A stretch of 64,000 bases of DNA from Escherichia phage 1-6bf. Below the pieces are notes generated by a model. The model made no database searches and was not told the DNA's origin. It saw nothing but the letters and a program-made list of their open reading frames with translations. The first letter of the stretch is position 1. Each line of letters opens with the position of its first letter. Both the position numbers and the translations under genes were made by a program. The stretch is from sequence record OR983334.1. The stretch is one strand, 5' to 3'. This document shows positions 1 through 64,000 of this stretch, piece after piece.

Positions 1-710
1 TGTGGTGCACTTGCCCTCTGAACTGTTTGAGAAGTAGGAGGTTTACCAGCAAGCATAGCAGCTACCCCTAATACTGCATTACCAAAGTTCTGTTGAGGCT
101 TCTGATCTTCCCCTTCTTGTGCTTCATCAGAGTAAAACTCTACTGGATTGCCACCTAAAGCACCAGTCTTAGAAGCAGCAATTTCTGCCTGAGTCGGAGC
201 TTGTGCGGCCTTCTCTCTATCTAATAAGTCAGGACTAAACTGATTGACTGGTTGAACAGCTTGCAAAGCTCCAACAGGGTTAGCAATCTGAGAAGCTGCA
301 TCACCATAAAAAGGAAGAAAGTGTTTGTTGTTCATTGAATCTAGAGCCTGAGGGGTAAATCCTTTCTTACCAGCGAACATCTGCTTAGCACCACCAGTTC
401 CCTCTGAGTAACCGACCATTGCCTTCTTAACGTCACCATTAAAAGCTTTCAGGTTGTCTCTGATGTAACGAGCACCCATGTCGATATTCTTTGCTGGATC
501 AAGTCTATCTTCTAGTTTGTAACCATAGTCTTTGGCTAACCCTTTACTGATCTGCATCAAACCGACAGGACCAGTTCCGGAAGCCACCTTAGGACGTCCG
601 CTAGACTCTCTTTGGATTACAGCATGAATCAAAGCAGCTGGGATTCCATACTTCTTTGAAGCCTGTTGAACCATCGGGTCTAGTTCTTCTATATCCATTC
701 TAATTGCCAT
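1..710 (-). CDS. Internal virion protein with N-terminal lytic transglycosylase (SLT) domain; 5' part only, gene continues beyond window start
   Basis: Minus-strand ATG at 708-710 preceded by AAGGAGAG; my translation begins MAIRMDIEELDP..ALIHAVIQRESSGRP..GLMQIS (SLT Glu-Ser and GLMQ motifs); frame open to position 1. Confidence 0.6.
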   Translation of the reverse strand, partial: MAIRMDIEELDPMVQQASKKYGIPAALIHAVIQRESSGRPKVASGTGPVGLMQISKGLAKDYGYKLEDRLDPAKNIDMGARYIRDNLKAFNGDVKKAMVGYSEGTGGAKQMFAGKKGFTPQALDSMNNKHFLPFYGDAASQIANPVGALQAVQPVNQFSPDLLDREKAAQAPTQAEIAASKTGALGGNPVEFYSDEAQEGEDQKPQQNFGNAVLGVAAMLAGKPPTSQTVQRASAP

Positions 711-719
711 AAGCTCTCC

Positions 720-1754
720 TTATTGTATGCTTCTAAAAATCTTCCTAGCATCTAGTACTGGAACCTGAAGGGAGATAGCCCCACCACCACCCATATCGTA
801 GTTTCTACTCCACTGGAACATATATCGACCATACCCTGTGCCAAAAGAAGACCCGTTCATTATATGAGATCTTGCGTGTTGGAAATACCAACTACCAGCT
901 TGGCCTCTAATTGAACCAGCCCCATTCGTCAGAGGAATCATAGGATAGGATAGTCCAGTGTCTCCTCCACTCATAGCCATAAAGCGATCAACCATAAAAG
1001 GTGTTCTGTAAGTAGAGAATACACATTGAGAACCATTAGGTGAGTAGATGTTCAATCCACCATTGTGAGTAGGAACACCAGCCCCATCACAGAACACTGC
1101 AACTCTCACATTGTTGATTGTACCTGTTTGGTTGTTGTTTCCATTGTCGTATGTTCTGTTTTGATAAACTCTGATATTACGACTCCCTGCATCGTACAGT
1201 AAACCTTGCCCTCCAGACCAGTTAGCAAACACAGAAGCTCTTGACATATCAAAACCACTGATGGCTGGTATTTGCATAGAACCATTAATGTTTCCTTCCC
1301 AAGCCCAAATACATTGACCAACAACCCCAGCATCTGATATAGAGAAGTAATCAGCTGTGTTTGAAAAGGTTATCCCGTAGTTTCTATTAGCTCTAGGCCA
1401 TATTTGATATACATTGAAAGCCACGTCAAACAATGGGTTACTTCCGGGATTCATATTTATGCTAACCCTAAAAGTTGAGTTATTCACAATACTTATGTTA
1501 TTTACAACATACACATCAGGGACAAGGTTAGGAGGGACTTCCCATTGCCAACACAAAGAGCCGGTTGGGACTACAACAATTTGGCCTGAGCCATCCCATC
1601 CAGAAATAGGGAAATCTCTACTACCTCCATTAAAGTTGTAATTACCACTGACCCTATTCTTGAATTGAGGGAAAGTGGAATTACTATCAATAAAAATCTC
1701 AGCCGGAGAAGCTGGTCCCGGTCCAACTGGCGTTGTCCATATTCCATATGCCAT
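720..1754 (-). CDS. Tail fiber / receptor-binding protein candidate (344 aa)
   Basis: ORF track; Gly/Asn/Ser-rich beta-type composition, adjacent to other fiber genes. Confidence 0.35.
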   Translation of the reverse strand: MAYGIWTTPVGPGPASPAEIFIDSNSTFPQFKNRVSGNYNFNGGSRDFPISGWDGSGQIVVVPTGSLCWQWEVPPNLVPDVYVVNNISIVNNSTFRVSINMNPGSNPLFDVAFNVYQIWPRANRNYGITFSNTADYFSISDAGVVGQCIWAWEGNINGSMQIPAISGFDMSRASVFANWSGGQGLLYDAGSRNIRVYQNRTYDNGNNNQTGTINNVRVAVFCDGAGVPTHNGGLNIYSPNGSQCVFSTYRTPFMVDRFMAMSGGDTGLSYPMIPLTNGAGSIRGQAGSWYFQHARSHIMNGSSFGTGYGRYMFQWSRNYDMGGGGAISLQVPVLDARKIFRSIQ

Positions 1755-1755
1755 A

Positions 1756-2790
1756 TTACCAACTCCCTATTCTGATACGGAGTGTACCACTTCCATCATA
1801 AAAATCTATCCTGTTCCCATTCATCCATAGCTGAGAACCACCAGTACCACCCATAACAAAATCACCACCAACAGTCAATCTCCAGTTTGTACCACTCATA
1901 GAACCAGCGGTAATTTTATTAGCAGACAAACTCTGAATCTGTGCGTTTGTGATGTTGACATTATCAATTTGTGCCCACTGTATTCTAGCGTCAGCAATCA
2001 TAGCAGTTGTAATGTTGACATTCTTTATGTCAGCAAACTCCATCTTCGCTCTACCGTTTTCAAAAACAAAAGGAGTGTTACCGGAGCTGCCATCACCAAC
2101 AATAAATTTGTTAGCTGTTACTTGGAATTGACTGTTTGTTCCGTTGTTAGTTAGCTTGACCCCAGCATATTTTCCGTTGATTGTAGAGTTAACACCCCAC
2201 GTAGCTTCATACTCAGAGAGTTTCATATACTGAGAAAGGCTTCCGTTGATATTTTGAATCTCTGTCTGAACTAAAGCGATCTCTTGACCTTGGTCGTTAA
2301 CAATCCCTTCTACCGTTTGAATCTTAGTTGTGTTACCTTCAATACTAGTTTTAAAGCCAGATACAGTGCTTTCTAATTTTACAGGAGGTTGAACAGAATT
2401 ATCCCAAATATCTTCAGTGGATAAGTTCCCCATCTGAGTTTGGATATCTGCAATAGCTGTCTCTATCTCTGTAGTAACTCTATTCTCAAGCTCATCAAAT
2501 TGTAGATTCATCGCATGAAGAGCTTTGATACGAACATCAATCTCATCGTGAATCTCATCAATAGCTTGGAACATTTGGTTAGTAGCTGTACTAACTTTCT
2601 GTAGCTCGTCATATACGGCTACGTTATATGTTTCTGTGTCCTGTACATTATTGAGAAACCCAACGTTGTACGGGAGTGTGGTGTTATTACGACCAGTGTT
2701 CTTACGAAAACCACCTGCACCCATAAGTTCCTCCAAAACAATAAAAGGGGCACGAAGCCCCTTGTTGTTATCTCCGTCCGCCAACAGCAA
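1756..2790 (-). CDS. Tail fiber protein candidate with central coiled coil (344 aa)
   Basis: ORF track; heptad-like central region (NLQFDELENRV..), Gly-rich C-terminus. Confidence 0.4.
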   Translation of the reverse strand: MLLADGDNNKGLRAPFIVLEELMGAGGFRKNTGRNNTTLPYNVGFLNNVQDTETYNVAVYDELQKVSTATNQMFQAIDEIHDEIDVRIKALHAMNLQFDELENRVTTEIETAIADIQTQMGNLSTEDIWDNSVQPPVKLESTVSGFKTSIEGNTTKIQTVEGIVNDQGQEIALVQTEIQNINGSLSQYMKLSEYEATWGVNSTINGKYAGVKLTNNGTNSQFQVTANKFIVGDGSSGNTPFVFENGRAKMEFADIKNVNITTAMIADARIQWAQIDNVNITNAQIQSLSANKITAGSMSGTNWRLTVGGDFVMGGTGGSQLWMNGNRIDFYDGSGTLRIRIGSW

Positions 2791-5779
2791 ACTCTATCGT
2801 TAACCCATTGATAGCAGCATTACTGTTAACATCATTATCTATAACATTATAGAAAAGGTATGGATGGTTCAGTCTCACCGAGACATGTCTGTCAACACCG
2901 ATTGTATAAGTCTTAGATGTGTGTGGGTGTCCATATTCATTTGAGAATTGACTACCTCCAGCTTCAAAGGTATAGGTGCCTGAGCCAGTTGTCTGAGGAC
3001 GGAATCTATTAACATGCTTCTGATTCCACTCATTCGTCACATTATCAAAATCTATACCAGTCCTCTCCAACCTCATTTCCAGAGGCTTCTCTATAACAGC
3101 ATCATTTAATCTGTCATAGAAATAGTCAAGAGCGCCTACATCCACTTGGTAGAATCCCCTCAAGAATGAACCTACTATCGTAATCCTCTGTCTGAAGTTT
3201 GTTGCATCCTTTCTCCAAACAAGCTCTTTGATCGATGGGTCATCCCAAGTGATTTCTTGGAAGTCAGCCCAAATTGGACCCCTTTCAAGGACAGGAGGAT
3301 CAACCAAACCAATACACTGAGCATATGGGATAGTACGGAAAGACCAAGTATCAAACTCGTAATTCCATACAGCAGCTTTAGTACAAGCATAACTTTCCTT
3401 AGGCTCTCCCGGACCTACATAAAGAATCCAAACCTCCTTTTTATCTTGATGTAAGTGAACTCTGGTAGCTAACGGGTTGACCAGACAGATCTCATTAATC
3501 AGCATGTTCTTGACACGGTTGGAAGCGATTGACTTCTTAGTTGCGCCGTTATGTAAGATCACATCGTTCTGAGTAACAACGAAATGGCTACCTTCTACTT
3601 CAACTGCACACTCAGGAGCAAGGATACCAGAGTCATTAAAGAGTTTCTTGAACATCAGTGGTTGATACGTGTTATTAGTCGGAGAACCAATGTACGTTTC
3701 AAACTCCGTGTAAACGAACAAGTAATCTTTAAGAGGTAGGATATCAATCAAGCTGCCATTGGAGTCTGCTAAATCAATGTAACCAGCATAACCATTTTCC
3801 AGAGCCTCAGTCTGCCCAACTATGTTCGAAGCTAAGTCAGATGTTACTAAACGATCATAGGCAAAGTCATCCCATAGTGTAGGAGCTTTGTTCTCATTAG
3901 CAAAATTAGACCAACGAAGACGAAGTGGGTAGTTAGTTGTAACGCCAGAAGCATTTGATTCCCTCATATTCAGGGCAAAGAGCCTGTTGTTAAAAGAACG
4001 AACTCTTTCACATTTCCAGTTGAACTTCTTAACTGAAGGATTCCCATCACTATCTACCACTGTTTGTTCTCCCCACCCCGGAAGATCAGTAAAATGTTCA
4101 GATTCGAATTCTTTTACTTGTGGTGTTTCATAGTGAGTTGTAGCAACTGCACAGTTTGATATAACAGCATGATACCAAGGATAGTCGTCAAACGCGTCAT
4201 AATCCCTTTGTGTCATTTGGCTGACAGAACATGTTATGTTAATCTCACCTTTGCGAAGAGCTGTAAGTTTAATAGATTTACCAGTTACTGAAGTAGTTGA
4301 GACATAGCCAGTTTTGTCTACAGACCATAAGTACGAGTAGTCACCCTCTGGAGACGCTGTAGCTGTAATAACGATCTCCTCTCCTACATCAAGAGAAGCA
4401 CTAACTACATCTAATGTTACAGAGTCTAAAGGAGTGGCAAAAAGAGAGGCTCTTGCAAAACCTTCCATGTCATCAACGTTTGAATAATCATAGAAGCTAT
4501 TTCCTTCAGACATTCCAGTAGTATCAATCCCAGAGGAGGGTGATGCAAAATATAAAACCTCTTCTGATTCAGGAACTACTACATCCTCGACCACTTCTGG
4601 AGCATCTGGTTCAGTAGAAGACTCAGCCATAAGAGAGGTTCTCATCATCCTTCCAGCCAAATCTACACGAACTGTACAGACAGCGGTTCTGTTGCCCTCT
4701 TGAGTAGTAGCAGTAATCTCAGTGAATCCAGCTGTAATTGCAGTGATGGTAGCCTCTGTGCTCGTACCAGACACTGTAGCAATATTCGGGTTAGAGGAAG
4801 TCCATGTTATATTTTTATTAGGAGCATTCGTTGGAGACACTGTAGCTGTGAGAATATATTGAACCCCTCTATTAATGGTAACATCTGTTTGACTCAGAGT
4901 AATACTATCAATCTGTGGGATTACATTAACAATACATGATGCAGTTTTTGTTCCATTGTCTGCTGTAACAGTTGCTGTCCCTTCTCCATTAGCTACAAGC
5001 ACTGCTGTGAGTGTGTTAGCATTAGGTGTTATAGAAATGATAGAGCCATTAGTAGTGGACCAACTTACAGAAGTTTTACCAGTCACCGCAGTTATGGTAG
5101 TATTTCCACCTTTACGGACAGTCAGAGTATCCTGACTCAAGAAAATACCTGAGTCTCCGTCAATAATATTGACAGCAATCTGAGCTGATACAGATTCATC
5201 TTTAGTCTGAACTGTAACTACGAGATTACCTTCTTTATTCAAAGACGTCAAAGAGGCTTTCTTAGAGTCAGTAGGGTCTACAGTGATCTGACCGTAAGAA
5301 GAGTTACTAACACTCCAAACAAGTTCAGGGTTATTAGCATCTTCTGGAGAGATTGTAACTTCTAGAGATTTAGTTTGGTTGAAGTTCATAGAAATAGTAG
5401 ACTCTTTAGGAGTAATCCTAGAGACTACAGGGTATATCTTGATATTAGCAGAAGCTTTTTTAGTGACCGTAGCAACTTTCCTGCTGATATCAGTTAAGCT
5501 TTCATCTGTTAGTTTATATAACTTCTTATTGGTTCCCACAATAAGAAAGCTATTACCTGCACTATAGTAATCGAAAGGCATAGATATGAAAGATAATGGG
5601 GTTAGATCCTTATCTTCATCTACGTAAGAAAGAGGGGCATTGCCCCCCGTCTTAAAAACTCTCTGCTCAACAAATCGAGCGTTTATAGCGTTAGTGAAAG
5701 CGTTAGGAGCTAAATCAGTAGGTGCTTGGTCAGCAATAACACCGACAGCACCGAGTGATTTTATTGGATACAACGCCAT
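2768..5779 (-). CDS. Large virion structural protein with tandem bacterial Ig-like (Big_2-type) domains (1003 aa)
   Basis: ORF track; repeated Thr/Ser/Val-rich segments (ITAVTGKTSVSWSTTNGSI..; VTISPEDANNPELVWSVSNSS..) typical of Big_2 domains. Confidence 0.5.
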   Translation of the reverse strand: MALYPIKSLGAVGVIADQAPTDLAPNAFTNAINARFVEQRVFKTGGNAPLSYVDEDKDLTPLSFISMPFDYYSAGNSFLIVGTNKKLYKLTDESLTDISRKVATVTKKASANIKIYPVVSRITPKESTISMNFNQTKSLEVTISPEDANNPELVWSVSNSSYGQITVDPTDSKKASLTSLNKEGNLVVTVQTKDESVSAQIAVNIIDGDSGIFLSQDTLTVRKGGNTTITAVTGKTSVSWSTTNGSIISITPNANTLTAVLVANGEGTATVTADNGTKTASCIVNVIPQIDSITLSQTDVTINRGVQYILTATVSPTNAPNKNITWTSSNPNIATVSGTSTEATITAITAGFTEITATTQEGNRTAVCTVRVDLAGRMMRTSLMAESSTEPDAPEVVEDVVVPESEEVLYFASPSSGIDTTGMSEGNSFYDYSNVDDMEGFARASLFATPLDSVTLDVVSASLDVGEEIVITATASPEGDYSYLWSVDKTGYVSTTSVTGKSIKLTALRKGEINITCSVSQMTQRDYDAFDDYPWYHAVISNCAVATTHYETPQVKEFESEHFTDLPGWGEQTVVDSDGNPSVKKFNWKCERVRSFNNRLFALNMRESNASGVTTNYPLRLRWSNFANENKAPTLWDDFAYDRLVTSDLASNIVGQTEALENGYAGYIDLADSNGSLIDILPLKDYLFVYTEFETYIGSPTNNTYQPLMFKKLFNDSGILAPECAVEVEGSHFVVTQNDVILHNGATKKSIASNRVKNMLINEICLVNPLATRVHLHQDKKEVWILYVGPGEPKESYACTKAAVWNYEFDTWSFRTIPYAQCIGLVDPPVLERGPIWADFQEITWDDPSIKELVWRKDATNFRQRITIVGSFLRGFYQVDVGALDYFYDRLNDAVIEKPLEMRLERTGIDFDNVTNEWNQKHVNRFRPQTTGSGTYTFEAGGSQFSNEYGHPHTSKTYTIGVDRHVSVRLNHPYLFYNVIDNDVNSNAAINGLTIEFAVGGRR

Positions 5780-5788
5780 AATTCCTCC

Positions 5789-6592
5789 TTAGCTAATACG
5801 TCTCCAAATGTGAGCCGCTCTGAATGGTGGCAAAGTGTTAATAGGTTGACGAGATATGTCATCACGTCCAAAACTAACAGAACCAGATATTGTGTGAGTA
5901 TGAGTATCAGATTCTGTTCTATGAGTAAACCCAGAACCGGGACTATACCAGTTAGGAGAACTATTGTGACCACTAGCATCCCCACGACCAAAGTTGATAT
6001 TGTGTGAATGGGTGTTACTGGAAACAGAGAAGCTAGAGCCATCAATAGTTATCAACGGTAAGTTCTCTGTCTGGACTGTATTGAAAATCCTACCACCAGT
6101 AGCTCCAGATGTAAACTCAACCCTAGAGGCATTAGGAACTGTACCATCAGGGTTGACCACACCAGTACCCATGATAACACCAGTAACTTTAGACCAAGAG
6201 CCAAACCCAAGAGAGATAGAGTCTCCGGGGTTGATATCCTCTTCAGTGATATAGTAAGAACCAATTCGATAAAGCTTATTCTCCATCCAGTTCTTCATGA
6301 ACGCTTCCATCTGGCCTTTAGTAACAACATCCTTGTCACCAGTTCCCGGAGTAACGTTCTTAATCATAAGACCGCCAACATCCATTGCATCACCAGTAAA
6401 CTTGAGCTTCTCTGACATGATCTTAAAGGTGTCGGAATCTATATCAACTGGCTCAGTTACATTAGGGAATGTGTTCTTTAGTGTTTGTTTAATGAGGCGG
6501 ATTTGGGCCGCCCCTTCGTAGATATAATCCCTATCTCTAGGATAGAGCGGGTTCAGGTCGGTAATCACGACCGCATTAGTTTCAATAGCCAA
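5789..6592 (-). CDS. Tail fiber / tail protein candidate (267 aa)
   Basis: ORF track; Gly/Ser/Thr/His-rich C-terminal part; position in tail gene block. Confidence 0.35.
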   Translation of the reverse strand: MAIETNAVVITDLNPLYPRDRDYIYEGAAQIRLIKQTLKNTFPNVTEPVDIDSDTFKIMSEKLKFTGDAMDVGGLMIKNVTPGTGDKDVVTKGQMEAFMKNWMENKLYRIGSYYITEEDINPGDSISLGFGSWSKVTGVIMGTGVVNPDGTVPNASRVEFTSGATGGRIFNTVQTENLPLITIDGSSFSVSSNTHSHNINFGRGDASGHNSSPNWYSPGSGFTHRTESDTHTHTISGSVSFGRDDISRQPINTLPPFRAAHIWRRIS

Positions 6593-6604
6593 AAGGAACC
6601 TCCA

Positions 6605-7096
6605 TTAATATTTACCTTCGGTATAAAGATCAGCTTCCGCAACCCTTCTGTTATGAAGACCCTGACTTCTCTGCTTCTCTCCCTTAACCGTAATTTTATC
6701 CCAACGTAGAAATTCTGAGTATATATCACCCTTAACCTCTCCATTGATAACTTTCCTTAGCTTAGATGTGCTCAGTGCCCCACTACCAACATTGAAGTTG
6801 AAAGAGGTGAGTGCATCGAACTCATGAACTAGCAAAGGAACCTTTATGTTCTTCTGAGTAGCACGAACAGAGTCTTGTGTGTCTCTATCTAGCAGAGCTA
6901 GACAATCCTCTATAGAATATGTTAATCCTTGCCTAACCGGATAACCATTCATATCGCGCGTAGCCCCTACACAAATCGTCCAGATGCCTGCGGAATCTTT
7001 ATAAGCTTTGGTTCTCATACCCTCATGCTTCATGATGAATTCCATTCCAGCTGGGCTTAAGTTTAGTTGTACAGGTGGCAATGCGACGTTATCCAT
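6605..7096 (-). CDS. Endolysin, T4-type lysozyme (GH24)
   Basis: EFIMKHEGMRTKAYKDSAGIWTICVGAT aligns by eye with the T4 lysozyme catalytic Glu/Asp/Thr triad region. Confidence 0.75.
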   Translation of the reverse strand: MDNVALPPVQLNLSPAGMEFIMKHEGMRTKAYKDSAGIWTICVGATRDMNGYPVRQGLTYSIEDCLALLDRDTQDSVRATQKNIKVPLLVHEFDALTSFNFNVGSGALSTSKLRKVINGEVKGDIYSEFLRWDKITVKGEKQRSQGLHNRRVAEADLYTEGKY

Positions 7097-7125
7097 TTCT
7101 AACCTCCTTTCATGGTCCCTTTAAA

Positions 7126-7344
7126 TTAAGGTAGTATCTTTCTCAGAGCGTTAGATTCAGCATCAGGGCAAATAACAACCAAATTGTTTTGAATGGTTCG
7201 CTGCTTGCATTGTGAACTGAGTTTCTCTACTGGAGCAGGAGTAGTGACTAAAGGGTGGACTGCATTAACAGGAACTGCTGTTGATACAACAACTCCAGCA
7301 CCTAAGCAAACTAAACCGTATGCAGCTTGTTTCATCATTTTCAT
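7126..7344 (-). CDS. Small secreted Pro-rich protein, lysis-accessory candidate
   Basis: N-terminal signal-peptide-like segment MKMMKQAAYGLVCLGAGVVVSTAVPVNA; lies directly upstream of the endolysin gene. Confidence 0.3.
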   Translation of the reverse strand: MKMMKQAAYGLVCLGAGVVVSTAVPVNAVHPLVTTPAPVEKLSSQCKQRTIQNNLVVICPDAESNALRKILP

Positions 7345-7397
7345 CTTAGTGTCTCCTATATATTAACCTTTCATTCATATTGAATTCATTATCTGTC

Positions 7398-7432
7398 TCA
7401 CCTAAATACTACTAAAACCCTCCGAAGAGGGT
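7398..7432 (-). terminator. Rho-independent terminator after tail fiber gene
   Basis: Minus-strand hairpin AACCCTCTTCGGAGGGTT followed by a T-rich run. Confidence 0.45.
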
Positions 7433-7484
7433 TATTAGATTTAGCTATAAGATGCATCAACTGCACAAGAAAAACAGTGACCAC

Positions 7485-10400
7485 TTATTTTTTCTCTAGC
7501 AGTTCCAGTCGCTTGATAATATCCTGCAAGCAAGACACTATCGGAGAGATGAACTCACCGTAGCGAAGACCAAGCTTACCGTCCTCACCTTCAACGTACC
7601 CACCGAAGTCGGAGATTCCCAACTTGTCTACGAGATCCTTAACTTCCTGTGCGATGAATCCATAGTGCGTACGTTTACCCGGTACTTCCGTAATAACTTG
7701 GCGAGTTTTAGGAACGGTTACTTTCTCCATCAACGGTGTTTTGATTGTTCCAATGACATTACCTAGCTCATCACGCAGATCAACCTCATGGAATACTGGA
7801 CGCTCTACTTCCTTGTCAACGAACTTACGGACGTAATAGACTTCATCTCCATCAACAACACGTTCGTGGACTTCTTCAGTTGAAACAACCTTTTCTACCA
7901 CCTGACGTTCAATCTCCTCTACACCATCTTCAATCTCTTCTACAATATTCCCACCAACAATGTTTTTGTAAGAAACAGGGTTTAGGCCCAGAATAAAGTC
8001 TGTAGATAGATTGGATCCTTGAACTTCGGTTTTTGTCGTCCCATCAGAAGTCTGGATAGTAGCGTTCGATGACCATATCTGTGACCACCTATTCCCAGAC
8101 TTACCACACGAATAGATGTTATCTACATATGGATACATCGCGGCGTTAACACCTACCTCGGAGTGGAACACAACCTTACCTGCACCTTTAGACTTAATAG
8201 TTAACGACGCATCCGGTGTAGATCCACCAGAGACTGTAACGGTGGCGTTGCCATTCCTGTTGTCCAGCATGATTTGTGGGTTAGAGGTTTGGCTATAGGG
8301 TACATATAACGGCCCGTTCCCGTAGTTACCACCGAGGGTTACATCTCCATTGGCTGCGGAGATAATGCTTCTTCGCATCTGCCCGTTATCTTCCCAACCA
8401 GATCCAATGTAGAGTGGATACTGCTCATTCGCTGGGTTACTAGCAGCAGCGTGCAATGCGTAATATCCACTATTATTGGCAATGAGACTAATATTTTCCT
8501 CAAAGCCAGCATCATTGATACGATGAACCCGAAGTGCACTGTTGAGGTTGTTAACTGTACCCCAGAATTTATATTCTGTTGATGCTGAATCCCCCGGAGC
8601 AGAACTAAGGGTAACATGCTGAGGGTCTGTAAAAGCCACTACGCGGTAGTCGACACCATTAATAGTCATTGTCTGAGGTACTGATGCGTCGGGAATCACA
8701 AACGGATCACCACTAATGCGGGTTACAGTAGTGCCGGATACACTGCATACACCACTGCCGTGGTAGTAACACAAGCTGTACGAGTGGGTTGCATTTGATC
8801 CCCAAGTAACAGGTGACCCATTGATATTTTTAACAGTAAAACCATCTGCTGTTACGGATGCTACAGTATAAAGTGCATCATAGATAGCAATAGGTTTACC
8901 GATCGCTTCAGATGTAATGCTAGCACCAGACAGGATTTTTACAGCATTGCTGCCTGAGATTGTCTGACATGACCCGGATTTAGAACTTGGATATATCGCC
9001 ATTTCTGTAGGGTGAGGCCATTTAGATGCACGAACACCTAACCACCCAGAACTACCATCGGTAAACATTCTAATACCATCAGCACCGTTATATGGCACAG
9101 CCCCACCAATCTGAATTCCGGTTGACGTCACTCCGTTATCACCGAAAACAGCAGATGTGGTCATCCTCTCAGTAGTTCCTGGCTTAGCCCATTGGGAAAC
9201 TTTAGTTGTCCCATCCGACATAATGCGATTTACAATAGCACCATAGAATTTACCAGCACCAGTAAATGTCACTGGTTCTTCAAATACGAAACGGCGACCG
9301 TAACATTCTACATTACTATTGAGGAGGTATGTCCCGCTTGGAACAATGATCTCACGACTTTTAGGTAGAAGTGTGTTGGCAGAAATAAAGGAACTTGCAG
9401 CATCCGTAGTGCCGTTGTATTTATCACCAAGAAAGTCAAGAATGCTACTGAATTGTGCATTTATGTCATGCTGAGTACGAGCCGCAGCGCCAGCGAAAGG
9501 AGCCTTGACCCCAATTAGTGCATCACCTTGAGCTACGTTAGACGTATTAGAAAGCTGAGCTGTTGGTACACGACTATCCGCATTAGTATTAGCAGCAGCA
9601 GCAGCATCTTTAGCTTCGTTAATCTTCGTTTCAAGTAATGCAGTTTCAGTAGACAGTTGACCGAGAGCTACTGGTTCGTTGTTAGCTACTGCATCAGGAA
9701 TCACTGGAGACTGCGTGAAAGTAACCTTGTTAGTCATTGAGGTTATATCAGAGTTAGCCCCACTTTTAGCAGCAACAAGAGACATACGCGCTGCATCTGC
9801 TGTTGTTGCCCCAGTGCCACCCTGTCCAACCCCTAACGGTATCCAACCTGTTCCAGTGCTGCTGCCCCATGCACCGTTATCCTGGATACGCAAGCGGTTG
9901 GAACCGTTGGCTGTAAGGAAATCGCTATAACTACCACCTTGTATTACGCGGTTGACACCGAGATTCTCTCTGGCACTGACCACCGTTGTTGCCCCCGTAC
10001 CTCCATTAACAATAGGTACAGTGTCCAAAGTAGAAATAGGTCCAAGTCCTAGATTAGTTCTTGCACCAGCAGCATCTCTTGCCCCTGTACCACCTTGATT
10101 TACTTTAAGAGCAATAGGTCCTGTACCTGTTGAGGAATAACACCCCCAAGTGTCGCCATCTTTGTTTACGTATAAAAAAGCGCTACCTGTTCCATTACGT
10201 AGCTGAGTTTCACCGCTAGTTAACTGAGTAAGACGGTCAACTGAGAGATTTATACGAGCATTAGCAGCATCTTTTGCCCCTGTACCACCTTGAGCTACAG
10301 ATAGGGCAGTAGTCAACCCACGAATCTGGTTAATATCGTTGTTAACGCCAGAAGCAGCTGCGCCAGTAACTTGACTTACTGTGTAGTCTCCAGCAGCCGG

Positions 10401-11081
10401 AATAACAGGACCAGTACGACCATTGAAACTAACAACTGCTGGAACAAGCTTAGCAATCTCACTCATTGGAGTTCGATACAAACCACCATTGTCTTTGTCC
10501 ACAAAGAACCCATAATCATCAGCTACAGGAGTGCTTATAGCTACATCCCCAATATCAGAGATTGTACCATCTGTTCCATCTTTACCGGGCTGGCCTTCAG
10601 GGATACCAAAGGAGAAAACACCTGTACTATTATCAAAACTCCCAGTTGCGGGTGCTCCCGGAGGAAGGGTTGTGGCAACAACCGACATATTAGAAACCTT
10701 ATCTAATTGAGTAAGAACATCTTGCACTGCTTGGTTGGCTCGATCTGTTGCTGCATTAGCTTCGCCAATAGCAGTATTAGTGTTGTCAACAGCTTCGACC
10801 GTTTGCTGAATAAGACCAAGAAGCATTTGGTTTTGGTTTTCAAAATCAAATTTGAGTTGTTCAATATCTTCTTTTAATAAACTACCTTCTGCATAGAGTC
10901 TTTCTACTTCCTTAAGAATTTCATCAATGCTGTTGTAGTTCTTTTGAGAAAGCATCGCCCAATACTTGGAATCAGCTGCGTATTCAGCTGCTGATTTGTA
11001 AGCACCGATAGAGCCTTCTGTAGCACCAAACTGACCTACATTATTAACTGCATTAGGTGCTGAGTTGTTGTAACTGATCAT
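7485..11081 (-). CDS. Tail fiber with internal QGGTGA repeats and C-terminal S74-type intramolecular chaperone domain (1198 aa)
   Basis: Four copies of QGGTGA..AA.AR.NL; C-terminal ..THYGFIAQEVKDLVDKLGISDFGGYVEGEDGKLGLRYGE resembles the auto-cleaving chaperone domain of phage fibers. Confidence 0.6.
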   Translation of the reverse strand: MISYNNSAPNAVNNVGQFGATEGSIGAYKSAAEYAADSKYWAMLSQKNYNSIDEILKEVERLYAEGSLLKEDIEQLKFDFENQNQMLLGLIQQTVEAVDNTNTAIGEANAATDRANQAVQDVLTQLDKVSNMSVVATTLPPGAPATGSFDNSTGVFSFGIPEGQPGKDGTDGTISDIGDVAISTPVADDYGFFVDKDNGGLYRTPMSEIAKLVPAVVSFNGRTGPVIPAAGDYTVSQVTGAAASGVNNDINQIRGLTTALSVAQGGTGAKDAANARINLSVDRLTQLTSGETQLRNGTGSAFLYVNKDGDTWGCYSSTGTGPIALKVNQGGTGARDAAGARTNLGLGPISTLDTVPIVNGGTGATTVVSARENLGVNRVIQGGSYSDFLTANGSNRLRIQDNGAWGSSTGTGWIPLGVGQGGTGATTADAARMSLVAAKSGANSDITSMTNKVTFTQSPVIPDAVANNEPVALGQLSTETALLETKINEAKDAAAAANTNADSRVPTAQLSNTSNVAQGDALIGVKAPFAGAAARTQHDINAQFSSILDFLGDKYNGTTDAASSFISANTLLPKSREIIVPSGTYLLNSNVECYGRRFVFEEPVTFTGAGKFYGAIVNRIMSDGTTKVSQWAKPGTTERMTTSAVFGDNGVTSTGIQIGGAVPYNGADGIRMFTDGSSGWLGVRASKWPHPTEMAIYPSSKSGSCQTISGSNAVKILSGASITSEAIGKPIAIYDALYTVASVTADGFTVKNINGSPVTWGSNATHSYSLCYYHGSGVCSVSGTTVTRISGDPFVIPDASVPQTMTINGVDYRVVAFTDPQHVTLSSAPGDSASTEYKFWGTVNNLNSALRVHRINDAGFEENISLIANNSGYYALHAAASNPANEQYPLYIGSGWEDNGQMRRSIISAANGDVTLGGNYGNGPLYVPYSQTSNPQIMLDNRNGNATVTVSGGSTPDASLTIKSKGAGKVVFHSEVGVNAAMYPYVDNIYSCGKSGNRWSQIWSSNATIQTSDGTTKTEVQGSNLSTDFILGLNPVSYKNIVGGNIVEEIEDGVEEIERQVVEKVVSTEEVHERVVDGDEVYYVRKFVDKEVERPVFHEVDLRDELGNVIGTIKTPLMEKVTVPKTRQVITEVPGKRTHYGFIAQEVKDLVDKLGISDFGGYVEGEDGKLGLRYGEFISPIVSCLQDIIKRLELLEKK

Positions 11082-11090
11082 AAAATCTCC

Positions 11091-11840
11091 TTATACTCTA
11101 GAGGTACGTATTCCATAAATATCTGGCAGGCTACTCTGAAGTCTGGTCATGTTGTTGGGTATCGCAATAGGAGAACCTGAGTACTCCTGTTTCTTATCTT
11201 GCTCAACCATCTCATCAAGAATAGCCTTACCTAACGCAGACCATTTTTGAACACCGTTATCATCCTGAACAAAAAGACATGCATGCCTAAGGGTAAAGTA
11301 TAGAAGAAGTTCTGGAGCAATCGTAAGTATTGCACTAGTATCTTCGTCTGCGTGAAACTCCGGAGGATCTGCATAATAGCTTAGAATTACAGAGTTCTCT
11401 GCTGGAATAGCAGGACTTCCATCTTCAGGGTAAACAGGGGTATCAGCATCAATCAGTGGATAGAACAAGAAACGACTTCCGAAACGAGCAAAATTAACAG
11501 GTTGATTATTCCAGTGAGAGGGGTTAATTGTGCCATGCTGTTTACGATAGCTTATCTCTTCTGGGGAAGTTACTTGGAATATTGCTCCATCTTTAGCTCT
11601 CATTATCCATTGAGCTTGCAAGTAGTCCGGTGGGATGAATGCTATACCATTCTTGATACTCAGATACACTTCCTTTTCCAGAGGAGGGATACGTAAGTTG
11701 CGATAAATCTCTTTCTCTGCAAAATTAATAAAGTTTGGAATTTGATTAACAAATTCGTCATCGTCCCTATCTGCCCAGAGGGCCACGGCTTTCTTTAGCC
11801 ACCCATAGGTATTGATGGGATATTGGACGTCAGGCATCAT
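11091..11840 (-). CDS. Virion structural protein (adaptor or tail tubular candidate)
   Basis: ORF track; position between capsid block and tail fiber; no motif recognised. Confidence 0.3.
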   Translation of the reverse strand: MMPDVQYPINTYGWLKKAVALWADRDDDEFVNQIPNFINFAEKEIYRNLRIPPLEKEVYLSIKNGIAFIPPDYLQAQWIMRAKDGAIFQVTSPEEISYRKQHGTINPSHWNNQPVNFARFGSRFLFYPLIDADTPVYPEDGSPAIPAENSVILSYYADPPEFHADEDTSAILTIAPELLLYFTLRHACLFVQDDNGVQKWSALGKAILDEMVEQDKKQEYSGSPIAIPNNMTRLQSSLPDIYGIRTSRV

Positions 11841-12342
11841 AATAAACCTCCTTCCAGTTTACGCCTTTAGTAATGAGAGATATTGTGCTTTTAGAGACCC
11901 CAAACTTTCTAGCTAAGGCTCTAGCTCCAAACTCTCTATCTCTCGGTTTGTAGTTCTCCAAACAAAAGAGAACTTGCTCTTTAGTGAGTTTGGAATTAGG
12001 GTTATCCTCAAGACTCCTAGGTGTTGAGAGGCCTGTTTCAAAAGCATGTGTACAATTTTCTTGTTGAGTACACCACTCTAGATTCTCAATCCTGTTATCG
12101 TCTTTTATTCCATTCTTATGGTTGACACAGTCCTTCCCTTCTACCTTAGGAAGAAAGAGTTCAGCTATGACCCTATGCTCTAAATATGATTTCTTTTTAA
12201 AAGTCACTTTACGATAACCTCTGTCGCCAATACACCCGGCACGTTGTCCTTTCTGCTTATTAAAGATGTTACTCATAGACCAGAAAAGATGCCCTGTATT
12301 TGGATCATAGGTAAAAGCTTCTCTGAAATCTGGCATTGCCAT
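11830..12342 (-). CDS. HNH homing endonuclease
   Basis: CVNHKNGIKDDNRIENLEWCTQQEN HNH motif plus C-terminal HTH-like segment. Confidence 0.75.
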   Translation of the reverse strand: MAMPDFREAFTYDPNTGHLFWSMSNIFNKQKGQRAGCIGDRGYRKVTFKKKSYLEHRVIAELFLPKVEGKDCVNHKNGIKDDNRIENLEWCTQQENCTHAFETGLSTPRSLEDNPNSKLTKEQVLFCLENYKPRDREFGARALARKFGVSKSTISLITKGVNWKEVYYDA

Positions 12343-12410
12343 AGGTTGTCCTCCTTGTTATATGTAGACAAAGAATATACATTACACACTAGCTTGTATA
12401 GGTCTTAAAA

Positions 12411-12438
12411 CGAAAAAACCCCGCCCGAAGGCAGGGTC
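12411..12438 (-). terminator. Rho-independent terminator downstream of capsid gene
   Basis: Minus-strand ACCCTGCCTTCGGGCGGGG hairpin followed by TTTTTTCG. Confidence 0.5.
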
Positions 12439-12443
12439 TAGTT

Positions 12444-12987
12444 TTAAGCAGGTGTTACACCAGTAAAAGTGCATGTTGCATTGATGGACGGGTCAGCTGT
12501 CAAACTTGCTTGAACAGTAACTTCGCCACTTGCAGCAGCATCTAAGGTTAACGCACCAGCGGCGCTTACTGTACCAGCTTCTATAGGAGTTACAACAAAC
12601 GTGTAATCCGCAGCAGCAGAATTAGTTACAGTAAACATGGTAGTGAAATTAGTGGAGGAACCACCAGTTTTACCCGTAATTGGACCCTTAGCTACAATAG
12701 TAGGAGCAGGAGCAACAATTTCAGAAATGGTTGCTGTACCAGAAACACCTTCTAAAGTTGCAGTAATGGATACATCAGTGGATTGAGACGCACTCGGAGC
12801 AGTATACAAACCCGACTGAGTGATAGAACCACCGCCTGTCACTGACCAAGTAAAGCCAGTTGTTTCGGTAGAACCATCACTTTTCTCCGCGCTTGCAGTG
12901 AACTGCCGAGTAGCCCCTGTCTCTAGACTTGATAAAGACGCAGGGCTAACAGTCACACTGTCTACTGTTACGCCGCCACCTTTCCCG
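12444..12987 (-). CDS. Ig-like (Big_2-type) C-terminal extension of the capsid protein, in the -1 frame
   Basis: -1 frame is open across the capsid stop codon; reads GKGGGVTVDS then an Ig-like domain (TVSPASLSSLETGATRQFTASA..). Confidence 0.5.
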
Positions 12988-14026
12988 CAGCAGTGAACAG
13001 AACGCCGGAAGCATACGGGTTGCGGTGACGCAGACCAACTTCCATTTCAATCATCCACTTCTCGTAAGAACCGTCTTTAGCCAGTTCAGTACGTTTCGGA
13101 GCACGCAGAACCATCTGAGTCCAGTCAGCGCTACGGAAGAAGTAAACTGCATCGGTAGGCATCCAACGGTTAACGATGATTTTGTAGCTCTGGCCCAGCG
13201 GGTCAGTGATGCTGTTAACTTCGTAGATGAACTGCTTGGTGTTCTCAAAGATACGCTTACGTGAACCCTGAGTATTTTCTTGCAGACCAGCGAAGATCTT
13301 AGCATGAGCTGGGTTAATCATGATGATATCTGCTTCAGAACCAGCGGTATACAGTTGCAGAGTCATATCAAAGATATCAGCTTCGTCAAAACCAATGTTA
13401 GTGGTCGGGTTAGAAGCATTCTGTGCAACTTTAACAGTTACTGCACCAGTATCTGGGTCAGCAGGACCATTCTTGGTCTTGTCAACAACACCACCAGCCA
13501 GACCGCCGTGAGCACACAGGAACTGGAATGCACCAGTCTTACGAGCTGCATGAGTGTCGTTCAGACCAACAGTTGCAGGATCAGTTGCAGAGTTAGTCAG
13601 GTACTGGTCAGCCAGAACGTCGGTACGAGCCTGACCGGATAGAAGGATTTTCTCGAGGTCACGCTTGATCTCTTTACCTTTCTTCTCCAGCTGATACATC
13701 AGTTCACGACCACGACCGTAGTTAGCGGTGGTGTTAGCAGTATCAGAAACGCGAACAACCTTACGCAGAATCTGAGTAACGTTAGATTTGATAACAGTCG
13801 GTTTCATTTCGCCGTCTTCAGCACGAGAGCCTTCGACGTGTGCGTTATTACCGTCAACGCTTGCCAGTGCATCGGTCTGCCAGCTAAAGATAGTCTGGTT
13901 AATAGACTCTTTACCGGTCATGGATACGAACGGGGTATCCTGAGGGGACAGAACAGAAATCCAGTTAGCAAAAGAAAGTTTTTTACCATTCTGGTCATAC
14001 GATACAAATAAAGTTGGATTAGCCAT
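12968..14026 (-). CDS. Major capsid protein (352 aa)
   Basis: Position after portal and scaffold, size, strong downstream terminator, frameshift-linked Ig extension. Confidence 0.6.
   Translation of the reverse strand: MANPTLFVSYDQNGKKLSFANWISVLSPQDTPFVSMTGKESINQTIFSWQTDALASVDGNNAHVEGSRAEDGEMKPTVIKSNVTQILRKVVRVSDTANTTANYGRGRELMYQLEKKGKEIKRDLEKILLSGQARTDVLADQYLTNSATDPATVGLNDTHAARKTGAFQFLCAHGGLAGGVVDKTKNGPADPDTGAVTVKVAQNASNPTTNIGFDEADIFDMTLQLYTAGSEADIIMINPAHAKIFAGLQENTQGSRKRIFENTKQFIYEVNSITDPLGQSYKIIVNRWMPTDAVYFFRSADWTQMVLRAPKRTELAKDGSYEKWMIEMEVGLRHRNPYASGVLFTAAGKVAA
12981..12987 (-). other. Candidate -1 programmed ribosomal frameshift site (slippery heptamer G_GGA_AAG)
   Basis: mRNA GCG GGA AAG GUG GCG GCG UAA; heptamer GGGAAAG fits X_XXY_YYZ, four codons before the capsid stop. 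Confidence 0.5.
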
Positions 14027-14067
14027 GTTATGTTAGCTCCTATACTATTAATAATTTAATTTGTCGA

Positions 14068-15144
14068 TTAATCTACGAGGAATTTGAATGCGTCTTCGTG
14101 ACTAACGCGACCCTCTGCGAATGCCTTGGCAACCTTAGCGTTGTCGGGCTTATTGGAAGTGCGAGACTTTGCAGCATCAGACTTCACAACCTTGCGTGGA
14201 GCACCGGGACGTTTAATCTTAGCCATCACCTGTTGCTTACCTTTATCAAATTGGTATGCTTTGTGGAGAGCTAGGAAAATAGACGGACGGTTTTCCTTCA
14301 ATACTTCTTCTTCAGTAGCACCTAAGTCAATTGCGTATTGCATTAAGTTTTGATATAAGTTTTCATCCCAATTTGGAATCTCACGTTTCAGAATATTAAC
14401 ACATTCAATACTCTTGGCTTGGAAAGCTTCCTGCTCTTTAGCTGCTGCTTCCTGCTTAATACGGACCTGAGCCTGTTCAAGCTGTTGACGGCGAGCTGTG
14501 TACTTCTCTAGGAAACGTTTGTTTTCAACATATGCTTGAGGATCTTCTACTGCAAGCTTGTCCCAATCAAAACCGTTATAATCTTCAATTACTCGGTCTG
14601 CTTCTAAAGACGCTAGTTCTAATACATCCTTCAAACCTACTACACGTTCCTCAAATGCTTCCATATGACGCTGAAGAGTAGTCTCTCGTTCCGTCATATC
14701 GGCACCAGTAAGATAGCCATTAGAAAGTTCTTCAATAGTCATCTCACGTCCGTCAGGAAGGGTGATAACGGTTTCGTAGTCTACATCAAAGACTTCACCT
14801 TCACCGTCAGCAGAATCATCTTCATATTCTGCATCGCTTGAATCTTCTTCCTCTTGCTCTTCTGCTTCAGAGGAGTCTTCTTCATCTTCTTCGACTTCGC
14901 CTTCCTCTTCACGATCTTCCCAACCATCTTCATCTTCGAACTTAAGCTCATCGCTTTCACCGAGAAGGTCGGTATCAAAGTCGAAATCGTCACCGTCTTT
15001 TTCCGGGAACTCATCGTCAATGTCCACTTCTGGTTCTTGTTCAGATTCTAATCGACCGAGTTCTTCTTTGAAAGAACCTTTCAGGTCATCCAGTTGGAGG
15101 AAAGATTTAAAATCGTTCGGGTCAATATAATTATCTTGTGGCAT
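14068..15144 (-). CDS. Scaffolding protein candidate
   Basis: Highly acidic N-terminal half and helical, charged C-terminal half; sits between portal and capsid genes. Confidence 0.45.
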   Translation of the reverse strand: MPQDNYIDPNDFKSFLQLDDLKGSFKEELGRLESEQEPEVDIDDEFPEKDGDDFDFDTDLLGESDELKFEDEDGWEDREEEGEVEEDEEDSSEAEEQEEEDSSDAEYEDDSADGEGEVFDVDYETVITLPDGREMTIEELSNGYLTGADMTERETTLQRHMEAFEERVVGLKDVLELASLEADRVIEDYNGFDWDKLAVEDPQAYVENKRFLEKYTARRQQLEQAQVRIKQEAAAKEQEAFQAKSIECVNILKREIPNWDENLYQNLMQYAIDLGATEEEVLKENRPSIFLALHKAYQFDKGKQQVMAKIKRPGAPRKVVKSDAAKSRTSNKPDNAKVAKAFAEGRVSHEDAFKFLVD

Positions 15145-15380
15145 TATGAAACATCTCCTGCACTATTGATAGCAGCTTTTATGACCTCTTTTAAGCTACC
15201 CACCATTTTATACTTTTGATAACAATCTTCGCGTTTCTTATTCTCATGAGGTTCTGTTTGAACTATCTCTGTCATGAGTCTTTCTTTCAATGCCTCTAAT
15301 GCTGCGTCAAGACTGCCGTTAAGGTTGAGAGCCGCCAAAGCGGCGGCGTGCTCTTTATTAAATTGATGTCTAATGTTCAT
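15144..15380 (-). CDS. Hypothetical protein (78 aa)
   Basis: ORF track; start overlaps scaffold gene end. Confidence 0.3.
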   Translation of the reverse strand: MNIRHQFNKEHAAALAALNLNGSLDAALEALKERLMTEIVQTEPHENKKREDCYQKYKMVGSLKEVIKAAINSAGDVS

Positions 15381-15389
15381 TCGACGTCC

Positions 15390-17633
15390 TTAGTTTTTAC
15401 TTCCAAGACGTTTGCCTGGAATCCGTGAATCTTTGAGAGAAGCTTGTTGCTCTTTCTTAGTTACATTAGCTTCTTTCTTTTGGAGTTCCAAAGTTTTATC
15501 CTGAACACGAGCTTGCTGAACAATCTTCTCTTGGTCTACCTGATGAGACATAACCATCTGCAATTCTTTCAGTACAGATTCATACTGACGGACCTGCTGT
15601 TGCATAAGAGCTAACTTGTGCTTAGCTTGTTCCAGAGTAGCATTGTTATCTTCTTTACGGTTTTCCAGAGTCATTGCATCTGCTGCATTTTCTTGCTTGA
15701 ATTGCAACTCTTCCTGACGCAGACTTAATTCATCCGCAGCTTTCTGCTGTTCGAATGTAGTACGTTCACGTTGGTCGAATGCATCAGCAATCATCTTCTG
15801 AGAAGAAGCCTGTACGTTCTCAACCTGTGCTTTAGTCATCTCGAGCTGGAGGATTTCCATCGGAGAAGGTTCTGGAGGCTGATACTGTTCCAGAGGCAGA
15901 AGGTATTTATGTGTGTCCTTAATGCCCATCAACTCAAAGATCTGTGCAGTCATGTAACGATCTTGCTCCAAACCAAAGAGAGGTGCTAACTGTGCATCTG
16001 CTGCAATCAGCTGCTTCAAGCTAATCAGTTTCTGTGCACGTTCTGCTTTCTCATTAGGAGAAATGGCTACAACAACTTGAAGGTTGTGACGAGCTGGCAA
16101 TTGTTTCGGATTTACCTGAATCATACCACGAGGGGTTTGTACCTCGATAGGAACTTCACCATTTTCTCTGATAAGATTGTAAATACCACGCATCAATTCA
16201 ACCATACCATTGTGAGCAATGTTACGACATACCATACGGAGACGGTTCTGTGCAGCATTCATCATCAAGCCTACGGTTGCATAAGCGTTATCATTCTTAA
16301 ACACATCAGGGTTGATACCCATGCCAAGTTTAGTTACACCTGTACGTGTCTCTTTAAGCTCCTCAGACATACCTAGGAGGCCATCAATACCTTGAGGTAA
16401 GTTATGGTATGGGAACAGGTCAATAGCGTCCTGACGTTCCATTTCAACCACTCCACCGGGACGGTTATCAAGCAGAGAGCGACGATCGTATGCACCAACA
16501 AGAGCTTTGTATCGACCATAGTTAGCATTGTTGACGTTATCAATATAACCACGAACTAACGCGGTACGTAAATCTTGAATATCTTTCGTAATGTCATAGA
16601 CCGATTGACCATAGAAGGAACCCGGAATCGGATACGGGCAGAAGGTTACAAACGGAATGTGAGTCACTTCTTCAGTGTGAAGGATATGCTCACCAGCTTG
16701 AATAACCTGATAGAGTTTAGACTCTTTATTCTTATCTAGAACACCAGTACGAATGTAGTGCTCATAAACCCAAACCATAGAAGCAATGTCTTCGGTATCT
16801 GTACCAATATCAGCATCAATATCCTGACGCCAGTCAGTACGAGACCAAGCAACTGTAGATTGAGTAGTGTCCATCGTGTCTGTCCAGTCGTTGAATGCTT
16901 CAATCTCATCTTTAGGGAAGCCCATGGCAACCAGATCTTCTTTAGAACGACGTACACGATGGCAGAAGTATTGTGCATCTGCAAAAGAGGTAGCATGTTC
17001 GTCAACAAAGATTTGCTCTGAAGGAACATATTCAACTTTCACACGTTTGACAGTTTGTTCGTAAGTAACTTTAACATCTACTGTACCATCTTCATTTTCT
17101 TCAGTGAAGATTTCCAGATTCTTGAGTCCACCAGCTTCTAGTCCCTGAACATATGCAGCCAATGCTTCCGGTGGTACACCTTCAGCCTCTTCAGTTTGAG
17201 TAGAAGTTTGCTCATCCCAATAATATTTGATAAAAGAGTTACGAGTAACCAGACATTCTTGTGCAGCAGAAGAGATAATATTGTATCCCGGATTATCACG
17301 CAGAAGAATTTGGTTAACTAATTTAGTTGCTACATCAGCAGCATCAGAATCCTGTTGGTTGTCAGCTACGAAAGTAACTGCTTCATCACCAGAACAGAAT
17401 ACGTTAATAATATCTTGCAATGTACCGTTAACAGATTCCCAAACAGTACGATCTACCCAACTAGAGCTGCCAGCAGTTACTGGTGCAGGTAAGTTACCAT
17501 AGAAATATTCCCAAGCTTCACGAGCATAGCCCTTAACAGCTGTGTCTACGTAGCCTTGAGCATAATTAAAACGACGTTGAAGGTCAACACGTAACTCGTC
17601 CAACACCTCTTCACTATATTTTTGCTTAGCCAT
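15390..17633 (-). CDS. Portal protein candidate (747 aa)
   Basis: Size and position immediately after terminase large subunit; C-terminal coiled-coil/charged tail. Confidence 0.5.
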   Translation of the reverse strand: MAKQKYSEEVLDELRVDLQRRFNYAQGYVDTAVKGYAREAWEYFYGNLPAPVTAGSSSWVDRTVWESVNGTLQDIINVFCSGDEAVTFVADNQQDSDAADVATKLVNQILLRDNPGYNIISSAAQECLVTRNSFIKYYWDEQTSTQTEEAEGVPPEALAAYVQGLEAGGLKNLEIFTEENEDGTVDVKVTYEQTVKRVKVEYVPSEQIFVDEHATSFADAQYFCHRVRRSKEDLVAMGFPKDEIEAFNDWTDTMDTTQSTVAWSRTDWRQDIDADIGTDTEDIASMVWVYEHYIRTGVLDKNKESKLYQVIQAGEHILHTEEVTHIPFVTFCPYPIPGSFYGQSVYDITKDIQDLRTALVRGYIDNVNNANYGRYKALVGAYDRRSLLDNRPGGVVEMERQDAIDLFPYHNLPQGIDGLLGMSEELKETRTGVTKLGMGINPDVFKNDNAYATVGLMMNAAQNRLRMVCRNIAHNGMVELMRGIYNLIRENGEVPIEVQTPRGMIQVNPKQLPARHNLQVVVAISPNEKAERAQKLISLKQLIAADAQLAPLFGLEQDRYMTAQIFELMGIKDTHKYLLPLEQYQPPEPSPMEILQLEMTKAQVENVQASSQKMIADAFDQRERTTFEQQKAADELSLRQEELQFKQENAADAMTLENRKEDNNATLEQAKHKLALMQQQVRQYESVLKELQMVMSHQVDQEKIVQQARVQDKTLELQKKEANVTKKEQQASLKDSRIPGKRLGSKN

Positions 17634-17658
17634 CGATTCTCTCCCTCGGTTGATAGCT

Positions 17659-17688
17659 TAAATAAAAGAAGGGAGGACAAACCTCCCC
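17659..17688 (-). terminator. Hairpin plus T-run between terminase and portal genes
   Basis: Minus-strand GGGAGGTTTGTCCTCCC followed by TTCTTTTATTT. Confidence 0.35.
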
Positions 17689-17694
17689 CTTACT

Positions 17695-19236
17695 TTAGTA
17701 ACTCTGATTCCATCTGCTTACGTTTGCCTCATACAGAGAAGCACTTCCGTAGCTAACATCATGTTTAGAGCGACCACGATGTGTAACAGAGCACGCTGAA
17801 TAGCGCATTGCATCCATTAAGTCATCATATTCTTTAATAATCTTACCAACCTTACGGTGATATCTAGCTTTCTCTTCGAATAGCTTAGCGTTAGCGGCTG
17901 TGTTAAAGATTTTAAAGCGTCCACTCATCATTCTTTCTCGGATATCTGTGATTCCCGGTTCTACAAAGAAGTTCTTTTTACCATCCATTCCAATTTTGTT
18001 GTAGAAGGTCTCACTCTGTACGTTAACTCCTGCATTCTTATAGAATTGAGCAACAGATGAGCCACTACCTTTCTCAATATTGTCCGCATCGTGCGGTAGG
18101 ATGACAGGAATCCACTGACCACGACCATTAATAGCTGGAGCATGATACACTGGAGTAAAGCCACCTTCTTTATATGAGTCGTAAACATAGATAGTATCCG
18201 TGTTTGCGTCGTAAGCTGTCCAAACAGCAGCAGTTGGGTGATCAATACCAATATCAATTGCACAGACACGTTTCCACGTATCGGGAATTTCGAATGGCTC
18301 ACATTTAATTGTGTCATCCGATACATCATATATCAAACCACTTCCTAACAATGGCATACCTTTCGAACGCATTTCTAATTGCCACGCTGGAATACCTTCA
18401 GTCATATCTTTTATATCTTGGTCAGTGATATGTCCACCTAGGTCTACATGAGCATCCCACCAAGAAGCATTCTGGAAATATAGAGAACCTGTGTTCTCAT
18501 CCCCTTCACCTTTCATAAATTTATCTACCAGTTCCGTTAAACCGTTCTCTGGTGTAGCTGTAATTGTAACTAGACCTTTAGTTGTGAGTGTACGTGTGAC
18601 GCACTGTGCGAATATAGCCATAGACTCGTATGGATCTTCTTCGTCTAACCAAATGTAGTCAACTGTCGCACCCATCAATGTGTGTTCACCCTGTTGGGTT
18701 GAACGGAATTCTAATGTACTTAAACCGTCAAACTCTCCTCTTTCATTTTGATGTTTGATTTGTACGATTTGAAGTTTGTTACCATCTCGTTCTATCGTGT
18801 CAATGACGATAGCATCACGAGGAATGACACCTGTCCCTAATAAGTTTGTATCCTTTCCGATAGGTGTACCAAACAATTCCTTTTGCAATACTTTCCTTGT
18901 GGAATCCCCTGTAATACCAACTGCCCATGCTAAGATAGGTCTTTTAAATTTATATCCTGTCCACCAAGTTGGGTAGCGACCTGTGACATGACAAGCAAAC
19001 TCGTATGCCTCGCTGTAAGATTTACCAACACGGTTCGCTGCACACAAGAATCTAAAGCGATGCTTCAATCCTGCTGCATAAAATTTCTTTTGGAAGTCGT
19101 ACGCCTTGAAAGACAAAATCCTATTATACTTCCTCCATTGGTCACGCTCTTTCAACATATTCAATAGTGCTTTCTTTTCGTCTACACTAAGGTTGTTACC
19201 AGTTAGAGCTTCATAAATTTGTTTATCTAATGACAT
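17695..19236 (-). CDS. Terminase large subunit
   Basis: Walker A-like CAANRVGKS, Walker B-like YIWLDEED, C-terminal acidic nuclease-like region AIDIGIDHP. Confidence 0.65.
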   Translation of the reverse strand: MSLDKQIYEALTGNNLSVDEKKALLNMLKERDQWRKYNRILSFKAYDFQKKFYAAGLKHRFRFLCAANRVGKSYSEAYEFACHVTGRYPTWWTGYKFKRPILAWAVGITGDSTRKVLQKELFGTPIGKDTNLLGTGVIPRDAIVIDTIERDGNKLQIVQIKHQNERGEFDGLSTLEFRSTQQGEHTLMGATVDYIWLDEEDPYESMAIFAQCVTRTLTTKGLVTITATPENGLTELVDKFMKGEGDENTGSLYFQNASWWDAHVDLGGHITDQDIKDMTEGIPAWQLEMRSKGMPLLGSGLIYDVSDDTIKCEPFEIPDTWKRVCAIDIGIDHPTAAVWTAYDANTDTIYVYDSYKEGGFTPVYHAPAINGRGQWIPVILPHDADNIEKGSGSSVAQFYKNAGVNVQSETFYNKIGMDGKKNFFVEPGITDIRERMMSGRFKIFNTAANAKLFEEKARYHRKVGKIIKEYDDLMDAMRYSACSVTHRGRSKHDVSYGSASLYEANVSRWNQSY

Positions 19237-19397
19237 ACTTCCTCCAGTTTAAAAATAGAAAAGGGAAAGTCCCTTCGTCAAAGAACCTCCCCTCTCCACT
19301 ACAAGGGTACACTGCAAAAGAACATCGTGGCAATAAAACTATAACAATCCTCAGATTATTAATCAGATGATCTTCGACAGCTCCCTGTTTCCTTTAC

Positions 19398-19871
19398 TTA
19401 ACTCTCGTCCGCTTCCTCCCCCTTTTCAGCGTCCTCAGAGTTGTCTTCTTCTGGAGGCATAACGTCGATACCAAGTGCTCCAGTCAAGAAGTCCTTGATT
19501 TGTGCATTCAATGATTCTTCGTTGATTACATTCTCTTCCTCAATCTTAACTTCAACAGAGGCCGCCTTAGGATATACCAGATCTGCAACTTTTGATGCAG
19601 CCTTGAATCTAAGATCGGGTGGAATATTAGGATCTTCGTAAATTTGAATTAACACTTCATCAGGAGACAAATGACTTGCAGCAACACGGTCCAACATTAA
19701 TTGTGTCAGTTTACCTCTACTACCTCTGGGTCGTCCGAATTTATTTCCCTTTTGAAACTTCCCATTGCTTGGGTTCATACCACGGCTTTCGAGTTCTTCC
19801 GTTACTCCGGGTAATCTTCCTGTAATCTCAGCTACCTGTGCAGGCGTGAGTTCTCCGTTTTCTCCAAACAT
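19398..19871 (-). CDS. Terminase small subunit candidate
   Basis: 157 aa ORF immediately upstream of the large subunit; basic N-terminal part, acidic tail. Confidence 0.35.
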   Translation of the reverse strand: MFGENGELTPAQVAEITGRLPGVTEELESRGMNPSNGKFQKGNKFGRPRGSRGKLTQLMLDRVAASHLSPDEVLIQIYEDPNIPPDLRFKAASKVADLVYPKAASVEVKIEEENVINEESLNAQIKDFLTGALGIDVMPPEEDNSEDAEKGEEADES

Positions 19872-19927
19872 TTTATACTCCTTCTACATTATCAACAACA
19901 CAAAAAGCCTCCCAATGGAGGCAAATA

Positions 19928-20611
19928 TTACTTACAATCACCAACGGACAGGTTAAACATCTTACCTAGAGCAATCGTCTCACCTTCCCACGGAAGTTCT
20001 ACACCCTTCTCTTCCTCTAAAAGAATAGAGCCGTCGACCAAAAATTTTTCGTAGTCTCGCAGTGCGTCGTCTACTAGCTCACTCTTGTGAATCCACGTAA
20101 TTGTTTCTGTACCATCCTCTTCGATTCGAACATCACGATGCCATTCATCTTTGGAGGTAATGTAATCATGGAGCATTTCATATTCAGCTTCTTCAATCAT
20201 CTCAATCATTGCACGAGCGTAGTCAGGGAGATGATCATGTTTAGTAGATTCGTATTCAACTACTTCCAGAGTGGACGGTGCTGATTTAGTTTTAGAATTA
20301 GGGCGAGTAGTATGAATCAAGTCTAACATGTTTTTGTTCTCCGTAATATTTGGTTTAAGAATGCTTCCACTATATAAATCTTGTACAGCCAGTCCTGAAA
20401 CATTTCCCATAGTTTCTAAATGTTGTAAGCTACAACCAGAACGACACAGCTGTGAATTATACTCGTTAAGGTCCATCGCTTTAGTGTGGAAAGGAGAACC
20501 AGAAGGGAAGCTACCTCCATAAACACCTTCCATATTAACTGCGATTATTTTATTATTCATCTGTCTCTCCCTTGCTGTAATCTTTAAATGTTTCATATTT
20601 GTACGATGCAA
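19928..20611 (-). CDS. Hypothetical protein (227 aa)
   Basis: ORF track. Confidence 0.3.
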   Translation of the reverse strand: MHRTNMKHLKITARERQMNNKIIAVNMEGVYGGSFPSGSPFHTKAMDLNEYNSQLCRSGCSLQHLETMGNVSGLAVQDLYSGSILKPNITENKNMLDLIHTTRPNSKTKSAPSTLEVVEYESTKHDHLPDYARAMIEMIEEAEYEMLHDYITSKDEWHRDVRIEEDGTETITWIHKSELVDDALRDYEKFLVDGSILLEEEKGVELPWEGETIALGKMFNLSVGDCK

Positions 20612-20819
20612 ATGCTCTGAAGAATAGCCAACCTAAACTGCTAACATCCATCGTAACATCAAAATCTGTTTCATCATCCAAGTCAACCAGACGACCAATA
20701 CAAGTGAGTTCCATAATCTCACCATCTCCATACTTATCAGAGGATTCTTTGATGAAGGCACATTTCTCCGTTCTGAACCGTGGAATCAACTCTGATAAAA
20801 AGTCTAATACTAAATTCAT
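20553..20819 (-). CDS. Hypothetical protein (88 aa)
   Basis: ORF track. Confidence 0.25.
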   Translation of the reverse strand: MNLVLDFLSELIPRFRTEKCAFIKESSDKYGDGEIMELTCIGRLVDLDDETDFDVTMDVSSLGWLFFRAFASYKYETFKDYSKGETDE

Positions 20820-21033
20820 AATTCTTCTCCTCTGAATAAGAGTATAAAGGGCACATCATAAGACCTACCCGTAAAGGCACCCTCACATTGACACCCGTGA
20901 GCATACCTGTATTCATTTTCGTAGTCTTCTTCAGAGAAGCTACCATATTCATCTTCAGTCATAAATCCCTCTGATAAAGTTAAGACATAAAGGGGACTTC
21001 ATGTTAAGGCACCCCCATAAAGGCCATGTCACG

Positions 21034-21240
21034 TTAAGGCTTATCCACCCACGTACTGAATCTCAACTTACCACATTCCTTACACTTCCATGTTGATAGA
21101 TACAAACCATGTATTCTTTCATCCCCGTAAGCTTTACGAAGAAGATAGTAATTGTGCTTACACTTCATCCGTCTAAATACTTTAATTAGATTCATTAAGT
21201 CCTCTCTTAAGCTTAAATCCACAACATAAAGTTGGGGCAT
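21034..21240 (-). CDS. Small Cys-rich protein (68 aa)
   Basis: CKHNYY..CKECGK pairs suggest a zinc ribbon. Confidence 0.3.
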   Translation of the reverse strand: MPQLYVVDLSLREDLMNLIKVFRRMKCKHNYYLLRKAYGDERIHGLYLSTWKCKECGKLRFSTWVDKP

Positions 21241-21379
21241 ATTCTTATATATAAGAGTTTAAAATTCTGATTTGGCCGAGTGGGGCTAGCCGCTTCCCGC
21301 GCGTTTCCTAAAAAGGGGGAGTCCTCATTTAAAAAAGGGTTATTGGCAATGCCTTTACCTTCCCTTTCAACGTTCCACC

Positions 21380-21860
21380 TTTCCCCGTGCCTACTCCCCG
21401 TAGTTATTCCCCCGTGTATACTACCCAATACATTACCTACCCGTTTATTTAGTTCCCCTTTAAAGGGTGAGAGAAAGGCTAGCACTGTATAAACTAGTAC
21501 AGGCACAACCATAACAGGTCTGATAATACCGTATTGTTACCGTTCCAATGGCAGCGTTAGCGTCGCATTCCCCCCACAGTTTGAGTGTAAATAGTTTCAA
21601 TAGTAATGATTATGAGTGCAATAATGATGTATGTATTAATTAAGTGGAAAGATAGTAATTAACAGTTATTATATTCTTTTATTACTTTCTTTTTTCAGCG
21701 TACATGAGCGTAGCGAATGGTCTTTGATGTTTGAGTTATACAATTATTTAAGTGGTATATTATTACCGCACTATCTTGCATGTTTCCCCGTGGTCTGTCC
21801 TGCGGTTGTTGTATCCCCGTTTGTCCTGGTCTGTTGGTCTGTTACCCGTAGTGTTATAAA
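21380..21860. repeat. Iteron-like cluster (CCCCGT x5, ACCCGT x2, GGTCTGT x3) flanking an AT-rich block
   Basis: Direct reading: ttccccgtgcc, ctccccgtag, tcccccgtgt, ctacccgttta, tttccccgtgg, tatccccgtttg, ttacccgtag; AT-rich stretch about 21590-21720. Confidence 0.5.
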
Positions 21861-21960
21861 GTAACAATAAGAAGTAAGCTGATTCTCTGAGTATGGAAAG
21901 TTTAGTAAATTAAATTCCTTTAGTTTTCAGTAGGATGCAAGAAAGTTAGAAAATAGATGG

Positions 21961-21988
21961 TTGACAGTCTTTTCCTTTAATATATAGT
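21961..21988 (+). promoter_or_regulatory. Sigma70-type promoter for rightward early genes
   Basis: TTGACA, 16 nt spacer, TATAGT; about 40 nt upstream of the 22027 gene. Confidence 0.5.
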
Positions 21989-22026
21989 TGTCGATAGTTG
22001 GTTGAATTTATCTAAGGAGTAACGAA

Positions 22027-22524
22027 ATGGCTAAAGCAATGCAGGTAGTTAATCTGGCAAGTTATGCACTAGTTGCAGCGATTGGTGTTAGTGCACTGGT
22101 CACATCTCTTTCTGATAAGGCTATCGCTAGTCCTACTCCTACTCCTGCAACTGATGCGGCTAGTGTCTTCTCTAGTTCCATCAATAAGGGTTGGATGATT
22201 TGTAACGGTGCTGATAGTGATGGCACTTCCATCGTGTTAAAGATGAAATTTAGCAACGTTACTAATGATGGTGTTCTCTTTCAATCTAAAACGCTAGATA
22301 ATCAGCCTAACAGTGATTTGGTGCTTAAGCGTACCGATAACGATATGGATATGGTGACATTTGGCACTGTACAACGTTATGAAGACGTTAAAGCCGTTAC
22401 TAATCTTGTGAGTTATGGTCCGGTTAATGAGTCGATGATCGCCACAACTGTTTACAATAACGCTGACAACGCTGTTTATACTGTTCACGTTAATTTAGCC
22501 AACTGCATTAAGGCTAGTAAGTGA
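22027..22524 (+). CDS. Secreted early protein (165 aa)
   Basis: N-terminal signal-peptide-like MAKAMQVVNLASYALVAAIGVSALVTS; GGAGT RBS. Confidence 0.45.
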   Translation: MAKAMQVVNLASYALVAAIGVSALVTSLSDKAIASPTPTPATDAASVFSSSINKGWMICNGADSDGTSIVLKMKFSNVTNDGVLFQSKTLDNQPNSDLVLKRTDNDMDMVTFGTVQRYEDVKAVTNLVSYGPVNESMIATTVYNNADNAVYTVHVNLANCIKASK

Positions 22525-22560
22525 ATAAATTAATTTGCCAATCTTTTGGGAGTATAAATA

Positions 22561-22812
22561 ATGGCTATTAAAGAAGTTGAATTATCTAACGACTTTTCTT
22601 GTTTTGTTGGCGATACTGCTATCATGTTTAATACGCTTGATGGTCAGCTTATCGTGCCTATTATCACTTTTTGCAAAATGGATTTTCAGTCAGCTAAAAA
22701 ATGGTTGAAATTTGCTGGCCTTGAAATTACCCGTGCTGATTTTCGTGACATCTATATCAAAGGTGATTTGTCACTGGCTAACCTGTTAAGTGAAAGATTG
22801 ATACATGACTAA
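22561..22812 (+). CDS. Hypothetical early protein
   Basis: ORF track. Confidence 0.35.
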   Translation: MAIKEVELSNDFSCFVGDTAIMFNTLDGQLIVPIITFCKMDFQSAKKWLKFAGLEITRADFRDIYIKGDLSLANLLSERLIHD

Positions 22813-23059
22813 AGAGCATAGCTTTACTATTCCGACTCACAATTATGGTGAGATTGATTTCTCATATACTGATGACTCTGACAAGTGTCTAATCTTGTTT
22901 ATTGTCGGCGATAATATTAAGACGGTGAGCTTTCCCGCTGTTGCTTTGATCATGGATACCCTCCTAGCTGGTCAGTATTTGGCGCAACGTCGGATTCTCT
23001 TATCGCTGGAAGAAATCGAACTGCTCAGAGTAGCACTATTTAAGGGTAAAGGCAACTAA
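22805..23059 (+). CDS. Hypothetical early protein
   Basis: ORF track; start overlaps upstream stop. Confidence 0.35.
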   Translation: MTKEHSFTIPTHNYGEIDFSYTDDSDKCLILFIVGDNIKTVSFPAVALIMDTLLAGQYLAQRRILLSLEEIELLRVALFKGKGN

Positions 23060-23258
23060 TGATTCATGATTATTTTTGGCGTTGCTTGTTCGTTGTTACA
23101 GTGGCGTTATTCGTCGCTGACATGCTTTATTCTTACGTTCTTTAAGGTCTGTTGTGCTGTTTTTGTTTTTTGTTTGTCGTGGGCTTCATTTCTTTAAACT
23201 ATTTACTGATTGTTGCCGCTCTCGATTTGCTTAATCTCAATATTAAAGGTTAATTGCT

Positions 23259-23624
23259 ATGTGGTTTATTAAATTCGTCGTTAAAACGATTGTAGGCTTC
23301 TTCCTTGTCGTTCTCCTGTTAGGTGTCCTGCTGTCAGCTATGGGTAGCGTTAAGGCTGCAACGTTCTCCCCTGCTACGGTTGACGGTTTACAGTGCACCT
23401 ATATTGTAGAAAACTATGACACTGGTAAAAAGTCACCTAAAGTTATTATTTTACATGTAAATGATTTCGATCATGTACAATCATATGATAAAACTATTCA
23501 ACTGGTAAATGAAACCACTGGTAAGCAAATTACGGTCGATCACTTGATGCGCTCATCGTTGACGCTCTTTGATGAGTCTATGAATGAAATGGCATCCGGT
23601 AACGGTCAATGTGTAAATCCATAG
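23259..23624 (+). CDS. Membrane-anchored early protein (121 aa)
   Basis: N-terminal hydrophobic segment FIKFVVKTIVGFFLVVLLLGVLLSAMG. Confidence 0.4.
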   Translation: MWFIKFVVKTIVGFFLVVLLLGVLLSAMGSVKAATFSPATVDGLQCTYIVENYDTGKKSPKVIILHVNDFDHVQSYDKTIQLVNETTGKQITVDHLMRSSLTLFDESMNEMASGNGQCVNP

Positions 23625-24007
23625 GCTTAATCTTTCTTCTGTATTGTGCCGTAGTCATGCCTATGGTCATAATCTATCTGATTCTCTAATCCTTCCTGTA
23701 AGCCTCCTAGTGAGGCTTTTCTCTTTTATGAGGTGAGTGTATGCCTTACTCCCTTTTAGCTCGTTGTGATGCGTTTTAGGCCGCTAAATATCGCTTTACA
23801 AGCCGTTTTCTATGATGTATCGCGTGCGCCTGCTCTTTTACCTTCCTATAGTGAAAAAGTTTAAAATAATTTGCTTTACCCTATTGCAATCTCATCTGAT
23901 TAGCGTATACTTCATTTCATCGGGTACGATGTAAAACATACAAGGCAAGAAATTGCCCCGCTCTTTAAAAATCAGGTTAGAAAGTGAAAATATTCTCAAA
24001 AAGAGTA

Positions 24008-24036
24008 TTGACACCGAAAACAGCCTGATATATAGT
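24008..24036 (+). promoter_or_regulatory. Strong sigma70-type promoter P1
   Basis: TTGACA, 17 nt, TATAGT, then GAGCAT; A-rich upstream element. Confidence 0.6.
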
Positions 24037-24139
24037 GAGCATAGTCAGCGATGACTTAAAAAATCCCGCTCTTTAAAAACTTATCATCTTGCCCTTTCGC
24101 ATAGATTCACGCGAGATAAGGGAAAGGAATTAAAAGAAG

Positions 24140-24274
24140 ATGATAAAAAGAGTTGCAAACGTGGTTAAAGTAGTCCATACTAACCACAAGTTAGCAGATA
24201 CACCGCTAACAAGTTCCCAAATCAACGTATCGCGGGAAAAGTGGCACATAGTGCAGCGAGTAGTTCGGGTGTAG
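24140..24274 (+). CDS. Candidate small basic ORF (44 aa) in leader region
   Basis: ATG preceded by GGAAAGGA; below the ORF-track size cutoff; weak support. Confidence 0.2.
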   Translation: MIKRVANVVKVVHTNHKLADTPLTSSQINVSREKWHIVQRVVRV

Positions 24275-24455
24275 GCGGCCCGTTAATGAATAAGTAAGCC
24301 TTAAATGTGACAGTGATTAGCAGACACTCTAAAAGGCTAACGCTCTTTAACAATATGAATCATAAGTTAAGCATCACCGCTTAATCTTCAATCAAATAAA
24401 GCTGATTGATATATCCTCCCAATAGCGGGAACGACGAAAAAAGATTAAAAAGCGG

Positions 24456-24484
24456 TTGACAGCGAAAACAACATGATTCATAAT
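24456..24484 (+). promoter_or_regulatory. Strong sigma70-type promoter P2 (duplicate of P1)
   Basis: TTGACA, 17 nt, CATAAT, then GAGCAT; spacer nearly identical to P1. Confidence 0.6.
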
Positions 24485-25404
24485 GAGCATCACTTAAGCA
24501 AATCACCGCTTAAGGAAAGCGTAACAACGGCTAACAGTTGCATAGTGTGAGAAAGCACACTGATAGATTTACCGCTCTTTAATAATTTAAACATTCTCCT
24601 ATATCGGTTGAATATGCTGGATGATAATAACCATCGGAAAGCATACCAGATAAAACGGCGTAAAACTCCCTAAATTATCAGGGTAAACAGTTTTACATTC
24701 CCTTACTGGAAACGTCACCACTGGTAAACGGATTCATTGAGTGCACGCAAAGGCTTAAGCTAATCGCCCACGGTTAAGGGTAGCGGCGGTCATCGCTAAC
24801 AAGGCGCTACAGTGAAAGAAGTTAATCAGGGTAGGCAATCCCGACGAATTAACGCCCAATTGAGGGCGGCGGGGAGTGGTTAAAAGTGGCAAATTGCTAT
24901 TTAACAATAAGGTTTAGTGTGAACGTTTACGATGTGAACGGCTTGAGATTCATCTTATGATGAAAGTACATAGTCGGGTAATGTAGTAAACTCGCTGAAA
25001 GATATAAAACGTCGGAATATTAGGCGGTTAGTGACTCTTTCGCAATAGTATCCCGTAGTGGGCGATGACTAGCGATAGAGAGCTGATATAAAAGGATAGG
25101 CGAGAGCGAAAGCAAAGTGGACGATATTGCCGACGGTTACAATAATGTAACTAATTAGAGTCGGACACACAGCCTTATTGTGATGATTGATCATCGCTAT
25201 CAGGTCGGCTTCGTTTATAGCGACTAATTAAAGATACCAGATGAAACATCACGGATAAGGGGGCGGCAAGGTTAACTCCTGATAAGACCGCCCCGCTTAC
25301 CTATAACTACTTAACAACGAGTGGTTATAGTTAAGTTAATAGTGACTTAAACAAGCTCATAGAGAGCGGGGCAATAGCGCCCTTACAATTGAAAGGTGAA
25401 TATC

Positions 25405-26304
25405 ATGGCTAAAATCTTTACTCTGGTTAACGAATCCGGTTTTAATGCTCTGGCTAACAACATTCGCAGTAATAACGCGGCGATCAAACAAGATGTTTCT
25501 AACTTCCTGTTAGGGCACTTACAGCACTTCCGCAGTAATGGTAAGAAGCTGGACGTATTGCAGGCGGCGGTTGACTTCTTGTTAACTGAACGTTTCCGTG
25601 ATATGGATGTTATTGCCACTGCAATTACTTTCTTAACTCCTATCAAGTTTAACACTGATGCGGCAAACGGTCGTAAAAAGTGGATTAATCTGGAAGGTGA
25701 AGCGAAAGCGAAAGAAGATGCGAAAGAAGCGCAAATTAAGGCCAAAATGGAACAAAATCGAGCTCGCTGGTCAAATGCTTTCGAAAATTTTGCCCTCGGT
25801 CGTGAAATTGAAGTCGATAACCCTAACTTTTACAAGGGTTGCAATGACAACGTAGCGGCACACCTGCAAATACCTGCGAAAAACAAGGAAGATTTTAATC
25901 AGGATATTTACGCTTTAGTTGAACGCTTGAATGCAATCCGTATCGAAGCCAAATTGCTGGCTGATGAGCGCAACGGCGCTACTAGCGATAATACTATCGC
26001 CTTAAGTGAAGAAGTCGGCAAGGTTAAAAAGTCTTTCGACTCACTCATCAAGAAAGTAACGGCCTCAACGGTAGCGATCTCCGATGACTATCTGATGAAC
26101 GCATCAAGCAAGGAATTAGAATCCCTCGATTCATACGCTGATGAAATGGAAAAGACTATCGCAGCTATGCAGGAGAAGTTAGAAGGACTGCGCAGTCGTA
26201 TCTCTTCAACGGTTGCTACCCGTACCGAACAAGCGGCGAAAGCAGAAGAGGAAGAAGTATTGCGTAAAGCGGCTGAAATTATGGCGGCACGCCAAGCGGC
26301 ATAA
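25405..26304 (+). CDS. Hypothetical early protein (about 300 aa, helical)
   Basis: ATG at 25405 with AGGTG RBS; ORF track frame. Confidence 0.45.
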   Translation: MAKIFTLVNESGFNALANNIRSNNAAIKQDVSNFLLGHLQHFRSNGKKLDVLQAAVDFLLTERFRDMDVIATAITFLTPIKFNTDAANGRKKWINLEGEAKAKEDAKEAQIKAKMEQNRARWSNAFENFALGREIEVDNPNFYKGCNDNVAAHLQIPAKNKEDFNQDIYALVERLNAIRIEAKLLADERNGATSDNTIALSEEVGKVKKSFDSLIKKVTASTVAISDDYLMNASSKELESLDSYADEMEKTIAAMQEKLEGLRSRISSTVATRTEQAAKAEEEEVLRKAAEIMAARQAA

Positions 26305-26338
26305 GTAAGACAATTCAAATAAGCATAAGGCGCTATCT

Positions 26339-26372
26339 TAACGGGTAGCGCCTTTTCTTTTATCAGTGCATT
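26339..26372 (+). terminator. Rho-independent terminator
   Basis: GGCGCTA..TAGCGCC hairpin followed by TTTTCTTTT. Confidence 0.5.
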
Positions 26373-26406
26373 GATTCAGTGCATTAATCAAAGAATCTAA
26401 TCAAAG

Positions 26407-26634
26407 GTGACGATCATGTTAATTACACATACCACGATCTATAGGAATCTTGTCAACGGTCAACATTACCGCCTATCTAAAAAGTATGGCGTTGAATGTA
26501 AATGTGTTATTACCGGTGAATGGTATCCGTCTCCAATGAAGATTGAGACGTTGGAACGTGAAGCGATCAGCTATATTATCACGCAAGAAACAACGTTAGG
26601 CCGTATCTTAAGAAAGTTGGGATTAAGAAAATGA
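26407..26634 (+). CDS. Hypothetical protein (75 aa)
   Basis: ORF track. Confidence 0.3.
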   Translation: MTIMLITHTTIYRNLVNGQHYRLSKKYGVECKCVITGEWYPSPMKIETLEREAISYIITQETTLGRILRKLGLRK

Positions 26635-26855
26635 TATTCAGTAGCAATTTTGGTAAGTGTCCTATTTGTGAGAAACATCGCAGCACGGGAAACCATCGCA
26701 AATGTAGTAAGATATTACAGCGCCAACGTGATGACAATCATTGGGATACTGTACACGCTAATCAGCGTAAAGAAGAAGTTAGAAAAATGGCTGTTAAAGC
26801 GTCCTTTGCTCAATCCACCCGTATTGAACACATCCAAAGGTATCAAGCATTATGA
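26631..26855 (+). CDS. Small Cys/His-containing protein (74 aa)
   Basis: ORF track; CPICEKHRSTGNHRKC. Confidence 0.3.
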   Translation: MIFSSNFGKCPICEKHRSTGNHRKCSKILQRQRDDNHWDTVHANQRKEEVRKMAVKASFAQSTRIEHIQRYQAL

Positions 26856-27061
26856 TCACTAATATTTCAGAGTTTAAGAAAGCTCCCTCCCGACTGTTAG
26901 GTCGTCGTGTTGTATATCTTTACAGCAACAAAGGTAAATGCACAACCGGACGAATTACAACGGTGAGTAGTGCCAATAAGAAACTACTAAAGTTGTGTGT
27001 AACTATGGATGACGGTACAATCCTTCTACGTAGTTGGAAATCGTTTAGTTTACTTGATTAA
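26852..27061 (+). CDS. Hypothetical protein (69 aa)
   Basis: ORF track. Confidence 0.3.
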   Translation: MITNISEFKKAPSRLLGRRVVYLYSNKGKCTTGRITTVSSANKKLLKLCVTMDDGTILLRSWKSFSLLD

Positions 27062-27130
27062 GTTATTTGTTCAAGCCTATCGCCTTGATGGGCTTGCCCG
27101 ATATAACTTATCACTGAAAGGAATAAGATT

Positions 27131-27574
27131 GTGGCTAAATCTAAAATCAGCATGAAGGGCGGTCGTTGTTTTTCTATTTCTGAATTGGAGAAAGAGAAGC
27201 CAAAGGCAACCAATCACGTTAGTAAGCGTAGTTTAAAACGTCGTGCTGCAAAGGCTGAAGCTGAATCCCATGTTCCTTCTAGTGTGGCAAAACGTGTAGG
27301 CCATCGTGTCCATCGTGCTGATGCGTTGTTGTTAGCTGATCATAAACGTTCTTTGTTACAGAGCGGGGGCGCTAAAACAGAAGAAGAGAAGAAGTTAGAA
27401 ATCTTCTGTAATGGTCGCACCCGTGGTAAGCAGAAGTTTAAAGGTAGCACGAAAGACCCGCAAGCATTCCCTAAGACAAGTCAGTGTGCGCCTGATGTTT
27501 TCTACGCAGATAGTAAACATAAATGGGGCGTTGAGAAATACATTGACCCCATCAAAGAGGCGAGGGTAAAATGA
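27131..27574 (+). CDS. Basic Lys/Arg-rich protein (147 aa)
   Basis: ORF track; strongly basic composition. Confidence 0.35.
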   Translation: MAKSKISMKGGRCFSISELEKEKPKATNHVSKRSLKRRAAKAEAESHVPSSVAKRVGHRVHRADALLLADHKRSLLQSGGAKTEEEKKLEIFCNGRTRGKQKFKGSTKDPQAFPKTSQCAPDVFYADSKHKWGVEKYIDPIKEARVK

Positions 27575-27744
27575 TTTATTCAGAGATTCTAAATAAAGTC
27601 AGAGAGATGCGGCAAGGTGATGCAGTAGTTGATGTTCTGGTCCATCTGGTAGCATCCTTGCAAGAAGAAAACGAATTGGTTAAACAAGAAAACAAGGCAT
27701 TAAGGAAGGCAATAAGTAACCTCTCCAATAGCCTCTCTTTTTAG
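27571..27744 (+). CDS. Small helical protein (57 aa)
   Basis: ATGA start/stop overlap with upstream gene; my translation MIYSEILNKVREMRQGD.. Confidence 0.3.
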   Translation: MIYSEILNKVREMRQGDAVVDVLVHLVASLQEENELVKQENKALRKAISNLSNSLSF

Positions 27745-27800
27745 TACTATGACGCTCTTTCTGTAGCGTCGTGCCCTCTCCCCATTTGAAGCTTCCGCAT

Positions 27801-27824
27801 AGCCGCCTTTGAGCGGCTTTTTGC
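27801..27824 (+). terminator. Rho-independent terminator (first of a tandem pair)
   Basis: AGCCGCCTTTGAGCGGCT followed by TTTTG. Confidence 0.45.
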
Positions 27825-27885
27825 GTTGCTGTAAGTGCATTTGCGAGTGTATTTATAGCAACGGTCATGTGTTGCTTTCAGGTTT

Positions 27886-27911
27886 GCCCCGGCTACGGCT
27901 GGGGCTTTTTT
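27886..27911 (+). terminator. Rho-independent terminator (second of the pair)
   Basis: GCCCCGGCTACGGCTGGGGC followed by TTTTTT. Confidence 0.55.
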
Positions 27912-27960
27912 ATGCCCGTAAAACAGGAGGTAGCAAGTTCTGATAACAACGGCCCAGCTA

Positions 27961-28350
27961 ATGTTGACATTGACTATTTATTATGAGGCAGGGAATCAGC
28001 CAACCGCATGTAAGGCTTTAGTTGCGGATACCGTGATAAATAGAATGGCCCAACGAAAACTGACCGCTGAACAGGTGATAAGACAAAAGAACCAGTTTGA
28101 GTGGATTCCGGTACTATTAAAACAGGAGAAACCTTATAAACGTTATGTAAAGCTGATTCGTGATAAAAATCCGATGACTAAACAAGCCATTGGAGAAAGC
28201 GAGCGGTTAGCTAAACGTGCCCTTAAGAAGAATTATGTTCCTCTGTATAGTGGGACTTACTTTCAGAGTAAGAGCGAAGGGGTGCCAAAATGGTATGCCA
28301 ATCCTATGTATTGTGGTGATTTAGTGTTCGATAATAGCTCTAGGGAATAA
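27961..28350 (+). CDS. Hypothetical protein (129 aa)
   Basis: ORF track. Confidence 0.35.
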   Translation: MLTLTIYYEAGNQPTACKALVADTVINRMAQRKLTAEQVIRQKNQFEWIPVLLKQEKPYKRYVKLIRDKNPMTKQAIGESERLAKRALKKNYVPLYSGTYFQSKSEGVPKWYANPMYCGDLVFDNSSRE

Positions 28351-28549
28351 TCACTAGTGCCAGATTTGACAAACTAAATTCCTTTATAAACCAACCACTT
28401 AGTAAATTTATTGAAAAAGATGGCAGTATTCTGGAACTATGGGTAATGCTCTGTATATAGACCCTTTGAAAATTTCTTAGAAAATAAGTTTACTAAATAT
28501 AACTTACTTAAATAATATTACTTTTAATCTCTGATAAAGGGTAAATAAT

Positions 28550-28846
28550 ATGACTTTAGAAGTATATAAATTCCTTTTTGTAAGCTGTTTAACTATCAGC
28601 GTTCTAGGATTTATTATTCTCAGAAACAAAGCAGCAAGCTGGGAGAGAATGTATAAATCCCTAGTTCGAGTGGATGAGATGTATAATGAGAAAGTTAAAG
28701 TAACACTTAACGATCTTATTATGCAAGTAGAGGACAGAAACAAGCGTCTTCAGAACCTCAACAATGAAGTATTACGCCTTGCTCGTGCTAATGAAGACTT
28801 GCGAGTAGCTATTGCTAAGCAGCAGGAGATTAACAATGAAGCATGA
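28550..28846 (+). CDS. Membrane-anchored coiled-coil protein (98 aa)
   Basis: N-terminal hydrophobic segment then heptad-like region (NKRLQNLNNEVLRLARANEDLRVAIAK). Confidence 0.35.
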   Translation: MTLEVYKFLFVSCLTISVLGFIILRNKAASWERMYKSLVRVDEMYNEKVKVTLNDLIMQVEDRNKRLQNLNNEVLRLARANEDLRVAIAKQQEINNEA

Positions 28847-29093
28847 TATTAATACAGCCCCTGTAGTCAAGCAGCTGAAAGATCTGAAGGTGGGAAGTGT
28901 TTTTGAAACTGTGCCACCTAAAAATAAATTATATCTTACAGTAAAGCTAGATTCCTCAACCGTTTATTCAGCTAGTTGGAAGTCTGATGAAAGGGTAGTA
29001 GTAGATCTCACTTCGGATAGAATAACAATGTTGAGAAAAGATACTGTTGTTCAGGTAGTTGATAATGCTCGACTTACCAATAAGGTGGATTAA
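28836..29093 (+). CDS. Small protein, paralog family A member 1
   Basis: ATG with AGGAG RBS; shares DLKxGxVF and downstream hydrophobic blocks with seven other ORFs. Confidence 0.45.
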   Translation: MKHDINTAPVVKQLKDLKVGSVFETVPPKNKLYLTVKLDSSTVYSASWKSDERVVVDLTSDRITMLRKDTVVQVVDNARLTNKVD

Positions 29094-29095
29094 AG

Positions 29096-29332
29096 ATGAA
29101 AGTTAATATTAAATCCGATCGTACAATGCTTCGCTTAAATAACATGAAGCCGGGGGTTCTGTTTGAGTCTAAAGGGTTCTTTTACATTAGAACTGACAGT
29201 CTATACGCAGAAAATTATGTGAACTGTGTTGATGTGGTAACTGGAAAGCTCATTCCTATTAAACGAGATGAAGTCTGCCAAGTACGCAGTGATCTCCACA
29301 TAACCAATATAGAGGCTAAAGATGAAGATTAA
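29096..29332 (+). CDS. Small protein, paralog family A member 2
   Basis: NMKPGVLFE..FYIRTD..VNCVDVVTGK. Confidence 0.45.
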   Translation: MKVNIKSDRTMLRLNNMKPGVLFESKGFFYIRTDSLYAENYVNCVDVVTGKLIPIKRDEVCQVRSDLHITNIEAKDED

Positions 29333-29579
29333 TCTTGAAGTAAAGGAACCGTCTTTGTGTGTTGGTGATCTCAAACTTGGAGATGTATTCCAAATCAGGG
29401 AAACACGAACAGATTTCTACATGGTTGTTCAGCTATTTACCCCACAGATTGAAGAGACCAAGCCTTCTGATGGTGGTTGTGTCGTCCTCAGTCTGACAAA
29501 TAAGCAAGTCCTTAAGCTTAGATCGAAAAGCAAGGTTGTTCTTCTTCATGATGTTATTATTACCAACAAGGGTAAGTAG
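29322..29579 (+). CDS. Small protein, paralog family A member 3
   Basis: DLKLGDVFQ..GGCVVLSLTNK. Confidence 0.45.
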   Translation: MKINLEVKEPSLCVGDLKLGDVFQIRETRTDFYMVVQLFTPQIEETKPSDGGCVVLSLTNKQVLKLRSKSKVVLLHDVIITNKGK

Positions 29580-29798
29580 ATGGAAATTAAAGTAGTTGAG
29601 ACTCCTAAATATGCAAATGTGGAAGATCTTAAAGGGGGAGATGTTTTCTCTTATGATCAAAAATTCTGGCTGATGCTAGATGATGATCTCTCTAATGGAC
29701 TACGCAGGGCTGCCAATCTAAGCACTGGTTATGTTGGTAATTTCAATCCATCAACCACTGTTATGCCTCGCCCTGATTTGTATTTGACTCAAAAGTAA
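29580..29798 (+). CDS. Small protein, paralog family A member 4
   Basis: DLKGGDVFS..FWLMLDDD..ANLSTGYV. Confidence 0.45.
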   Translation: MEIKVVETPKYANVEDLKGGDVFSYDQKFWLMLDDDLSNGLRRAANLSTGYVGNFNPSTTVMPRPDLYLTQK

Positions 29799-29935
29799 CA
29801 CCGACTTATAGCCCTTGTGTTTATCAGAGGGCTATGTGAGGGTGTTCCTCATTAACTTATTAATTCAGGCATATGCCACACCGCTAGGGAGAGCTTGCTC
29901 GAACATCCGGTGCTAGACTAAAACCTGTTAATTTT
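29796..29935 (+). repeat. Intergenic repeat element, copy 1
   Basis: Shares TAACACC..TATAGCC..AGGGCTATGTGAG..GCTAGGGAGAG..CTCGAACATCCG blocks with 35771-35900. Confidence 0.45.
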
Positions 29936-30156
29936 CGAAAGACTTTCTGATATGTAGGGGTACGTATTAGTTTGGGATTCAGGAGACTTCCTAGGGGTAG
30001 GGAGTCTTCACCAGTTGGAATAAGAGATAGCTCTAGAACCTGAACTCTTAGGCAGAGAAGGTCGGCAATGAGTACGCGGTCAGGATTAGTCTACTGACTA
30101 GGGCTATTCCTTATATCAACTGGCAATAATGCCTCCACTAACAAAGAGAGATAGGT

Positions 30157-30297
30157 ATGAAAGTATCAACCAAACGTATGAACCGCCCTGAACGTATGGA
30201 TGCAGTAGCTAACGGTGCTCTGAAACTGGAAGGCTTTTGGATTCATGCAATGTCAGCCATTCGTAACAAGCAAGGTGGTTGGACGTATAACAGTTAA
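30157..30297 (+). CDS. Candidate small ORF (46 aa) followed by a terminator
   Basis: ATG at 30157; MKVSTKRMNRPERMDAV..; below ORF-track cutoff. Confidence 0.3.
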   Translation: MKVSTKRMNRPERMDAVANGALKLEGFWIHAMSAIRNKQGGWTYNS

Positions 30298-30306
30298 TAA
30301 ATAAAA

Positions 30307-30335
30307 GGCTGCCTTCGGGCGGCCTTTGTTGTTTT
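30307..30335 (+). terminator. Rho-independent terminator
   Basis: GGCTGCCTTCGGGCGGCC followed by TTTGTTGTTTT. Confidence 0.6.
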
Positions 30336-30378
30336 AATTAAGGGACAACTCTTACTTAAACTAACAAGAGGTGCTTAT

Positions 30379-30723
30379 ATGAGACGCATGGTTAAAGATT
30401 GGGTCACTAAATCAGGTCTTCGTGCTGTGATTATGCACATGAACGACTCCCATTTTTGTGGATATGTAGAGCTACCAGACAGCTTAAAACATAAAAACTT
30501 CACCGGATATAACGGAAAGGAAAAGGTTTGTTATGTAAGTGTTCATGGTGGTGTCACATGGCAAGACACCCTTGAAGAGATGGGTGGTTTAAATACAATC
30601 GGATTTGATTGTGCCCATGCAGGTGATAAGACACGGTTCAACCCTAACGGGGTTCCAAGAACAGAAGCTTTCTGCATCAACGAATGCGAACAAATGGCTG
30701 AACAACTGAGAGATCTTGAATAA
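30379..30723 (+). CDS. Hypothetical protein (114 aa)
   Basis: ORF track. Confidence 0.35.
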   Translation: MRRMVKDWVTKSGLRAVIMHMNDSHFCGYVELPDSLKHKNFTGYNGKEKVCYVSVHGGVTWQDTLEEMGGLNTIGFDCAHAGDKTRFNPNGVPRTEAFCINECEQMAEQLRDLE

Positions 30724-30901
30724 AATGTCTAAGCAAACAATAAAACATACGCAAGCTGGTTACTCTTATGTCAACTCCCCTTGCTGCGGTGCTCGTATTA
30801 ATCTGGTTAAGGAAGAGGTTCGTATCGTTCAGCGTGGCGCTACTGTTGTTCGTTCATGCTGTGTCTGTGGTAATGATATTTTTATCAAAGGTAAAGTATG
30901 A
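30716..30901 (+). CDS. Small zinc-ribbon-like protein (61 aa)
   Basis: CCGAR..CCVCGND Cys pairs. Confidence 0.3.
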   Translation: MNKMSKQTIKHTQAGYSYVNSPCCGARINLVKEEVRIVQRGATVVRSCCVCGNDIFIKGKV

Positions 30902-31149
30902 AAAACTTTCAAGCTGCACCAATCACTAAAGTGATCGAAGTTGACGGTGTGATGATGACTGTTCCTCTGAACACTCGTTACATTGCAATTGACAAGATGG
31001 GTTATGTATGGGCTTGGAAGATTAAGCCTAGCTATAACGCATTGTTTGATGAGTTTGTTTGCACTGGTACGTACAGTCCTACATTCTTGGGTTTGTTTAG
31101 TGAGTTTGATGGTCAGTATAAAATCATCACTCTCCCTGCTTGTGCTTGA
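30898..31149 (+). CDS. Hypothetical protein (83 aa)
   Basis: ORF track. Confidence 0.3.
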   Translation: MKNFQAAPITKVIEVDGVMMTVPLNTRYIAIDKMGYVWAWKIKPSYNALFDEFVCTGTYSPTFLGLFSEFDGQYKIITLPACA

Positions 31150-31156
31150 GGTTAAT

Positions 31157-31318
31157 ATGTTCAAGTGGCTAAAGCGTGTCTTTCATTGTCATGATTGGAA
31201 GATTATTAATACTCGCCCTCTGGTCTATACAGATTCAGATGGGAATAACGACAAGGGCACACGTTACGTTATTCAGTGTAAGGTGTGTGGTGATGTTAGT
31301 CATCGTGATGTAATCTAA
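31157..31318 (+). CDS. Small protein, paralog family B member 1 (53 aa)
   Basis: MFKWLKRVFHCHDW..CKVCGD; below ORF-track cutoff, supported by paralogy. Confidence 0.4.
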   Translation: MFKWLKRVFHCHDWKIINTRPLVYTDSDGNNDKGTRYVIQCKVCGDVSHRDVI

Positions 31319-31327
31319 GGAATCATT

Positions 31328-31492
31328 ATGATCAAATGGTTCAAACGCTTCTTTCATTTCCATGAGTGGGAAGATCTTCATACTTATGAACTGACGATCA
31401 CAAATAAACTTACTGACAGAGAGCGACAAGGGTTGCGTATCTACTCTCGCTGTAAAGTGTGTGGTCTGCACAAGAAAACAGATCTGATCTAA
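31328..31492 (+). CDS. Small protein, paralog family B member 2 (54 aa)
   Basis: MIKWFKRFFHFHEW..CKVCGL. Confidence 0.4.
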   Translation: MIKWFKRFFHFHEWEDLHTYELTITNKLTDRERQGLRIYSRCKVCGLHKKTDLI

Positions 31493-31500
31493 GGGGTGTT

Positions 31501-31710
31501 ATGTTCTTTCGTAAGAAAAAGCCCGAAGATTCTGGATGTAAACACGAGTGGGTGATCACTGAGAACCTACATATCACCCACGCTAAAGACACTCCGGTCG
31601 AGAGAAAAGAATCTCGTGTATCTCGTATCTGTAAACACTGTTTGAAAATAGAACAGCATAAAGTTCCCGGTCATATTGGTCACGATGTAGCCATTCGTAT
31701 CTTTAGTTAA
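31501..31710 (+). CDS. Small protein, paralog family B member 3 (69 aa)
   Basis: CKHEW..ICKHCL shares the family B motif. Confidence 0.4.
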   Translation: MFFRKKKPEDSGCKHEWVITENLHITHAKDTPVERKESRVSRICKHCLKIEQHKVPGHIGHDVAIRIFS

Positions 31711-31733
31711 ACAAATCTAGCACCCTTAGCTCA

Positions 31734-32174
31734 ATGGAGGTGGTATTGAAAATAGAGTTGGAATACCCCTTCATCAATGACTGGAGGTTGGGGTATTTAA
31801 GGACAAGTAAGGATGGGAGGAGGCGTGTTGACCTATTCAATTCTAACACAGATAGGACTACGATCTCTTATGCAAGGTATTTAATGTCTTGCCATGTAGG
31901 GAGGTATCTTACTGCGGAGGAAGAGGTAGATCATGTTGATCAAAATCCAACCAATGATGAGATATCTAACCTTCAGATTCTAAGCACAAATGATCACCTA
32001 AAGAAGACCTTAGAGAACAGACCTAAGGGTGTGGTCATTACTTTGATTTGTAGTAATTGTGGCACATCTTTTGAGAGAAGGGGTAACAAGGTCCACAAAG
32101 AAAACCAAAACCATTTTTGTAGTAGGTCTTGCAACGGTAAGTATTACTGGAGCAAGGGTTTCAATAATAAATAA
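31734..32174 (+). CDS. HNH homing endonuclease
   Basis: EVDHVDQNPTNDEISNLQILSTNDH HNH motif plus C-terminal Cys-rich zinc-binding segment. Confidence 0.7.
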   Translation: MEVVLKIELEYPFINDWRLGYLRTSKDGRRRVDLFNSNTDRTTISYARYLMSCHVGRYLTAEEEVDHVDQNPTNDEISNLQILSTNDHLKKTLENRPKGVVITLICSNCGTSFERRGNKVHKENQNHFCSRSCNGKYYWSKGFNNK

Positions 32175-32277
32175 GAGCTTCTAGCGAGGATGTATCTTCC
32201 CCGCCTTCTAAGCGGTCGTTAAAGAAGTAATTGGAGTATGCAGGTTCGAACCCTGTCATCCTCGCTAGAGGCTCTTG
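32172..32277 (+). ncRNA. tRNA-like structured element (about 20 bp outer stem, internal UCU-loop hairpin and T-arm-like hairpin)
   Basis: Outer stem AGAGCTTCTAGCGAGGATG / CATCCTCGCTAGAGGCTCT; inner CCGC-CTTCTAA-GCGG and GCAGG-TTCGAAC-CCTGT; no canonical D-arm. Confidence 0.3.
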
Positions 32278-32287
32278 GAGGTGTGTT

Positions 32288-32569
32288 ATGTCATGGGGTG
32301 GTGTAATATCCTTAATCTGTATCTTCCTTGTCTGCATAGCCCTTACAGGCTGCGTACAGAGCCGTCCTGATGGATGGTGTGCAGTAGCAGTGGAAGGTGT
32401 TTGTGTTTCTCGCTGGCACAAAGGTGAGAAGGTTCCTTCTGGTGAAATTGATATGCGTTACAGTGGTATCTCATGCCTGAACGGTGCAGCAGTAGATGAG
32501 GAAACTAAAACCTTGTCAGATGCACAGTGGTGTGGTGGTTCTGTAACAACAACCGGTAAGGAGTGGTAA
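32288..32569 (+). CDS. Small lipoprotein candidate (superinfection-exclusion-type)
   Basis: MSWGGVISLICIFLVCIALTGCVQ: hydrophobic segment ending in LTGC lipobox, Cys-rich mature part. Confidence 0.4.
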   Translation: MSWGGVISLICIFLVCIALTGCVQSRPDGWCAVAVEGVCVSRWHKGEKVPSGEIDMRYSGISCLNGAAVDEETKTLSDAQWCGGSVTTTGKEW

Positions 32570-32570
32570 T

Positions 32571-32819
32571 ATGACAGCTCATTATTGGAATACAAAGAAG
32601 CTTCTTGAAGAGATGGCTGGAGGTAGTAGGGTACAGCTAATCTCCATGCTTCGAATGGATGCTCGCTCCTTACGCTTCCAAGTAAAGATTGGTAACTTCA
32701 GTGATGGCCTTTATTACACGCTGAAGGAAAGGATCAAGAAGACTCACTTCATCATGTACGGAATCAAACCGAGAACGTACGTTAACTACATGTATTGGAA
32801 TACATGCTACGATAATTGA
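32571..32819 (+). CDS. Hypothetical protein (82 aa)
   Basis: ORF track. Confidence 0.3.
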   Translation: MTAHYWNTKKLLEEMAGGSRVQLISMLRMDARSLRFQVKIGNFSDGLYYTLKERIKKTHFIMYGIKPRTYVNYMYWNTCYDN

Positions 32820-32826
32820 GGTTATT

Positions 32827-33048
32827 ATGAAACTAGACTCTAAGCAGTCACTTAAAACCGCTGAACTGTCCACGCTGCCAAACGGAAGTATCTTTGGTCA
32901 TGATAAACACTTCTGGATTAAAACAGACATCATAGACGATGGGTATATTACCTGTGTCAACCTTTGGAATGGTTCAGTGGATGGTTATCGCCCTAGCGCA
33001 AAGGTAGTCCCTCAGCCCGATGCAAAGGCTATAGGTTTAGTTTACTAA
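32827..33048 (+). CDS. Small protein, paralog family A member 5
   Basis: TLPNGSIFG..FWIKTDIIDDGYITCVNLWNGSV. Confidence 0.45.
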   Translation: MKLDSKQSLKTAELSTLPNGSIFGHDKHFWIKTDIIDDGYITCVNLWNGSVDGYRPSAKVVPQPDAKAIGLVY

Positions 33049-33057
33049 GGAGCCTGT

Positions 33058-33231
33058 ATGAGTTGTTTTGGTGGCGGTGAAGTAGATGACGATGATGACA
33101 TGGAATCAAACGGCACATGTCCTGATTGTGGGTGTGAGACATGGGATGGGGTTTCTGTCTACCCTGCCTGTAGTTATTCACCAGTAATTTGTAAAACATG
33201 CGGTGATCAGCCGTGTGACCAGTCTTGCTAA
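33058..33231 (+). CDS. Candidate small Cys-rich acidic protein (57 aa)
   Basis: MSCFGGGEVDDDDD..CPDCGCE..CKTCGDQPCDQSC; below ORF-track cutoff. Confidence 0.3.
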   Translation: MSCFGGGEVDDDDDMESNGTCPDCGCETWDGVSVYPACSYSPVICKTCGDQPCDQSC

Positions 33232-33844
33232 GAGAATATTATGACTGAAGAATTTTTAAAGTGGTTTGGTGATACCTTCAAAGAGTATCTATTCTCTCCA
33301 GAAGACTTTGAAGAACTGAAAACCTACACTTGGTTGGCTTGGAGAGATAGCCGACGAGAGATGAATAAGTAATATCGTGAAGGATTCTTACGAGAGTCCT
33401 TTGAGATAGGACTTCAGATCTCCTATCAAACTAACATTCATGTAACTAGCCCATAAGGGCGTTACCCTTTAATAACCCAGCCCACTAAGGGGGCGGGAGT
33501 TTAGTGCTGGATTAGCATAACGCTTATTCCTACAAAGGCAACCGATTGTTAGATCTTACATGCAATACTAATTAATAGGATAAGGGAGGATTCGTCCCCT
33601 CCCCCTATTTATAAATTATCAGGAGAGTACTCTAGCTGATTAGCTGTAGAAGGGAGGCCGATATCTACGGCGTGGCCCAGAGCTAGTGTACTCTCCTGAT
33701 GAGGCACCTCCTCATCGTGGTAAGCTGTGGAATAATCTTTACAGCAGTTACTTGAAGTAGCCTGTACGGCCCTCAGCAAAGAGTCCGGACGATATCTGAG
33801 TGACTTTAAAAACAGATGGAGCCAGGTGGAATCCCTGGCAATTA

Positions 33845-33992
33845 GTTACAGGTATAGCTTATGAGGCTCACTAATGCAGAGCCTACGGTAAAGCAGTCGC
33901 CCGTGGTCAAATGACCGTATGCCCATTGGATGCATTCCTTTGGTGATGGCTAGGGAGTCCGAGCGTAGGTTCGAATCCTACACCTGTAACCA
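33845..33992 (+). ncRNA. tRNA-like element with canonical T-arm, acceptor 3' strand, discriminator and encoded CCA; 5' acceptor partner 139 nt upstream
   Basis: GTAGG-TTCGAAT-CCTAC then ACCTGTA-A-CCA at 33965-33992; complementary TACAGGT at 33847-33853; intervening region forms several hairpins but not a standard cloverleaf. Confidence 0.35.
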
Positions 33993-34020
33993 AATCGAAT
34001 AATATCTAATTGGAGGATGT

Positions 34021-34332
34021 ATGAAAGCACGAAGAACTATATGGACTCCGATGCAGATTGAAAATCTTCGGAGACTAATCAAAGAGTACTCGGTTAAAGA
34101 AGTTGCTCAGATTATGAATGTAACGGAGAATGCAGTTAATACAGCTTGCACTAAATTCGGAATATCAAGAGCTTCAATCCGAGTTAAATGGTCTGAAGAA
34201 GAAGACCAGTTCCTTATCCGTAATGCTGGGTTCATGTCTATTCAGAGAATGGCTGACATGCTCGGTAGAAGCTATGCTGCTGTACAGAACAGGGCATGTA
34301 TGCACCTTAATATTAGCCTCAAACTTAAATAG
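34021..34332 (+). CDS. Putative DNA-binding protein with two HTH-like repeats (103 aa)
   Basis: Two W..E..L.. helix-turn-helix-like units (TIWTPMQIENLRRL.. and VKWSEEEDQFLIRN..). Confidence 0.35.
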   Translation: MKARRTIWTPMQIENLRRLIKEYSVKEVAQIMNVTENAVNTACTKFGISRASIRVKWSEEEDQFLIRNAGFMSIQRMADMLGRSYAAVQNRACMHLNISLKLK

Positions 34333-34340
34333 GAATCAAT

Positions 34341-34589
34341 ATGAAGATTACTCACAAGAAAGAAGAAGTGACCACGGTTGATATCAACTCCCTTCCCAGC
34401 GGAGCAGTATTTAAATTCCCTGAGAGTGCTACTCTCTATGTTAAAGGGTCTGTGTCTGAAAGTCCTAATGTAACCGTTAACTCTGATCGAGCAATTACCC
34501 TTCGTTTATCCGATGGTAACGTAACAGCACCTTCTATCTGGTGCCGAGTTGTTCCTGTGTCAGCAGAACTTTTGGTGGATAACACATAA
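34341..34589 (+). CDS. Small protein, paralog family A member 6
   Basis: SLPSGAVFKF.. Confidence 0.4.
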   Translation: MKITHKKEEVTTVDINSLPSGAVFKFPESATLYVKGSVSESPNVTVNSDRAITLRLSDGNVTAPSIWCRVVPVSAELLVDNT

Positions 34590-34834
34590 TGAAGATCCTT
34601 CCCAAGATTAAAGATAAAACTGTTTCACTGGATACAATTATTCCCGGAAACCCTTTCGTAATCCAACAAGGTTTAGCATCGCCTCAGTATTATATGCGAG
34701 TTACCAATGTATCCAATAAGATCTCTGTCGAAGAAGGTTGGATTACTACAGTTAATCTTATGACTGGTGTTCTGGGTGTTATGAAAAGTGATACTCAGGT
34801 TGAAATGATTCGTATGTCAGTGGTTCAGGAGTAA
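34589..34834 (+). CDS. Small protein, paralog family A member 7
   Basis: IIPGNPFVIQ..WITTVNLMTGVLGV. Confidence 0.4.
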   Translation: MKILPKIKDKTVSLDTIIPGNPFVIQQGLASPQYYMRVTNVSNKISVEEGWITTVNLMTGVLGVMKSDTQVEMIRMSVVQE

Positions 34835-34836
34835 TT

Positions 34837-35085
34837 ATGAGCACTATTCATATTAAAGTTAAGAGCAAAGAGGAAACAGTCCTCCGTGTTAAAGATCTAA
34901 ACATGTCAGATGTGTTCACTCTCCAAGAGTGCCATCTTCAAAAGATTTACATGCTGACAGCTAAGAGCATAGGTTGTCAACCTGCTGGAGCTGTTAACTT
35001 AGGAACTGGAGAAGTTCGTCCTGTGTCTGGAGATATGGTTGTTGGTGAGAAGTTTATTAAGGCTGAGATTATTTTAACTTCATAG
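34837..35085 (+). CDS. Small protein, paralog family A member 8
   Basis: DLNMSDVFTL..GAVNLGTGEVRPV. Confidence 0.4.
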   Translation: MSTIHIKVKSKEETVLRVKDLNMSDVFTLQECHLQKIYMLTAKSIGCQPAGAVNLGTGEVRPVSGDMVVGEKFIKAEIILTS

Positions 35086-35092
35086 GTGATCT

Positions 35093-35305
35093 ATGACTCA
35101 AGAAGAGAAAGATATACTCATCCAGAATGCATACCTACTGTTCTCCTCTGAGGAAGTATTGTTCAACCAACTTTCTAAGTTGTGGAAAGTGTCTGAGGAA
35201 GAAGCTAAAGAGAAGTTTTATTCTGACATAACAGAAGATTACAAATCTTTTCTTGGTGAGGTGCTGAGAGATCGGCATGTGTATCTAAGTAACTACGCCT
35301 GTTAA
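35093..35305 (+). CDS. Hypothetical protein (70 aa)
   Basis: ORF track. Confidence 0.3.
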   Translation: MTQEEKDILIQNAYLLFSSEEVLFNQLSKLWKVSEEEAKEKFYSDITEDYKSFLGEVLRDRHVYLSNYAC

Positions 35306-35539
35306 TAGGAAAACAAATGAGACGTAAAGCATATTCTTATGACGATATGATTAACCAGAAAGGCTTCGGTCAACGACAGCCTGATGGTTCAATTATCTGG
35401 TTCGTAAATGGACAGAAAAAGGTAGCTAAATAAGCCTTCTTCTCTCCTCCTTTTAGTACTATGACGCCTCTCTGTGGGCGGCCCAATTTGCGTAGGGAAT
35501 TCCCTCTACGCAGCCATGACTTTTTAAGGAATTTCCCCT

Positions 35540-35773
35540 ATGTCTAAAGTAAGCGCAATTGATGCAATCCGTCAACCATTCCAGTTCCAATCTAAATCAA
35601 CCCAAACCTTCAGTGAGCCTAAGCAAATTCGCTTGGGCGGCACAGAGAAGACTGTGTTTGATCTGGCTAAAAACAAGAGCGTTACTGTAGTTGAAGGTGG
35701 CACTCTGGTTAACGTTTCACACCGCATCCGCACTGGCAAGACTGCCAAAGACCGTGCTAAGAAAGGCGAGTAA
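35540..35773 (+). CDS. Hypothetical protein (77 aa)
   Basis: ORF track. Confidence 0.35.
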   Translation: MSKVSAIDAIRQPFQFQSKSTQTFSEPKQIRLGGTEKTVFDLAKNKSVTVVEGGTLVNVSHRIRTGKTAKDRAKKGE

Positions 35774-35900
35774 CACCTATAGCCTTCTTCGGAGGGCTAT
35801 GTGAGTTATTCTGACTCAACTAACCTAATCTTAATATATTTCCCGTATGGGGCCGATGCTAGGGAGAGGAACATTCCTCGAACATCCGTCGGATAGATAT
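35771..35900 (+). repeat. Intergenic repeat element, copy 2
   Basis: Same conserved blocks as 29796-29935. Confidence 0.45.
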
Positions 35901-36154
35901 TTTAAGAGCAGGTTATCCACAGATATTGGGTAATATCTTTTTGTATTTAAAGCTTGACTCTTTTCGGAGAGTCCTTTTTTAAATTCAACGAGAGGAAATA
36001 TGTCTAAATTAGATTTAAAACTGCTAGCAGCAGCGGTAGTGATTTGTGCACTAGCACTGGTAACGCAGAGAACATCTGGATTTATTCAGTGTTTCTTTTC
36101 TGGGCAATCCACTTATCAGTGGGTTATTGACGAGTGTAAACAACAGGAGTAAGT

Positions 36155-36517
36155 ATGAATACACGTCCCATCAAGGGCAACGTTAATATTGAAACTCTGA
36201 ACAAGGTTGCATCAAACCTCGGTGGAATGTCCAACGATGAGCTTGAGCAAGAACTTGCTTGGATTGCAAATGGTATCAAAGTTGCTAAAGGTAAGATTGC
36301 TCGTGAGCAAAGTAATATGAAAGCTCACAAGTATATCATCCGTCGTGCAAATATGTTACCGGAGCGGGTTGTACATCTTGCCCGTAAGAACTACGAAGGT
36401 GCTAAAGAAGCCCTGCTTGAAGCAGAGTTCCAGAAGCATCAATTTATGAACAACTATCGAAACTTCCGAGATATTCTCTATATCCGTAAATCGATTGAGT
36501 TGATTAAAAACCAATAG
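36155..36517 (+). CDS. Hypothetical protein (120 aa)
   Basis: ORF track. Confidence 0.35.
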   Translation: MNTRPIKGNVNIETLNKVASNLGGMSNDELEQELAWIANGIKVAKGKIAREQSNMKAHKYIIRRANMLPERVVHLARKNYEGAKEALLEAEFQKHQFMNNYRNFRDILYIRKSIELIKNQ

Positions 36518-36528
36518 AGGTTGGTATA

Positions 36529-37728
36529 ATGTTTCCAGTAACATTAGAAGATACTGAAGGTAATGTTTTAACGGTCAACCCTCCTTGTTATGGGTTCCTT
36601 CAGCTACGCAATTATAACGGGGGCGTTGAGGAAGAGGATGAAGAATATGATGAGTATTACGAACCTAACATGTATGAGGCAACTCATGGATGGAATATGC
36701 ACGTTCGAGTGTGGCATGAAGAAGCTAACGTTCGTAGTGCTGATGGGGAAGAATTCCGATTAAGCAGAGAGATGGATATGTGTAAAATCAAGCATATCTG
36801 GAACTCTGGAACTCATATGAAAATGTTAGGTTTTAGACGTTGGCGCGATGAAAAGCATGTAGCTGAAGCTTTAAGTTGGTGTTCGTATGAAGATGAAGAC
36901 ACGCCCCCTAAGAATAACATTGAACGTTGGAACGACAAAAACCCTGAACATCGAACCACACCTCGTGCTGTACTGGAAGCTATGGAAGCATTTGTGGACA
37001 AAGATCGTCCCTCCTGTTTACGCTGGCACGATAAAGGTTTTATGGGGGTAGCAACTGAGAACATCCCTGCTGATCGTTGTCTGTTCTATTTGATGTTAGA
37101 TCGAACCTTCTATTGTGAAGATGAAGAGAGTCAAGTTGAAACCTTCCTTCATAAATGGTTGGTTGAAGGCTGGACAATCCTTCAGGCTTATGTTTACTCA
37201 CGAATGGTTAGTACCTACACTAACCTCTTGGGGGAAACGAAAGCAACTCTGGTTGGTAATGATTGGGATGCTTGTATCTTCCCAGCGTCGCTGTTTACAG
37301 TCGGCATGGCTGATAAATATGCTGAAGCATTTCAAGTGCCATGGCGTCAACAGTCGTACAGAGATGGCTGTGGTCACTTCCGTGATGAAGATTTTAAGTG
37401 GATTCATTATGAGAATGATGAAACAGCAGAATTACGAGTTAATAACTCAATGTTCTTGCCAGTGATGCACCCCGATCTAGTAGAGAGTGAATCAGAAATC
37501 CTGAAATGTGATAACCTTTTGGTTAACTTTGCTCGTCGTGTCTCTAAAGATGAAAGAACAGCAAATAAATTAGTATATGGCATTCGTGCTGAGACTAAAG
37601 ACCTGTTCAACATCTATAACATTGTTCAGCGATTTAGTAGTGGAACTCTGGACCAAAGTTCGGAGTATTCAGTGATTCCATCCTCTGAGTGGGATGGTGT
37701 TATGAGCGGATTATTTTTAGGAAAATAA
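36529..37728 (+). CDS. Hypothetical protein (399 aa), first gene of amidoligase cluster
   Basis: ORF track; Trp/acidic-rich; no motif recognised. Confidence 0.4.
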   Translation: MFPVTLEDTEGNVLTVNPPCYGFLQLRNYNGGVEEEDEEYDEYYEPNMYEATHGWNMHVRVWHEEANVRSADGEEFRLSREMDMCKIKHIWNSGTHMKMLGFRRWRDEKHVAEALSWCSYEDEDTPPKNNIERWNDKNPEHRTTPRAVLEAMEAFVDKDRPSCLRWHDKGFMGVATENIPADRCLFYLMLDRTFYCEDEESQVETFLHKWLVEGWTILQAYVYSRMVSTYTNLLGETKATLVGNDWDACIFPASLFTVGMADKYAEAFQVPWRQQSYRDGCGHFRDEDFKWIHYENDETAELRVNNSMFLPVMHPDLVESESEILKCDNLLVNFARRVSKDERTANKLVYGIRAETKDLFNIYNIVQRFSSGTLDQSSEYSVIPSSEWDGVMSGLFLGK

Positions 37729-37738
37729 AAGGTTAGTT

Positions 37739-38710
37739 ATGTCAATCTCCACAACGATCGTACCTCTTAACCTTCAACAGGATTTAGGGGAACAGAAGTT
37801 CTTAGGTCGTGGGTGTTTCGGTATCCACAACTACATGCAAGGCCAGTGTGTAAATGACATTAATGGTGAAGTTATCACGGAAGAAGGGCGCTATCGTCGC
37901 TTCAACCGTGATATCAACTTGCAACTGGAGATGTTGAATTACTGGACTCACTCTTTTCATGGTCATGTTACATCTGATATTGAAAAGAATTTGGTTGAAA
38001 CAGCAGACATTATGAACTCCATGTCTTGCTATCGTGACGTATTTACGATCACTTCAGCGAATAGTGTTGCTGTCAACCTTCGTGAGCATCCAGCAGATCA
38101 GATCTTCACAGGACTTATGCTCTTTCGTAGTATTCTGGAAGGGCAATATCGTGGAATGGATTTCCTAGCAGAAGGAATTGAAGACAGGGAAGAGTGGCTG
38201 AAGCGTAAACGCATCGGCATCGCTCTAGTGTTAGCTGGGTTGGGTCGTGACTTCTTCGGTGGATGGTCTCAACGAGGAAGAGCTAATGGGAGTAGCGAAA
38301 GCACCTCTATTGTTATTAACAACAATATGTCAGCAGCAGCATTCCTTCCTTTGGTTGTAGACTCTGATGAATACACGAAGCAAGTATGGGTTCAAAACCC
38401 CTTCGGTGTTGGCGACAACGAGAATGGTTATGTTCGTAACCATAACCAAGATGCCTTACGAAGATTTGCTCGTGCTAAAGATCAAGACCCGGACGAGTAT
38501 GAAACAATGTCAGAGTGGTTAAGACTCTGGTCCAACTGTTATGGTCACAAACGTGAATCAATAGACGACAAGTTGGGAAACATTACAGTACAAAACTTTA
38601 CATCCCGACTGATTCAAAGAACTGGAGCAGATTCCGGTCTTACTCTTGAAGAAGTTGGTAACACAATCTCATCTCTCTTTTCTGAACTAGTGGAGTATTA
38701 CAATGACTAA
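37739..38710 (+). CDS. Hypothetical protein (323 aa), amidoligase cluster
   Basis: ORF track; no motif recognised. Confidence 0.4.
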   Translation: MSISTTIVPLNLQQDLGEQKFLGRGCFGIHNYMQGQCVNDINGEVITEEGRYRRFNRDINLQLEMLNYWTHSFHGHVTSDIEKNLVETADIMNSMSCYRDVFTITSANSVAVNLREHPADQIFTGLMLFRSILEGQYRGMDFLAEGIEDREEWLKRKRIGIALVLAGLGRDFFGGWSQRGRANGSSESTSIVINNNMSAAAFLPLVVDSDEYTKQVWVQNPFGVGDNENGYVRNHNQDALRRFARAKDQDPDEYETMSEWLRLWSNCYGHKRESIDDKLGNITVQNFTSRLIQRTGADSGLTLEEVGNTISSLFSELVEYYND

Positions 38711-39509
38711 GCGCAAATTCCTCATCGGCTCTGACCCTGAAATGTTCGTTCGTACTAGCAATGGTATCATCACTTCTGTAGCCGGTTTATTAGGCTGCTC
38801 TAAGGACGATAAAATCGCTCTGGCTAAGGATGTTCGTCTCCAAGAGGACAATGTACTGGCTGAGTTTGATATTGACCCACAGAGCGGTTTTGAAGCGTTT
38901 AACGATAACATGCAACGTGGTATTGATCTCACCAATAATGTCCTGAACAAACTGGACATGGAAACAGCTCCTGGTGTTAGCTCTCACATCTTCACTGAAG
39001 AAGAGATGAAGACCTTTAATGAATCAGCGTTCATCTTCGGGTGCACTCCTGATTTCAACGCCTTCACTGGTCAGAAAAACCCATCCCCGACTTCTCAGAA
39101 TAAGGGACTTCGTACTGCCGGTGGTCACGTACATCTTGGCGTAGTTGGTGCTTTGGATATCACTCTGCAAACTCAGATGATGCTTGGTGTGCTGTGTGAC
39201 TACTTCCTATCCCTCCCAGCAGTAATTATGGACAAAGATACTCGCCGTAAAGAACTCTACGGTAAAGCATCTGCAATCCGTTATAAAGACTATGGTATTG
39301 AATACCGTTCTCTGTCTAACTTCTGGATTAGTGATCGTGAAAACCGTAAGTTTGTTTACGATCAGGTTGACAAGGTTGTTCAGCAATGTGATATGTCCAC
39401 TCTGATGGCATTGCACTCTCGCCTTCCGATTGAGAAGCTTCATGAAATCATTAACGGGAACAATGTTAAAGAAGCTGACCAGCAGATCAAACTCCTTCAG
39501 GTAGCATAA
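38703..39509 (+). CDS. Divergent amidoligase / GCS2-like COOH-NH2 ligase candidate (268 aa)
   Basis: LIGSDPEMFV .. GGHVHLGV .. YGIEYRS pattern parallels the neighbouring amidoligase; start overlaps upstream gene. Confidence 0.4.
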   Translation: MTKRKFLIGSDPEMFVRTSNGIITSVAGLLGCSKDDKIALAKDVRLQEDNVLAEFDIDPQSGFEAFNDNMQRGIDLTNNVLNKLDMETAPGVSSHIFTEEEMKTFNESAFIFGCTPDFNAFTGQKNPSPTSQNKGLRTAGGHVHLGVVGALDITLQTQMMLGVLCDYFLSLPAVIMDKDTRRKELYGKASAIRYKDYGIEYRSLSNFWISDRENRKFVYDQVDKVVQQCDMSTLMALHSRLPIEKLHEIINGNNVKEADQQIKLLQVA

Positions 39510-39518
39510 GAGGTTATC

Positions 39519-40136
39519 GTGAGCTTAGTAGCTGATTTTTCTCATTACTATAATGGTACATGGATTGCTAAACGAGCAGGTAATATCAACCTTCCATGTT
39601 TTGTGATTGGTGTTGAGCAGAGCGGTAACTTCCGCAGTGATGACTTCTCTCACGAAGCAGAGCAGGCTCTGTACTTTGTTGTAGAGCAGTGGTACAAGAA
39701 CGAGCAAGGGCATCTTCGAAACACTACGATGAATATCCCAGTGTTCGACCCAACCCTGATTCTTGAATCACCTGACGTTGGTTATCTGTTCCATAACGGT
39801 AACACTGTAAGCTGGACTCATATTAACCCTGTTCGCCAGAGAGCAAAGGGCTTAATGGGTAATAAGATTCGAAATGCTCCGGGTGTTGGTCGTGCTATCT
39901 CCGGAGAGATGGTTTACAGTCTGTTCAATCCTGAATTCGAAGGATTGGTTACTCGTTATATTTACATCAACCCTACAGATGGTAAGGTGCATTATAAAGG
40001 TGCACTGGTAGGACAAGTAGATCTGGAAGCACCTCGTGACTCTTACGGTCAGCAACCGATGCGACTTCTGGAACATTTTCATCACATTTCTGAAAACCTT
40101 AGCAATTACAATATTACGTTGGTGGATTCGTTATGA
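39519..40136 (+). CDS. Hypothetical protein (205 aa), amidoligase cluster
   Basis: ORF track. Confidence 0.4.
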   Translation: MSLVADFSHYYNGTWIAKRAGNINLPCFVIGVEQSGNFRSDDFSHEAEQALYFVVEQWYKNEQGHLRNTTMNIPVFDPTLILESPDVGYLFHNGNTVSWTHINPVRQRAKGLMGNKIRNAPGVGRAISGEMVYSLFNPEFEGLVTRYIYINPTDGKVHYKGALVGQVDLEAPRDSYGQQPMRLLEHFHHISENLSNYNITLVDSL

Positions 40137-41236
40137 CAACTGTAGCGCAAACTTTTGGATATCGAGAAGGTCGTTTAACTGAGGCGCATAGTTCAATTGC
40201 ACTTCAGTGCGGTGTCGGTATTGAACTTGAACTCGAAGGTTCCGATCATATCGAAGCAGATATGTGGGATTGTACAGAGGATGGTTCCCTGCGTAATGGT
40301 TGTGAAATGGTATGTTCACGACCTTACAACGGACAGGAGTTGTTAGACGCTATCAACAACCTGAGTGAAGCAGTAGCTGAATCGCACGCCGAGGGGACTT
40401 GGCGTTGCTCTACTCACGTTCATATGGATATGAGGGATGCTGATAGTAATATCCTCAAGAAAACCATTCTCGCTTGGACCTTCTACGAAAAGATGTTGTT
40501 CAAGTGCTCAGGCTACCATCGTTACCGTAGCAATTTCTGCCCTGCGTTTGCAGTGGTACAAGCACAGGTAATGAATGCCTCTGACGCATTTAACTACGAT
40601 GGTGAAGAGTTCTTCAACCGTCTGGTTCGTTCATGGGATAAGTATACATCCCTGAACCTTCTGCCACTTGCCCAATACGGTTCGATTGAGTTCCGTATCA
40701 GCGAGCCTAAGTGGAAACGTGGTCAACTTCTCAATCTGGTTAACCGCTTCTTGATGCTGAAGAAGCTGGCTTTAGATAACGCAGATATGAGCAACGATCA
40801 GTTTGTTGAGCATTTAAATACTGTACGATTTGCCCCAATGCTTCCTTACCTTCCTCTGGATTACAATCTGGATGAATCGGATTTGCATTCAGGTTATTGT
40901 ATGGCCCGTGATGTTTTGTATTGTCGTTCTCATGAAGTAGAACAGTCTGGTCGTATTCGTTTACGTCGAACCAACTCCAACGGAGATGTTCTTGTTGACT
41001 TGCGTCTTATGTCAGACTTCTATGGATTCCTTGGTTATGTCCGAGGGAACGCTAACAACTTGTATCAAGAGATTTTGGTTATGCTTCGTACAGCAGACCT
41101 ATCTCAAGTAAGACACGCTCCAGAACAACGTATCCGTGCTATTTTTGACTTACTACGTGAGTCAGGTCACAGTGATAGCAATATCACAGGGTACATTCCA
41201 GACCATCTGGAAAATCAGTTAGAACAAGCGCTGTAA
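40133..41236 (+). CDS. Amidoligase (glutamine-synthetase-fold COOH-NH2 ligase) (367 aa)
   Basis: CGVGIELELEG .. STHVHMDMRD .. YGSIEFRISE blocks; ATGA overlap with upstream gene. Confidence 0.55.
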   Translation: MTTVAQTFGYREGRLTEAHSSIALQCGVGIELELEGSDHIEADMWDCTEDGSLRNGCEMVCSRPYNGQELLDAINNLSEAVAESHAEGTWRCSTHVHMDMRDADSNILKKTILAWTFYEKMLFKCSGYHRYRSNFCPAFAVVQAQVMNASDAFNYDGEEFFNRLVRSWDKYTSLNLLPLAQYGSIEFRISEPKWKRGQLLNLVNRFLMLKKLALDNADMSNDQFVEHLNTVRFAPMLPYLPLDYNLDESDLHSGYCMARDVLYCRSHEVEQSGRIRLRRTNSNGDVLVDLRLMSDFYGFLGYVRGNANNLYQEILVMLRTADLSQVRHAPEQRIRAIFDLLRESGHSDSNITGYIPDHLENQLEQAL

Positions 41237-41282
41237 TCAATGGGTGCCTCTGACAAAGGGGCACAATTTAAAGGTTAATTAG

Positions 41283-41312
41283 ATGAAAGGGTTTACCCTT
41301 CAGGTGGATTAG
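41283..41312 (+). other. Nine-codon upstream ORF (MKGFTLQVD) ending in TAG, in frame with the glutamine amidotransferase
   Basis: ATG at 41283 with AAAGG RBS; TAG at 41310-41312; in-frame AGGTGG lies 8 nt before ATT 41316. Confidence 0.35.
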
Positions 41313-41315
41313 AAA

Positions 41316-43346
41316 ATTTGTGGCATCGTATTAGCTGGCGGTAATCTGTCAAGCACTGATTTAGACGTATTCAACCAACTCTTTTATGCTGGAGTATTCC
41401 GAGGACAACATTCCTCCGGTATCTTTGGTCAGCGTAAAAGCACTAAGGAAGTCTTCACTTATAAAGAAGCTCTTCCTTCTTTCGCATTCATCCTACAAGA
41501 TGAGTACAAGAAGCACACCACTGGTGAAACAGCTTACACTGTAGCACCTTCATGGATTGTTGGTCACAGTCGTCATGCAACGAAAGGTGCAGTTAACGCC
41601 AAGAACGCCCATCCTTTCCAACATGGTAACATCACTCTGGTTCATAATGGAACCTTGATGGACCAAGATCTGTTACCTGACAGCAAAAGCTTCGAGGTAG
41701 ACAGCGAGAACATCTGCCACTCTATTAACACTATCGGTGCAGCAGAGACTATTCAAAAGCTGGATGGTGCTTTCACCTTAATCTGGCATGATGCTTCTGA
41801 TAACCGCCTTCATATCATTCGTAACGAAGAGCGTCCTTTCCACCTCGCACGTTGTAACAGAGATTGGTTTGGTGCTTCTGAAGAAGATATGTTGATGTGG
41901 ATTCTGAAGCGTTCTAAGTCTCATAAGAACCGTATTGACGAGCATTTTGAATGTAAAGTTGGTACAGAGTATATCTTTGATATGTCAAACAACGGCATGA
42001 CTCTGGTTGAAGAGGTCGCCCACGAGCTTCCGGTTTTTACGGTAGCCAATCGTTGGGGCAGTTATTACTCGAACAACTACAGCCAAAGCAACTATCAAAG
42101 TTCCTCAAAAAGCAGTACAAGCAATCCCTACGACACGAAGCCGGGAGTGACAGCGGCAGATGTTCGTCGAAGAAACGCAGTGGTAAGTCAAAACAAAATC
42201 GCAAGTGATCGAAACATTGATATTCGCCGCGATATGACTGTGGAAATCACTCCGCATGAGTTTGTTCCTTATGCAACTGCTGGTGCTGTTCCTTCTCGTG
42301 GTAAGATGATTGGTTATATCTACGATGAGAAATCTCAAGAGTATATCGAAGGTGATGTCCATAACGTAGATATTAAGGCTTATCAGGATGCCCTGAAAGA
42401 CCCTAAAATTGTTTACCGTGGGACAGTATCCTGTATCTCCGAAGTTAATGCTATGGTTCGCTTAGTGATCACAGCAGGTCGTTTTGTTGACCCATCTCTG
42501 GAGAAAAAGGAGCCTGAGTCTACTACTGCTGACTTTGATGATGATATCCCTTTTGACATGAATGATAGTTTCGTCAACAAGAATGGCGTTACTATCACTC
42601 GTAAATTCTGGGAAGCACATTCTCATGGTGATTGTGGTGGTTGTGACAAACACATTGATTGGAAGGATGCACCTAAAGCAGTCTTCGCATATCAGTGCTA
42701 CTGGCATCCTGAATGTCTGGAAGGTTTGACTAAACCTAAAGAGGAAGAAGAGGAGGAGACTCCTATTGGTGTTTGTGAAATCTGTGGTGAAGTTAAAACA
42801 GAGAATGAGTTCGATGATGAACTTAGTCGTCTTCGCGGTGAAGATATCTGTAAAGCCTGCGCTGTAGAGGTAAAGAAGAAAGTATCTAATGCTACGATCA
42901 AAGATGGTTATGTATGGATTAAAGCAACAGATACAACAAACGCCCGTCGTCCTGAGTTTGCTTTACGTGTAACTGAAGATATGATTGGTCGTATGACTGT
43001 ATTACCTTCCTCAGCGAAACAGACAGGCATCACTCTGGAGGATGTTGTTGATGCTTATGTTGAGAAACGTAGCAACAGTATTTTTGCAATCTCAACTAAG
43101 CCAAAAAAGGAGGAACCTGCTGAGAAAGCAGGTGTGTTTCCTGAATCACGAACAACTCTCCGCAAAACTGTTGTCAGCTTCGACGGAAACCGAAGCACTG
43201 ACTTCACCAAAGCCATGTGGTCAACCCTTGGATACTGCTCAGAGTGTTTTAAGCAGATTCCGTGGCGCGATGCTGAAAGTTGTACGCTTGGTTCTATGAA
43301 TCAAGTTTATTGTAATTCTCCTAAATGTTCATTGAATAGAGGTTAA
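41316..43346 (+). CDS. Class II (Ntn) glutamine amidotransferase domain fused to a ~430 aa Cys-rich C-terminal region; start codon uncertain (ATT or readthrough)
   Basis: Frame reads K-I-CGIVLAGG..VFRGQHSSGIFG..VGHSRHATKGAVNAKNAHPF..LVHNGTL, matching PurF/GlmS-type N-terminal motifs; C-terminal part has several CxxC pairs. Confidence 0.55.
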   Translation: MCGIVLAGGNLSSTDLDVFNQLFYAGVFRGQHSSGIFGQRKSTKEVFTYKEALPSFAFILQDEYKKHTTGETAYTVAPSWIVGHSRHATKGAVNAKNAHPFQHGNITLVHNGTLMDQDLLPDSKSFEVDSENICHSINTIGAAETIQKLDGAFTLIWHDASDNRLHIIRNEERPFHLARCNRDWFGASEEDMLMWILKRSKSHKNRIDEHFECKVGTEYIFDMSNNGMTLVEEVAHELPVFTVANRWGSYYSNNYSQSNYQSSSKSSTSNPYDTKPGVTAADVRRRNAVVSQNKIASDRNIDIRRDMTVEITPHEFVPYATAGAVPSRGKMIGYIYDEKSQEYIEGDVHNVDIKAYQDALKDPKIVYRGTVSCISEVNAMVRLVITAGRFVDPSLEKKEPESTTADFDDDIPFDMNDSFVNKNGVTITRKFWEAHSHGDCGGCDKHIDWKDAPKAVFAYQCYWHPECLEGLTKPKEEEEEETPIGVCEICGEVKTENEFDDELSRLRGEDICKACAVEVKKKVSNATIKDGYVWIKATDTTNARRPEFALRVTEDMIGRMTVLPSSAKQTGITLEDVVDAYVEKRSNSIFAISTKPKKEEPAEKAGVFPESRTTLRKTVVSFDGNRSTDFTKAMWSTLGYCSECFKQIPWRDAESCTLGSMNQVYCNSPKCSLNRG

Positions 43347-43348
43347 GT

Positions 43349-43582
43349 ATGGAAATTCGTAAGATGATGCTGGATAACGTTGTAACTACTCGACGTATCC
43401 CGATGACGAGCACAGGATGTGATAACCTTCGTGCAATCCAAAAGTGGATGCAAGCTGGTATTGGTCAAGTACTTGAAACACAGGTTGAGGTTCCTTTCCC
43501 AACGGTGATCAACAACGTGCTTGCTGATTATGTAAAAATCAAAGGCATTAAGGTAGAACCTCATGTCAAATCTGGTTCCTAA
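43349..43582 (+). CDS. Hypothetical small protein (77 aa)
   Basis: ORF track. Confidence 0.35.
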   Translation: MEIRKMMLDNVVTTRRIPMTSTGCDNLRAIQKWMQAGIGQVLETQVEVPFPTVINNVLADYVKIKGIKVEPHVKSGS

Positions 43583-43787
43583 GAAACCAAAGATCACTCT
43601 CCTACAGTATTATATGGGAGTTCATATCGAATTAGTAACGGAGCAGCGAAAGCTGTATCCGTTCGCTTTCGGTCTGATTGATGCACCATCCGATGAAGTA
43701 GAGAACGATGCGTTCAACGACTACTTCGAAATTGAAGCTCAGATTCAAAAAACTCGTAACGAAATTCTTAAACTTAAAGGTATCTAA
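43563..43787 (+). CDS. Hypothetical small protein (74 aa)
   Basis: ORF track. Confidence 0.35.
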   Translation: MSNLVPKKPKITLLQYYMGVHIELVTEQRKLYPFAFGLIDAPSDEVENDAFNDYFEIEAQIQKTRNEILKLKGI

Positions 43788-43789
43788 CA

Positions 43790-44986
43790 ATGACTACTCG
43801 TATCCGTGTTCTTCCTTATGGCCCTTCCGATTCAGTTCGTGAACTTACTTCTGCAATTAATACTAAGATTCAGGAACTCCGCTTAAATGCTAACGTAATG
43901 TCTTTGGTATCAGAAGGCTCTCGTTATCGTTCTCGAGCTGGTGATATTGTTGTAAACTATGGCAACCGCCGTTATGATGCTTCTTTCTTTGGTGGTGCAA
44001 CCGTATTGAACCCTGTTGAAGCTCTGAACCGAGCGGCTAACAAGATTGCAGCGTTCAACGCATTGCGTTTGGCTGAAGTTAAGACTGTTGAATACACTAT
44101 CGATCACGAATTAGCTCTGAACTGGAACCGAACCGAAATTGTTTATGAACGTGCAACCTTAACTGGTCACTCTGGTGAAGGTATCACCGTTCGTCTTCCG
44201 GGAGAAGGTGTTGCAAGTGCTCCTCTGTATACGAAAGGTATTCAAGGCCCACGTCGTGAATGGCGTGTTCATGTGTTTGAAGGTGTTATCACTTACGTTC
44301 AGAAGAAGATTCGTCGTAATGGATATCGTGAACTGGAAAGCTACCGTGAAGATATTCGTAACCATCACACTGGTTGGGTTTATTCTAACGCATTCACTGA
44401 AGCTCCTCCTGATCAAGTTCTGATTCAAGCTCACAAAGCTGTATCTGCTCTGGGCTTAAACTTCGGTGCTGTTGATCTGATTAGTAAAGGGAATAACGCT
44501 TGGGTTCTGGAAGTAAATACAGCTCCGGGACTGACTGGTACAACTCTGGAGACTTACACTCACAATATCGTTGAGTTTGTTAAGAGCTTCTCTGGTGTTG
44601 AACCTGACTATCGTGTTGCTTACCAACTGCCTGTTGAAGAAGTGGAAGAAGAATTTGCTGAATCAGCAGATGATGAGAACTTTGCATTAACAGCTGAGCC
44701 AGTTGCTGAAGAATCTTCGGAACCTGTTCCTGAAACGATGCAAGTTGAAGAGCAAGGGTTAGAGATCACCCCGATCACCCGTCGTAATCTGCGTCGTGGT
44801 TATTACATCGCTAACATCAAGCATCCTGAAAACGGTTCAACTGTAGCAAGTAACGTAATTGTTTTCTTCTGCGGTCGTAACTTCTACCGCTCTGGCTGGA
44901 ATGCTCCAATTAGTGATCGTCAGCTTGGTCGTGTGTTGCAGATTAATAGCATTACCCTGAATGATGGCACTGTTGTAAACTACTAA
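43790..44986 (+). CDS. ATP-grasp ligase (RimK-like) with acidic C-terminal region (398 aa)
   Basis: TLTGHSGEGITV Gly-rich loop, EWRVHVFEGV, FGAVDLI..WVLEVNTAPGL Mg/ATP-binding block. Confidence 0.6.
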   Translation: MTTRIRVLPYGPSDSVRELTSAINTKIQELRLNANVMSLVSEGSRYRSRAGDIVVNYGNRRYDASFFGGATVLNPVEALNRAANKIAAFNALRLAEVKTVEYTIDHELALNWNRTEIVYERATLTGHSGEGITVRLPGEGVASAPLYTKGIQGPRREWRVHVFEGVITYVQKKIRRNGYRELESYREDIRNHHTGWVYSNAFTEAPPDQVLIQAHKAVSALGLNFGAVDLISKGNNAWVLEVNTAPGLTGTTLETYTHNIVEFVKSFSGVEPDYRVAYQLPVEEVEEEFAESADDENFALTAEPVAEESSEPVPETMQVEEQGLEITPITRRNLRRGYYIANIKHPENGSTVASNVIVFFCGRNFYRSGWNAPISDRQLGRVLQINSITLNDGTVVNY

Positions 44987-44992
44987 GGATAT

Positions 44993-45241
44993 ATGGATAT
45001 GTTTTCATTGGAAGATCTAGTACAAAATGGAATGATGGAACAAAAAGAGCCTCTGACTGTAGGCTCTCGTAAAGAGTTGCGTAAGTTGTGTGAAGAATGG
45101 GGTATTACTAATCAGCGAATGATTGGTAATCAGTTCTCTGCAATTGTAACTTTCCTGAAACGTGGTGATAAGTATTCTATGGAATGTGTAGAACGTATCA
45201 TCACTGAAGCACAACAAGACAAGGGAGTGACCTATCTGTGA
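44993..45241 (+). CDS. Hypothetical protein (82 aa)
   Basis: ORF track. Confidence 0.3.
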   Translation: MDMFSLEDLVQNGMMEQKEPLTVGSRKELRKLCEEWGITNQRMIGNQFSAIVTFLKRGDKYSMECVERIITEAQQDKGVTYL

Positions 45242-45423
45242 ATAAGTATAAAGTTCTGTTTAAAGATACCAATACCGCTGGTGAAATGCGAGCTATGGAC
45301 CTCGATGCTGATATGTTTAACTTCACTGATGGCAAAGTGGCCTTCTTTCAAGGAAGTGAAGCTATTGCAGTGTTTGAAAGTGCAGCGATCTGTGGCGTAA
45401 TCAAAATCTTTATTACAGAGTAA
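45238..45423 (+). CDS. Hypothetical protein (61 aa)
   Basis: ORF track. Confidence 0.3.
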   Translation: MNKYKVLFKDTNTAGEMRAMDLDADMFNFTDGKVAFFQGSEAIAVFESAAICGVIKIFITE

Positions 45424-45492
45424 TCTGCTTTAGCCTCTTCGAAAGAGGAGGCTAGTTCGGATAAACTAAACAAACCAACAAAGGTATAGATA

Positions 45493-45912
45493 ATGTCAGA
45501 AGTAATTTACGTAGCAACTTATGGTTCTCTTCGTCGTGGTCAAGCTAACTATTTAGTTAATGACCGAGCTGGTGCTAAGTCAATTGGTGAAGGTTGGACT
45601 GAAGACAACTTCGATCTGTTCCGTTATGGTGGTTCCTACTTCCCAAGCATCTCTCTCACACACAGCAATAATAATAAGCCTGTTCGTGTAGAAGTGTTTG
45701 CTACTGACAAAGCAGGTCTGGAAGGTCCGTATGACCGTCTGGAAGGTTACAACAAACATAGCCCTGAAGACAGCTTCTATCAGCGTACTCAGATTGCTGT
45801 TAAGATGGACTCAGGTGAAACTGTTATCGCTTGGATTTATCACATCGACAAAGAACAAGACGTTCTGGTTGAATCTGGCGACTGGTCAGAGTATCTGAAA
45901 AGTGAATCTTGA
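45493..45912 (+). CDS. Gamma-glutamyl cyclotransferase-like (AIG2/GGCT family) protein (139 aa)
   Basis: N-terminal VATYGSLRRGQANY and later YDRLEGY, matching the YGSL / catalytic-Glu pattern. Confidence 0.5.
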   Translation: MSEVIYVATYGSLRRGQANYLVNDRAGAKSIGEGWTEDNFDLFRYGGSYFPSISLTHSNNNKPVRVEVFATDKAGLEGPYDRLEGYNKHSPEDSFYQRTQIAVKMDSGETVIAWIYHIDKEQDVLVESGDWSEYLKSES

Positions 45913-46105
45913 GAAAAGGCAGGCTCTTCGGAGACTTGAAGCCAAGTATTTAATGCTACGGTGCAAAATCAACCGACATGAACGTTTCGTTGAAGCTGCA
46001 CAAACCAAAAACTTTGAATCATCAGTGGAGATGTTCAAGACACAACTTTCTTTTTATAGGAAAGAACAGGAACAAGTGTGGGATGAAATTCGTTCGTTCT
46101 ACTAA
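45902..46105 (+). CDS. Hypothetical protein (67 aa)
   Basis: ORF track. Confidence 0.3.
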   Translation: MNLEKRQALRRLEAKYLMLRCKINRHERFVEAAQTKNFESSVEMFKTQLSFYRKEQEQVWDEIRSFY

Positions 46106-46131
46106 GCTCAAGGATTCCAAGGAGGAAGAGC

Positions 46132-47922
46132 ATGTCAAAGATCATTTTGGGAGACACAGGTTGTAAGGAATGTATCTCTCATGGTCGTGATAAAACCCAC
46201 AACCACATGATTCTCTTCCGTAACGAAGAGACAGGTGAGGAGTGGGGAAGTTGTAACCGTTGTGGGAATTACGAAGTGTTCGAAAAGGGCACTACACCTA
46301 CTCCAAACGAGAGAAAAGAGTTATCCCCTGAAGAGTTGAGAGAAGTCTTAGATGATTGCTTAGAGCTTCCTCAGGGAGAGCTTACTCGACGTTTAATCCC
46401 CAAAGCTGTATCAGAGCGTTTTGAGTGTCGCATCGGTCTAAGCCAGACTGATGGGCAGACTCCAGACAGCTACTTCTTTCCTCGTGAACGTGATGGAAAC
46501 ATTGTTGGTTACGAGGTTAAGCTGCTAGATAGTAAGAAGTTTTATTATGTCGGCAGTGTGAAAGAAGCAGATTTATTTGGTATGGCACAAGCTCAACGTG
46601 GAGATGTGTACAACAAGAAGCTCTTCATTTTTGAAGACCCGCTATCTTGTATGTCTGGTTTCCATGTCCTCACAGCTTTTACAAATGCAACAAACATTAA
46701 ACCAGCATGTGTTTCTTTACCGTTCGGTGCAGGTTCAATCTCTTCTGTGTTGTCTCGTAACCGAGACTTCGTAAATGGTTTTGAGGAGGTTGTGCTCTGC
46801 ATGGACAACGATGATGCAGGTGAGATAGCTTTAACAAAAGGTCGTTCTTTATTCCCTCATGTTAAGTTTGCTCGTATTCCTAAAGGAACTTTCCCATACA
46901 ACGGTGTGGAGAAAGAGATTAAGGATGCGAATGACATGCTTCTGTCTGGTCGTGGTCAAGAGTTATTCAACATTCTCAAGTACTCAGCAAAGCGGGAATC
47001 TCCTGCTGGAGCTGTAACAATCTTTGATTGCCTTGATGATGCTCTGAAGAAAGCGGAGTGGGGTATCCCATATCCGTGGAAGACTCTGAATGAGATGACC
47101 TTCGGTATTCGATGGGGAGAGGTGGTAGCAATTGGTGGTGGAGTAGGGAGTGGTAAAACACTCATTGCTCACGAGCTGGTTGCCCATCTGTGCTTAGAGC
47201 ATGGTTTTAATGGAGGTGGCTTCTTCTTGGAAGAGAAGGTAGGCATGTCTGTTAAGAACATTGCTGGTAAGTCAGCATCAATTCCTTTCCACCGACCTGA
47301 TGTTGAATATGATGAGGAGGATTTGCGTAATGAAGCACTTCGTTATGCAGACAAATTCTTCTTGTATGACAACTTCGGACAGAACGAATGGGAAGACATT
47401 AAACAGTGTATCCGTTTCTGGGTAGTTGAAAACCAGTGTAAGTTCATCATCCTTGATAACATTACCGCTCTGGTGTCTCATTTAACACCTTCAGAGATTA
47501 ACACTGAAATCAGTAAGATTGCTTCCGAGCTTGCTGGTATGTGTAAAGAATTAGACTTTACCGCTTTCGTGCTATCTCACCTTAATGCTCCGGCAGGTGG
47601 TGCTCCTCATGAAGAAGGTGGACAGGTACGTGAAGTACAGTTCACTGGCTCTCGTTCTCTTATGCGTTGGTGTCAGTGTATCATTGGCTTTGAGCGTGAC
47701 AAGCAAGCTGATGGCTTAGCTAAGAACATCTCAGTCATTCGATTGCTGAAAGAGCGTAACTATGGTCAGACTGGTGTCTGTTATACTAAGTATATCAGTG
47801 AAACCGGTAGGCTTGTAGAAAGGGAAGACTTTGAAGTCGATGAAGATAATCCATTCGTTTTAACTAATGGAGAGGATGCAGCTTCTCTCGTCAACCAAGC
47901 AGATGGAGCTTCACCGTGGTAA
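46132..47922 (+). CDS. DNA primase-helicase (T7 gene 4-like)
   Basis: N-terminal zinc ribbon CKEC..CNRCGN, central primase region, helicase Walker [10 protein letters not shown] and Walker B-like IILDNIT. Confidence 0.7.
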
Positions 47923-48473
47923 AGAAAAAGAAGAAAGTGTTTGCATTCGATATCGAGAGTAATGCACTGTACGATGACATAACTAAAGTATGGTGTATTT
48001 ATATCTTCGATGTTGAAACTGGTGAAAGGTGGGGCTATCGGCCTCACCAAATCGAAGACGGGATTCGTAAACTGACAGAAGCAGATGTGCTCGTGGGTCA
48101 TAATATTATTGACTTCGACTTACCTGCTCTGAAGAAGATGTATCCCTCTTTGATTAAATATAATTTTAACGTCTTTGACACTTTATGTCTTAGTCGATAT
48201 CTTAAACCTGACCGTATTGGTGACAGTCCTGAGTATCCGAAAGGCGACCCTAGACGTGGCCCAAGGGGTCATGGCTTGAAGCAGTGGGGTGAGTTCTTAG
48301 GAGAACTTAAGGGCGATTATGGTGAGCAAGAGGAAGCATGGGATGCTTTCACTGAAGATATGTTTACTTATTGTGAACAGGACGTTAACTTAACTGTTAA
48401 GGTTTATCTTTTCTTGTGTGAAATCACAGGATTTGACCCTTACGACCCACCTTCATTATATTGGAAAATGTAA
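47916..48473 (+). CDS. DNA polymerase 3'-5' exonuclease domain as a separate gene (185 aa)
   Basis: FDIESNAL (Exo I), [43 protein letters not shown] align by eye with the T7 DNA polymerase N-terminal domain. Confidence 0.7.
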
Positions 48474-48474
48474 A

Positions 48475-49824
48475 ATGATTGTTATCCCGATTAACCGAAT
48501 TGAAGATAAGGTTGCTCAACAACCTGATATCACTGTTGGTCGTCACTTCATTGAACAGCTGATTAACAACAACTTGATTCCAGACTGTATTTGTCCTATC
48601 ATCACTGGTGGGGCTATTCGTGATGCTGTGCTTAATAACACAGCTCCGCATGACATTGATATCTTTATTGTCAGAGGACAGGCCCCAAGAACTCGAAATA
48701 CTTTCATCCGTCATGAGCAGTGGCAAGATCTCGGACGAGAAGTTGAAAGTAACGTTAAAGAGTGGCTTGAGTCTCAAGATATTGAATATGCATCACTTCT
48801 TGCTGAAGCTACAAACGAATCCTATGCTGGGGGTTCTCAATTAACATTCACTGATATTATTGAGTTTCAGTGGAATGGGGTTCGTATCCAATTCATGTTT
48901 AATTATCCTACTTCTATCGAAGAGGTATTGGATAACTTTCCTATGATGTGCCGTGGTGCGATGACTCTTGACAACTTATTCATGACTTCTCACGGATACT
49001 TGGCTATGACTGCCCCTTGTCCAGTGGTTGTTTCTAGTCGTGAAATCAGGTATGTTCACAAGAAGTGGCCTAATTCACAAGTGTTGAGATTTTCCTCTCC
49101 AGCAGTTGCACATCAATACATGGCCCAAACTCGATATCTTCCCACACCTCAGCCAGTTAGTCACCTAGTCAATGGATTAGGTCAGGTTTCTCTTATTGAA
49201 GATACAACAAGTGCTCTATATTGTGTTAACCGAGACATGAGTCTATTCTTTGGAATCCCTTATGAAGAGATTCAGATTATGTCTAGTCTTCACGGTTCCG
49301 GTCAGATTCATGCGTATTGGTCTGAAGGGTTGACAAATTTAACGACTAATACAGGAGGAGATCTACTTGGTCGAGAAGAAGAGCCTAGTCGTCATAACGC
49401 AATCGAAGGGGTGTTTGTAGCCCCTACAAGACGCCGAGCAAACGAAGCACGAAATATAAGCTCTACTCGTAGAACATCTTTTGAAGAAGCTCTTGGTATT
49501 ACAAGTGATTCTATGGAGAGATGGATGGCTAGTCCTTCTCGTGGTCGACCAAACGGCTTCAATGTTAGTGCACGTCAGTTCTCTGGTCAGGGTTTCGCTG
49601 TTGGTGATATCAACGCTCCTTCTCGTGTTATCTGGACTGATGAAGGCGTGGCTCAAGATGTGGTAGGTAGTCTCTCCGATCTTGATATTCCTTCTCATGA
49701 CGAACTCGCTGAGACTGTCAGCCGCAGTCTCGCTGATCGGTTTGTTGCCAACAATCCTGAAGTATTAGAGCCTCAGGTTGGTGGAGAACTGGACCACTTA
49801 ATAAATTCACAAAACATTCGCTAA
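48475..49824 (+). CDS. Pol-beta-type nucleotidyltransferase with CCA-adding-enzyme-like head motif (about 450 aa)
   Basis: ITGGAIRDAVLNNTAPHDIDIF matches the GGxVRD..DxD head motif; rest divergent; ATG at 48475 right after exonuclease stop. Confidence 0.45.
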   Translation: MIVIPINRIEDKVAQQPDITVGRHFIEQLINNNLIPDCICPIITGGAIRDAVLNNTAPHDIDIFIVRGQAPRTRNTFIRHEQWQDLGREVESNVKEWLESQDIEYASLLAEATNESYAGGSQLTFTDIIEFQWNGVRIQFMFNYPTSIEEVLDNFPMMCRGAMTLDNLFMTSHGYLAMTAPCPVVVSSREIRYVHKKWPNSQVLRFSSPAVAHQYMAQTRYLPTPQPVSHLVNGLGQVSLIEDTTSALYCVNRDMSLFFGIPYEEIQIMSSLHGSGQIHAYWSEGLTNLTTNTGGDLLGREEEPSRHNAIEGVFVAPTRRRANEARNISSTRRTSFEEALGITSDSMERWMASPSRGRPNGFNVSARQFSGQGFAVGDINAPSRVIWTDEGVAQDVVGSLSDLDIPSHDELAETVSRSLADRFVANNPEVLEPQVGGELDHLINSQNIR

Positions 49825-49836
49825 TAAGGAAAAAGA

Positions 49837-50370
49837 ATGAGTTTACTAGGAAGTATTGAACTGCACGATGTAATTGACAATGGTTATCTGGATGCGGAGC
49901 ATAAGTATGTTAACGCTGCTAGTGTGGATATCCGTATTGGTGATACTATCCTTGTTGAAGAACAGGCTGATGGCATCGTTGATATTGATGCGAAAGAAAA
50001 TCTTCAGTGGAAGGAAGTAAAGATTCCTGAAGAGGGTTTGGTTATCACTCCGGGTCAGTTCTTCTTGGCTCACTCTATGGAGGAGTTTAATCTTCCAGAT
50101 AACATCTCAAGTCTGTTTGTTCTGCGTTCATCTATGGCTCGTTGTGGTTTGAACCACCTCCATGCTGGTTGGGCTGATGCAGGATTTAATAGTAGTAAGC
50201 TGACATTTGAATTCCACAACGTAACCAAGCACCATAGCTTACGAGTTCGTGCTGGTATGCGTGTTGGTCAAATGGTTATGTTCGAGCACTCTCATGCAGG
50301 GGAACACTCCTATGCAGTGAAGGGTCGTTATAATAACTCTGAAGGTGTAGTTTCATCTAAAGGTGTGTAA
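49837..50370 (+). CDS. dcd: dCTP deaminase family protein
   Basis: VDIRIGD .. SSMARCGL .. GRYNNSEG align by eye with dCTP deaminase / dUTPase-fold blocks. Confidence 0.65.
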   Translation: MSLLGSIELHDVIDNGYLDAEHKYVNAASVDIRIGDTILVEEQADGIVDIDAKENLQWKEVKIPEEGLVITPGQFFLAHSMEEFNLPDNISSLFVLRSSMARCGLNHLHAGWADAGFNSSKLTFEFHNVTKHHSLRVRAGMRVGQMVMFEHSHAGEHSYAVKGRYNNSEGVVSSKGV

Positions 50371-50568
50371 ATGAAAAAGTGGATTGTTCGTGTACATGAT
50401 AACACGACTGGAGAGTTAGTAGCTGTAGATTTTGTTAAGACTCGAGAGCACGCACGTAGGGTCAAAAATCAATACAAGTCTACTTTTAGACTTAACAAGG
50501 TTACATTAGGAAGAGCTATCGTGAGTAGTGAAGGTGCTTTTATGGCAAATAGTAAGGTTTATTACTAA
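50371..50568 (+). CDS. Small protein, paralog family C member 1 (65 aa)
   Basis: MKKWIVRV..KVYY. Confidence 0.4.
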   Translation: MKKWIVRVHDNTTGELVAVDFVKTREHARRVKNQYKSTFRLNKVTLGRAIVSSEGAFMANSKVYY

Positions 50569-50777
50569 TGAGACCGATCACCATGAGACAGTTTTGGTTA
50601 GCGAAGATTAAGTGGGCATCAGGCGGGATGACTATGACTGCACTGCCCACCCGTCAACAAGCTCGAGAGTTTAAAAAGTCTATGTTCAATGTAGACTTAA
50701 CTAAGAATATTAGCATTCACAAGGCCAGAGAATATTCCTCTGGTCGTGTTTATATCAGCGGAAAGGTACATTACTAA
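50568..50777 (+). CDS. Small protein, paralog family C member 2 (69 aa)
   Basis: ..ARE..KVHY; same length class and C-terminal motif. Confidence 0.4.
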   Translation: MRPITMRQFWLAKIKWASGGMTMTALPTRQQAREFKKSMFNVDLTKNISIHKAREYSSGRVYISGKVHY

Positions 50778-50986
50778 TGAAAAAGATGTGGGCTGTTCGT
50801 GTTGTTTGGGAACAGAAGCAACACTTAGGTAAAGATAATATCAAACTGTTTAACACTCGCAAAGAGGCTCGTGTCGCTAAAAAGAACATGAAAGCTCTAA
50901 TAGGAACTGTTAAAAGTGCTGACATTCATCGCTGGTATGAAGACCCTAGCTCGGGTTCTTTTATGTCTAAAGTAATTTACTACTGA
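50777..50986 (+). CDS. Small protein, paralog family C member 3 (69 aa)
   Basis: MKKMWAVRV..KVIYY. Confidence 0.4.
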   Translation: MKKMWAVRVVWEQKQHLGKDNIKLFNTRKEARVAKKNMKALIGTVKSADIHRWYEDPSSGSFMSKVIYY

Positions 50987-51059
50987 TTGGTAGTAGATAT
51001 GGTAACTCTCAAATGTATATAGAGTACAATAAGAATTTGTATTTTTACAGGAGAGAGTT

Positions 51060-51389
51060 ATGTTAGATTTGAGTAAAGTGGCCCCGCCCACTGAAGAGAT
51101 TACAAAATCCAAGGTGATGCAACAGTTTTATCATCGTGATATGCTTGGTCGCTTTATCAAGAATCGTGATGTTGTTGCTTGGTCTATTGGGAATCAGGGA
51201 TATCTGTTGAAGGTTCTTCAGGTTACAGGTTCAACTGCTAAGCGAGTTAAGGTGTATGACCCTGAAATGGGGCGTTCTAAGTCAGTAGACCCACAGAACT
51301 GCATCGTAATTACCCAGCAGGTAATGGATAATATTGCACGTAACGTTGCTAACTCAGTTGAACTGGATGGAGAAAACCCAAATGCATAA
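51060..51389 (+). CDS. Hypothetical protein (109 aa)
   Basis: ORF track. Confidence 0.35.
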   Translation: MLDLSKVAPPTEEITKSKVMQQFYHRDMLGRFIKNRDVVAWSIGNQGYLLKVLQVTGSTAKRVKVYDPEMGRSKSVDPQNCIVITQQVMDNIARNVANSVELDGENPNA

Positions 51390-51945
51390 GAATGTTTTTG
51401 ATTTACCTGAGATCGGTCGTGACAGTTATAGCATGTTAGACCGGTCCGACCTATCAATCTCTCGCCTTGAAACAATGCAGGGTATGATTAGTGGAAACAG
51501 CCTAGAACACATCCTGAGCTGCTTACAAGCTAACATGGAACTCTTGCATATCAAAGCTAAAAACTACCACTGGAACGTCTCTGGTGCAGGATTTCAAGGT
51601 GTTCATGGTATGTTTGATGAGCTGGAAGATTACGCACGACAGGTAGGAGATCGTATTGCTGAACGTATGCGTTACCACTGTGTTAAAGTGGATGCTACAG
51701 CAGCTAACTATCTCTCTCATGCTTGGTTCTCAGAGGGTAATGCTGATCTAGACATGGACGGTATGCTCTCTGATATGTGCATGACCTTGATGTGTATTAT
51801 TGAGAAGATGGATGAGTTTGATGGTGATTTAGCCACCTACCCTGTCGATCAGAGTATGCTTCAAGAAATTAATGAAGGTCTTGGCAAGTATTGCTACTTC
51901 GTCAAGAGCAACATGTCCCATTCAAGTGGTGACGTGTCTTACTAA
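51382..51945 (+). CDS. Dps-like ferritin-fold protein
   Basis: LHIKAKNYHWNVSGAGFQGVHGMFDELEDY matches the Dps signature (HWN..G..F..H..FDE); start taken at ATG 51382. Confidence 0.6.
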   Translation: MHKNVFDLPEIGRDSYSMLDRSDLSISRLETMQGMISGNSLEHILSCLQANMELLHIKAKNYHWNVSGAGFQGVHGMFDELEDYARQVGDRIAERMRYHCVKVDATAANYLSHAWFSEGNADLDMDGMLSDMCMTLMCIIEKMDEFDGDLATYPVDQSMLQEINEGLGKYCYFVKSNMSHSSGDVSY

Positions 51946-52005
51946 AACCTCCGCCCTGTCTCCTAACCCGAGGTGGGGCGAACTTATTTATAAGGATATA
52001 GATAT

Positions 52006-52185
52006 ATGTTATCAGCAATCGTATGGGGTATTTGGGCTATCTTTATTGGTGGTGGTATTTATTGGGCTTCTGGTAAGCTTATTGAAGAAACTCCTGATAA
52101 GAAAGGTGAGATTCAAACAGCATCAACTATTATGGTTGTCGTAGCTGTTGTTATCCCATTCCTGCTTCACCTCCTGACTGCATAA
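52006..52185 (+). CDS. Small membrane protein (59 aa), paralog family E
   Basis: MLSAIVWGIWAIFIGGGIYWASGKL..; preferred over the overlapping ORF 51872-52144. Confidence 0.35.
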   Translation: MLSAIVWGIWAIFIGGGIYWASGKLIEETPDKKGEIQTASTIMVVVAVVIPFLLHLLTA

Positions 52186-52194
52186 GGATTTGAT

Positions 52195-52380
52195 ATGATT
52201 TCACTGATTGTGTGGGCCGTGTGGTCGTTAATAGTTGGTACTGTTATATATAAAGCTCGAAATTTAGCAATTAAAGAAAACCCAGCAGAAGAGGATGTTA
52301 AAGCTATCAAGCTAGGTAGTGTTGTTCTGGTACATTTTGCTATAACACTACCTCTTGTTATTATTCTTTGTATGCTATAA
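52195..52380 (+). CDS. Small membrane protein (61 aa), paralog family E
   Basis: MISLIVWAVWSLIVGTVIYKARNL.. plus second hydrophobic segment. Confidence 0.4.
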   Translation: MISLIVWAVWSLIVGTVIYKARNLAIKENPAEEDVKAIKLGSVVLVHFAITLPLVIILCML

Positions 52381-52570
52381 GGAATCCAAAGAGTGAAACT
52401 AAACCTACCTGAAGAATTACAAGCACATGCCATTATCGTTAGTGGCTGTGTGATGGGTCTTGGTCAGACAAAGAAGATTGCTCATGACCTAGCAAAAGGT
52501 CAGTATAAATCTTTTATTGTTGTTCCTGCTACCCAGCGTCATATCAACCTGTTTATTAACAAGGAATAGA

Positions 52571-52846
52571 ATGAGTAAAGTAATTAAGTTTTATAGTGAT
52601 CAGTGTGCTCCATGTAAAGCAATGGCTCCTACCTTTGAGAAGGTTGTTAAGGAGTTTGATGTAGAAGTGGAAGAGATTAACATCCTTGAAGGTGATGGTC
52701 GTGAGCAAGCTGTTAAGTATGGTGTACGAAGCATCCCTGCTTTCGTTGTGCCTGACCGTAACAGTGGTGCACACTACAGCCTCTCTGGTATGCAGACTGA
52801 AGCAAACCTGAAAGCATTTTTGGACACAGCCCTGAGCAATAAATAA
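52571..52846 (+). CDS. Thioredoxin-like protein
   Basis: ATG at 52571 with AAGGAA RBS; KFYSDQCAPCKAMAP CxxC active-site context. Confidence 0.6.
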   Translation: MSKVIKFYSDQCAPCKAMAPTFEKVVKEFDVEVEEINILEGDGREQAVKYGVRSIPAFVVPDRNSGAHYSLSGMQTEANLKAFLDTALSNK

Positions 52847-52861
52847 TAAGGATATTCACGG

Positions 52862-53518
52862 ATGAATGAACAACTACAAGCAACATTAATCGAAGCTATG
52901 GGAAGTGACAAATCTGTAGTCAATGCAGCTAGAGTATCTTTCGGTGTTGTTCGAGAAGGTGACTTAAATGAGAGAGACACAAAACTTATCAACTTCCTTG
53001 CACGGGAAAAACACTGTACTCCATTCCGACACCCGCAAGTCAGTTTCCGATGCAAAGCACCTATCGCAATTGCGAGACAGCTGGGAAAGCATCAGGTTGG
53101 ATTCTCGTGGAACGAAATGTCCCGGCGGTATAAAGATGGAGCAGTTGAAGTCTTCATCCCTAAAGAGATTTTTGCGAGACCTTCGGACCTCCATGCAGGT
53201 TCAGGGATTCAACTCATCGACGGAGAGCGAGCTGAAGCATTAATGTTGATTAATGATGCATATGAAGCTTCTTTAGCAGCATATGATAAGTTGATTGAAT
53301 TTATTGCACCAGAGCAAGCTCGATTTGTTCTTCCTCAGGGGATGATCACTGAGTGGGTGTGGACTGGTTCTTTGTATGGCTGGTTTGAGTTGTGCCGTCA
53401 GCGACTATCCTCTCACGCTCAATATGAAGTTCGAGTGTTTGCTAAATCCGTAGATGAAGAGATGGCTAAGCTCTACCCAATCTCGTGGGCAGCTCTGAAG
53501 AAAACTTTGGAGAATTAA
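52862..53518 (+). CDS. ThyX-like flavin-dependent thymidylate synthase homolog with non-canonical KHQ in place of RHR
   Basis: VNAARVSFG, TPFRH, KAPIAIARQLGKHQVGFSWNEMSRRY, LSSHAQYE align by eye with ThyX blocks; RHR replaced by KHQ. Confidence 0.55.
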   Translation: MNEQLQATLIEAMGSDKSVVNAARVSFGVVREGDLNERDTKLINFLAREKHCTPFRHPQVSFRCKAPIAIARQLGKHQVGFSWNEMSRRYKDGAVEVFIPKEIFARPSDLHAGSGIQLIDGERAEALMLINDAYEASLAAYDKLIEFIAPEQARFVLPQGMITEWVWTGSLYGWFELCRQRLSSHAQYEVRVFAKSVDEEMAKLYPISWAALKKTLEN

Positions 53519-53519
53519 A

Positions 53520-53762
53520 ATGGTTAGGAAGAATATTTGGATTCTGAGTCGTGTTGAGGATGCAGACAGAGGAGAGGATACAGAAATTCTTTGCTCTTTC
53601 ACTGACTATCCTACAAAGCAGCAGCTTGAGGATGTTGGAGTAGAAGAGGATGTTTCTCAATCCCTTTTTGATAAAATGGTTTCCAACTTAACAGCCAAAC
53701 CCTTTGGTTACTCCTACTACATGCTTGACTGTGTGGAATTATTCTCACCCAACAACATTTAA
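53520..53762 (+). CDS. Hypothetical acidic protein (80 aa)
   Basis: ORF track. Confidence 0.3.
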   Translation: MVRKNIWILSRVEDADRGEDTEILCSFTDYPTKQQLEDVGVEEDVSQSLFDKMVSNLTAKPFGYSYYMLDCVELFSPNNI

Positions 53763-53777
53763 ATTTAAGGTTGTGAA

Positions 53778-53981
53778 ATGAAAACTTTGTGGACTCTTGG
53801 TTGCCAAGACGATGACGGATATTTTTGGACTTGGAAAAGATTTCCAAAGAAGCCAACACCTGATAATCCTGCTTTAGATTGTGCTTCAGATGAAGATGCT
53901 AAGAAATTGGTAAATGGAGAAAAGGTTTGGTCTCCGGATAATGAAGTTCAGCACTCTTTAACAGAACGGGAATTTTCGTAA
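53778..53981 (+). CDS. Hypothetical protein (67 aa)
   Basis: ORF track. Confidence 0.3.
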   Translation: MKTLWTLGCQDDDGYFWTWKRFPKKPTPDNPALDCASDEDAKKLVNGEKVWSPDNEVQHSLTEREFS

Positions 53982-54304
53982 TGATTGACAGTAATACATT
54001 TAGGACTTCAAATGGAAGTGAGATAAGTCCCGCTGAAGTAATTAATCGGCACAGAAGGCAATTGATCATCCATTCCTATTTGTATTACTGGTTGGATGAC
54101 CCTATCTGGTCTGACGATAAATGGCAACAAGTTGCTAACGATCTAGTGGAGCTGCAAGCTCTGTATCCAGAGCCTACCGGAGTCTTTGACAGTGAGTTCA
54201 AAGATTGGGATGGTTCTACAGGGATGCACCTCCCACACAACGAGGCTGTTGCTTGCATGGCGACAGCTATTTATAGACTTCATAAAGAGGCTAATGTCGC
54301 ATGA
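53981..54304 (+). CDS. Standalone protein resembling the N-terminal Ia domain of NAD-dependent DNA ligase (107 aa)
   Basis: RHRRQLIIHSYLYYWLDDPIWSDDKW..LVELQALYPEP parallels the LigA block [35 protein letters not shown]. Confidence 0.4.
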   Translation: MIDSNTFRTSNGSEISPAEVINRHRRQLIIHSYLYYWLDDPIWSDDKWQQVANDLVELQALYPEPTGVFDSEFKDWDGSTGMHLPHNEAVACMATAIYRLHKEANVA

Positions 54305-54501
54305 GTGTAGTTTATGTGCTTGAGGAGTTTTCTGATGATGGTAATAACATTGTTGCCATATTCAAACATGTTCCAGATGTTGAGGATATCTTGAATGTAA
54401 CTCACTTGACTGATGTTGATAAAATCAAAGATCTCATCCGACATGACAACACCCACATAGGGGACTCTCTGTGGTCCCTTACTGAATGGACATTGTGGTA
54501 A
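54301..54501 (+). CDS. Hypothetical protein (66 aa)
   Basis: ORF track. Confidence 0.3.
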   Translation: MSVVYVLEEFSDDGNNIVAIFKHVPDVEDILNVTHLTDVDKIKDLIRHDNTHIGDSLWSLTEWTLW

Positions 54502-54507
54502 GGAGTT

Positions 54508-54753
54508 TTGATGCAATATAGAACATTCGAAGGATGGGCCAAAAAAGGAAAAGTGGTTAAGAAAGGAGAAAAATCTTCTGCTAGGACTTCTGAAGGGGTT
54601 CACCTTTTCTCTTCTAGTCAAGTAACGAACATAACCAAAGGCAAAACTGTTCCTGGAAAACCTCACTACGAAGATTTCGGATTAAAGCGCCGATATCTTA
54701 ATAGCTCAGATTATGGGTTTGATTCTCTTGATTATGACCTTTATAATTTCTGA
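54508..54753 (+). CDS. Hypothetical protein (81 aa)
   Basis: ORF track. Confidence 0.3.
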   Translation: MMQYRTFEGWAKKGKVVKKGEKSSARTSEGVHLFSSSQVTNITKGKTVPGKPHYEDFGLKRRYLNSSDYGFDSLDYDLYNF

Positions 54754-54761
54754 GGTAAATA

Positions 54762-54947
54762 ATGAAGTGCTCTAAATGTGAAGGAACAAACCTTCATTTA
54801 AGTAACAAGGTTATCAGAGAGCTTGCCAAAGGCTCTCCAACCAAAGGGAAGAACAAACGATTTACTAACGTCAGGGTTTATACAGCAATCTGTAAAGACT
54901 GTTTAACTACTGAGTGTCATTACGAAGAAATTGGAGAGCGTAAATGA
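54762..54947 (+). CDS. Small zinc-ribbon-like protein (61 aa)
   Basis: CSKCEG..CKDCL. Confidence 0.3.
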   Translation: MKCSKCEGTNLHLSNKVIRELAKGSPTKGKNKRFTNVRVYTAICKDCLTTECHYEEIGERK

Positions 54948-55684
54948 GTCGTCGTCAATCACGGAAAGAATCACGGAAAGACCTTCGTCGGGAAGCACTT
55001 GTTACTCGTAAAGGTAAGCGAGAGTATGAAGAGGTGGTTTTAGCAAAGCCTGTAGTCCCTCAGAACCAGTTTCAGTCTGAGCTACTCAATGCTATTAAGA
55101 CTAAACAAGTTGTGTTCACAGACGCTCCTGCGGGCTGTGGTAAGACCTTTGTAATCACTTCCACGGTTATTGATGCACTGAAGAGCGGTAAGATTCAGAA
55201 GATCATTCTGAGTCGTCCTTCGGTTGGCATGGGCAATTCTCTTGGGTTACTTCCGGGGGGAATGCGTGAGAAGTTTGAACCATACCTGATGCCTATTATT
55301 GATGTTATTACTCAGCGATACGGTAAGGGGTTCTATGAATGCCAAATCGGAAATGGTAACATTGAATTCGTACCTCTGGAATATCTCCGTGGTCGTTCTT
55401 TCAATGATGCTATTGTTATCGTAGATGAGTTCCAGAACACAACTAAGGATGAAGCCTTCTCCATCATGACTCGATTGGGAGAAACCTCTCAGCTGTTTTG
55501 CATGGGTGATACAAACCAGCATGATATGCGTGGTCGTGAGAGTGGCCTAACTTGGGCTACTAATTTTATTGATGAACATGATCTGTATGAGTTCGCTGAG
55601 ATTGTAGACGGCGAATCGGATGACATTGTTCGTTCTGGTTTCTGTAAAGCCATTGTTAAAGCAATGGAAAAGGTAAACAGTTAA
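54944..55684 (+). CDS. phoH: PhoH-like ATPase
   Basis: Walker A FTDAPAGCGKTF, Walker B IVIVDEFQN, GD.NQ.D block (CMGDTNQHD). Confidence 0.7.
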   Translation: MSRRQSRKESRKDLRREALVTRKGKREYEEVVLAKPVVPQNQFQSELLNAIKTKQVVFTDAPAGCGKTFVITSTVIDALKSGKIQKIILSRPSVGMGNSLGLLPGGMREKFEPYLMPIIDVITQRYGKGFYECQIGNGNIEFVPLEYLRGRSFNDAIVIVDEFQNTTKDEAFSIMTRLGETSQLFCMGDTNQHDMRGRESGLTWATNFIDEHDLYEFAEIVDGESDDIVRSGFCKAIVKAMEKVNS

Positions 55685-55978
55685 TGAAAATCGGTATTAT
55701 AGTTCGTGAGTGTTATGATGGTAGTGCAGCTCTTAATTTTTATAAAGATATTGATAAAGCTCGCTGGCTTTTAGGTTTTGGCGAGCGTACCTACCTGAGT
55801 GATGATGTAGAGGTTCTGGATGTTCAAGAAAATTTTGAACCACCGGGAGGGTGGAGTGATTAGTACTCAAAAGTCAATGATAGAAGAGGGTTTTATTTAC
55901 ACTGAGTAGGGGGTCCAAATAGCAACCTACCACAAGGAATGTGAAACCTGTAAGGTACCATTTGTAACGAAGTATATA

Positions 55979-56308
55979 ATGCAGAGGTTTTGCAATGACT
56001 CGTGTAGATGGGCCGACCCAGGAAATAGAGATAAGAGAAAGGCAGATAACGAGAGAAGAAGAGTTAGGCAACTAGCTTTTATTCGTAGAGTTAAAACATT
56101 CTATGGATGCTCTGAGTGTGGCTTTAAGGGTCACGCATCTGCTCTTCAGTTTGATCATTTAAATCCATTAACTAAGTCATTCGAACTCTCCAAAGGGCAC
56201 ACCAGATCTTTATCTCAAGTAAAAGAAGAGATGAGGAAGTGCAGGATATTGTGTGCTAATTGCCACGCCATCCACACCTTTAATCAAAGAGAATCAGGAG
56301 AAATCTAA
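55979..56308 (+). CDS. HNH endonuclease (109 aa)
   Basis: CSECGF..LQFDHLNPL..CANCH His-Me finger pattern. Confidence 0.65.
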   Translation: MQRFCNDSCRWADPGNRDKRKADNERRRVRQLAFIRRVKTFYGCSECGFKGHASALQFDHLNPLTKSFELSKGHTRSLSQVKEEMRKCRILCANCHAIHTFNQRESGEI

Positions 56309-56335
56309 TGGCAGATCATGTAGGAAAAAGAGATT

Positions 56336-56614
56336 ATGCACAAGAAAGAAGGACTGCGATCAAGCGCGGTGAAACGGGAATTGGGAGCAAGAGCGGAGAT
56401 GCTCAGCGCCACCGTGCACGTCGCATCGTTGAAAAGCGCGATGGAAAAGCTGCTGTCAGAGGTAAAGACGTTGGACACAAACGAGCTGTCAAGTCTGGAG
56501 GTTCTAATGCGTCAAGCAACTTACGTGTTGAATCAGTCAGCTCAAACCGTTCAAACGGCGGCAAAAGTGGTGATCGAGCTGGAAAAGCAGCTGGAGCACG
56601 CAAAGGAGCTTTAA
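56336..56614 (+). CDS. Coiled-coil protein (92 aa)
   Basis: Preferred over the overlapping low-complexity frame 56308-56625. Confidence 0.3.
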   Translation: MHKKEGLRSSAVKRELGARAEMLSATVHVASLKSAMEKLLSEVKTLDTNELSSLEVLMRQATYVLNQSAQTVQTAAKVVIELEKQLEHAKEL

Positions 56615-56629
56615 GCTCATCATAACATG

Positions 56630-56658
56630 AGGCTACCCAAATGGGTGGCCTTTTCATT
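56630..56658 (+). terminator. Rho-independent terminator
   Basis: GGCTACCCAAATGGGTGGCC followed by TTTTCATT. Confidence 0.55.
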
Positions 56659-56671
56659 AAAGGGCAATTAG

Positions 56672-56857
56672 ATGAAGAGAGAAATTATCAATTTTATCAA
56701 CCCTGGAAATTGCTGCCCCGGTCATGACAAATATCCGTGTGACAAATACAAAAACAGGCGTTCAGTTCGACAGCGTGCTCTCGGTATTAAAAAAGAGCAT
56801 AGATATGTGAGAAGAGTTGTCCGTCAGAAGTTGTTATTAAATGTCATCGAAGAGTAA
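56672..56857 (+). CDS. Small basic protein (61 aa)
   Basis: ORF track. Confidence 0.3.
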   Translation: MKREIINFINPGNCCPGHDKYPCDKYKNRRSVRQRALGIKKEHRYVRRVVRQKLLLNVIEE

Positions 56858-56874
56858 TCCAGTTCTAGTACAAT

Positions 56875-56906
56875 AGGCTGCCCACTTGGGTGGCCTTTTC
56901 TTTTAT
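56875..56906 (+). terminator. Rho-independent terminator (near-duplicate of 56630 hairpin)
   Basis: GGCTGCCCACTTGGGTGGCC followed by TTTTCTTTT. Confidence 0.55.
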
Positions 56907-56938
56907 ATAAACCAAATTAAACTTCTTAGGTAATAATT

Positions 56939-57196
56939 ATGTCTATTGTAAAAACCGTAACTATCATTGATGTTTGGACTAACCGTCTGGCTAAGTGGAA
57001 ATTCACTAATAACCATGATGTCAAACACAACATCAGCCTAATTGCAAACCAGATTGGTCATAATCCAAAAACAGCTCGTACTAATGTAATCCTCCGTGGG
57101 GCTGATGGGAAATTCATTTCTTATAAGAATAAAGATGTAGAGAAAGAATATCGTGTTGCAGTAGAAAACCTCATCCCATTCCCTAAAGGAGTTTAA
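56939..57196 (+). CDS. Small protein, paralog family D member 1 (85 aa)
   Basis: ..ARTNVILRGADGKFISYKNKD..ENLIPFPKGV. Confidence 0.4.
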   Translation: MSIVKTVTIIDVWTNRLAKWKFTNNHDVKHNISLIANQIGHNPKTARTNVILRGADGKFISYKNKDVEKEYRVAVENLIPFPKGV

Positions 57197-57197
57197 C

Positions 57198-57473
57198 ATG
57201 AATAAGTTAGCTATGGTACAGATTCGAGACACATACCCCAACCATCCAGAGCAGACTTGGTCTTATTTGTTAACTGAAAGCAAAACTATTGACAGATGTT
57301 CTGTAGGGATTGATACTATCCCAACCAGTATTACATTACTCCCTCATTTAACAGCCAGAACTAATGTGATGTTACGTGATACCAAAGGTAAGTTTATCTC
57401 TTATCGTGACTCACGAATCAATAACGAAATTAAATCTGCTATGGAATCTTTAGTGCCATTCCCAAAAGGTTGA
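57198..57473 (+). CDS. Small protein, paralog family D member 2 (91 aa)
   Basis: ..ARTNVMLRDTKGKFISYRDSR..ESLVPFPKG. Confidence 0.4.
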   Translation: MNKLAMVQIRDTYPNHPEQTWSYLLTESKTIDRCSVGIDTIPTSITLLPHLTARTNVMLRDTKGKFISYRDSRINNEIKSAMESLVPFPKG

Positions 57474-57476
57474 GTT

Positions 57477-57899
57477 ATGCCATTACCAGCTAGACACCAA
57501 AACCGTTTCTTAGTTCTTAAGTGGGATGATATCGAAATGAATCTCACTGAGCACGAACTAGATCTGTTCCATGAATTATTATCGGAGATTCGATCTGGTA
57601 TTCCTGAACGTCAATATGTGGTTATCAGTGATAAACACCCTCAAGAGTTTGAAGAAGCTTGGGGTATGAAGCTGGCTTACATCCAAAGAGCTATCCGAGA
57701 AAGAGAAGAAGTCGCTAACCAAAGGGTTGTGGCTCATTTAGTACGAGAGCAACCTCGTGAAGCTAGGGCTAACCATGCACCACCTCCACCTCCTCCTTGG
57801 ACAGTTGTCAACGGGACGGTTAGGGCTTATAGTGATGAAGCCACCATGTTGAATGTAGTAGAAGATAACCAAGCATTTACAGATTTACTTTACCAATAA
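57477..57899 (+). CDS. Hypothetical protein with poly-Pro tract (140 aa)
   Basis: ORF track; PPPPPPW. Confidence 0.35.
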   Translation: MPLPARHQNRFLVLKWDDIEMNLTEHELDLFHELLSEIRSGIPERQYVVISDKHPQEFEEAWGMKLAYIQRAIREREEVANQRVVAHLVREQPREARANHAPPPPPPWTVVNGTVRAYSDEATMLNVVEDNQAFTDLLYQ

Positions 57900-57915
57900 T
57901 TTAAAGGAGTATAAA

Positions 57916-59616
57916 GTGAGCAACCCGGACGCTCTTCCATTTTTGACAGAGATGACTGTCGCTGATATAATCTCTAAGCAAGCAAAGCACGGAGTGAGTT
58001 TCAACCGAAGAAATGCTCGGTGGTATGTTCACCTCCTTAAAGAGATTATTGTTAATATTGACAGAGAGTTGATTCCTCTCTTACCTAAGATGAGATTAGA
58101 TGGCTCTACTTATATGAAGCCGTTTAAGAAGTCTGGAGCTTTGCAGAAGTGGCCTCAAGCCTATTGTGATAGAGTTGGGCTGAAGAGAGAAGACATTGGT
58201 GGAGCTTTCACCTGTGTCGAATACGTAGACTTTGACCCATCGAAAGATGCACGAGTTAAAGAAGCTCTTATGGATGAGGGCTTTCTTCCTCCAGAGTTTA
58301 ACGTATCTAAGAAGCCTTGGAATACTTTCGAAATTAAGAAAGATATGAGAAAGTATGGAACATACCAAGCATGGTATACTGCTTGGATGCGAGGAAATGC
58401 TAAGCAGAAGCAGACAGCCGAGATGGTTGACGCTGATATTAAGAAGTTCTTAGAAAAGCATTTTAGGTTTAAAACTAAGAACTATATGAAGGCTTACGTG
58501 TTTGGTTTGGGATTAAACCCGAATCGACGTAATCCTGTAACGTTTGATGAGATTAAGAAAGCACTAGCCACTTCAAACAAGTGGCCTACAGCTCCTACAA
58601 ACCTCGAGGAGACTCTTGAAGAAGGGTTAGGGGGTGAGCTAGGGAGTGTCGGAAGTTTGCTTAAGAGACGCGTTGTAGCGGCTCACAGGCTAGGTCTTAT
58701 CAGTGGACTCATAGCAAAGGAACGCGAAGATGGTAAACTTTCGGCAGAAGCTAACAGCTGCGCTACGCCGACTTTTCGATTCAAACATCGTATCGTGGTT
58801 AATATTCCCTCCCGTGGTTTGTTTGGTCACGAGTGTCGCAGTTTGTTTGAGTCTGACTATAACTCAGACAGTGATCATTCTCGTCCTTTCGTTATTACTA
58901 ACGTTGTTCCTGATGGTTGTTATATACGAAAAGGTACTAACGTAATTTATGAGAAAGGTAAACCGGGGAAGAAAGACAAACCTGTAGGTGCTTACAAATA
59001 TTACATACCCGCTGGTAAAGAAGTATTCTTAGGGTATGATGGTTCTGGGCTTGAACTTCGTATGCTCGCTCACTACCTCATTAAAGAGTGTAGGGATATG
59101 CTTGCTGAGGCAATTGAAGAGAACAACCCAGCTAAGAAAGCTCTGGCAGAACGTGGTTTAGCTTCTGCTATTATGTATCGTGATATTCTCCTTGAAGGTG
59201 ATATCCACTCCCACAACCAGAAACTTGCTGGTCTTCCTACTCGTGACAACGCTAAAACGTTTATCTATGCATTCAACTACGGTGCTGGCGATGCTAAGCT
59301 TGGTTCAATTGTAGGTGGTGGGGCTGACGAAGGTTCAGTGATGCGAGCACGTTTCTTGGCAGAGAACCCATGTATTGCAATCCTCATTGATCGTATGACA
59401 GAAAAGGCTGCTCAAGGGTACTTGATTGGTGTTGATGGTCGTAAGATTACAATGAGACGAGATGCCACTGGTAAAGTTATGGTTCATAAAGCCCTTAACA
59501 CACTCCTGCAATGTGCTGGTGCTGTTGTTATGAAATACGCTATGATGTTCCTTAACAAGTGGATTGAGAGGGATGGGGTTCGTTGTGCTAAGGTAATTGA
59601 TATGCATAAACTTCAT
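57916..59616 (+). CDS. Family A DNA polymerase, polymerase domain (exon 1; 3' boundary uncertain, ORF track frame runs to 59637)
   Basis: GTG start with AAGGAG RBS; motif A LGYDGSGLELRMLAHY, motif B RDNAKTFIYAFNYGAGDAKLG, GVDGRKI..ALNTLLQCAGA; aligns by eye with T7 DNA polymerase. Confidence 0.7.
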
Positions 59617-60214
59617 TGTGCATGTAAAAGTTGGTGAACTCGGTGAAACCCGACCATTAAGTTGAGGGCAATACCGAGCTAAGCTATTAGGAGGTGATAT
59701 GGCTAAGAAAGATCTAGTGCTAGAAACAACTAGCACAGGATGTATCATCCCTATCTCACACAAACTAAATAAAGATGGTTACTTTCGAAAAATGATAAAT
59801 GGCAAATGGGTCATGTATCACAGATACGTCATGGAAGAGAAATTTGGAAACATCCCTGACGGTTATGAAGTTAACCATAAATGCAAGAATAGAGCTTGTT
59901 GCAATACTGACCATCTAGAAATCTTAGAAGGTAGTGCACATGCTATCGAGTCAAACACTGGCAGAAACAGAGAAAGACAGAATGCTGCTAAAGAGTTCTG
60001 GCTTAACAATGAATGCACTGGTGTTGCTCTTGCAGAAAGGTTTGGTGTGAGCTTTGGAATCGCTTGTAGATGGATTCGAAAGTGGAAAGTGTAGAGACTA
60101 TCCTGCGGGAGTAGGGGGTTAACAGGGAAACCCTCGAAGCGCCAACAACAGCAAATTAGCTATGCTGTTATGATATAGTCCGATACCCGAAGTAATTTGG
60201 GAATAACATAAATG
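59617..60214 (+). mobile_element. Candidate group I intron carrying an HNH endonuclease ORF, interrupting the polymerase before motif C
   Basis: Exon 1 frame stops before motif C; downstream reading DEGQ..GLNWMHTH supplies motif C and the conserved C-terminus right after a G at 60214; HNH ORF lies between. Confidence 0.45.
59699..60094 (+). CDS. HNH homing endonuclease (intron-encoded candidate)
   Basis: GYEVNHKCKNRACCNTDHLEI HNH motif; AGGAGG RBS. Confidence 0.7.
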   Translation: MAKKDLVLETTSTGCIIPISHKLNKDGYFRKMINGKWVMYHRYVMEEKFGNIPDGYEVNHKCKNRACCNTDHLEILEGSAHAIESNTGRNRERQNAAKEFWLNNECTGVALAERFGVSFGIACRWIRKWKV

Positions 60215-60366
60215 GATGAGGGCCAGTTCTCAGTTAATCGTAACGATGTACAGAAACTCAAAGAGCACACTGAGCTTTGCGTTAAGAAAGCTGGTGAGTA
60301 CTTGAACATGGAATGTCCTCTGGCATCTGATTGTCAGATTGGACTTAACTGGATGCATACGCACTA
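60215..60366 (+). CDS. DNA polymerase C-terminal segment (exon 2) with motif C Asp-Glu
   Basis: DEGQFSVN..ECPLASDCQIGLNWMHTH parallels the T7 polymerase end HDEIQVGC..LLDTEGKMGPNWAICH. Confidence 0.45.
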
Positions 60367-60375
60367 AGGTGGGTT

Positions 60376-60567
60376 ATGAGTGTTCGTGATTATTATAAAT
60401 CTTGGGCCATCTTCAGTGGTGGCTCCACTATTACCGCGCTGAATAGTCAATTCTGTATCTTTGAAACAGAGAACTTAGCAATTAGCAAAGCAGCGGAGCT
60501 AGTTCGAAAGTTTCCAGACAAAGCATTCACAATTAAGAGATTAGAGATACCTGCATTGGCAGAGTGA
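60376..60567 (+). CDS. Hypothetical protein (63 aa)
   Basis: ORF track. Confidence 0.3.
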   Translation: MSVRDYYKSWAIFSGGSTITALNSQFCIFETENLAISKAAELVRKFPDKAFTIKRLEIPALAE

Positions 60568-60723
60568 ATAAATAAGACGAATGAACTATTCTTATTGATT
60601 GGTTCGTAACAAGGAGATTGAAGTGGAAGAGATGCCATCGGATTGGTGTTATCGTCAAAGCGCCATCTGTAGTGAACAAGGACGTGCTGATGAAGCACAA
60701 TATTATTTAGAACTGGCTGAATT

Positions 60724-60921
60724 ATGGAAAGAGAGAGAAAAAGAATGACTGCAACTGAACTGAAAGAAACCATATCCACTGAAGAAGGTAAAGCTTTCTT
60801 CTTATCTCAAGTACACTCTATGGGTAAAGATGCCCTTCGCCAAGCAGTCGTTGAGCTTACTGGTGTAGTGATTGACTTGAGTATTGAAAATGAAACACTT
60901 GAAGCTAAAGTGAATAGTTAA
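60724..60921 (+). CDS. Hypothetical protein (65 aa)
   Basis: ORF track. Confidence 0.3.
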   Translation: MERERKRMTATELKETISTEEGKAFFLSQVHSMGKDALRQAVVELTGVVIDLSIENETLEAKVNS

Positions 60922-60925
60922 ATAA

Positions 60926-60952
60926 GAAGCTGCCTTCGGGCGGCTTTTCTTG
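60926..60952 (+). terminator. Rho-independent terminator
   Basis: AAGCTGCCTTCGGGCGGCTT followed by TTCTT. Confidence 0.5.
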
Positions 60953-60968
60953 TCTAAAGGGTTTAGAT

Positions 60969-61361
60969 ATGAATATTGGTTTAGATTACGATGACACTTA
61001 CACCTCAAATAAAAAGCTGTGGCGCTCTGTGGTGGCATTAATGCAAGCCGAAGGTTATGATGTACGCTTTGTAACCTATCGCTTTGCAGAGCCTAATGGG
61101 TACGATAATCACGACATTAAGATTGATGCAGAGTGTTTGCAGATTCCTATAATCTTTTGCAATGGTGTACAGAAGGATGAGGTATGTCGGCAGCTAGGTT
61201 TCTTTGTAGATATCTGGATTGACGACTTCCCTGTTGGAATCCCCCAAAAGGACCACCTAGATGGGATGCTGAAGGGTGTAAGACTTAATGACCTTAGGGC
61301 AGCACCTCCTGTAGAAATAGCCGCTCCTGTGTACTCTGAGGAGCCTTTGGTGATTCGATGA
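60969..61361 (+). CDS. Putative HAD-like phosphatase / nucleotidase (130 aa)
   Basis: N-terminal hydrophobic-DxDxT pattern (NIGLDYDDT); weak. Confidence 0.3.
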   Translation: MNIGLDYDDTYTSNKKLWRSVVALMQAEGYDVRFVTYRFAEPNGYDNHDIKIDAECLQIPIIFCNGVQKDEVCRQLGFFVDIWIDDFPVGIPQKDHLDGMLKGVRLNDLRAAPPVEIAAPVYSEEPLVIR

Positions 61362-61534
61362 AGAAGATAATTCTTTGGGCTTTAGGTCTAGCTCTATTCC
61401 TGTATCTGGTTGATATCGGAGGGGATGCCAGTAGAGAAGACTGTGAAGTGAGACTGTCTCAAGAATTTAAGTCAGAGACAAAGTGGGTTAACGGTCGATG
61501 CTATGTAAAAGATTGGGGAAGAACTTCTCGATGA
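61358..61534 (+). CDS. Candidate small secreted/membrane protein (58 aa)
   Basis: MKKIILWALGLALFLYLVDIGG..; ATGA overlaps with both neighbours; below ORF-track cutoff. Confidence 0.3.
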   Translation: MKKIILWALGLALFLYLVDIGGDASREDCEVRLSQEFKSETKWVNGRCYVKDWGRTSR

Positions 61535-61698
61535 AGAAATATAGTGTATGGTTTAACGAAGAAGAGGAAGGTTTTGATGAAGTTGGAGGGTGGGTGAACA
61601 TCCTAAACACTGACGACATAGAAGAGGCTGAGAAGTGCGCCCTAAACTACAACTCTGGATATTATGAAAGAAATTGGGAATATGAGGAAGAAGTATGA
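61531..61698 (+). CDS. Hypothetical acidic protein (55 aa from internal ATG)
   Basis: ORF track frame 61498-61698; ATG 61531 coupled to upstream stop. Confidence 0.3.
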   Translation: MKKYSVWFNEEEEGFDEVGGWVNILNTDDIEEAEKCALNYNSGYYERNWEYEEEV

Positions 61699-61853
61699 TT
61701 TGGATTCACACTTATAAGATTGGAAAGAAAGAGATCACCGTTGTACATCACTCTGAGGAAAGTGCAAATGCTTCTCAGGAAGTCTTGAAAGGTGAAGTTA
61801 AAACATACGTCGAAGTAAAAGCTAAATCTTGGTCATAATTAATAGGAGTAAAA

Positions 61854-62069
61854 ATGGAATACATTGATAAATATTCAAGTGAAGATTCAACAGACGCTGA
61901 AGTTTTATTTATACTAAAAACAGACTGTCTTGAACATGGTCAACTTATCAATTTCATTGAGTTGGCAAAACTTAAAGAAGAGATTGATCAACTATATAGT
62001 GATGAGCAATCCAGATTACTTTCCCTATCCCTGCTAGGTGACTTAACTTGTGATGGGTGTACTATCTAA
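61854..62069 (+). CDS. Hypothetical protein (71 aa)
   Basis: ORF track; AGGAG RBS. Confidence 0.35.
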   Translation: MEYIDKYSSEDSTDAEVLFILKTDCLEHGQLINFIELAKLKEEIDQLYSDEQSRLLSLSLLGDLTCDGCTI

Positions 62070-62078
62070 GAGGTCTTT

Positions 62079-62582
62079 ATGGCTGAAGTTTATTTTGCAG
62101 GAGATGGTCACTTAGGTCATCGCAACATCTGTAGTTTTCGTAAGCAATTTAAAACCATCGAAGAACATGACAAAGCAATTCTAGCTGCATTTGATCATGT
62201 AACTAAGCGAGACAAAATATTCTTTACCGGTGATTGGGTGTTTGAAAAGTATGCCCTTGATATCATCGCTGAAGTAAAAGGAGAGAAGCATCTAGTCTTA
62301 GGGAACCATGACAGGTTAGAACTTCTCCCTGATATGATGAAAGTCTTCCGTAGAATCTCTGGTGATTATAAATATAAAGAGTTTTGGGTAACTCATATTC
62401 CTATTCACACTGATGAAATGAGAGGGAAGTTTAATATTTATGCTCATACCCATAATCATGTAATTGATGATTGGAGATATTTCTGTACATCAATGGAGCA
62501 AATTAATTATAAAGCTGTTTCTCTGCAAGAGATTAGGAAGGTTTTCGATGAAAGAAGAAAAGAACAAGATCTCATTATTTAA
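62079..62582 (+). CDS. Calcineurin-like metallophosphoesterase
   Basis: GDGHLGH, FTGDWV, LGNHD, AHTHNH metal-binding motifs. Confidence 0.6.
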   Translation: MAEVYFAGDGHLGHRNICSFRKQFKTIEEHDKAILAAFDHVTKRDKIFFTGDWVFEKYALDIIAEVKGEKHLVLGNHDRLELLPDMMKVFRRISGDYKYKEFWVTHIPIHTDEMRGKFNIYAHTHNHVIDDWRYFCTSMEQINYKAVSLQEIRKVFDERRKEQDLII

Positions 62583-63128
62583 AGAACCTGTAGTTTATAA
62601 AGACTCTATCAGAGATAAATATAATGAGATGTTAAAGAAACAAGCTGATTCTAGTCTTCACTATCAGAGGATAGTAGAACAATCTAACTTTAAAGGTTTA
62701 CTTGAATGGTAACTTATATCCTTTACTTTTTAGCTTTCTTAGGAATAATCTTTTTATCTATTGTTCTTGAATTTGGTTTAAGTAAGTTAGTTAATTATTT
62801 AGGTAATAAGTAATTAATATTCTTTTAAATAGAGAATCAAAGTCCCTAGGAGTCCCTACAACCTAAATCAAGGATTCCTTAATTCTCTATTTTTATCTCG
62901 CAGGTGGCTCCTGCCCTTCGGTACTTGCAAGGGATTCTGTGAATTGCCCAATATACAAGCCTGCAATAACTTTATCAGCTATACAATATATACATTACTA
63001 GTGTGTTATATCTACTACCAAAGATACTTATATTATATAGTACTCTTATCGGTATAAGCGTAATGTATACTATACATAACCGCTCAAAGAGAGCAACAAT
63101 CTTTCAAATTAAATAAGGAAATTAAAAT

Positions 63129-63875
63129 ATGTCTATGATTCCAACTATCGCAACTTCTTCCCGTAAATCCAACTACGATGTAATCCCTGATGGTGAGTAC
63201 GAAGCACGTATCGTTCGTGTAGTAGGTTTGGGTGTTCACAATCGTGACCCTTGGATTGACCCGAAGACCAAAGCAGTAACTCCTAAGAATCCGGCTTTCC
63301 GTATGGATTTAGCTTTCGAGCTGATTGGTGTTGATGCTACTGGTAAAGATTCCGATGGTAAGGCATTAGAACCACGTCCGGCTTGCCAGTTCAAGAGCTA
63401 TGATGTAAACCCACGAGCTAAGAACTCTGGTATTCTTGATCTTTGCAAGATGATTGACCCAAGTATTCAAGCACTGAAAGGTGATCTGTCTTGGTTCAAG
63501 GATGTTCTGTTAGGTCAGCCTGTTAACATTCTGGTTAACTCTTACACTAACAAAGCTGGTGAAGTTAAAAACTCCATCAAGACCATTTCTCCAATCCCAA
63601 CCAAATATCGTGCAGCAGTTGGTGAAGCTCGTAGTCCTCTGGTATTCTTCGAACCGTATGCTGAAACCGATGAGAACGTAGCATCCTATCAACTGATGTT
63701 CCCGTTCCAGCGCAACCTGCTTACTCAAGCTAATGACGCTAAGAACATGCCTCTGGCTGGTCGTGAAATTACTCGTGCTTCTGAAACAGATCAGAAAGAA
63801 GCTACTCCTTCAATCCCTACGATTGATAAAGAGCCTGCTTCTACTTATGAAGACGACAACGATAGCCCATTCTAA
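63129..63875 (+). CDS. Single-stranded DNA-binding protein candidate (T7 gp2.5-like) with acidic C-terminal tail ending in Phe
   Basis: Strong AAGGAA RBS after AT-rich leader; C-terminus ..TYEDDNDSPF; followed by a strong terminator. Confidence 0.45.
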   Translation: MSMIPTIATSSRKSNYDVIPDGEYEARIVRVVGLGVHNRDPWIDPKTKAVTPKNPAFRMDLAFELIGVDATGKDSDGKALEPRPACQFKSYDVNPRAKNSGILDLCKMIDPSIQALKGDLSWFKDVLLGQPVNILVNSYTNKAGEVKNSIKTISPIPTKYRAAVGEARSPLVFFEPYAETDENVASYQLMFPFQRNLLTQANDAKNMPLAGREITRASETDQKEATPSIPTIDKEPASTYEDDNDSPF

Positions 63876-63895
63876 TAACTCTCCTTGTTATAGCT

Positions 63896-63921
63896 TAGCC
63901 ACCTCCGGGTGGCTTTTTTCG
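63896..63921 (+). terminator. Rho-independent terminator
   Basis: AGCCACCTCCGGGTGGCT followed by TTTTTTCG. Confidence 0.6.
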
Positions 63922-64000
63922 TTGGAGACAACATGCAAAACACATTAAGTGATAACTTAGGGTTTATCGTTTTCTCAGCTCTTGTGTTCTTTGGTGGTAT

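Follow-up and report, generated by a model that had tools for sequence, protein, structure and literature searches.

The stretch of DNA analysed here (64,000 nucleotides of Escherichia phage 1-6bf, record OR983334.1; hereafter the window) carries a structured, tRNA-like element at positions 32172-32277, in the gap between a gene for an HNH endonuclease and a gene for a phage lipoprotein. The two neighbouring genes and the parts of the element, numbered where needed by their positions in the family alignment, are as follows:

31734-32174, + strand: HNH endonuclease gene, 146 aa (Pfam HNH_3, E = 1.8e-5), a neighbour outside the RNA family
32172-32185, + strand: 5' strand of the acceptor-helix extension, TAAGAGCTTCTAGC, 14 bp, pairing with 32264-32277
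32186-32192, + strand: 5' strand of the acceptor stem (positions 1-7), GAGGATG, pairing with 32257-32263
32193-32195, + strand: U8-A9-U10 linker, TAT, invariant across 46 distinct sequences
32196-32199, + strand: 5' strand of the cross-arm helix (family positions 11-14), CTTC, pairing with GAAG at 32224-32227
32200-32216, + strand: anticodon arm, stem CCCGC/GCGGT and loop CTTCTAA, with the anticodon TCT at 32207-32209
32217-32223, + strand: linker after the anticodon arm, CGTTAAA
32224-32227, + strand: 3' strand of the cross-arm helix (positions 39-42), GAAG
32228-32239, + strand: D-loop-like segment (positions 43-54), TAATTGGAGTAT, invariant except at position 46
32240-32256, + strand: T arm, GCAGG-TTCGAAC-CCTGT
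32257-32264, + strand: 3' strand of the acceptor stem, CATCCTC, and the discriminator G (32264)
32264-32277, + strand: 3' strand of the acceptor-helix extension, GCTAGAGGCTCTTG
32288-32569, + strand: phage lipoprotein gene, 93 aa (Pfam Phage_lipoprotein, E = 1.7e-36), a neighbour

The element is closely packed against both genes. The outer stem opens with the stop codon TAA of the HNH gene (32172-32174), which supplies its first three bases, and the last base of the extension doubles as the first G of GGAGG, the ribosome-binding site of the next gene.

A preliminary description of this locus had proposed a stem of about 20 bp, which was found to consist of 21 consecutive pairs, two of them G-U, formed by TAAGAGCTTCTAGC-GAGGATG (32172-32192) with CATCCTC-GCTAGAGGCTCTTG (32257-32277); as that description held, the acceptor stem is over-extended, with 14 bp beyond the 7-bp acceptor. 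The two hairpins it reported are also present, namely CCGC-CTTCTAA-GCGG at 32201-32215, which exposes the TCT anticodon, and the T-arm-like hairpin at 32240-32256, and it was right to find no D hairpin after the acceptor stem. Folding of the RNA from 32165 to 32285, one of the checks it had suggested, gave -47.6 kcal/mol against -29.7 +/- 3.8 kcal/mol in 200 dinucleotide shuffles (z = -4.74), none of which was as stable. The Rfam tRNA model (RF00005) matches 32186-32264 on the + strand at 29.7 bits, a marginal pass of the gathering score of 29, in an alignment where the D-arm is deleted (4 bases in place of 15 consensus positions) and 20 extra bases fall in the variable region. Other members of the family described below score 32-39 bits, and canonical neighbour tRNAs mostly 45-77. 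The gene-finder check came out negative, ARAGORN making no tRNA call in the window in either bacterial or mitochondrial mode. Judged by comparison of genomes, the hairpin structure at 32172-32277 lies far outside what chance would give, since dozens of phages conserve it with compensatory changes.

The lipoprotein gene of the window is syntenic with the phiEco32 gene phi32_106, and in phiEco32 a single canonical tRNA-Arg(UCU) lies directly upstream of the lipoprotein gene, which is the slot that the element occupies among Kuraviruses. According to a previous study, the tRNA set of Kuravirus-like phages is limited to a single Arg(UCU), in keeping with their high use of AGA (PMC9965538). AGA makes up 16-27% of the Arg codons in the window ORFs, and ARAGORN detected no tRNA in the whole genome of phage 1-6af, which is 98.7-100% identical to the window over every compared stretch. 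Compared with phage Bas93, the element is identical at 105 of 106 positions, with 85.7% identity for the HNH gene and 91.1% for the lipoprotein gene, and its sole change replaces a G-U pair by A-U. This pattern indicates that the element is under strong purifying selection, which, together with helices that covary in more than 70 loci, disagrees with the "degenerate" tRNA that had been suggested. An integration (attP-like) site was also briefly considered; Kuraviruses are lytic, and the element matches none of 5,426 complete E. coli genomes.

The 79-nt core of the element was matched in 144 cultured phage records, including phi92-like phages, Vequintavirinae, Klebsiella myo- and T5-like phages, jumbo phages of about 350 kb and Streptomyces phages, and more than 70 IMG/VR loci also hold a family member. 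A loose search pattern gave many chance matches, and only those with acceptor, anticodon and T-stem pairing were kept; a mis-spaced 17-base pattern, which returned 15 chance matches only, served as the background estimate. The copies mostly sit inside phage tRNA arrays. Most of the copies in cultured phages are unannotated, so these phages seem to be without tRNA-Arg(UCU); a few bear the label tRNA-OTHER, tRNA-Undet or, in error, tRNA-Val. Among 185,579 species genomes only two MAG contigs matched, and the family is apparently restricted to phages. No description of it was found in the openly searchable full-text literature, even with the conserved sequence strings as queries.

In the family alignment, 96-99% pairing is seen in the acceptor, anticodon and T helices, along with many compensatory changes. 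All seven pairs of the acceptor stem covary (98-99% paired), as do all five pairs of the anticodon stem, the first of which is a C-U mismatch in the window copy, while the T arm is 99% paired with covariation at three pairs and a T loop of UUCRANY, as in tRNA. The anticodon arm of the window copy is likewise that of a tRNA, with a 5-bp stem, a 7-nt loop C-U-UCU-A-A, U33 and a purine at 37. Within its subfamily the loop is invariant CUUCUA(A/C), the CGUUAA of the following linker is also invariant, and the spacer from the anticodon stem to the GAG strand measures 8 nt, compared with 3-5 nt in the other subfamilies, where CCU or ACG anticodons occur.

It is the D region that departs from the cloverleaf. 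Only five bases lie between A9 and the anticodon stem, with no canonical D-arm, and bases 11-13 pair with bases 40-42 across the anticodon arm. The 24 bases between the anticodon and T stems form neither a short variable loop nor a self-paired arm; they are made up of the linker, one of the two cross-arm strands and the D-loop-like segment. The layout of the family begins with a 7-bp acceptor, U8-A9-U10 and a 3-4 base CNN strand directly joining a normal anticodon arm; then follow a linker of 3-8 nt, the complementary NNG, UAAYUGGAG-UAU, a normal T arm and the acceptor 3' strand, with the invariant D-loop-like UAAYUGGAG placed after the 3' strand of the cross-arm helix. A scan that placed no constraint on positions 11-13, 40 and 41, about 4-5 of the 6 helix bases being free and G42 set by the pattern, yielded 51 distinct sequences, and in every one of them three Watson-Crick pairs form (CUC/GAG in 34, CGC/GCG in 6, CUU/AAG, CAG/CUG and CAC/GUG in 3 each, and CAU/AUG in 2). 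Pairs 12-41 and 13-40 are Watson-Crick in 46 of 46 sequences, with the types UA/AU/GC and CG/UA/GC, respectively. On this covariation evidence the cross-arm helix is real. The anticodon arm lies between the two D-stem strands, and therefore the D-stem is closed by the anticodon arm and not by a D loop. We infer that the elbow receives the D-loop-like bases from the 3' side, and it can be argued that the fold would be equivalent in three dimensions to an L-shaped tRNA. Among the three suggestions of the preliminary description, a "permuted" tRNA thus comes closest with respect to the D-stem across the anticodon arm and the D-loop-like segment on the 3' side, but the ends of the RNA are normal and the rearrangement is internal.

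The D-loop-like segment contains AAUUGGA, as does the D loop of the phiEco32 tRNA-Arg (AATTGGACA). Among the tRNAs of the loci collected in this analysis, AAYTGGA occurs in the D region of 4 of 20 canonical Arg tRNAs and of 6 of 399 other tRNAs (Fisher p = 6.7e-4). When the element was re-ordered in silico by moving bases 40-53 between positions 9 and 10, ARAGORN called tRNA-Arg(tct); with the moved segment shuffled it still made calls in 172/300 and 276/300 trials (57-92%), and therefore this test does not discriminate. In the subfamily of the window copy, RNAalifold prefers an invariant GUUA/UAAY hairpin (33-36/43-46). As a general feature this hairpin was rejected, since covariation is lacking, pair 33-46 is broken in three sequences, and the short-linker subfamilies do not have the segment at all. 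It could exist beside the cross-arm helix only as a subfamily-specific pseudoknot.

All 60 distinct members carry an arginine anticodon (UCU in 53, CCU in 4 and ACG in 3), with C35 and either U or G at position 36 in every member and mostly G or A, with few U, at position 73; some members have G3-U70. No non-arginine anticodon was returned by patterns that left the anticodon free or by a covariance model run on the loci collected up to that stage. The arginine identity elements of E. coli have been reported as A20 in the D loop, C35, U/G36 and A/G73 (PMC9976931). The window copy combines U-C-U with G73, as expected of a tRNA-Arg, and has the invariant GGA motif at 32233-32235, within sequence that matches the D loop of the phiEco32 tRNA-Arg. 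A canonical tRNA-Arg of the same anticodon co-occurs with a member in only 2 of 74 loci (L021 and L138, both UCU). Thirteen loci combine a member with canonical Arg tRNAs of other anticodons, and L110, with 33 tRNAs, has a UCU member plus canonical CCU, UCG and ACG. This distribution indicates that the family fills the matching tRNA-Arg slot; L021 and L138 carry both types, and therefore a member is not always a simple replacement.

Taken together, these results suggest that the element is probably the gene of a structurally non-canonical tRNA-Arg(UCU), belonging to a phage-restricted family of arginine isoacceptors that replace the cloverleaf tRNA. Its use as an adaptor in translation we infer from the slot filling, the replacement of the single Kuravirus tRNA and the high AGA usage. 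The same RNA might instead act outside translation as a mimic of tRNA-Arg, as a decoy or inhibitor that displays an arginine anticodon arm and an ArgRS-like elbow, whether to soak up a host anticodon nuclease or another tRNA-targeting defence or to bind or regulate ArgRS. Such a role would suit the 35 invariant columns, with single-stranded segments far more conserved than in ordinary tRNAs, and the two loci that also carry a canonical tRNA-Arg of the same anticodon. It has been documented that phages overcome tRNA-targeting defences with tRNAs of altered structure: the variable loop of T5 tRNA-Tyr resists retron-Eco7 and Septu (PMC13096335), and another report describes PARIS as countered by phage tRNAs (PMC12409363). 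However, slot filling over 74 loci, the CCA encoded by most members together with the normal 7/5 acceptor-T branch, and the fact that the element stands in for the sole tRNA of Kuraviruses are easier to reconcile with a working adaptor, and no arginine-specific defence nuclease was identified in the analysis, so that we regard the mimic as unlikely.

The window copy ends its 7-bp acceptor stem with G73 followed by CTA, not by an encoded CCA, and belongs to a CCA-less subgroup extended by about 14 pairs. In the 11 extension-type members, the 21-bp helix of extension plus acceptor is 96.5% paired, with double-sided changes at 18 of the 21 pairs. It could be proposed that this long hairpin is itself the functional unit, being an RNase III-type processing site or a terminator-like stabiliser between cistrons, with the tRNA-like interior incidental. 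The run of 21 continuous pairs from the HNH stop codon to the next ribosome-binding site, the covariation of the extension in 11 lineages and the lack of a sigma-70-like promoter just upstream of the element in our scan are in agreement with this proposal. However, only about 12 of the 60 distinct members have the extension, the other 48 retaining the entire interior and 34 of them encoding CCA right after position 73; the interior is better conserved than the extension across the family; and the promoter/terminator scan returned no terminator-like site at the element. A long hairpin with an incidental interior is therefore very unlikely. An RNase III site needs about two helical turns of uninterrupted duplex RNA, a length reached by the 21 continuous pairs (32172-32192 with 32257-32277), and an RNase III-type processing role is plausible for the 14-bp extension only.

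For the tRNA-Arg(UCU) favoured here, the following route may be proposed. The window copy lacks both a promoter-like site and a CCA of its own, and the element would be co-transcribed with the HNH and lipoprotein genes in a polycistronic transcript. Its 5' leader is wholly paired with its 3' trailer, and such pairing could hinder RNase P and 3' maturation. Excision may be aided by the 21-bp acceptor-plus-extension helix, through host RNase III and/or RNase P and 3' trimming, after which CCA would be supplied by the host CCA-adding enzyme. Host ArgRS would then charge the RNA by recognising C35, U36 and G73 as well as the A in the GGA motif that the family has kept, and the charged RNA would read AGA codons. 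A previous study showed that an engineered D-arm-less tRNA was accepted by E. coli HisRS, EF-Tu and the ribosome without adaptation (PMC11551756).

HNH genes abut the element in the window phage, SSBI34 and Roth37. The preliminary description had raised the possibility that the element is an insertion target or remnant of such a gene, and this can be considered together with a decayed tRNA pseudogene, for which the absent D-arm and CCA and the marginal gene-finder scores could be cited. The recommended comparison with phages lacking the HNH gene showed that the element is still there in Bas94, and it likewise occurs without an HNH gene in HC-25922, in phi92-like phages and in most tRNA arrays, so it is not confined to the company of an endonuclease gene or its orthologues. 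The HNH protein of the window is 87% identical to that of Bas93 and 46% identical to one adjoining tRNA-Asn in the jumbo phage Turkey5, while it has the HNH motif alone in common with the element-flanking HNH proteins of SSBI34 and Roth37. The three flanking proteins are non-orthologous, and a dedicated HNH-element cassette was therefore rejected. With strong purifying selection and family-wide covariation also opposing it, a pseudogene or homing scar is the most improbable of the explanations weighed here.

As for the family as a whole, we tentatively advance, as a distinct possibility, that it represents a class of arginine tRNAs with rewired topology, used by diverse phages with hosts from E. 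coli to Streptomyces, charged by ArgRS and active on the ribosome. The restriction to arginine isoacceptors and to viruses would then mean that the odd fold is selected, and such selection would arise, for example, from escape from a host nuclease or defence that recognises canonical tRNA-Arg. The fold could also merely persist, if only ArgRS, D-loop-centred in its recognition, tolerates the rearrangement. A 2020 review of non-canonical tRNAs listed no phage case (PMC7609411). If the RNA takes part in translation, the rule that bacteria use cloverleaf tRNAs would have an exception, in the form of a natural, widespread and arginine-specific tRNA with a rearranged D region in ordinary bacterial cells. 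The finding would in that case expose an annotation blind spot for phages and account for a Kuravirus that seems tRNA-less with 16-27% AGA among its Arg codons. It would also offer a natural scaffold to probe what changes of tRNA topology ArgRS, EF-Tu, RNase P, modification enzymes and the ribosome can accept, and add a fresh candidate to the arms race over tRNA-targeting immunity.

The closest known counterpart is the canonical tRNA-Arg(UCU), in the host represented by E. coli argU and in Kuraviruses by the phiEco32 gene. The element resembles the latter in its slot, its UCU anticodon (loop CUUCUAA in the window and UUUCUAA in phiEco32), its near-identical T arm (GCAGGTTCGAAYCCTGT in the window and ACAGGTTCGAATCCTGT in phiEco32), the AAUUGGA D-loop motif and the 7/5 acceptor branch. 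Unlike canonical tRNA-Arg(UCU), the family has no local D hairpin; the D-stem strands flank the anticodon arm and the D-loop-like bases come after, its core is 78 nt, and the window copy has no CCA and a 14-bp acceptor extension.

The lack of a D hairpin between the acceptor and anticodon stems is shared with the D-arm-less mt-tRNA-Ser(UCU/GCU) of nematodes and mammals (PMC7609411), and the engineered "mini HisT" working in E. coli also has acceptor, anticodon and T arms without a D hairpin (PMC11551756). However, those tRNAs are shorter than usual and no longer have the D-loop nucleotides, whereas the phage family is longer than a normal tRNA, keeps the G-G-A elbow motif and a D-stem-like helix, and occurs in viruses of bacteria with standard translation machinery. 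The allo-tRNAs and the (8/4) tRNA-Ser and tRNA-His of bacteria and phages are similarly non-canonical and sequence-mined, and some lie in phage tRNA clusters (PMC5389517). They differ in varying the acceptor/T split (8/4, 9/3) and in keeping the D hairpin and a long variable arm, whereas the phage family has a normal 7/5 acceptor/T branch and a rearranged D region.

Permuted or split tRNA genes and the tRNA-like structure (TLS) of TYMV also reach a tRNA shape from a chain connectivity other than the cloverleaf. Permuted genes yield a canonical mature tRNA after processing, and viral TLSs such as that of TYMV stand at the 3' ends of viral genomes with no decoding role for an anticodon; in the phage family, by comparison, both ends are as in any tRNA, and it is the interior that is permanently rearranged. 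Finally, the T7-type RNase III hairpins between cistrons resemble the window copy in placing a duplex of about 20 bp inside one transcript, but here a whole tRNA-like body caps the duplex, and most members do without the extension.

The window phage is a phiEco32-like Kuravirus, and its region 31000-33500 shares 100% identity with Escherichia phage 1-6af and 99.7% with FH3. The element, a tRNA-like RNA gene, is located between an HNH endonuclease gene and a lipoprotein gene, its stem starting at the HNH stop codon and ending at the GGAGG ahead of the lipoprotein ATG:

31734-32174, HNH endonuclease gene upstream of the element (Pfam HNH_3)
32172-32277, + strand, outer helix of the element, TAAGAGCTTCTAGC-GAGGATG with CATCCTC-GCTAGAGGCTCTTG, 21 consecutive pairs
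Within 32172-32277, + strand, inner hairpin CCGC-CTTCTAA-GCGG (sequence inspection)
Within 32172-32277, + strand, inner hairpin GCAGG-TTCGAAC-CCTGT (sequence inspection)
32288-32569, phage lipoprotein gene downstream of the element (Pfam Phage_lipoprotein, E = 1.7e-36)

The stem and both hairpins were found exactly as in the preliminary description, and RNA folding gave a structure far more stable than shuffled sequences (-47.6 versus -29.7 +/- 3.8 kcal/mol, z = -4.74). Against the Rfam tRNA model, 32186-32264 scores 29.7 bits, narrowly over the threshold of 29, and this is reached only with the D-arm deleted and 20 bases inserted in the variable region. ARAGORN called no tRNA across the whole window, nor in those 1-6af genome segments that are absent from the window, and phiEco32 carries a canonical tRNA-Arg(UCU) with encoded CCA at the equivalent site, immediately 5' of its orthologous lipoprotein gene; the element is therefore the sole tRNA-like gene of this phage, in the usual place of tRNA-Arg(UCU). 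A previous study reported exactly one tRNA, Arg(UCU), in Kuravirus-like phages, matched to AGA codons 4-6-fold above the host (PMC9965538); AGA makes up 16-27% of the arginine codons in the window ORFs. No sigma-70-like promoter was found just upstream of the element. Compared with the 1-6af record OR983333.1, the window (1-16274 and 63379-64000) is circularly permuted and reverse-complemented, lacks ~16.4-29.5 kb of that record, and shows a broken alignment at ~9.8-10.3 kb, within a 3.1-kb CDS of the 1-6af record, where identity drops to 98.6-98.7%.

The 79-nt core of the element matched 144 cultured phage records by BLAST (138 at a core coverage of at least 80%), spanning phi92-like phages, Vequintavirinae, Klebsiella myoviruses and T5-like phages, ~350-kb jumbo coliphages, and Streptomyces phages. 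Pattern scans of IMG/VR added dozens of further copies, and most copies are housed in phage tRNA arrays. In 185,579 species genomes of bacteria and archaea, the same pattern turned up in just two MAG contigs, and none of 5,426 complete E. coli genomes matched the element. Annotation is absent for nearly all copies; a few are labeled tRNA-OTHER or tRNA-Undet, and one tRNA-Val(aac). A covariance model trained on 34 members cleanly separated the family (74-104 bits) from the canonical tRNAs of the same loci (at most 32 bits). The element is identical to its counterpart in phage Bas93 at 105 of 106 positions, the sole difference being a change from G-U to A-U at one pair of the extension, and the HNH and lipoprotein genes are 85.7% and 91.1% identical, respectively. 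This near-identity, together with a widespread family whose helices covary through compensatory changes, argues against the earlier proposal of a degenerate tRNA, i.e., a relic. Another tRNA-OTHER feature, in Klebsiella phage Roth37 (L049 1607-1691), is unrelated to the family; its 5' part and T arm are tRNA-like, with an apparent ~20-nt GC-rich insertion. In Escherichia phage HC-25922 (L007 ~1590-1620), a stretch that looks like the 3' half of a further tRNA, GTAGGAGGGTTCGAATCCTTCCGTCCCG, lies ~20 nt downstream of the element; it received no ARAGORN call and may be a remnant of a displaced canonical tRNA.

In two alignments of distinct sequences (34, later 46), pairing in the acceptor, anticodon, and T helices stands at 96-99%, with compensatory changes at almost every pair, and shuffle and slide controls gave pairing far below these values. 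The D hairpin is absent in the family, U8-A9-U10 is invariant, and bases 11-13 form a cross-arm helix with bases 40-42, located 3' of the anticodon arm. In a scan against ascertainment bias, which left positions 38-41 and the entire 5' half free with G42 fixed by the pattern, three Watson-Crick pairs at 11-13/40-42 were present in 51 of the 51 distinct sequences recovered. Six versions of this helix occur (CUC/GAG, CGC/GCG, CUU/AAG, CAG/CUG, CAC/GUG, and CAU/AUG), and the window copy possesses CUU/AAG with a fourth pair, C14-G39. The following segment, UAAYUGGAG-UAU, is invariant bar one position and includes AAUUGGA, a motif shared with the D loop of phiEco32 tRNA-Arg; at the loci compared, 4/20 canonical Arg tRNAs had AAYTGGA in the D region, versus 6/399 others (p = 6.7e-4). 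On this reading, the anticodon arm would close a retained D-stem, with the D-loop nucleotides (equivalents of A14, A15, G18, G19, and A20) arriving at the elbow from the 3' direction; the element could be an L-shape made with altered chain connectivity. An ARAGORN re-ordering test of the element gave no discrimination. A GUUA/UAAY hairpin suggested by RNAalifold was rejected as a general feature of the family, showing no covariation and being missing from other subfamilies.

A looser scan, filtered by acceptor, anticodon, and T-stem pairing, yielded 60 distinct members, which fall into four subfamilies by linker length (8, 5, 4, and 3 nt) and carry arginine anticodons throughout (UCU 53, CCU 4, ACG 3). 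C35 is present in every member, with U or G at position 36 and, in most, G or A at position 73; the E. coli ArgRS identity set consists of C35, U/G36, G/A73, and D-loop A20, the last described in a review as a main determinant unique among tRNA families (PMC9976931). A canonical tRNA-Arg of the same anticodon stands alongside a member at only 2 of 74 loci, and canonical Arg tRNAs of other anticodons at 13. Locus L110, with 33 tRNAs, combines a UCU member with canonical CCU, UCG, and ACG; L052 pairs an ACG member with canonical UCU; and L037, a jumbo-phage contig (IMG/VR 3300037466_002593), combines ACG and UCU members with canonical UCG:

L037 2689-2763, + strand, ACG member, one of two copies with this architecture in the contig
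L037 2773-2849, canonical tRNA-Arg(UCG) beside the ACG member
L037 4029-4107, UCU member

This ACG member has the loop CUACGAA, a linker of just 3 nt (UCA), and an encoded U73-CCA, indicating that the fold is arginine-specific, not UCU-specific. Of the indirect evidence that members may function as arginine isoacceptors, the complementary anticodon pattern is the strongest. Judging from sequence comparison, the element is probably a working non-canonical tRNA-Arg(UCU), and a tRNA mimic that does not take part in translation accounts for most of the remaining probability. For a working tRNA-Arg, function in vivo is plausible because an engineered D-arm-less tRNA is accepted by the HisRS, EF-Tu, and ribosome of E. 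coli, PNPase being the chief hindrance (PMC11551756). That the fold may be kept for escape from tRNA-targeting immunity is, by analogy, an attractive idea. Rewired and canonical tRNA-Arg(UCU) genes occur together only in L021 (1522-1598 and 1614-1692, - strand), where they are adjacent and the rewired one is extension-type, and in L138. A G3-U70 wobble, the main AlaRS identity element (PMC5389517), is present in 7/46 distinct members (pair 3-76 of alignment A3; e.g., L009, L018, L028, and L047), and the window copy has G3-C70; dual Arg/Ala identity is possible in the Klebsiella, T5-like, and jumbo-phage copies.

CCA is encoded after position 73 in 34 of the 60 members, which show no pairing past the acceptor stem (at most 7/12 positions). 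Among the 26 CCA-less members, 12 prolong the acceptor helix by ~13-19 pairs, discriminator included; extension-type members include the window copy, Bas93, SSBI34, A73, and HC-25922. Across 11 of them, the 21-bp helix is 96.5% paired with both sides changed at 18/21 pairs, so selection on the extension maintains the helix rather than its sequence. At its base, the 5' side tends to be purine-rich, often with a stop codon within (TAAGAG, TGAAAG, TGAGAG, and GTAGAG; window 32172-32177 and L004, L005, L007, L014, L023, and L100), and the 3' side reads CTCTT/CTTTT (window 32272-32281 and counterparts), often with a ribosome-binding site after it; copies sharing these end motifs otherwise diverge in extension sequence. 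We infer that the extension gives CCA-less copies another route of maturation, in which they would be excised from a longer transcript before CCA addition. RNase III, whose processing site had been suggested earlier, is a reasonable guess for the enzyme from duplex length alone.

An HNH gene adjoins the element upstream in the window and Bas93, and downstream in SSBI34 and Roth37, the three flanking HNH proteins having the HNH motif alone in common. Comparison with relatives lacking this gene showed the element still present in Bas94, HC-25922, phi92-like phages, and most arrays, so the suggestion of an HNH remnant was discarded. Homology between the window and Bas94 begins at the exact first base of the acceptor stem, which marks the HNH gene as an independent insertion beside a conserved RNA gene and fits the free-standing homing endonucleases known in phage tRNA regions, such as SegB (PMC13096335). 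In the tRNA region of the ~350-kb Escherichia phage Turkey5, a group I intron (L047 4205-4518; Rfam RF00028, 95 bits) is immediately followed by an HNH homing endonuclease gene (4583-5287), whose protein is 46% identical to the window HNH.

The element passes the Rfam tRNA threshold but lacks two defining features of the cloverleaf, the D hairpin and a normal variable region, and it is therefore classified as a structurally new tRNA variant rather than a standard member. Among the earlier interpretations, a permuted tRNA came closest; permuted tRNA genes give a canonical mature tRNA, and the element differs in this respect. The family is apparently new, as no description was found in the openly searchable full-text literature. 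D-arm-less mitochondrial tRNAs, unlike the element, are truncated and have no D-loop bases (PMC7609411), and allo-tRNAs, also unlike it, have an altered acceptor/T split with the D hairpin intact (PMC5389517).

Follow-up and report, generated by a model that had tools for sequence, protein, structure and literature searches.

What kind of gene, if any, ends like a tRNA gene but begins well beyond tRNA distance upstream? The question is raised by a 64,000-nucleotide stretch of Escherichia phage 1-6bf (sequence record OR983334.1; hereafter the window), in which a T-arm, the acceptor strand ACCTGTA, a discriminator A and an encoded CCA follow one another as they do at the 3' end of a tRNA gene. 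A preliminary description had reported this 3' module, its exact complement TACAGGT at 33847-33853, and two intervening hairpins, AGGCTC-N9-GAGCCT (33864-33884) and GTGGTC-AAAT-GACCGT (33903-33918), all of which we recovered where it had placed them. It had also proposed, among other identities, a tRNA with an insertion or a tRNA-derived element, and the evidence assembled here fits a tRNA-derived RNA with insertions.

Location and anatomy

The window comes from a Kuravirus-type Escherichia coli podophage; between 33300 and 34100 it shares 99.9% identity with Escherichia phage 1-6af. The element occupies the 3' end of a 650-nt stretch (33373-34020) lacking any + strand open reading frame (ORF) of at least 40 amino acids, in a run of small + strand ORFs with no assigned function and 1.7 kb downstream of an HNH endonuclease gene. 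The next ORF, 34021-34332, is annotated as a D5-like transcriptional regulator; its ATG lies 28 nt 3' of the element's CCA, and neither a sigma-70-type promoter nor a terminator was found between the two. The features of the element, which occurs in a long form (seen here) and a related short form, are as follows.

33846-33992, + strand: whole tRNA-like RNA gene, long form (147 nt, U-1 to CCA); a discrete unit, 94 to 100% conserved in 12 phage records
33847-33853, + strand: 5' strand of the acceptor stem, TACAGGT, pairing with 33982-33988; covariation at pairs 4:69, 5:68 and 6:67 when long and short forms are compared
33855-33861, + strand: predicted U8, A9, 5' strand of the D-stem GCUU (33857-33860) and A14 (33861), from the ARAGORN cloverleaf without hairpin 1 and from covariance model R1
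33864-33884, + strand: hairpin 1 (AGGCUC / 9-nt loop A-N-UAAUGCA / GAGCCU), interpreted as inserted in the D-loop; contains a compensatory change
33887-33894, + strand: predicted G18 G19 U20 A21 (33887-33890) and 3' strand of the D-stem AAGC (33891-33894), from ARAGORN and model R1
33897-33901, + strand: candidate 5' strand of an anticodon-like stem, UCGCC, which would pair with GGUGA at 33942-33946
33902-33941, + strand: 40-nt structured region in place of a 7-nt anticodon loop, with hairpin 3 at 33903-33918 and the tip of hairpin 4 at 33928-33938
33942-33946, + strand: candidate 3' strand of the anticodon-like stem, GGUGA, from the ARAGORN cloverleaf and model R1
33947-33964, + strand: variable arm UGGCUAGGGAGUCCGAGC, 18 nt, aligning with AAGCUAUAGACUCCAACC of the short form; predicted to form a small hairpin
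33965-33981, + strand: T-arm GUAGG-UUCGAAU-CCUAC (GTAGG 33965-33969, TTCGAAT 33970-33976, CCTAC 33977-33981); its stem covaries with those of short forms
33982-33992, + strand: 3' strand of the acceptor stem ACCUGUA (33982-33988), discriminator A (33989) and encoded CCA (33990-33992)

The acceptor stem thus comprises 7 bp, or 8 bp if U-1:A73 is counted. Nine pairs had been claimed for it in the preliminary description; the seven acceptor pairs and U-1:A73 are conserved, but the ninth, G33845:C33990, is peculiar to this genome, position 33845 being A in relatives and G here. Hairpin 3 consists of four Watson-Crick and two G.U pairs. The sequence GGTTCGAATCC occurs exactly once in the window, and three sites match it with at most one mismatch, against 0.71 expected.

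A likeness to a second element, at 32172-32277, had also been suggested. An acceptor stem and a T-arm are indeed found in both, but the rest of the architecture differs: the second element has an ordinary UCU anticodon loop, does not encode CCA and carries a 12-bp extension beyond the acceptor stem. The sole Rfam match in the window, a marginal tRNA at 32186-32264, falls within it.

Cloverleaf reading of the interior

Routine detection tools pass the element over. Default ARAGORN called no tRNA or tmRNA gene anywhere in the window, and assignment of the region to a different known RNA family by a covariance model, an outcome the preliminary description had entertained, did not occur, Rfam being silent on the element even at E ≤ 10. 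As modeled, the interior nevertheless fits a tRNA cloverleaf except at three places: the D-loop holds a 21-nt hairpin, the "anticodon loop" is structured and 40 nt long, and the variable arm has 18 nt. The D-arm features U8, A14, G18 G19, A21 and the stem GCUU/AAGC can be recognized only when hairpin 1 is taken to be inserted in the D-loop, and ARAGORN draws this cloverleaf when hairpin 1 is removed from the sequence. ARAGORN folds the native sequence differently, with AGCT/GGCT as D-stem, TCACT/GGTGA as anticodon stem and an intron of 62 nt; this structure was rejected, since it breaks up hairpin 1, which covaries, and places column 26, which is hypervariable, in a pair.

Model R1, a covariance model built from the long form and fitted to the proposed cloverleaf, scores short forms at 20 to 28 bits, the tRNA-Pro of phage KP8 at 24.3 bits and the tRNA-Thr of phage T4 at 20.8 bits. 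It aligns genuine phage tRNAs through the D-arm (UAGCUnA...GGUAnAGCA), the anticodon stem and the T-arm, placing their UAGCUnA on 33855-33861. Regular-expression hits of the D-arm string to apparent tRNAs in two further sequences (L057 and L058) turned out to be protein coding.

Thermodynamics, however, favors a different fold of the interior, with a hairpin 2 and a long hairpin 4. The minimum free energy (MFE) of the element is -49.3 kcal/mol, compared with -42.7 kcal/mol for the cloverleaf and -47.0 kcal/mol for the best fold in which the cloverleaf helices are enforced. In the thermodynamic ensemble the D-stem has a pair probability of 20 to 35% and the anticodon-like stem one of 6 to 8%; the MFE fold draws the G residues of GGUGA (33942-33946) into the base of hairpin 4. 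Both stems consist of invariant positions and so lie beyond covariation testing, and the anticodon-like stem UCGCC/GGUGA, invariant and of low pair probability, is accordingly treated as a candidate.

Evidence of selection on the folded RNA

Purifying selection acts on the element as a gene for a structured RNA with a tRNA shape and a CCA end. Evidence comes from the acceptor/T minihelix, which is 98.9% paired over 13 pairs in seven distinct variants spanning long and short forms, compared with 33 to 46% in slid controls. Both sides have changed in five of these 13 pairs, namely acceptor pairs 4:69, 5:68 and 6:67 and two pairs of the T-stem, the short forms having T-stems such as GGAGG/CCUUC and GGGGG/CCCUC. 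All long forms, and the short forms with few exceptions, retain U1:A72, A2:U71, C3:G70, A73 and CCA. The MFE z-score of the element is -2.4 to -2.9.

Within the long form, six variants diverging by about 6% differ at 15 columns. Six of these columns form three compensatory pairs, one in the acceptor stem (6:67), one in hairpin 1 (21:37) and one in the tip of hairpin 4 (85:91), and most of the others are wobble compatible or lie in loops. Hairpin 1 changes from G:C to A:U at columns 21:37 and from A:U to G.U at 19:39; the tip of hairpin 4 changes from GGA/UCC to GGG/CCC in XT32, and a U.G pair of hairpin 3 becomes U:A in HS106. The short form shows the same pattern of pairing-compatible change. 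These comparisons show selection on the element's non-tRNA inserts. The XT32 lineage departs from the pattern at two sites: U55 of the T-loop has become C, and the top pair of hairpin 1 is broken.

Variation in single-stranded positions is uneven. In the loop of hairpin 1 the heptamer UAAUGCA is invariant, while the second loop base takes all four letters; base 33886, just 5' of the GG, is C, U or A among variants, like tRNA position 17. The invariant AAUGCA of this loop is complementary to UGCAU in the loop of hairpin 4, and because both loops contain the self-complementary core UGCA, a contact between them, within or between molecules, is possible and might bear on what the RNA does. Read on the opposite strand, the G.U pairs of the T-stem, the acceptor stem and hairpin 1 would become A.C mismatches, which argues that the + strand RNA, rather than a DNA hairpin, is the functional molecule.

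Distribution among phages

The element alone matches 14 phage records by BLAST, 12 of which carry the full-length unit: about ten Kuraviruses plus GADU21 and HS106, both N4-like phages of Klebsiella (genus Efbeekayvirus). Phage KP8, which has the short form and matches at the T-arm end only, accounts for the remaining two, a pair of duplicate records. In GADU21 and HS106 the match covers exactly 33846-33995 at 93 to 94% identity, between unrelated flanks, and the unit sits inside a tRNA array bracketed by terminators (Asn, Asp, Pro, Tyr, the element, Ser, Gln, Ser), 2 nt past the CCA of tRNA-Tyr and 6 nt ahead of tRNA-Ser, which is normal tRNA spacing.

Among Kuraviruses the region is a mosaic of cassettes. 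Phages ES17, MN05 and SR02 lack 33701-34006, TH38 lacks 33611-34000, and ShigP1 lacks the upstream block but keeps 33842-34100. The absence of the element from four of six mapped relatives (ES17, MN05, SR02 and TH38) indicates that it is dispensable, and this indel map together with the unrelated flanks in the Klebsiella phages marks it as an independent cassette, one that, by sequence comparison, has moved horizontally between unrelated phage families. The block immediately upstream, 33782-33840, matches 14 E. coli genomes, none of which matches the element, so that a host origin of the element was rejected; those E. coli copies are probably prophages, since the one locus examined sits between portal and terminase genes.

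The short form, 125 nt long, shares its ends (UUACNNGU ... ACNNGUAACCA) and its type of T-arm with the long form; it is found in 43 records of N4-like coliphages and Klebsiella phages (Gamaleyavirus and Kaypoctavirus) and in several metagenome contigs. Alignment to model R1 suggests that it follows the long form's blueprint, having a D-arm with an inserted hairpin; in the same alignment a stem ACCGC/GCGGU closes a 17-nt loop, and an 18-nt variable region resembles that of the long form. For KP8, ARAGORN at a low threshold suggested a distal 5' acceptor strand; PhAPEC5 has nothing equivalent, and the suggestion was discarded.

A search of IMG/VR with 16- and 18-mers from the interior returned one further long-form copy (L011), the other 17 matches being chance hits in coding DNA. 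Metagenomes and genomes searched with a pattern for the 3' end yielded one long form and additional short forms; the pattern also caught tRNA-Gln(CUG) genes of Firmicutes, which have this T-arm and the GTAACCA end but were judged unrelated and coincidental. None of the 55 phage records carrying either form annotates an RNA there, and in a few records a hypothetical protein is annotated over the element.

A separate observation concerns a tmRNA-type tag RNA that is widespread and unannotated in enterobacterial phages and lies outside the window. The short form adjoins it, 5 to 8 nt downstream, in many N4-like contigs, and in relatives its tag, ANDDVVLMAA, is preserved through synonymous changes. 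Neither the whole genome of GADU21 nor the window contains it, which rules out the long form as a partner piece of that RNA. Our literature searches turned up no description of tmRNA-like or tRNA-like RNAs in these phage groups, or of the tag peptides.

Relationship to known RNAs

The canonical tRNA (RF00005) is the natural point of comparison. The element has in common with it the 7-bp acceptor stem, discriminator, CCA, T-arm and position in a tRNA array and, under the cloverleaf reading, U8, A14, G18G19, A21, a 4-bp D-stem and a 5-bp anticodon-like stem. Its T-arm has the 5-bp stem, G53:C61 and U54 U55 C56 R57 A58 of tRNAs, with C55 in XT32, and its 18-nt variable arm recalls the long variable arm of class II tRNAs. 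It differs in that the candidate anticodon-like stem would enclose 40 structured nucleotides rather than a 7-nt loop that contains U33 and leaves the anticodon free, and in the 21-nt D-loop hairpin; neither the Rfam tRNA model nor default ARAGORN detects it.

The closest known analogue appears to be species 1 RNA of phage T4 (RNAC, rnaC), a small stable RNA of 139 nt at the end of the T4 tRNA cluster, whose function is still unassigned in the literature (PMC9697503, PMC3014915). Like the element, which lies in the tRNA array of GADU21 and HS106, RNAC has a 7-bp acceptor-like stem and a T-arm separated by about 100 nt of extra hairpins, and its T-arm, CCGGG-UUCGAAU-CCCGG, has the same UUCGAAU loop. 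Its acceptor stem, however, is interrupted by two U.U mismatches, and the gene as annotated does not encode CCA. No homology between the two is detectable, model R1 finding no match in rnaC at E ≤ 10, and the resemblance is therefore one of analogy rather than demonstrated descent; T4 is a myovirus unrelated to Kuravirus or to the N4-like phages.

Two other RNAs also build on a tRNA-like module. In the tRNA-like domain of tmRNA, as in the element, an acceptor stem and T-arm with CCA surround a large non-tRNA insert, and phage-encoded precedents include a tag-less tmRNA form in mycobacteriophage DS6A (PMC11915505). The element nonetheless lacks G3:U70, a coding-type tag and any match to the tmRNA models (RF00023, RF04321 and clade models), so that identification as tmRNA was rejected; it also has a predicted D-stem. 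YrlA (RF02553), a bacterial Y RNA-like non-coding RNA, likewise contains a tRNA-mimicking module, but its ends form the Ro-binding stem (PMC4201824), whereas those of the element form an acceptor stem with a free CCA; it too was rejected, the Rfam model giving no match on the element at E ≤ 10.

Alternative explanations

That the element is a decaying tRNA pseudogene, the functionless relic of a tRNA array acquired by recombination, is unlikely. Its patchy presence among Kuraviruses, its invisibility to default tRNA finders and Rfam, the two lesions in the XT32 lineage and its place in a mosaic region near an HNH endonuclease gene would all suit a relic. Yet the three exactly compensatory pairs account for six of the 15 variable columns, two of them lie inside inserted hairpins that a relic would have no reason to keep, identity is 94% across two unrelated phage families despite unrelated flanks, and CCA and tRNA-array spacing are intact. 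We regard as quite unlikely a cis-acting role as punctuation, in which a tRNA-shaped RNase P site would cut a polycistronic early mRNA and set the 5' end of the mRNA for ORF 34021-34332. The proximity of the CCA to the next ATG, the missing promoter and terminator between them and the regulatory annotation of the downstream gene would accord with it, but a minimal acceptor/T-arm would be enough for cutting, whereas a 111-nt interior is conserved and covarying, and punctuation is unneeded in GADU21 and HS106, whose copy of the unit has a tRNA on either side.

Very unlikely, in our estimation, is a tag-less mini-tmRNA whose tRNA-like domain would bind SmpB or the ribosome and interfere or cooperate in trans-translation. 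The proximity of the short form to the tag RNA in N4-like contigs is suggestive, and ARAGORN calls the element a tmRNA when thresholds are lowered to 80%, but these settings yield many spurious calls. The 3:70 pair, moreover, is C3:G70 in all long forms (U3.G70 in Bp4) and not G.U; no Rfam tmRNA model matches; the predicted D-stem has no counterpart in tmRNA; GADU21 and the window have the long form without the tag RNA; and the only open frame, ARGQMTVCPLDAFLW*, shows four nonsynonymous and no synonymous differences among variants, two of the four constituting a compensatory hairpin pair. It is highly improbable that the element is a true decoding tRNA, either for Arg (CCU) or, with hairpin 1 as anticodon arm, for Ile (AAU), its insertions removed or tolerated. 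Kuraviruses favor rare Arg codons and carry tRNA-Arg(UCU) (PMC9965538), and the hairpin 1 loop CUAAUGC resembles the anticodon loop CUAAUAA of the N4-like phage tRNA-Ile(AAU). ARAGORN in intron mode does call the native sequence tRNA-Arg(CCU) with a 33-nt intron, a call that carries little weight because 7 to 8% of controls with a shuffled interior (acceptor and T-arm kept) are called tRNA as well. The "intron" would fall between positions 32 and 33, we know of no bacterial mechanism for removing a tRNA intron of 33 nt, a size far below that of group I introns. Against the Ile reading, any of the four bases can occur at position 32 of hairpin 1, and the stem has 6 bp and the loop 9 nt. Neither triplet occurs in a comparable loop of the short form, and the long and short forms have no anticodon-like loop in common. 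Since the only anticodon-like triplet, CCU, is base paired (U33-C34-C35) in the covarying tip of hairpin 4, the element is most likely not a decoder.

Proposed model

The element is a real, conserved and unannotated gene, and we think it probable that it encodes a tRNA-derived, non-decoding small RNA that is stable and matured by the tRNA-processing enzymes. It would be transcribed on the + strand within a longer transcript, which in the Klebsiella phages would be that of the tRNA operon and in the window an early-region transcript running on into the next ORF. RNase P would cut 5' of U1, a conserved U lying at -1, and 3' trimming would proceed to the encoded CCA. The RNA would then fold on a tRNA frame of acceptor/T-arm minihelix and D-arm; as the D-arm retains U8, A14, G18G19 and A21, an elbow can form. 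The product would carry the 21-nt D-loop hairpin, the 18-nt variable arm and, where a tRNA has its anticodon loop, a 40-nt module of two hairpins; displaying no anticodon, it could not decode. It would be an abundant, nuclease-resistant molecule that most likely acts as a stable tRNA look-alike. Observed anatomy, conservation, covariation and tRNA-array context frame this model; its processing, elbow-formation and high-stability steps are drawn from established tRNA biology.

What the look-alike does is a matter for speculation. The tRNA frame might be a scaffold that gives the inserted hairpins processing and stability, or the intact acceptor/CCA/elbow end might occupy a host factor that binds tRNA. 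Recent work on tRNA-cleaving defenses and phage tRNA counter-measures makes such a decoy plausible (PMC10264068, PMC11555353, PMC12851939), and none of our computations indicates a specific partner. A broader proposal, which we put forward tentatively and consider rather doubtful, is that the element and the short forms constitute a distinct class of phage "expanded tRNA" effectors, exchanged as cassettes between unrelated phages, that neutralize a host tRNA-directed factor through the acceptor/CCA/elbow end or the inserted hairpins. The target may be a defense enzyme that cleaves tRNAs or modifies their ends, recent papers having reported many such enzymes (PMC10264068, PMC11555353, PMC12851939), and in N4-like phages such effectors might work alongside the neighboring tmRNA-type tag RNA.

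Significance

Phage tRNA genes are now regarded as counter-measures against host defenses that destroy tRNAs. Non-decoding tRNA look-alikes within phage tRNA arrays have been ignored since the sequencing of RNAC, reportedly in the 1970s. The element described here provides a second, well-delimited example after RNAC, in two forms of 147 and 125 nt. For annotators it is a warning that "no tRNA," as for this window, or "one tRNA," as in the Kuravirus literature (PMC9965538), undercounts tRNA-shaped genes. Being dispensable and already absent from close relatives, the element offers a compact, genetically tractable system, well suited to asking what such tRNA look-alike RNAs do.

Conserved hairpins upstream of the element

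Three features of the window precede the 147-nt tRNA-like element (33846-33992, plus strand):

33584-33603, terminator-like hairpin, GGGAGGAUUCGUCCCCUCCC, then a U-rich tail
33611-33700, long hairpin, CAGGAGAGUAC ... GUACUCUCCUG
33783-33843, conserved block, AGUCCGGACGAUAUCUGAGUGACU..AAAAACAGAUGGAG-CCAGG-UGGAAUC-CCUGG

The terminator-like hairpin lies immediately 5' of the long hairpin, and a homologue of it is present in the contigs of N4-like phages. The outer stem of the long hairpin covaries in N4-like phages (GGGGAGUAC/GUACUCCCC; AAUGAGUAC/GUACUCUUU), and a pseudoknot within the hairpin is possible (CUGUAGA/UCUACGG plus GGCC/GGCC). Its interior is ~92% identical in many Ackermannviridae and is replaced by unrelated sequence in phage Bp4 and in two further sequences of the set, L013 and L052.

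The block at 33783-33843 has the element directly downstream, and in N4-like phages a block of this type stands 5' of a different tRNA-like gene. The same type of block occurs within a ~850-nt noncoding region of 14 Escherichia coli genomes, flanked by portal and terminase genes at the one locus examined; the hairpin of these E. coli copies covaries (GCCGG...CCGGC).

tRNA-like elements of the long form and of the window

In phages XT32, XT18, and XT73, the long-form element (XT32, 1512-1658) carries C rather than U at T-loop position 55, the top pair of hairpin 1 (the insertion at 33864-33884 of the window) is broken, and a change at the tip of hairpin 4 is compensated.

A second tRNA-like element lies 12 nt downstream of an HNH endonuclease open reading frame (ORF; 31734-32174):

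32172-32277, second tRNA-like element, core 32186-32264

It has a 7-bp acceptor stem, extended by 12 further pairs (AGAGCUUCUAGC/GCUAGAGGCUCU), a T-arm, and the anticodon loop CU-UCU-AA (Arg), with a D-arm that is nearly absent, a variable region of 22 nt, and no CCA. The Rfam tRNA model scored it at 29.7 bits against a threshold of 29, and ARAGORN made no call on it. A single tRNA-Arg(TCT) has been reported in the Kuravirus literature (PMC9965538).

A tag RNA in enterobacterial phages

Outside the window, we observed an unannotated tmRNA-type tag RNA with matches in 313 phage records, among them N4-like, Ackermannviridae, and P1-like phages and several phages of Escherichia and of Klebsiella with sizes of ~45 to 50 kb (C1, for example). 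In N4-like phages it stands directly 3' of a hairpin of the 33611-33700 type. Representative positions in the extracted phage sequences are as follows:

KP8, 1243-1412
P1, ~1190-1400
C1, ~1196-1690
phiMAM1, ~1190-1370
PhAPEC5, 1277-1450
Bp4, 1222-1400

The pattern ...ACAUAAAU GCA AAC GAN GAN ... CUG AUG GNN GCN UAA yields 10-amino-acid peptides (ANDDVVLMAA, ANDDLMMVAA, ANDNAYLMVA, and ANEEAYLMVA), the first of which is encoded by three synonymous DNA versions. Inspection of phage C1 by eye revealed no in-frame AUG start codon near the tag frame. Downstream of the frame lie a hairpin and then a pseudoknot-like motif. Rfam tmRNA models scored the RNA at 17 to 33 bits, below threshold, default ARAGORN did not detect it, and we found no paper that mentions it.

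Adjacent to tag RNAs are two unusual calls of tRNA-Cys(ACA), each with a poorly formed anticodon stem:

Bp4, 1404-1482
phiMAM1, 966-1057

With thresholds of 90%, ARAGORN joined the Bp4 call and the tag as one standard tmRNA (1188-1480). For some tag RNAs, these calls may supply the tRNA-like domain that is otherwise missing.

Cassettes surrounding the short form

A mini tRNA-like gene of N4-like phages often has the 125-nt short form immediately 3' of it, and a further structured region follows the short form:

KP8, 1687-1753; PhAPEC5, 1716-1783; Bp4, 1546-1613, mini tRNA-like gene, 68 nt
PhAPEC5, ~1911-2170 (also L043, L046, L052, and L057-L060 of the phage and metagenome set), region downstream of the short form
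L059, a metagenome contig, ~114-470, ORF replacing the tag portion of the tag RNA

The mini gene, labeled "tRNA-OTHER" in the KP8 record, retains a UCCGGUG acceptor, T-arm, A73, and CCA, with one short hairpin replacing both the D-arm and the anticodon arm. In N4-like contigs, the short form is followed by a 17-bp hairpin (AAUUCAAAGUAGCACUG ... CAGUGCUACUUUGAAUU), whose loop holds variable cargo, at times an insert containing a T-arm; 3' of this hairpin lies a ~115-nt RNA with two T-arm-like hairpins (GGGGUUCGAUUCCC, GGUGGUUCGAUUCCAUC). This region is a run of aberrant tRNA-shaped cassettes.

In L059, an ORF occupies the tag site, and neither the pseudoknot-like motif nor the short-form element is disrupted. 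Judged by eye, the predicted product resembles a homing endonuclease. If it is one, the arrangement would be consistent with such genes driving the shuffling of cassettes.

Follow-up and report, generated by a model that had tools for sequence, protein, structure and literature searches.

What does a block of amide-making and gamma-glutamyl-cleaving enzymes do for a phage that carries it beside its replication genes? The question is raised by positions 36529 to 45912 of the window, a 64,000-nucleotide stretch of Escherichia phage 1-6bf (OR983334.1), which is a Kuravirus (phiEco32/SU10-like coliphage). The block is the already-described amidoligase/gamma-glutamyl operon of phiEco32-like coliphages, whose function is a predicted one, and the enzyme set is kept next to the replication genes in hundreds of short-tailed phages. 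We consider it slightly better than even (probability about 0.55) that the block forms a single pathway, early and cytoplasmic, in which a peptide-like adduct is built, amidated, and afterwards freed of its gamma-glutamyl group. All of its ORFs were present and co-oriented (Table 1), with start/stop overlaps at 38703/38710, 40133/40136, 43563/43582, and 45902/45912, and the amidoligase, amidotransferase, ATP-grasp, and cyclotransferase genes named in the preliminary description were confirmed together with their domains.

Table 1. Features of the amidoligase/gamma-glutamyl cassette and its surroundings in the window.
Feature	Coordinates	Strand	Length (aa)	Assignment
ORF A	36529-37728	+	399	Acidic N-terminal stretch; only in Gordonclarkvirinae
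ORF B	37739-38710	+	323	Fast-evolving
ORF C	38703-39509	+	268	phiEco32-type COOH-NH2 ligase type 2, predicted carboxylate-amine ligase
ORF D	39519-40136	+	205	GTG start; conserved non-enzymatic partner of ligase
ORF E	40133-41236	+	367	Amidoligase_2, predicted ATP-dependent carboxylate-amine or carboxylate-ammonia ligase
Leader of amidotransferase gene	41237-41315	+		Intergenic; basis is sequence and RNA fold
ORF F	41316-43346	+	676	Class II (Ntn) glutamine amidotransferase with lineage-specific Cys-rich C-terminus
ORF G	43349-43582	+	77	DUF7195 small protein
ORF H	43563-43787	+	74	Gordonclarkvirinae only; PHROG 13464 (entry without function)
ORF I	43790-44986	+	398	ATP-grasp ligase, RimK/MptN (alpha-L-glutamate ligase) type
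Two small ORFs	44993-45423	+	82 and 61	Kuravirus-specific, between ATP-grasp and GGACT genes
ORF L	45493-45912	+	139	GGACT/AIG2-like gamma-glutamyl(amine) cyclotransferase
Primase/helicase	46132-47922	+		DnaB_C 9e-11; starts replication module

The cassette itself is not new. As relayed in part by PMC5498523, it was predicted computationally in the same phage genus (Iyer, 2009) and also described by Hardies (2013). Duhaime et al. (2017; PMC5498523) called it the "peptidoglycan modification cassette," and the shared podovirus operon is discussed in three papers (PMC4819975, PMC5498523, PMC7082346). Pfam family PF14395, with phiEco32 as its founding member, is titled "phage phiEco32-like COOH.NH2 ligase type 2" after it, so the novelty implied by the preliminary description does not hold. 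No experimental test of the cassette was found in the literature. The block DNA is 95% identical to that of SU10, ES17, and Bas91, and RIO-1, LUZ24-like phages, tf, PA11/K4, and 7-11-like phages have matching genes in a matching order. In all essentials this is the operon of phiEco32 and other podoviruses; what the Gordonclarkvirinae have in addition is ORFs A, B, and H, the pair of small ORFs, an amidotransferase tail rich in Zn-ribbons, and the AUU start of the amidotransferase gene.

Conserved gene order was evaluated in 88 loci. The order ligase, 205-aa SH3-like partner, amidoligase, amidotransferase, and ATP-grasp recurs in about 85 loci of very different podophages, and five to seven genes keep their order even though the proteins are merely 25-45% identical. 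This clustering, with the same order in more than 80 loci of unrelated phage groups, is far above chance. The gamma-glutamyl-cleaving enzyme alternates: GGACT occurs in 41 loci, an unrelated Peptidase_C26 gamma-glutamyl hydrolase in 43, and both in three, so that a Peptidase_C26 gene replaces GGACT in 40 further loci. Six loci have neither, and three of these are visibly truncated inside the cassette or at its border. Since nearly every cassette carries one or the other, we take cleavage of a gamma-glutamyl-amine bond to be an obligatory step. Catalytic signatures are kept in every enzyme family over the whole locus set. The catalytic cores are conserved and the accessory parts vary by lineage (Zn-ribbon tail of F, acidic linker and C-terminal domain of I, ORFs A and B).

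ORFs C and E are predicted ligases, and each family is present in 87 of the 88 loci. ORF C matched PF14395 (COOH-NH2_lig; 34 bits, cut-off 25, 2.3e-8) and PHROG 3815, and its invariant residues are D11-P-E13, K34, D49, E54, C114, H142-x-H144, R182, and E200-Y-R202. No relative of solved structure was found for it by sequence. ORF E, which is 98.9% identical to the phiEco32 protein, matched PHROG 7469 and PF12224 (Amidoligase_2; 33.5 bits, cut-off 22, 5.3e-8), which places it in the amidoligase superfamily as first proposed. Its GIELELEG, HVHMD, and IEFR blocks fall on family-invariant columns, and G29-x-E31-x-E33-x-E35, S52, E58, H95-x-H97, E119, R130, and E186-F-R188 are near-invariant. A glutamine-synthetase (GS) fold is a predicted assignment for C and E, made through Pfam families for which sequence search detects no solved structure; relatedness between the two was not detectable (hhalign probability 0.2%). 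Amidoligase_2 can also stand alone, as in a Porphyromonas prophage. ORF D, listed at first among the ORFs with no recognisable domain, is no orphan but a core, widely conserved cassette member. It has predicted small beta-barrels and a conserved basic loop (P-x-R106-Q-W-K-K/R-G111), and it is a non-catalytic Tudor/KOW/SH3-like module of the type that binds macromolecules. Its conserved lysines swap with arginine, indicating that it is not an acyl acceptor.

ORF F has an amidotransferase domain (residues 1 to ~230) followed by about 440 residues with three C2-C2 pairs; the domain and the multi-CxxC region stand as first described. GATase_6/7 matched residues 76-193 with 54 bits (E-values 1.7e-14 for GATase_6, 3.8e-6 for GATase_7, and 2.5e-11 for the GlmS N-domain), and the segment HSRHATKG...NAHP...VHNG...DSE aligns to the GlmS glutaminase site. 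The EgtC model scored 20 bits (cut-off 219). The first description needs correcting at the start codon: the ORF has no ATG, GTG, or TTG start, there is a TAG stop only two codons upstream, and ATT directly precedes the codon of the catalytic Cys, residue 2. The start codon is ATT (AUU). The preceding leader contains a hairpin after the ORF E stop and a 9-codon mini-ORF (41283-41312); its RNA fold (MFE -26 kcal/mol, z = -2.0) has the Shine-Dalgarno GGUGGA predicted as paired, and any function of this leader is putative. The C-terminal region belongs to no recognisable family; 1.84 billion representatives contained just 13 relatives, all but one matching at the same position, after about 230 N-terminal residues. 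ORFs E and F are adjacent in most loci examined.

ORF I consists of an ATP-grasp domain (residues 1 to ~265), an acidic linker, and a C-terminal domain of about 80 aa. As a single sequence it fell below Pfam cut-offs (Dala_Dala_lig_C 18.4 vs. 24; RimK 16.9 vs. 21). The ATP-grasp membership claimed for it is nevertheless secured, because its family profile matches RimK and alpha-L-glutamate ligase structures (2.5e-6, positions 40-257), NCBIfam gives MptN (2.6e-8) and rimK_fam (6.6e-7), and PHROG 2599 matches at 8e-185. Both NCBIfam scores fall well short of the equivalog thresholds, which leaves glutamate a guessed substrate for ORF I. Residues K85, R121, E157, R159, K173, D229, and E241-x-N243 are invariant in this family, which is present in 79 of the 88 loci. 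ORF L matched PF06094 (GGACT; 63.5 bits, cut-off 22.8, 3.6e-17), with a conserved Y10-G-x-L13 and an invariant D81-x-L-E84-G85.

Among the ORFs described as lacking a recognisable domain, ORF A indeed had no match in Pfam, NCBIfam, or PADLOC. It corresponds to PHROG 13063 (an entry without function), occurs in seven of the 88 loci, and is weakly profile-linked (hhalign probability 21-29%) to proteins of about 300 aa upstream of the 7-11-like ligase. ORF B probably belongs to the family of about 300 aa encoded just ahead of the ligase in many cassettes. ORF G, from the same group, proved to be a DUF7195 protein (PF23825, 4.7e-17), found between amidotransferase and ATP-grasp in a subset of lineages (21 of 88 loci). 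It was considered as a C-terminal tag and rejected, as the C-termini of DUF7195 proteins are not conserved. ORF H was found in six loci of this set. The two small ORFs have homologues only in SU10-like loci and are probably outside the cassette core.

Replication genes follow the cassette in most lineages, and a primase/helicase gene, annotated likewise in SU10, Ab22, tf, RIO-1, and K4, lies downstream in 51 loci. The window also encodes an ordinary ThyX and a dCTP deaminase. In SU10 lysates, peptides of the amidotransferase (nine for the ORF F homologue), ATP-grasp (six), GGACT, and amidoligase were detected and classed as products of early genes (PMC4281155). Homologous genes of Pseudoalteromonas phage HP1 are "expressed immediately" (PMC7082346). 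No secretion or virion role was detectable for the block, and its location, most simply read, is predicted to be cytoplasmic.

Synteny, the GGACT/C26 alternation, and the catalytic signatures support the earlier proposal of a single ATP-dependent pathway for making and trimming amide or peptide bonds. Judged by family membership, three ATP-dependent ligases would form the amide bonds: C would act with its beta-barrel partner D, E with the neighboring amidotransferase F, and I would extend a carboxylate by an amino acid, probably glutamate. ORF F could be a true ammonia donor that supplies an activated carboxylate from glutamine, or it could be another gamma-glutamyl hydrolase, cleaving a gamma-glutamyl amide as EgtC does; both fit its sequence. 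The final enzyme would cleave an L-gamma-glutamyl-amine bond, here by GGACT with release of 5-oxoproline and in other phages by Peptidase_C26. In the most economical order that we infer, an amine-bearing acceptor would be gamma-glutamylated, then elaborated or amidated, and then relieved of its gamma-glutamyl unit. As the preliminary description cautioned, sequence does not reveal the substrate. In a rough ranking, a host or phage protein or other macromolecule is our tentative first choice of acceptor; a free peptide or amine metabolite is only slightly less likely, a peptidoglycan precursor is doubtful, and DNA or a nucleotide is very improbable.

Known systems offer parallels to this scheme. 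The glutathione (gamma-glutamyl) cycle has the same three enzyme types (GCS-type GshA, ATP-grasp GshB, and a cyclotransferase) in parallel roles of carboxylate-amine ligation, C-terminal extension, and gamma-glutamyl removal as 5-oxoproline. However, the phage ligases are in other families (PF14395, PF12224), no cassette protein was placed in GshA or GshB by sequence, and the phage set also includes one more ligase, an amidotransferase of class II, and a partner protein that is non-catalytic. Gamma-glutamylating ligases are paired with dedicated removers in putrescine metabolism (PuuA, GS-like, with the C26 hydrolase PuuD), butirosin side-chain biosynthesis (BtrJ, ATP-grasp, with the cyclotransferase BtrG), and ergothioneine biosynthesis (EgtA, GCS-type, with the class II GATase-like amidohydrolase EgtC). 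All three remover types occur in phage cassettes, and the AIG2 protein in the tf record has an InterPro signature resembling BtrG. The likeness is of logic only. The phage genes are accompanied by no carrier protein, decarboxylase, or oxygenase. The neighboring genes E and F, a carboxylate-activating ligase beside a glutaminase, recall MurT/GatD (lipid II) and asparagine synthetase B. The ligase MurT is of the Mur type and GatD is a class I enzyme, whereas the phage pair is a GS-fold amidoligase and a class II enzyme; in AsnB the class II domain is fused to an adenylating synthetase, whereas in F its fusion partner has no recognisable family. Pupylation (PafA ligase and Dop deamidase/depupylase, both GS-fold) resembles the cassette in having two paralogue-like GS-fold proteins, gamma-glutamyl-amine chemistry, and a removal activity. 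The phage has no Pup-like tag with a conserved C-terminal Gly-Gly-Gln/Glu, and no relation of C or E to PafA was detectable by sequence search.

The published hypothesis is that the cassette remodels peptidoglycan stem peptides or their cytoplasmic precursors, changing the surface so that superinfecting phages are blocked (Iyer et al., 2009; Hardies et al., 2013; as relayed in PMC5498523, PMC10580990, and PMC11318856). ORF I also resembles D-Ala-D-Ala ligases, the hosts of cultured phages among the fetched loci are Gram-negative, and immediate-early expression suits exclusion. A gamma-glutamyl amide is part of peptidoglycan stems, and some bacteria also amidate the stem glutamate with a ligase and amidotransferase pair (MurT/GatD). 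The wall linkage is gamma-D-glutamyl, however, and GGACT and C26 enzymes act on L-gamma-glutamyl amides. Neither a Mur-type ligase nor a transpeptidase is in the cassette, nor any component for the membrane or periplasm; a benefit of wall remodelling is not evident for virulent phages with short cycles, and partner D and the variable Zn-ribbon and acidic extensions are left without explanation. We regard this hypothesis as unlikely. Equally doubtful is the placing of glutamate or a short peptide on a host or phage protein in a RimK- or PafA-like manner, to be reversed or trimmed by GGACT/C26. RimK, which glutamylates ribosomal protein S6, is among the closest characterised relatives of ORF I, but the match is distant. 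The characterised substrate class of GGACT, the family matched by ORF L, is gamma-glutamyl-epsilon-lysine. Host-specific target recognition would also be expected to give conserved cores with lineage-variable accessory domains, and ORF D is of a macromolecule-binding type. Against tagging, the cassette lacks a conserved tag protein: most lineages have no DUF7195, and the C-terminus of this protein is not conserved. ORF D does not serve as acyl acceptor, and no modified protein has been reported.

Amino-acid hypermodification of DNA bases or nucleotides would explain the broad restriction resistance of Gordonclarkvirinae. The primase/helicase lies directly downstream of the cassette, and the window retains 10 EcoRI, 33 EcoRV, and 8 EcoKI sites, which means that the resistance is not a matter of site avoidance. 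Yet phage tf carries the complete cassette, and its virion DNA was cut by RsaI, HpaI, EcoRV, SmaI, and HaeIII, then ligated and cloned (PMC3517423), which disfavors global modification. No hydroxymethylase, DNA kinase, transglycosylase, or glycosylase-like gene was found in or next to the cassette, and the DNA decoration suggested in the preliminary description thus lacks a base-activating enzyme. We know of no GS-fold or ATP-grasp ligase that has a DNA base as its substrate, and this explanation is highly improbable. That the genes are independent auxiliary metabolic genes, merely adjacent, could appeal to families found singly, such as Amidoligase_2 in the prophage above. It is effectively refuted by the synteny data, given an order conserved at such divergence and two unrelated gamma-glutamyl-cleaving enzymes that compensate for each other.

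To the known cassette, this analysis adds its recurrent gene order, the GGACT/C26 alternation, the conserved catalytic signatures, and the AUU start of the amidotransferase. The genes present are those to be expected alike for a removable tag, a biosynthetic handle, or a turnover enzyme. Under the preferred reading of one early cytoplasmic pathway, the gamma-glutamyl group would be a transient handle or removable tag, and the pathway may be an immediate host-takeover function.

The cassette block shares 98.6% identity with Escherichia phage 1-6af and about 95% with SU10, ES17 and two BASEL phages, Bas90 and Bas91, which identifies the window as a Kuravirus (phiEco32-like podovirus, Gordonclarkvirinae). 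All ORFs listed in the preliminary description are present on the + strand, tightly packed and with start/stop overlaps. The block occupies the early or middle region, upstream of the primase/helicase gene, a podovirus layout also found in SU10, Ab22, tf, RIO-1 and K4. Its Amidoligase_2 protein (E) has 98.9% identity to the phiEco32 protein, and the family of ligase C, PF14395, carries phiEco32 in its name. The phiEco32 amidoligase and amidotransferase were predicted to alter the cell wall and block superinfection (Iyer, Abhiman, Burroughs and Aravind, 2009, as related in PMC10580990 and PMC11318856), and a seven-gene "peptidoglycan modification cassette" was described as common to RIO-1, phiEco32, 7-11, PA11, tf, MR299-2, LUZ24, PaP3 and CW02 (Duhaime et al., PMC5498523). 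A role in peptidoglycan modification or superinfection exclusion is a hypothesis of this literature; our full-text search found no experimental characterization of the cassette, with Iyer 2009 and Savalia 2008 known through secondary sources only. The cassette is the phiEco32-type podovirus amidoligase/gamma-glutamyl operon, a rediscovery rather than a discovery, and the novelty first attributed to it is withdrawn because the feature was already a computational prediction in the same phage genus.

Positions of the cassette genes (+ strand) and neighboring features in the window and in comparison loci, with the number of the 88 comparison loci carrying each family
Feature	Position	Assignment	Loci (of 88)
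Cassette block	36529-45912		
A	36529-37728	399 aa	7
B	37739-38710	323 aa	7
C	38703-39509	PF14395 COOH-NH2 ligase	87
D	39519-40136	205-aa protein	73
E	40133-41236	PF12224 Amidoligase_2	87
Leader of F	41237-41315	Two predicted hairpins	
Mini-ORF in leader	AUG 41283 to UAG 41310-41312	9 codons, MKGFTLQVD	
Non-canonical start region of F	41283-41321		
Start and catalytic Cys of F	41316-41330	(M/I)-C-G-I-V	
F	41316-43346	Class II amidotransferase	82
DUF7195	43349-43582	Pfam DUF7195	21
I	43790-44986	ATP-grasp	79
L	45493-45912	PF06094 GGACT	
Primase/helicase	46132-47922		
Nucleotidyltransferase, dCTP deaminase, ThyX	48418-50370 and 52862-53518		
Ferritin/Dps-like protein	51334-51945	203 aa	
Amidoligase_2 with terminal Phe or acidic tail, other phages	L003 8509-10212; L006 6956-8221; L008 7001-7951; other loci		
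NAD-salvage genes, Aeromonas phage LAh_9 and Salmonella phage SE131	L004 13130-16268; L003 1-1665		

Both COOH-NH2 ligase homologs recognized in the preliminary description exceed the curated thresholds (C, 34 bits against a cut-off of 25 and PHROG 3815 at 3e-118; E, 33.5 bits against 22), as do the GATase_6/7 domain at the N terminus of the amidotransferase F (GATase_6, 54 bits; GlmS N-domain model, 2.5e-11) and the gamma-glutamyl cyclotransferase-like protein L (PF06094, 63.5 bits against 22.8). PHROG matches agree with the PF14395, PF12224, GATase and GGACT calls. Across the comparison set, C keeps the catalytic signature D-P-E, H-x-H and E-Y-R, and E keeps E-x-E-x-E, H-x-H and E-F-R. Profile searches returned no solved-structure relatives of either family, and kinship between the two was not detectable. 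The ATP-grasp call for I also held: the single sequence falls under the Pfam thresholds, and a profile of seven orthologues matches RimK/alpha-L-glutamate ligase structures (2.5e-6 over 217 positions). NCBIfam gave MptN (2.6e-8) and rimK_fam (6.6e-7), and the nucleotide/Mg-binding residues K85, R121, G129/G131, E157, K173, D229 and E241-x-N243 are invariant across 76 sequences. Its scores are below the curated thresholds (rimK_fam, 29 bits against 143; MptN, 33 against 350; Pfam RimK, 16.9 against 21). By these profiles, I is a predicted RimK-type ligase in its mode of action, yet it stands outside the RimK family.

In other phages, Amidoligase_2 ends in Phe in 16 of 82 proteins compared with 7% of neighboring proteins (p = 6e-4, without correction for phylogeny), and a few have acidic tails (...EEDDDTANF, ...EDSTTW, ...DEVPF) resembling the partner-binding tails of SSB, T7 gp2.5 and T7 gp4. 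We rejected an SSB-like tail as a link to the replisome because it is absent from the Kuravirus protein in the window and is too weak a feature to rely on.

Conservation of the cassette was assessed in 88 loci (nine from annotated phages and 79 from IMG/VR, retrieved by the ligase profile), in which ORFs were labeled by family profiles; in IMG/VR, one profile scan gave at least 523 PF14395 ligase relatives. The order C-D-E-F-I is kept in the great majority of the 88 loci, including phages whose proteins are just 25-45% identical, and primase/helicase is usually next downstream (51 loci). The 205-aa protein D, in which no domain had been recognized, is a conserved core component rather than an orphan. 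The small ORF after F, for which no domain had been recognized, is DUF7195. The counts limit DUF7195 to a subset of lineages and, by sequence, A and B to the Gordonclarkvirinae. B has a weak profile-profile link (probability 46-47%) to proteins of about 300 aa at the same position in Moazamivirus and Lahexavirus, and these match a family present in 17 loci (95%); A and B are thus likely to be rapidly evolving representatives of a cassette-associated family. The predicted structure of B (pLDDT 68.7, pTM 0.75) gave no fold match. NAD-salvage genes (ribose-phosphate pyrophosphokinase, nicotinate or nicotinamide phosphoribosyltransferase) flank the cassette in Aeromonas phage LAh_9 and Salmonella phage SE131, where they are probably an unrelated module countering NAD depletion.

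Gamma-glutamyl amide bonds can be broken by unrelated enzymes, and two of these occur in the cassettes of the comparison set. L has the Y10-G11-x-L13 motif and an invariant catalytic Glu (E84), and this GGACT signature (YGxL and Glu) is kept across the set. The largest unlabeled gene family upstream of the ligase proved to be Peptidase_C26 (1.3e-17), which has the gamma-glutamyl hydrolase/class I amidotransferase fold, conserves G-x-C-x-G and H-P-E, includes K4 gp21 and is also present in precomputed annotations. Among the 88 loci, GGACT was found in 41, Peptidase_C26 in 43 and both in three; six have neither, and three of those six are visibly cut inside or at the edge of the cassette. Because two unrelated enzymes that break L-gamma-glutamyl amides replace each other, their distribution is strong evidence that such a bond is formed and then cleaved in the pathway.

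Class II (Ntn) amidotransferases have the catalytic Cys as the residue that follows the initiator Met, and F retains the glutamine-site residues (Arg, the Asn-Gly oxyanion hole and Asp; HSRHATKG...NAHP...VHNG...DSE aligns to the GlmS glutaminase domain 1xff), with the catalytic Cys directly after the initiator. The ORF has no canonical start: an ATT codon stands just before the Cys, and a TAG stop lies two codons upstream. Of about 80 homologous genes, 12, belonging to at least seven unrelated phage lineages, have ATT (11 genes) or ATC (one) before the Cys (besides the window, they include loci L008, L012, L017, L025, L047, L072, L074, L076 and L085). All 12 lack an upstream in-frame ATG, GTG or TTG and have a Shine-Dalgarno-like run of purines 6-9 nt before this codon, frequently as AAA-AUU-UGU-GG. 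AUU/AUC is a recurrent non-canonical start, which probably restrains translation of the amidotransferase. In the predicted fold of the leader (MFE -26 kcal/mol, z = -2.0), one hairpin directly follows the stop codon of E and a second pairs the Shine-Dalgarno GGUGGA; the mini-ORF extends across the second hairpin, and its end lies 4 nt ahead of the AUU. Such an arrangement suggests translational coupling or reinitiation at F.

No Pfam or NCBIfam family, and so no acceptor (synthase) domain, was found in F residues 231-676. The PF12224 gene is directly followed by the class II amidotransferase gene in most loci examined, and the acceptor partner of F may be the separate amidoligase E. The Cys-rich C-terminal region of F (about 440 aa) has 13 relatives among 1.84 billion representative proteins, and amidotransferases of other lineages have differing C-terminal regions. 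These relatives were discarded as a functional clue because 12 of the 13 match at one position, past about 230 N-terminal residues, and so offer no independent context.

The ATP-grasp enzyme and the gamma-glutamyl-cleaving L share a transcription unit with the rest of the cassette; searches inside it for promoters, terminators and the phiEco32 gp36 promoter motif gave nothing convincing or beyond chance. The cassette enzymes (three ATP-dependent carboxylate-amine ligases, a glutaminase-type Ntn enzyme beside one of them and an obligatory enzyme cleaving gamma-glutamyl amines) fit a single putative pathway, for which we infer both reaction order and acceptor. An amine would first be gamma-glutamylated, the adduct would then be extended or amidated, and the gamma-glutamyl unit would be removed at the end. 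Precedents for adding and then removing a gamma-glutamyl group are PuuA/PuuD, BtrJ/BtrG, EgtA/EgtC and the glutathione cycle, which the phage cassette resembles in logic, with no membership claimed. Proteomics of a PEG-precipitated SU10 lysate detected the amidotransferase (nine peptides), ATP-grasp (six), GGACT (two) and amidoligase (one) as "early gene products" (PMC4281155), and homologous genes of Pseudoalteromonas phage HP1 "were expressed immediately" (PMC7082346).

The acceptor could be a macromolecule or a small molecule. Because the binding module D is conserved and lineage-variable accessory domains surround conserved catalytic cores, the balance tilts slightly towards a macromolecule; a free metabolite or peptidoglycan precursor is plausible. 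A more speculative reading, to which we give a probability of 0.25, is a phage-encoded, non-ribosomal macromolecule-tagging system that would, immediately after infection, couple an amidated peptide through a gamma-glutamyl link to a host protein, such as part of the transcription, translation or replication apparatus. Target recognition would fall to D, a beta-barrel protein, and to the variable modules (A/B, Zn-ribbon and acidic), and GGACT or Peptidase_C26 would act as the eraser. One candidate carrier and one candidate tag were rejected. D as a carrier acylated on a conserved lysine (a YYKG hairpin tip like the modified loop of EF-P) fails because across 66 sequences Arg freely takes the place of K160 and K110. 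The idea of DUF7195 as a C-terminal tag like Pup or LysW fails because its C termini vary (SGS, KV, H, RK, E) and most lineages lack the gene; pupylation, in contrast, uses a small tag with a conserved C-terminal Gln/Glu. A defense or anti-defense role received no PADLOC match among the ten cassette ORFs scanned.

Modification of DNA by the cassette is very unlikely, and the bolder form of the tagging reading, in which phage DNA is the target and its tagging explains the restriction resistance of the Gordonclarkvirinae, is about as unlikely. The idea is tempting in view of the resistance of this subfamily to RM systems in vivo (BASEL study) in a phage that retains 10 EcoRI, 33 EcoRV and eight EcoKI sites in the window. 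With these sites present, site avoidance fails to explain the resistance and was rejected as its cause. Relative to a first-order Markov expectation, other sites are much rarer in the 64-kb window, namely CCWGG (Dcm; 10 against about 83), PstI (0 against about 15), BamHI (1 against about 10) and GATC (157 against about 249). Phage tf carries the whole cassette, yet its virion DNA was cut with RsaI, HpaI, EcoRV, SmaI and HaeIII, ligated and cloned (PMC3517423). Known hypermodifications (5-hmdU-derived thymidine, 7-deazaguanines, Mom) use an enzyme that activates or exchanges the base, whereas none lies in or near the cassette: no pyrimidine hydroxymethylase, 5-hmdU DNA kinase, DpdA/TGT or Mom-type acyltransferase was found among the cassette ORFs and the ten larger replication/nucleotide ORFs scanned downstream. 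The enzymes that the window does encode are a dCTP deaminase and an ordinary ThyX. On the tf digests, the missing base-activating enzyme and the ordinary ThyX, the amino-acid decoration of DNA offered in the preliminary description is not supported; the general chemistry it proposed was right.

Further downstream, past the split DNA polymerase exonuclease gene, the window encodes a nucleotidyltransferase of 468 aa that resembles CCA-adding/poly(A) polymerases (weak PolyA_pol match, 7.7e-4), the dCTP deaminase (3.6e-34) and the thymidylate synthase ThyX (3.3e-43). In the BASEL study, the authors suspected the nucleotidyltransferase and dCTP deaminase of replacing T by dU in DNA; the encoded ThyX argues for normal dTMP synthesis. 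The replication region also encodes a protein with a ferritin/Dps-like domain (3e-7), whose SU10 homologue is annotated as a DNA-binding protein and is abundant in the SU10 proteome.

In short-tailed phages, the cassette ranks with the most widespread enzyme operons of unassigned function, and its hosts extend from E. coli and Pseudomonas to marine Proteobacteria. The cassette genes are some of the earliest to be expressed, and their function has been a prediction since 2009, for more than 15 years. The near-perfect alternation of GGACT and Peptidase_C26 provides a concrete handle, since it implies an L-gamma-glutamyl-amine intermediate through which the pathway must run, and the K-12-infecting Kuraviruses Bas86-Bas94 make genetics of the cassette feasible. 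Knowledge of this function would reveal either a new host-takeover chemistry, through protein or metabolite modification, or a new mechanism of envelope or DNA protection.
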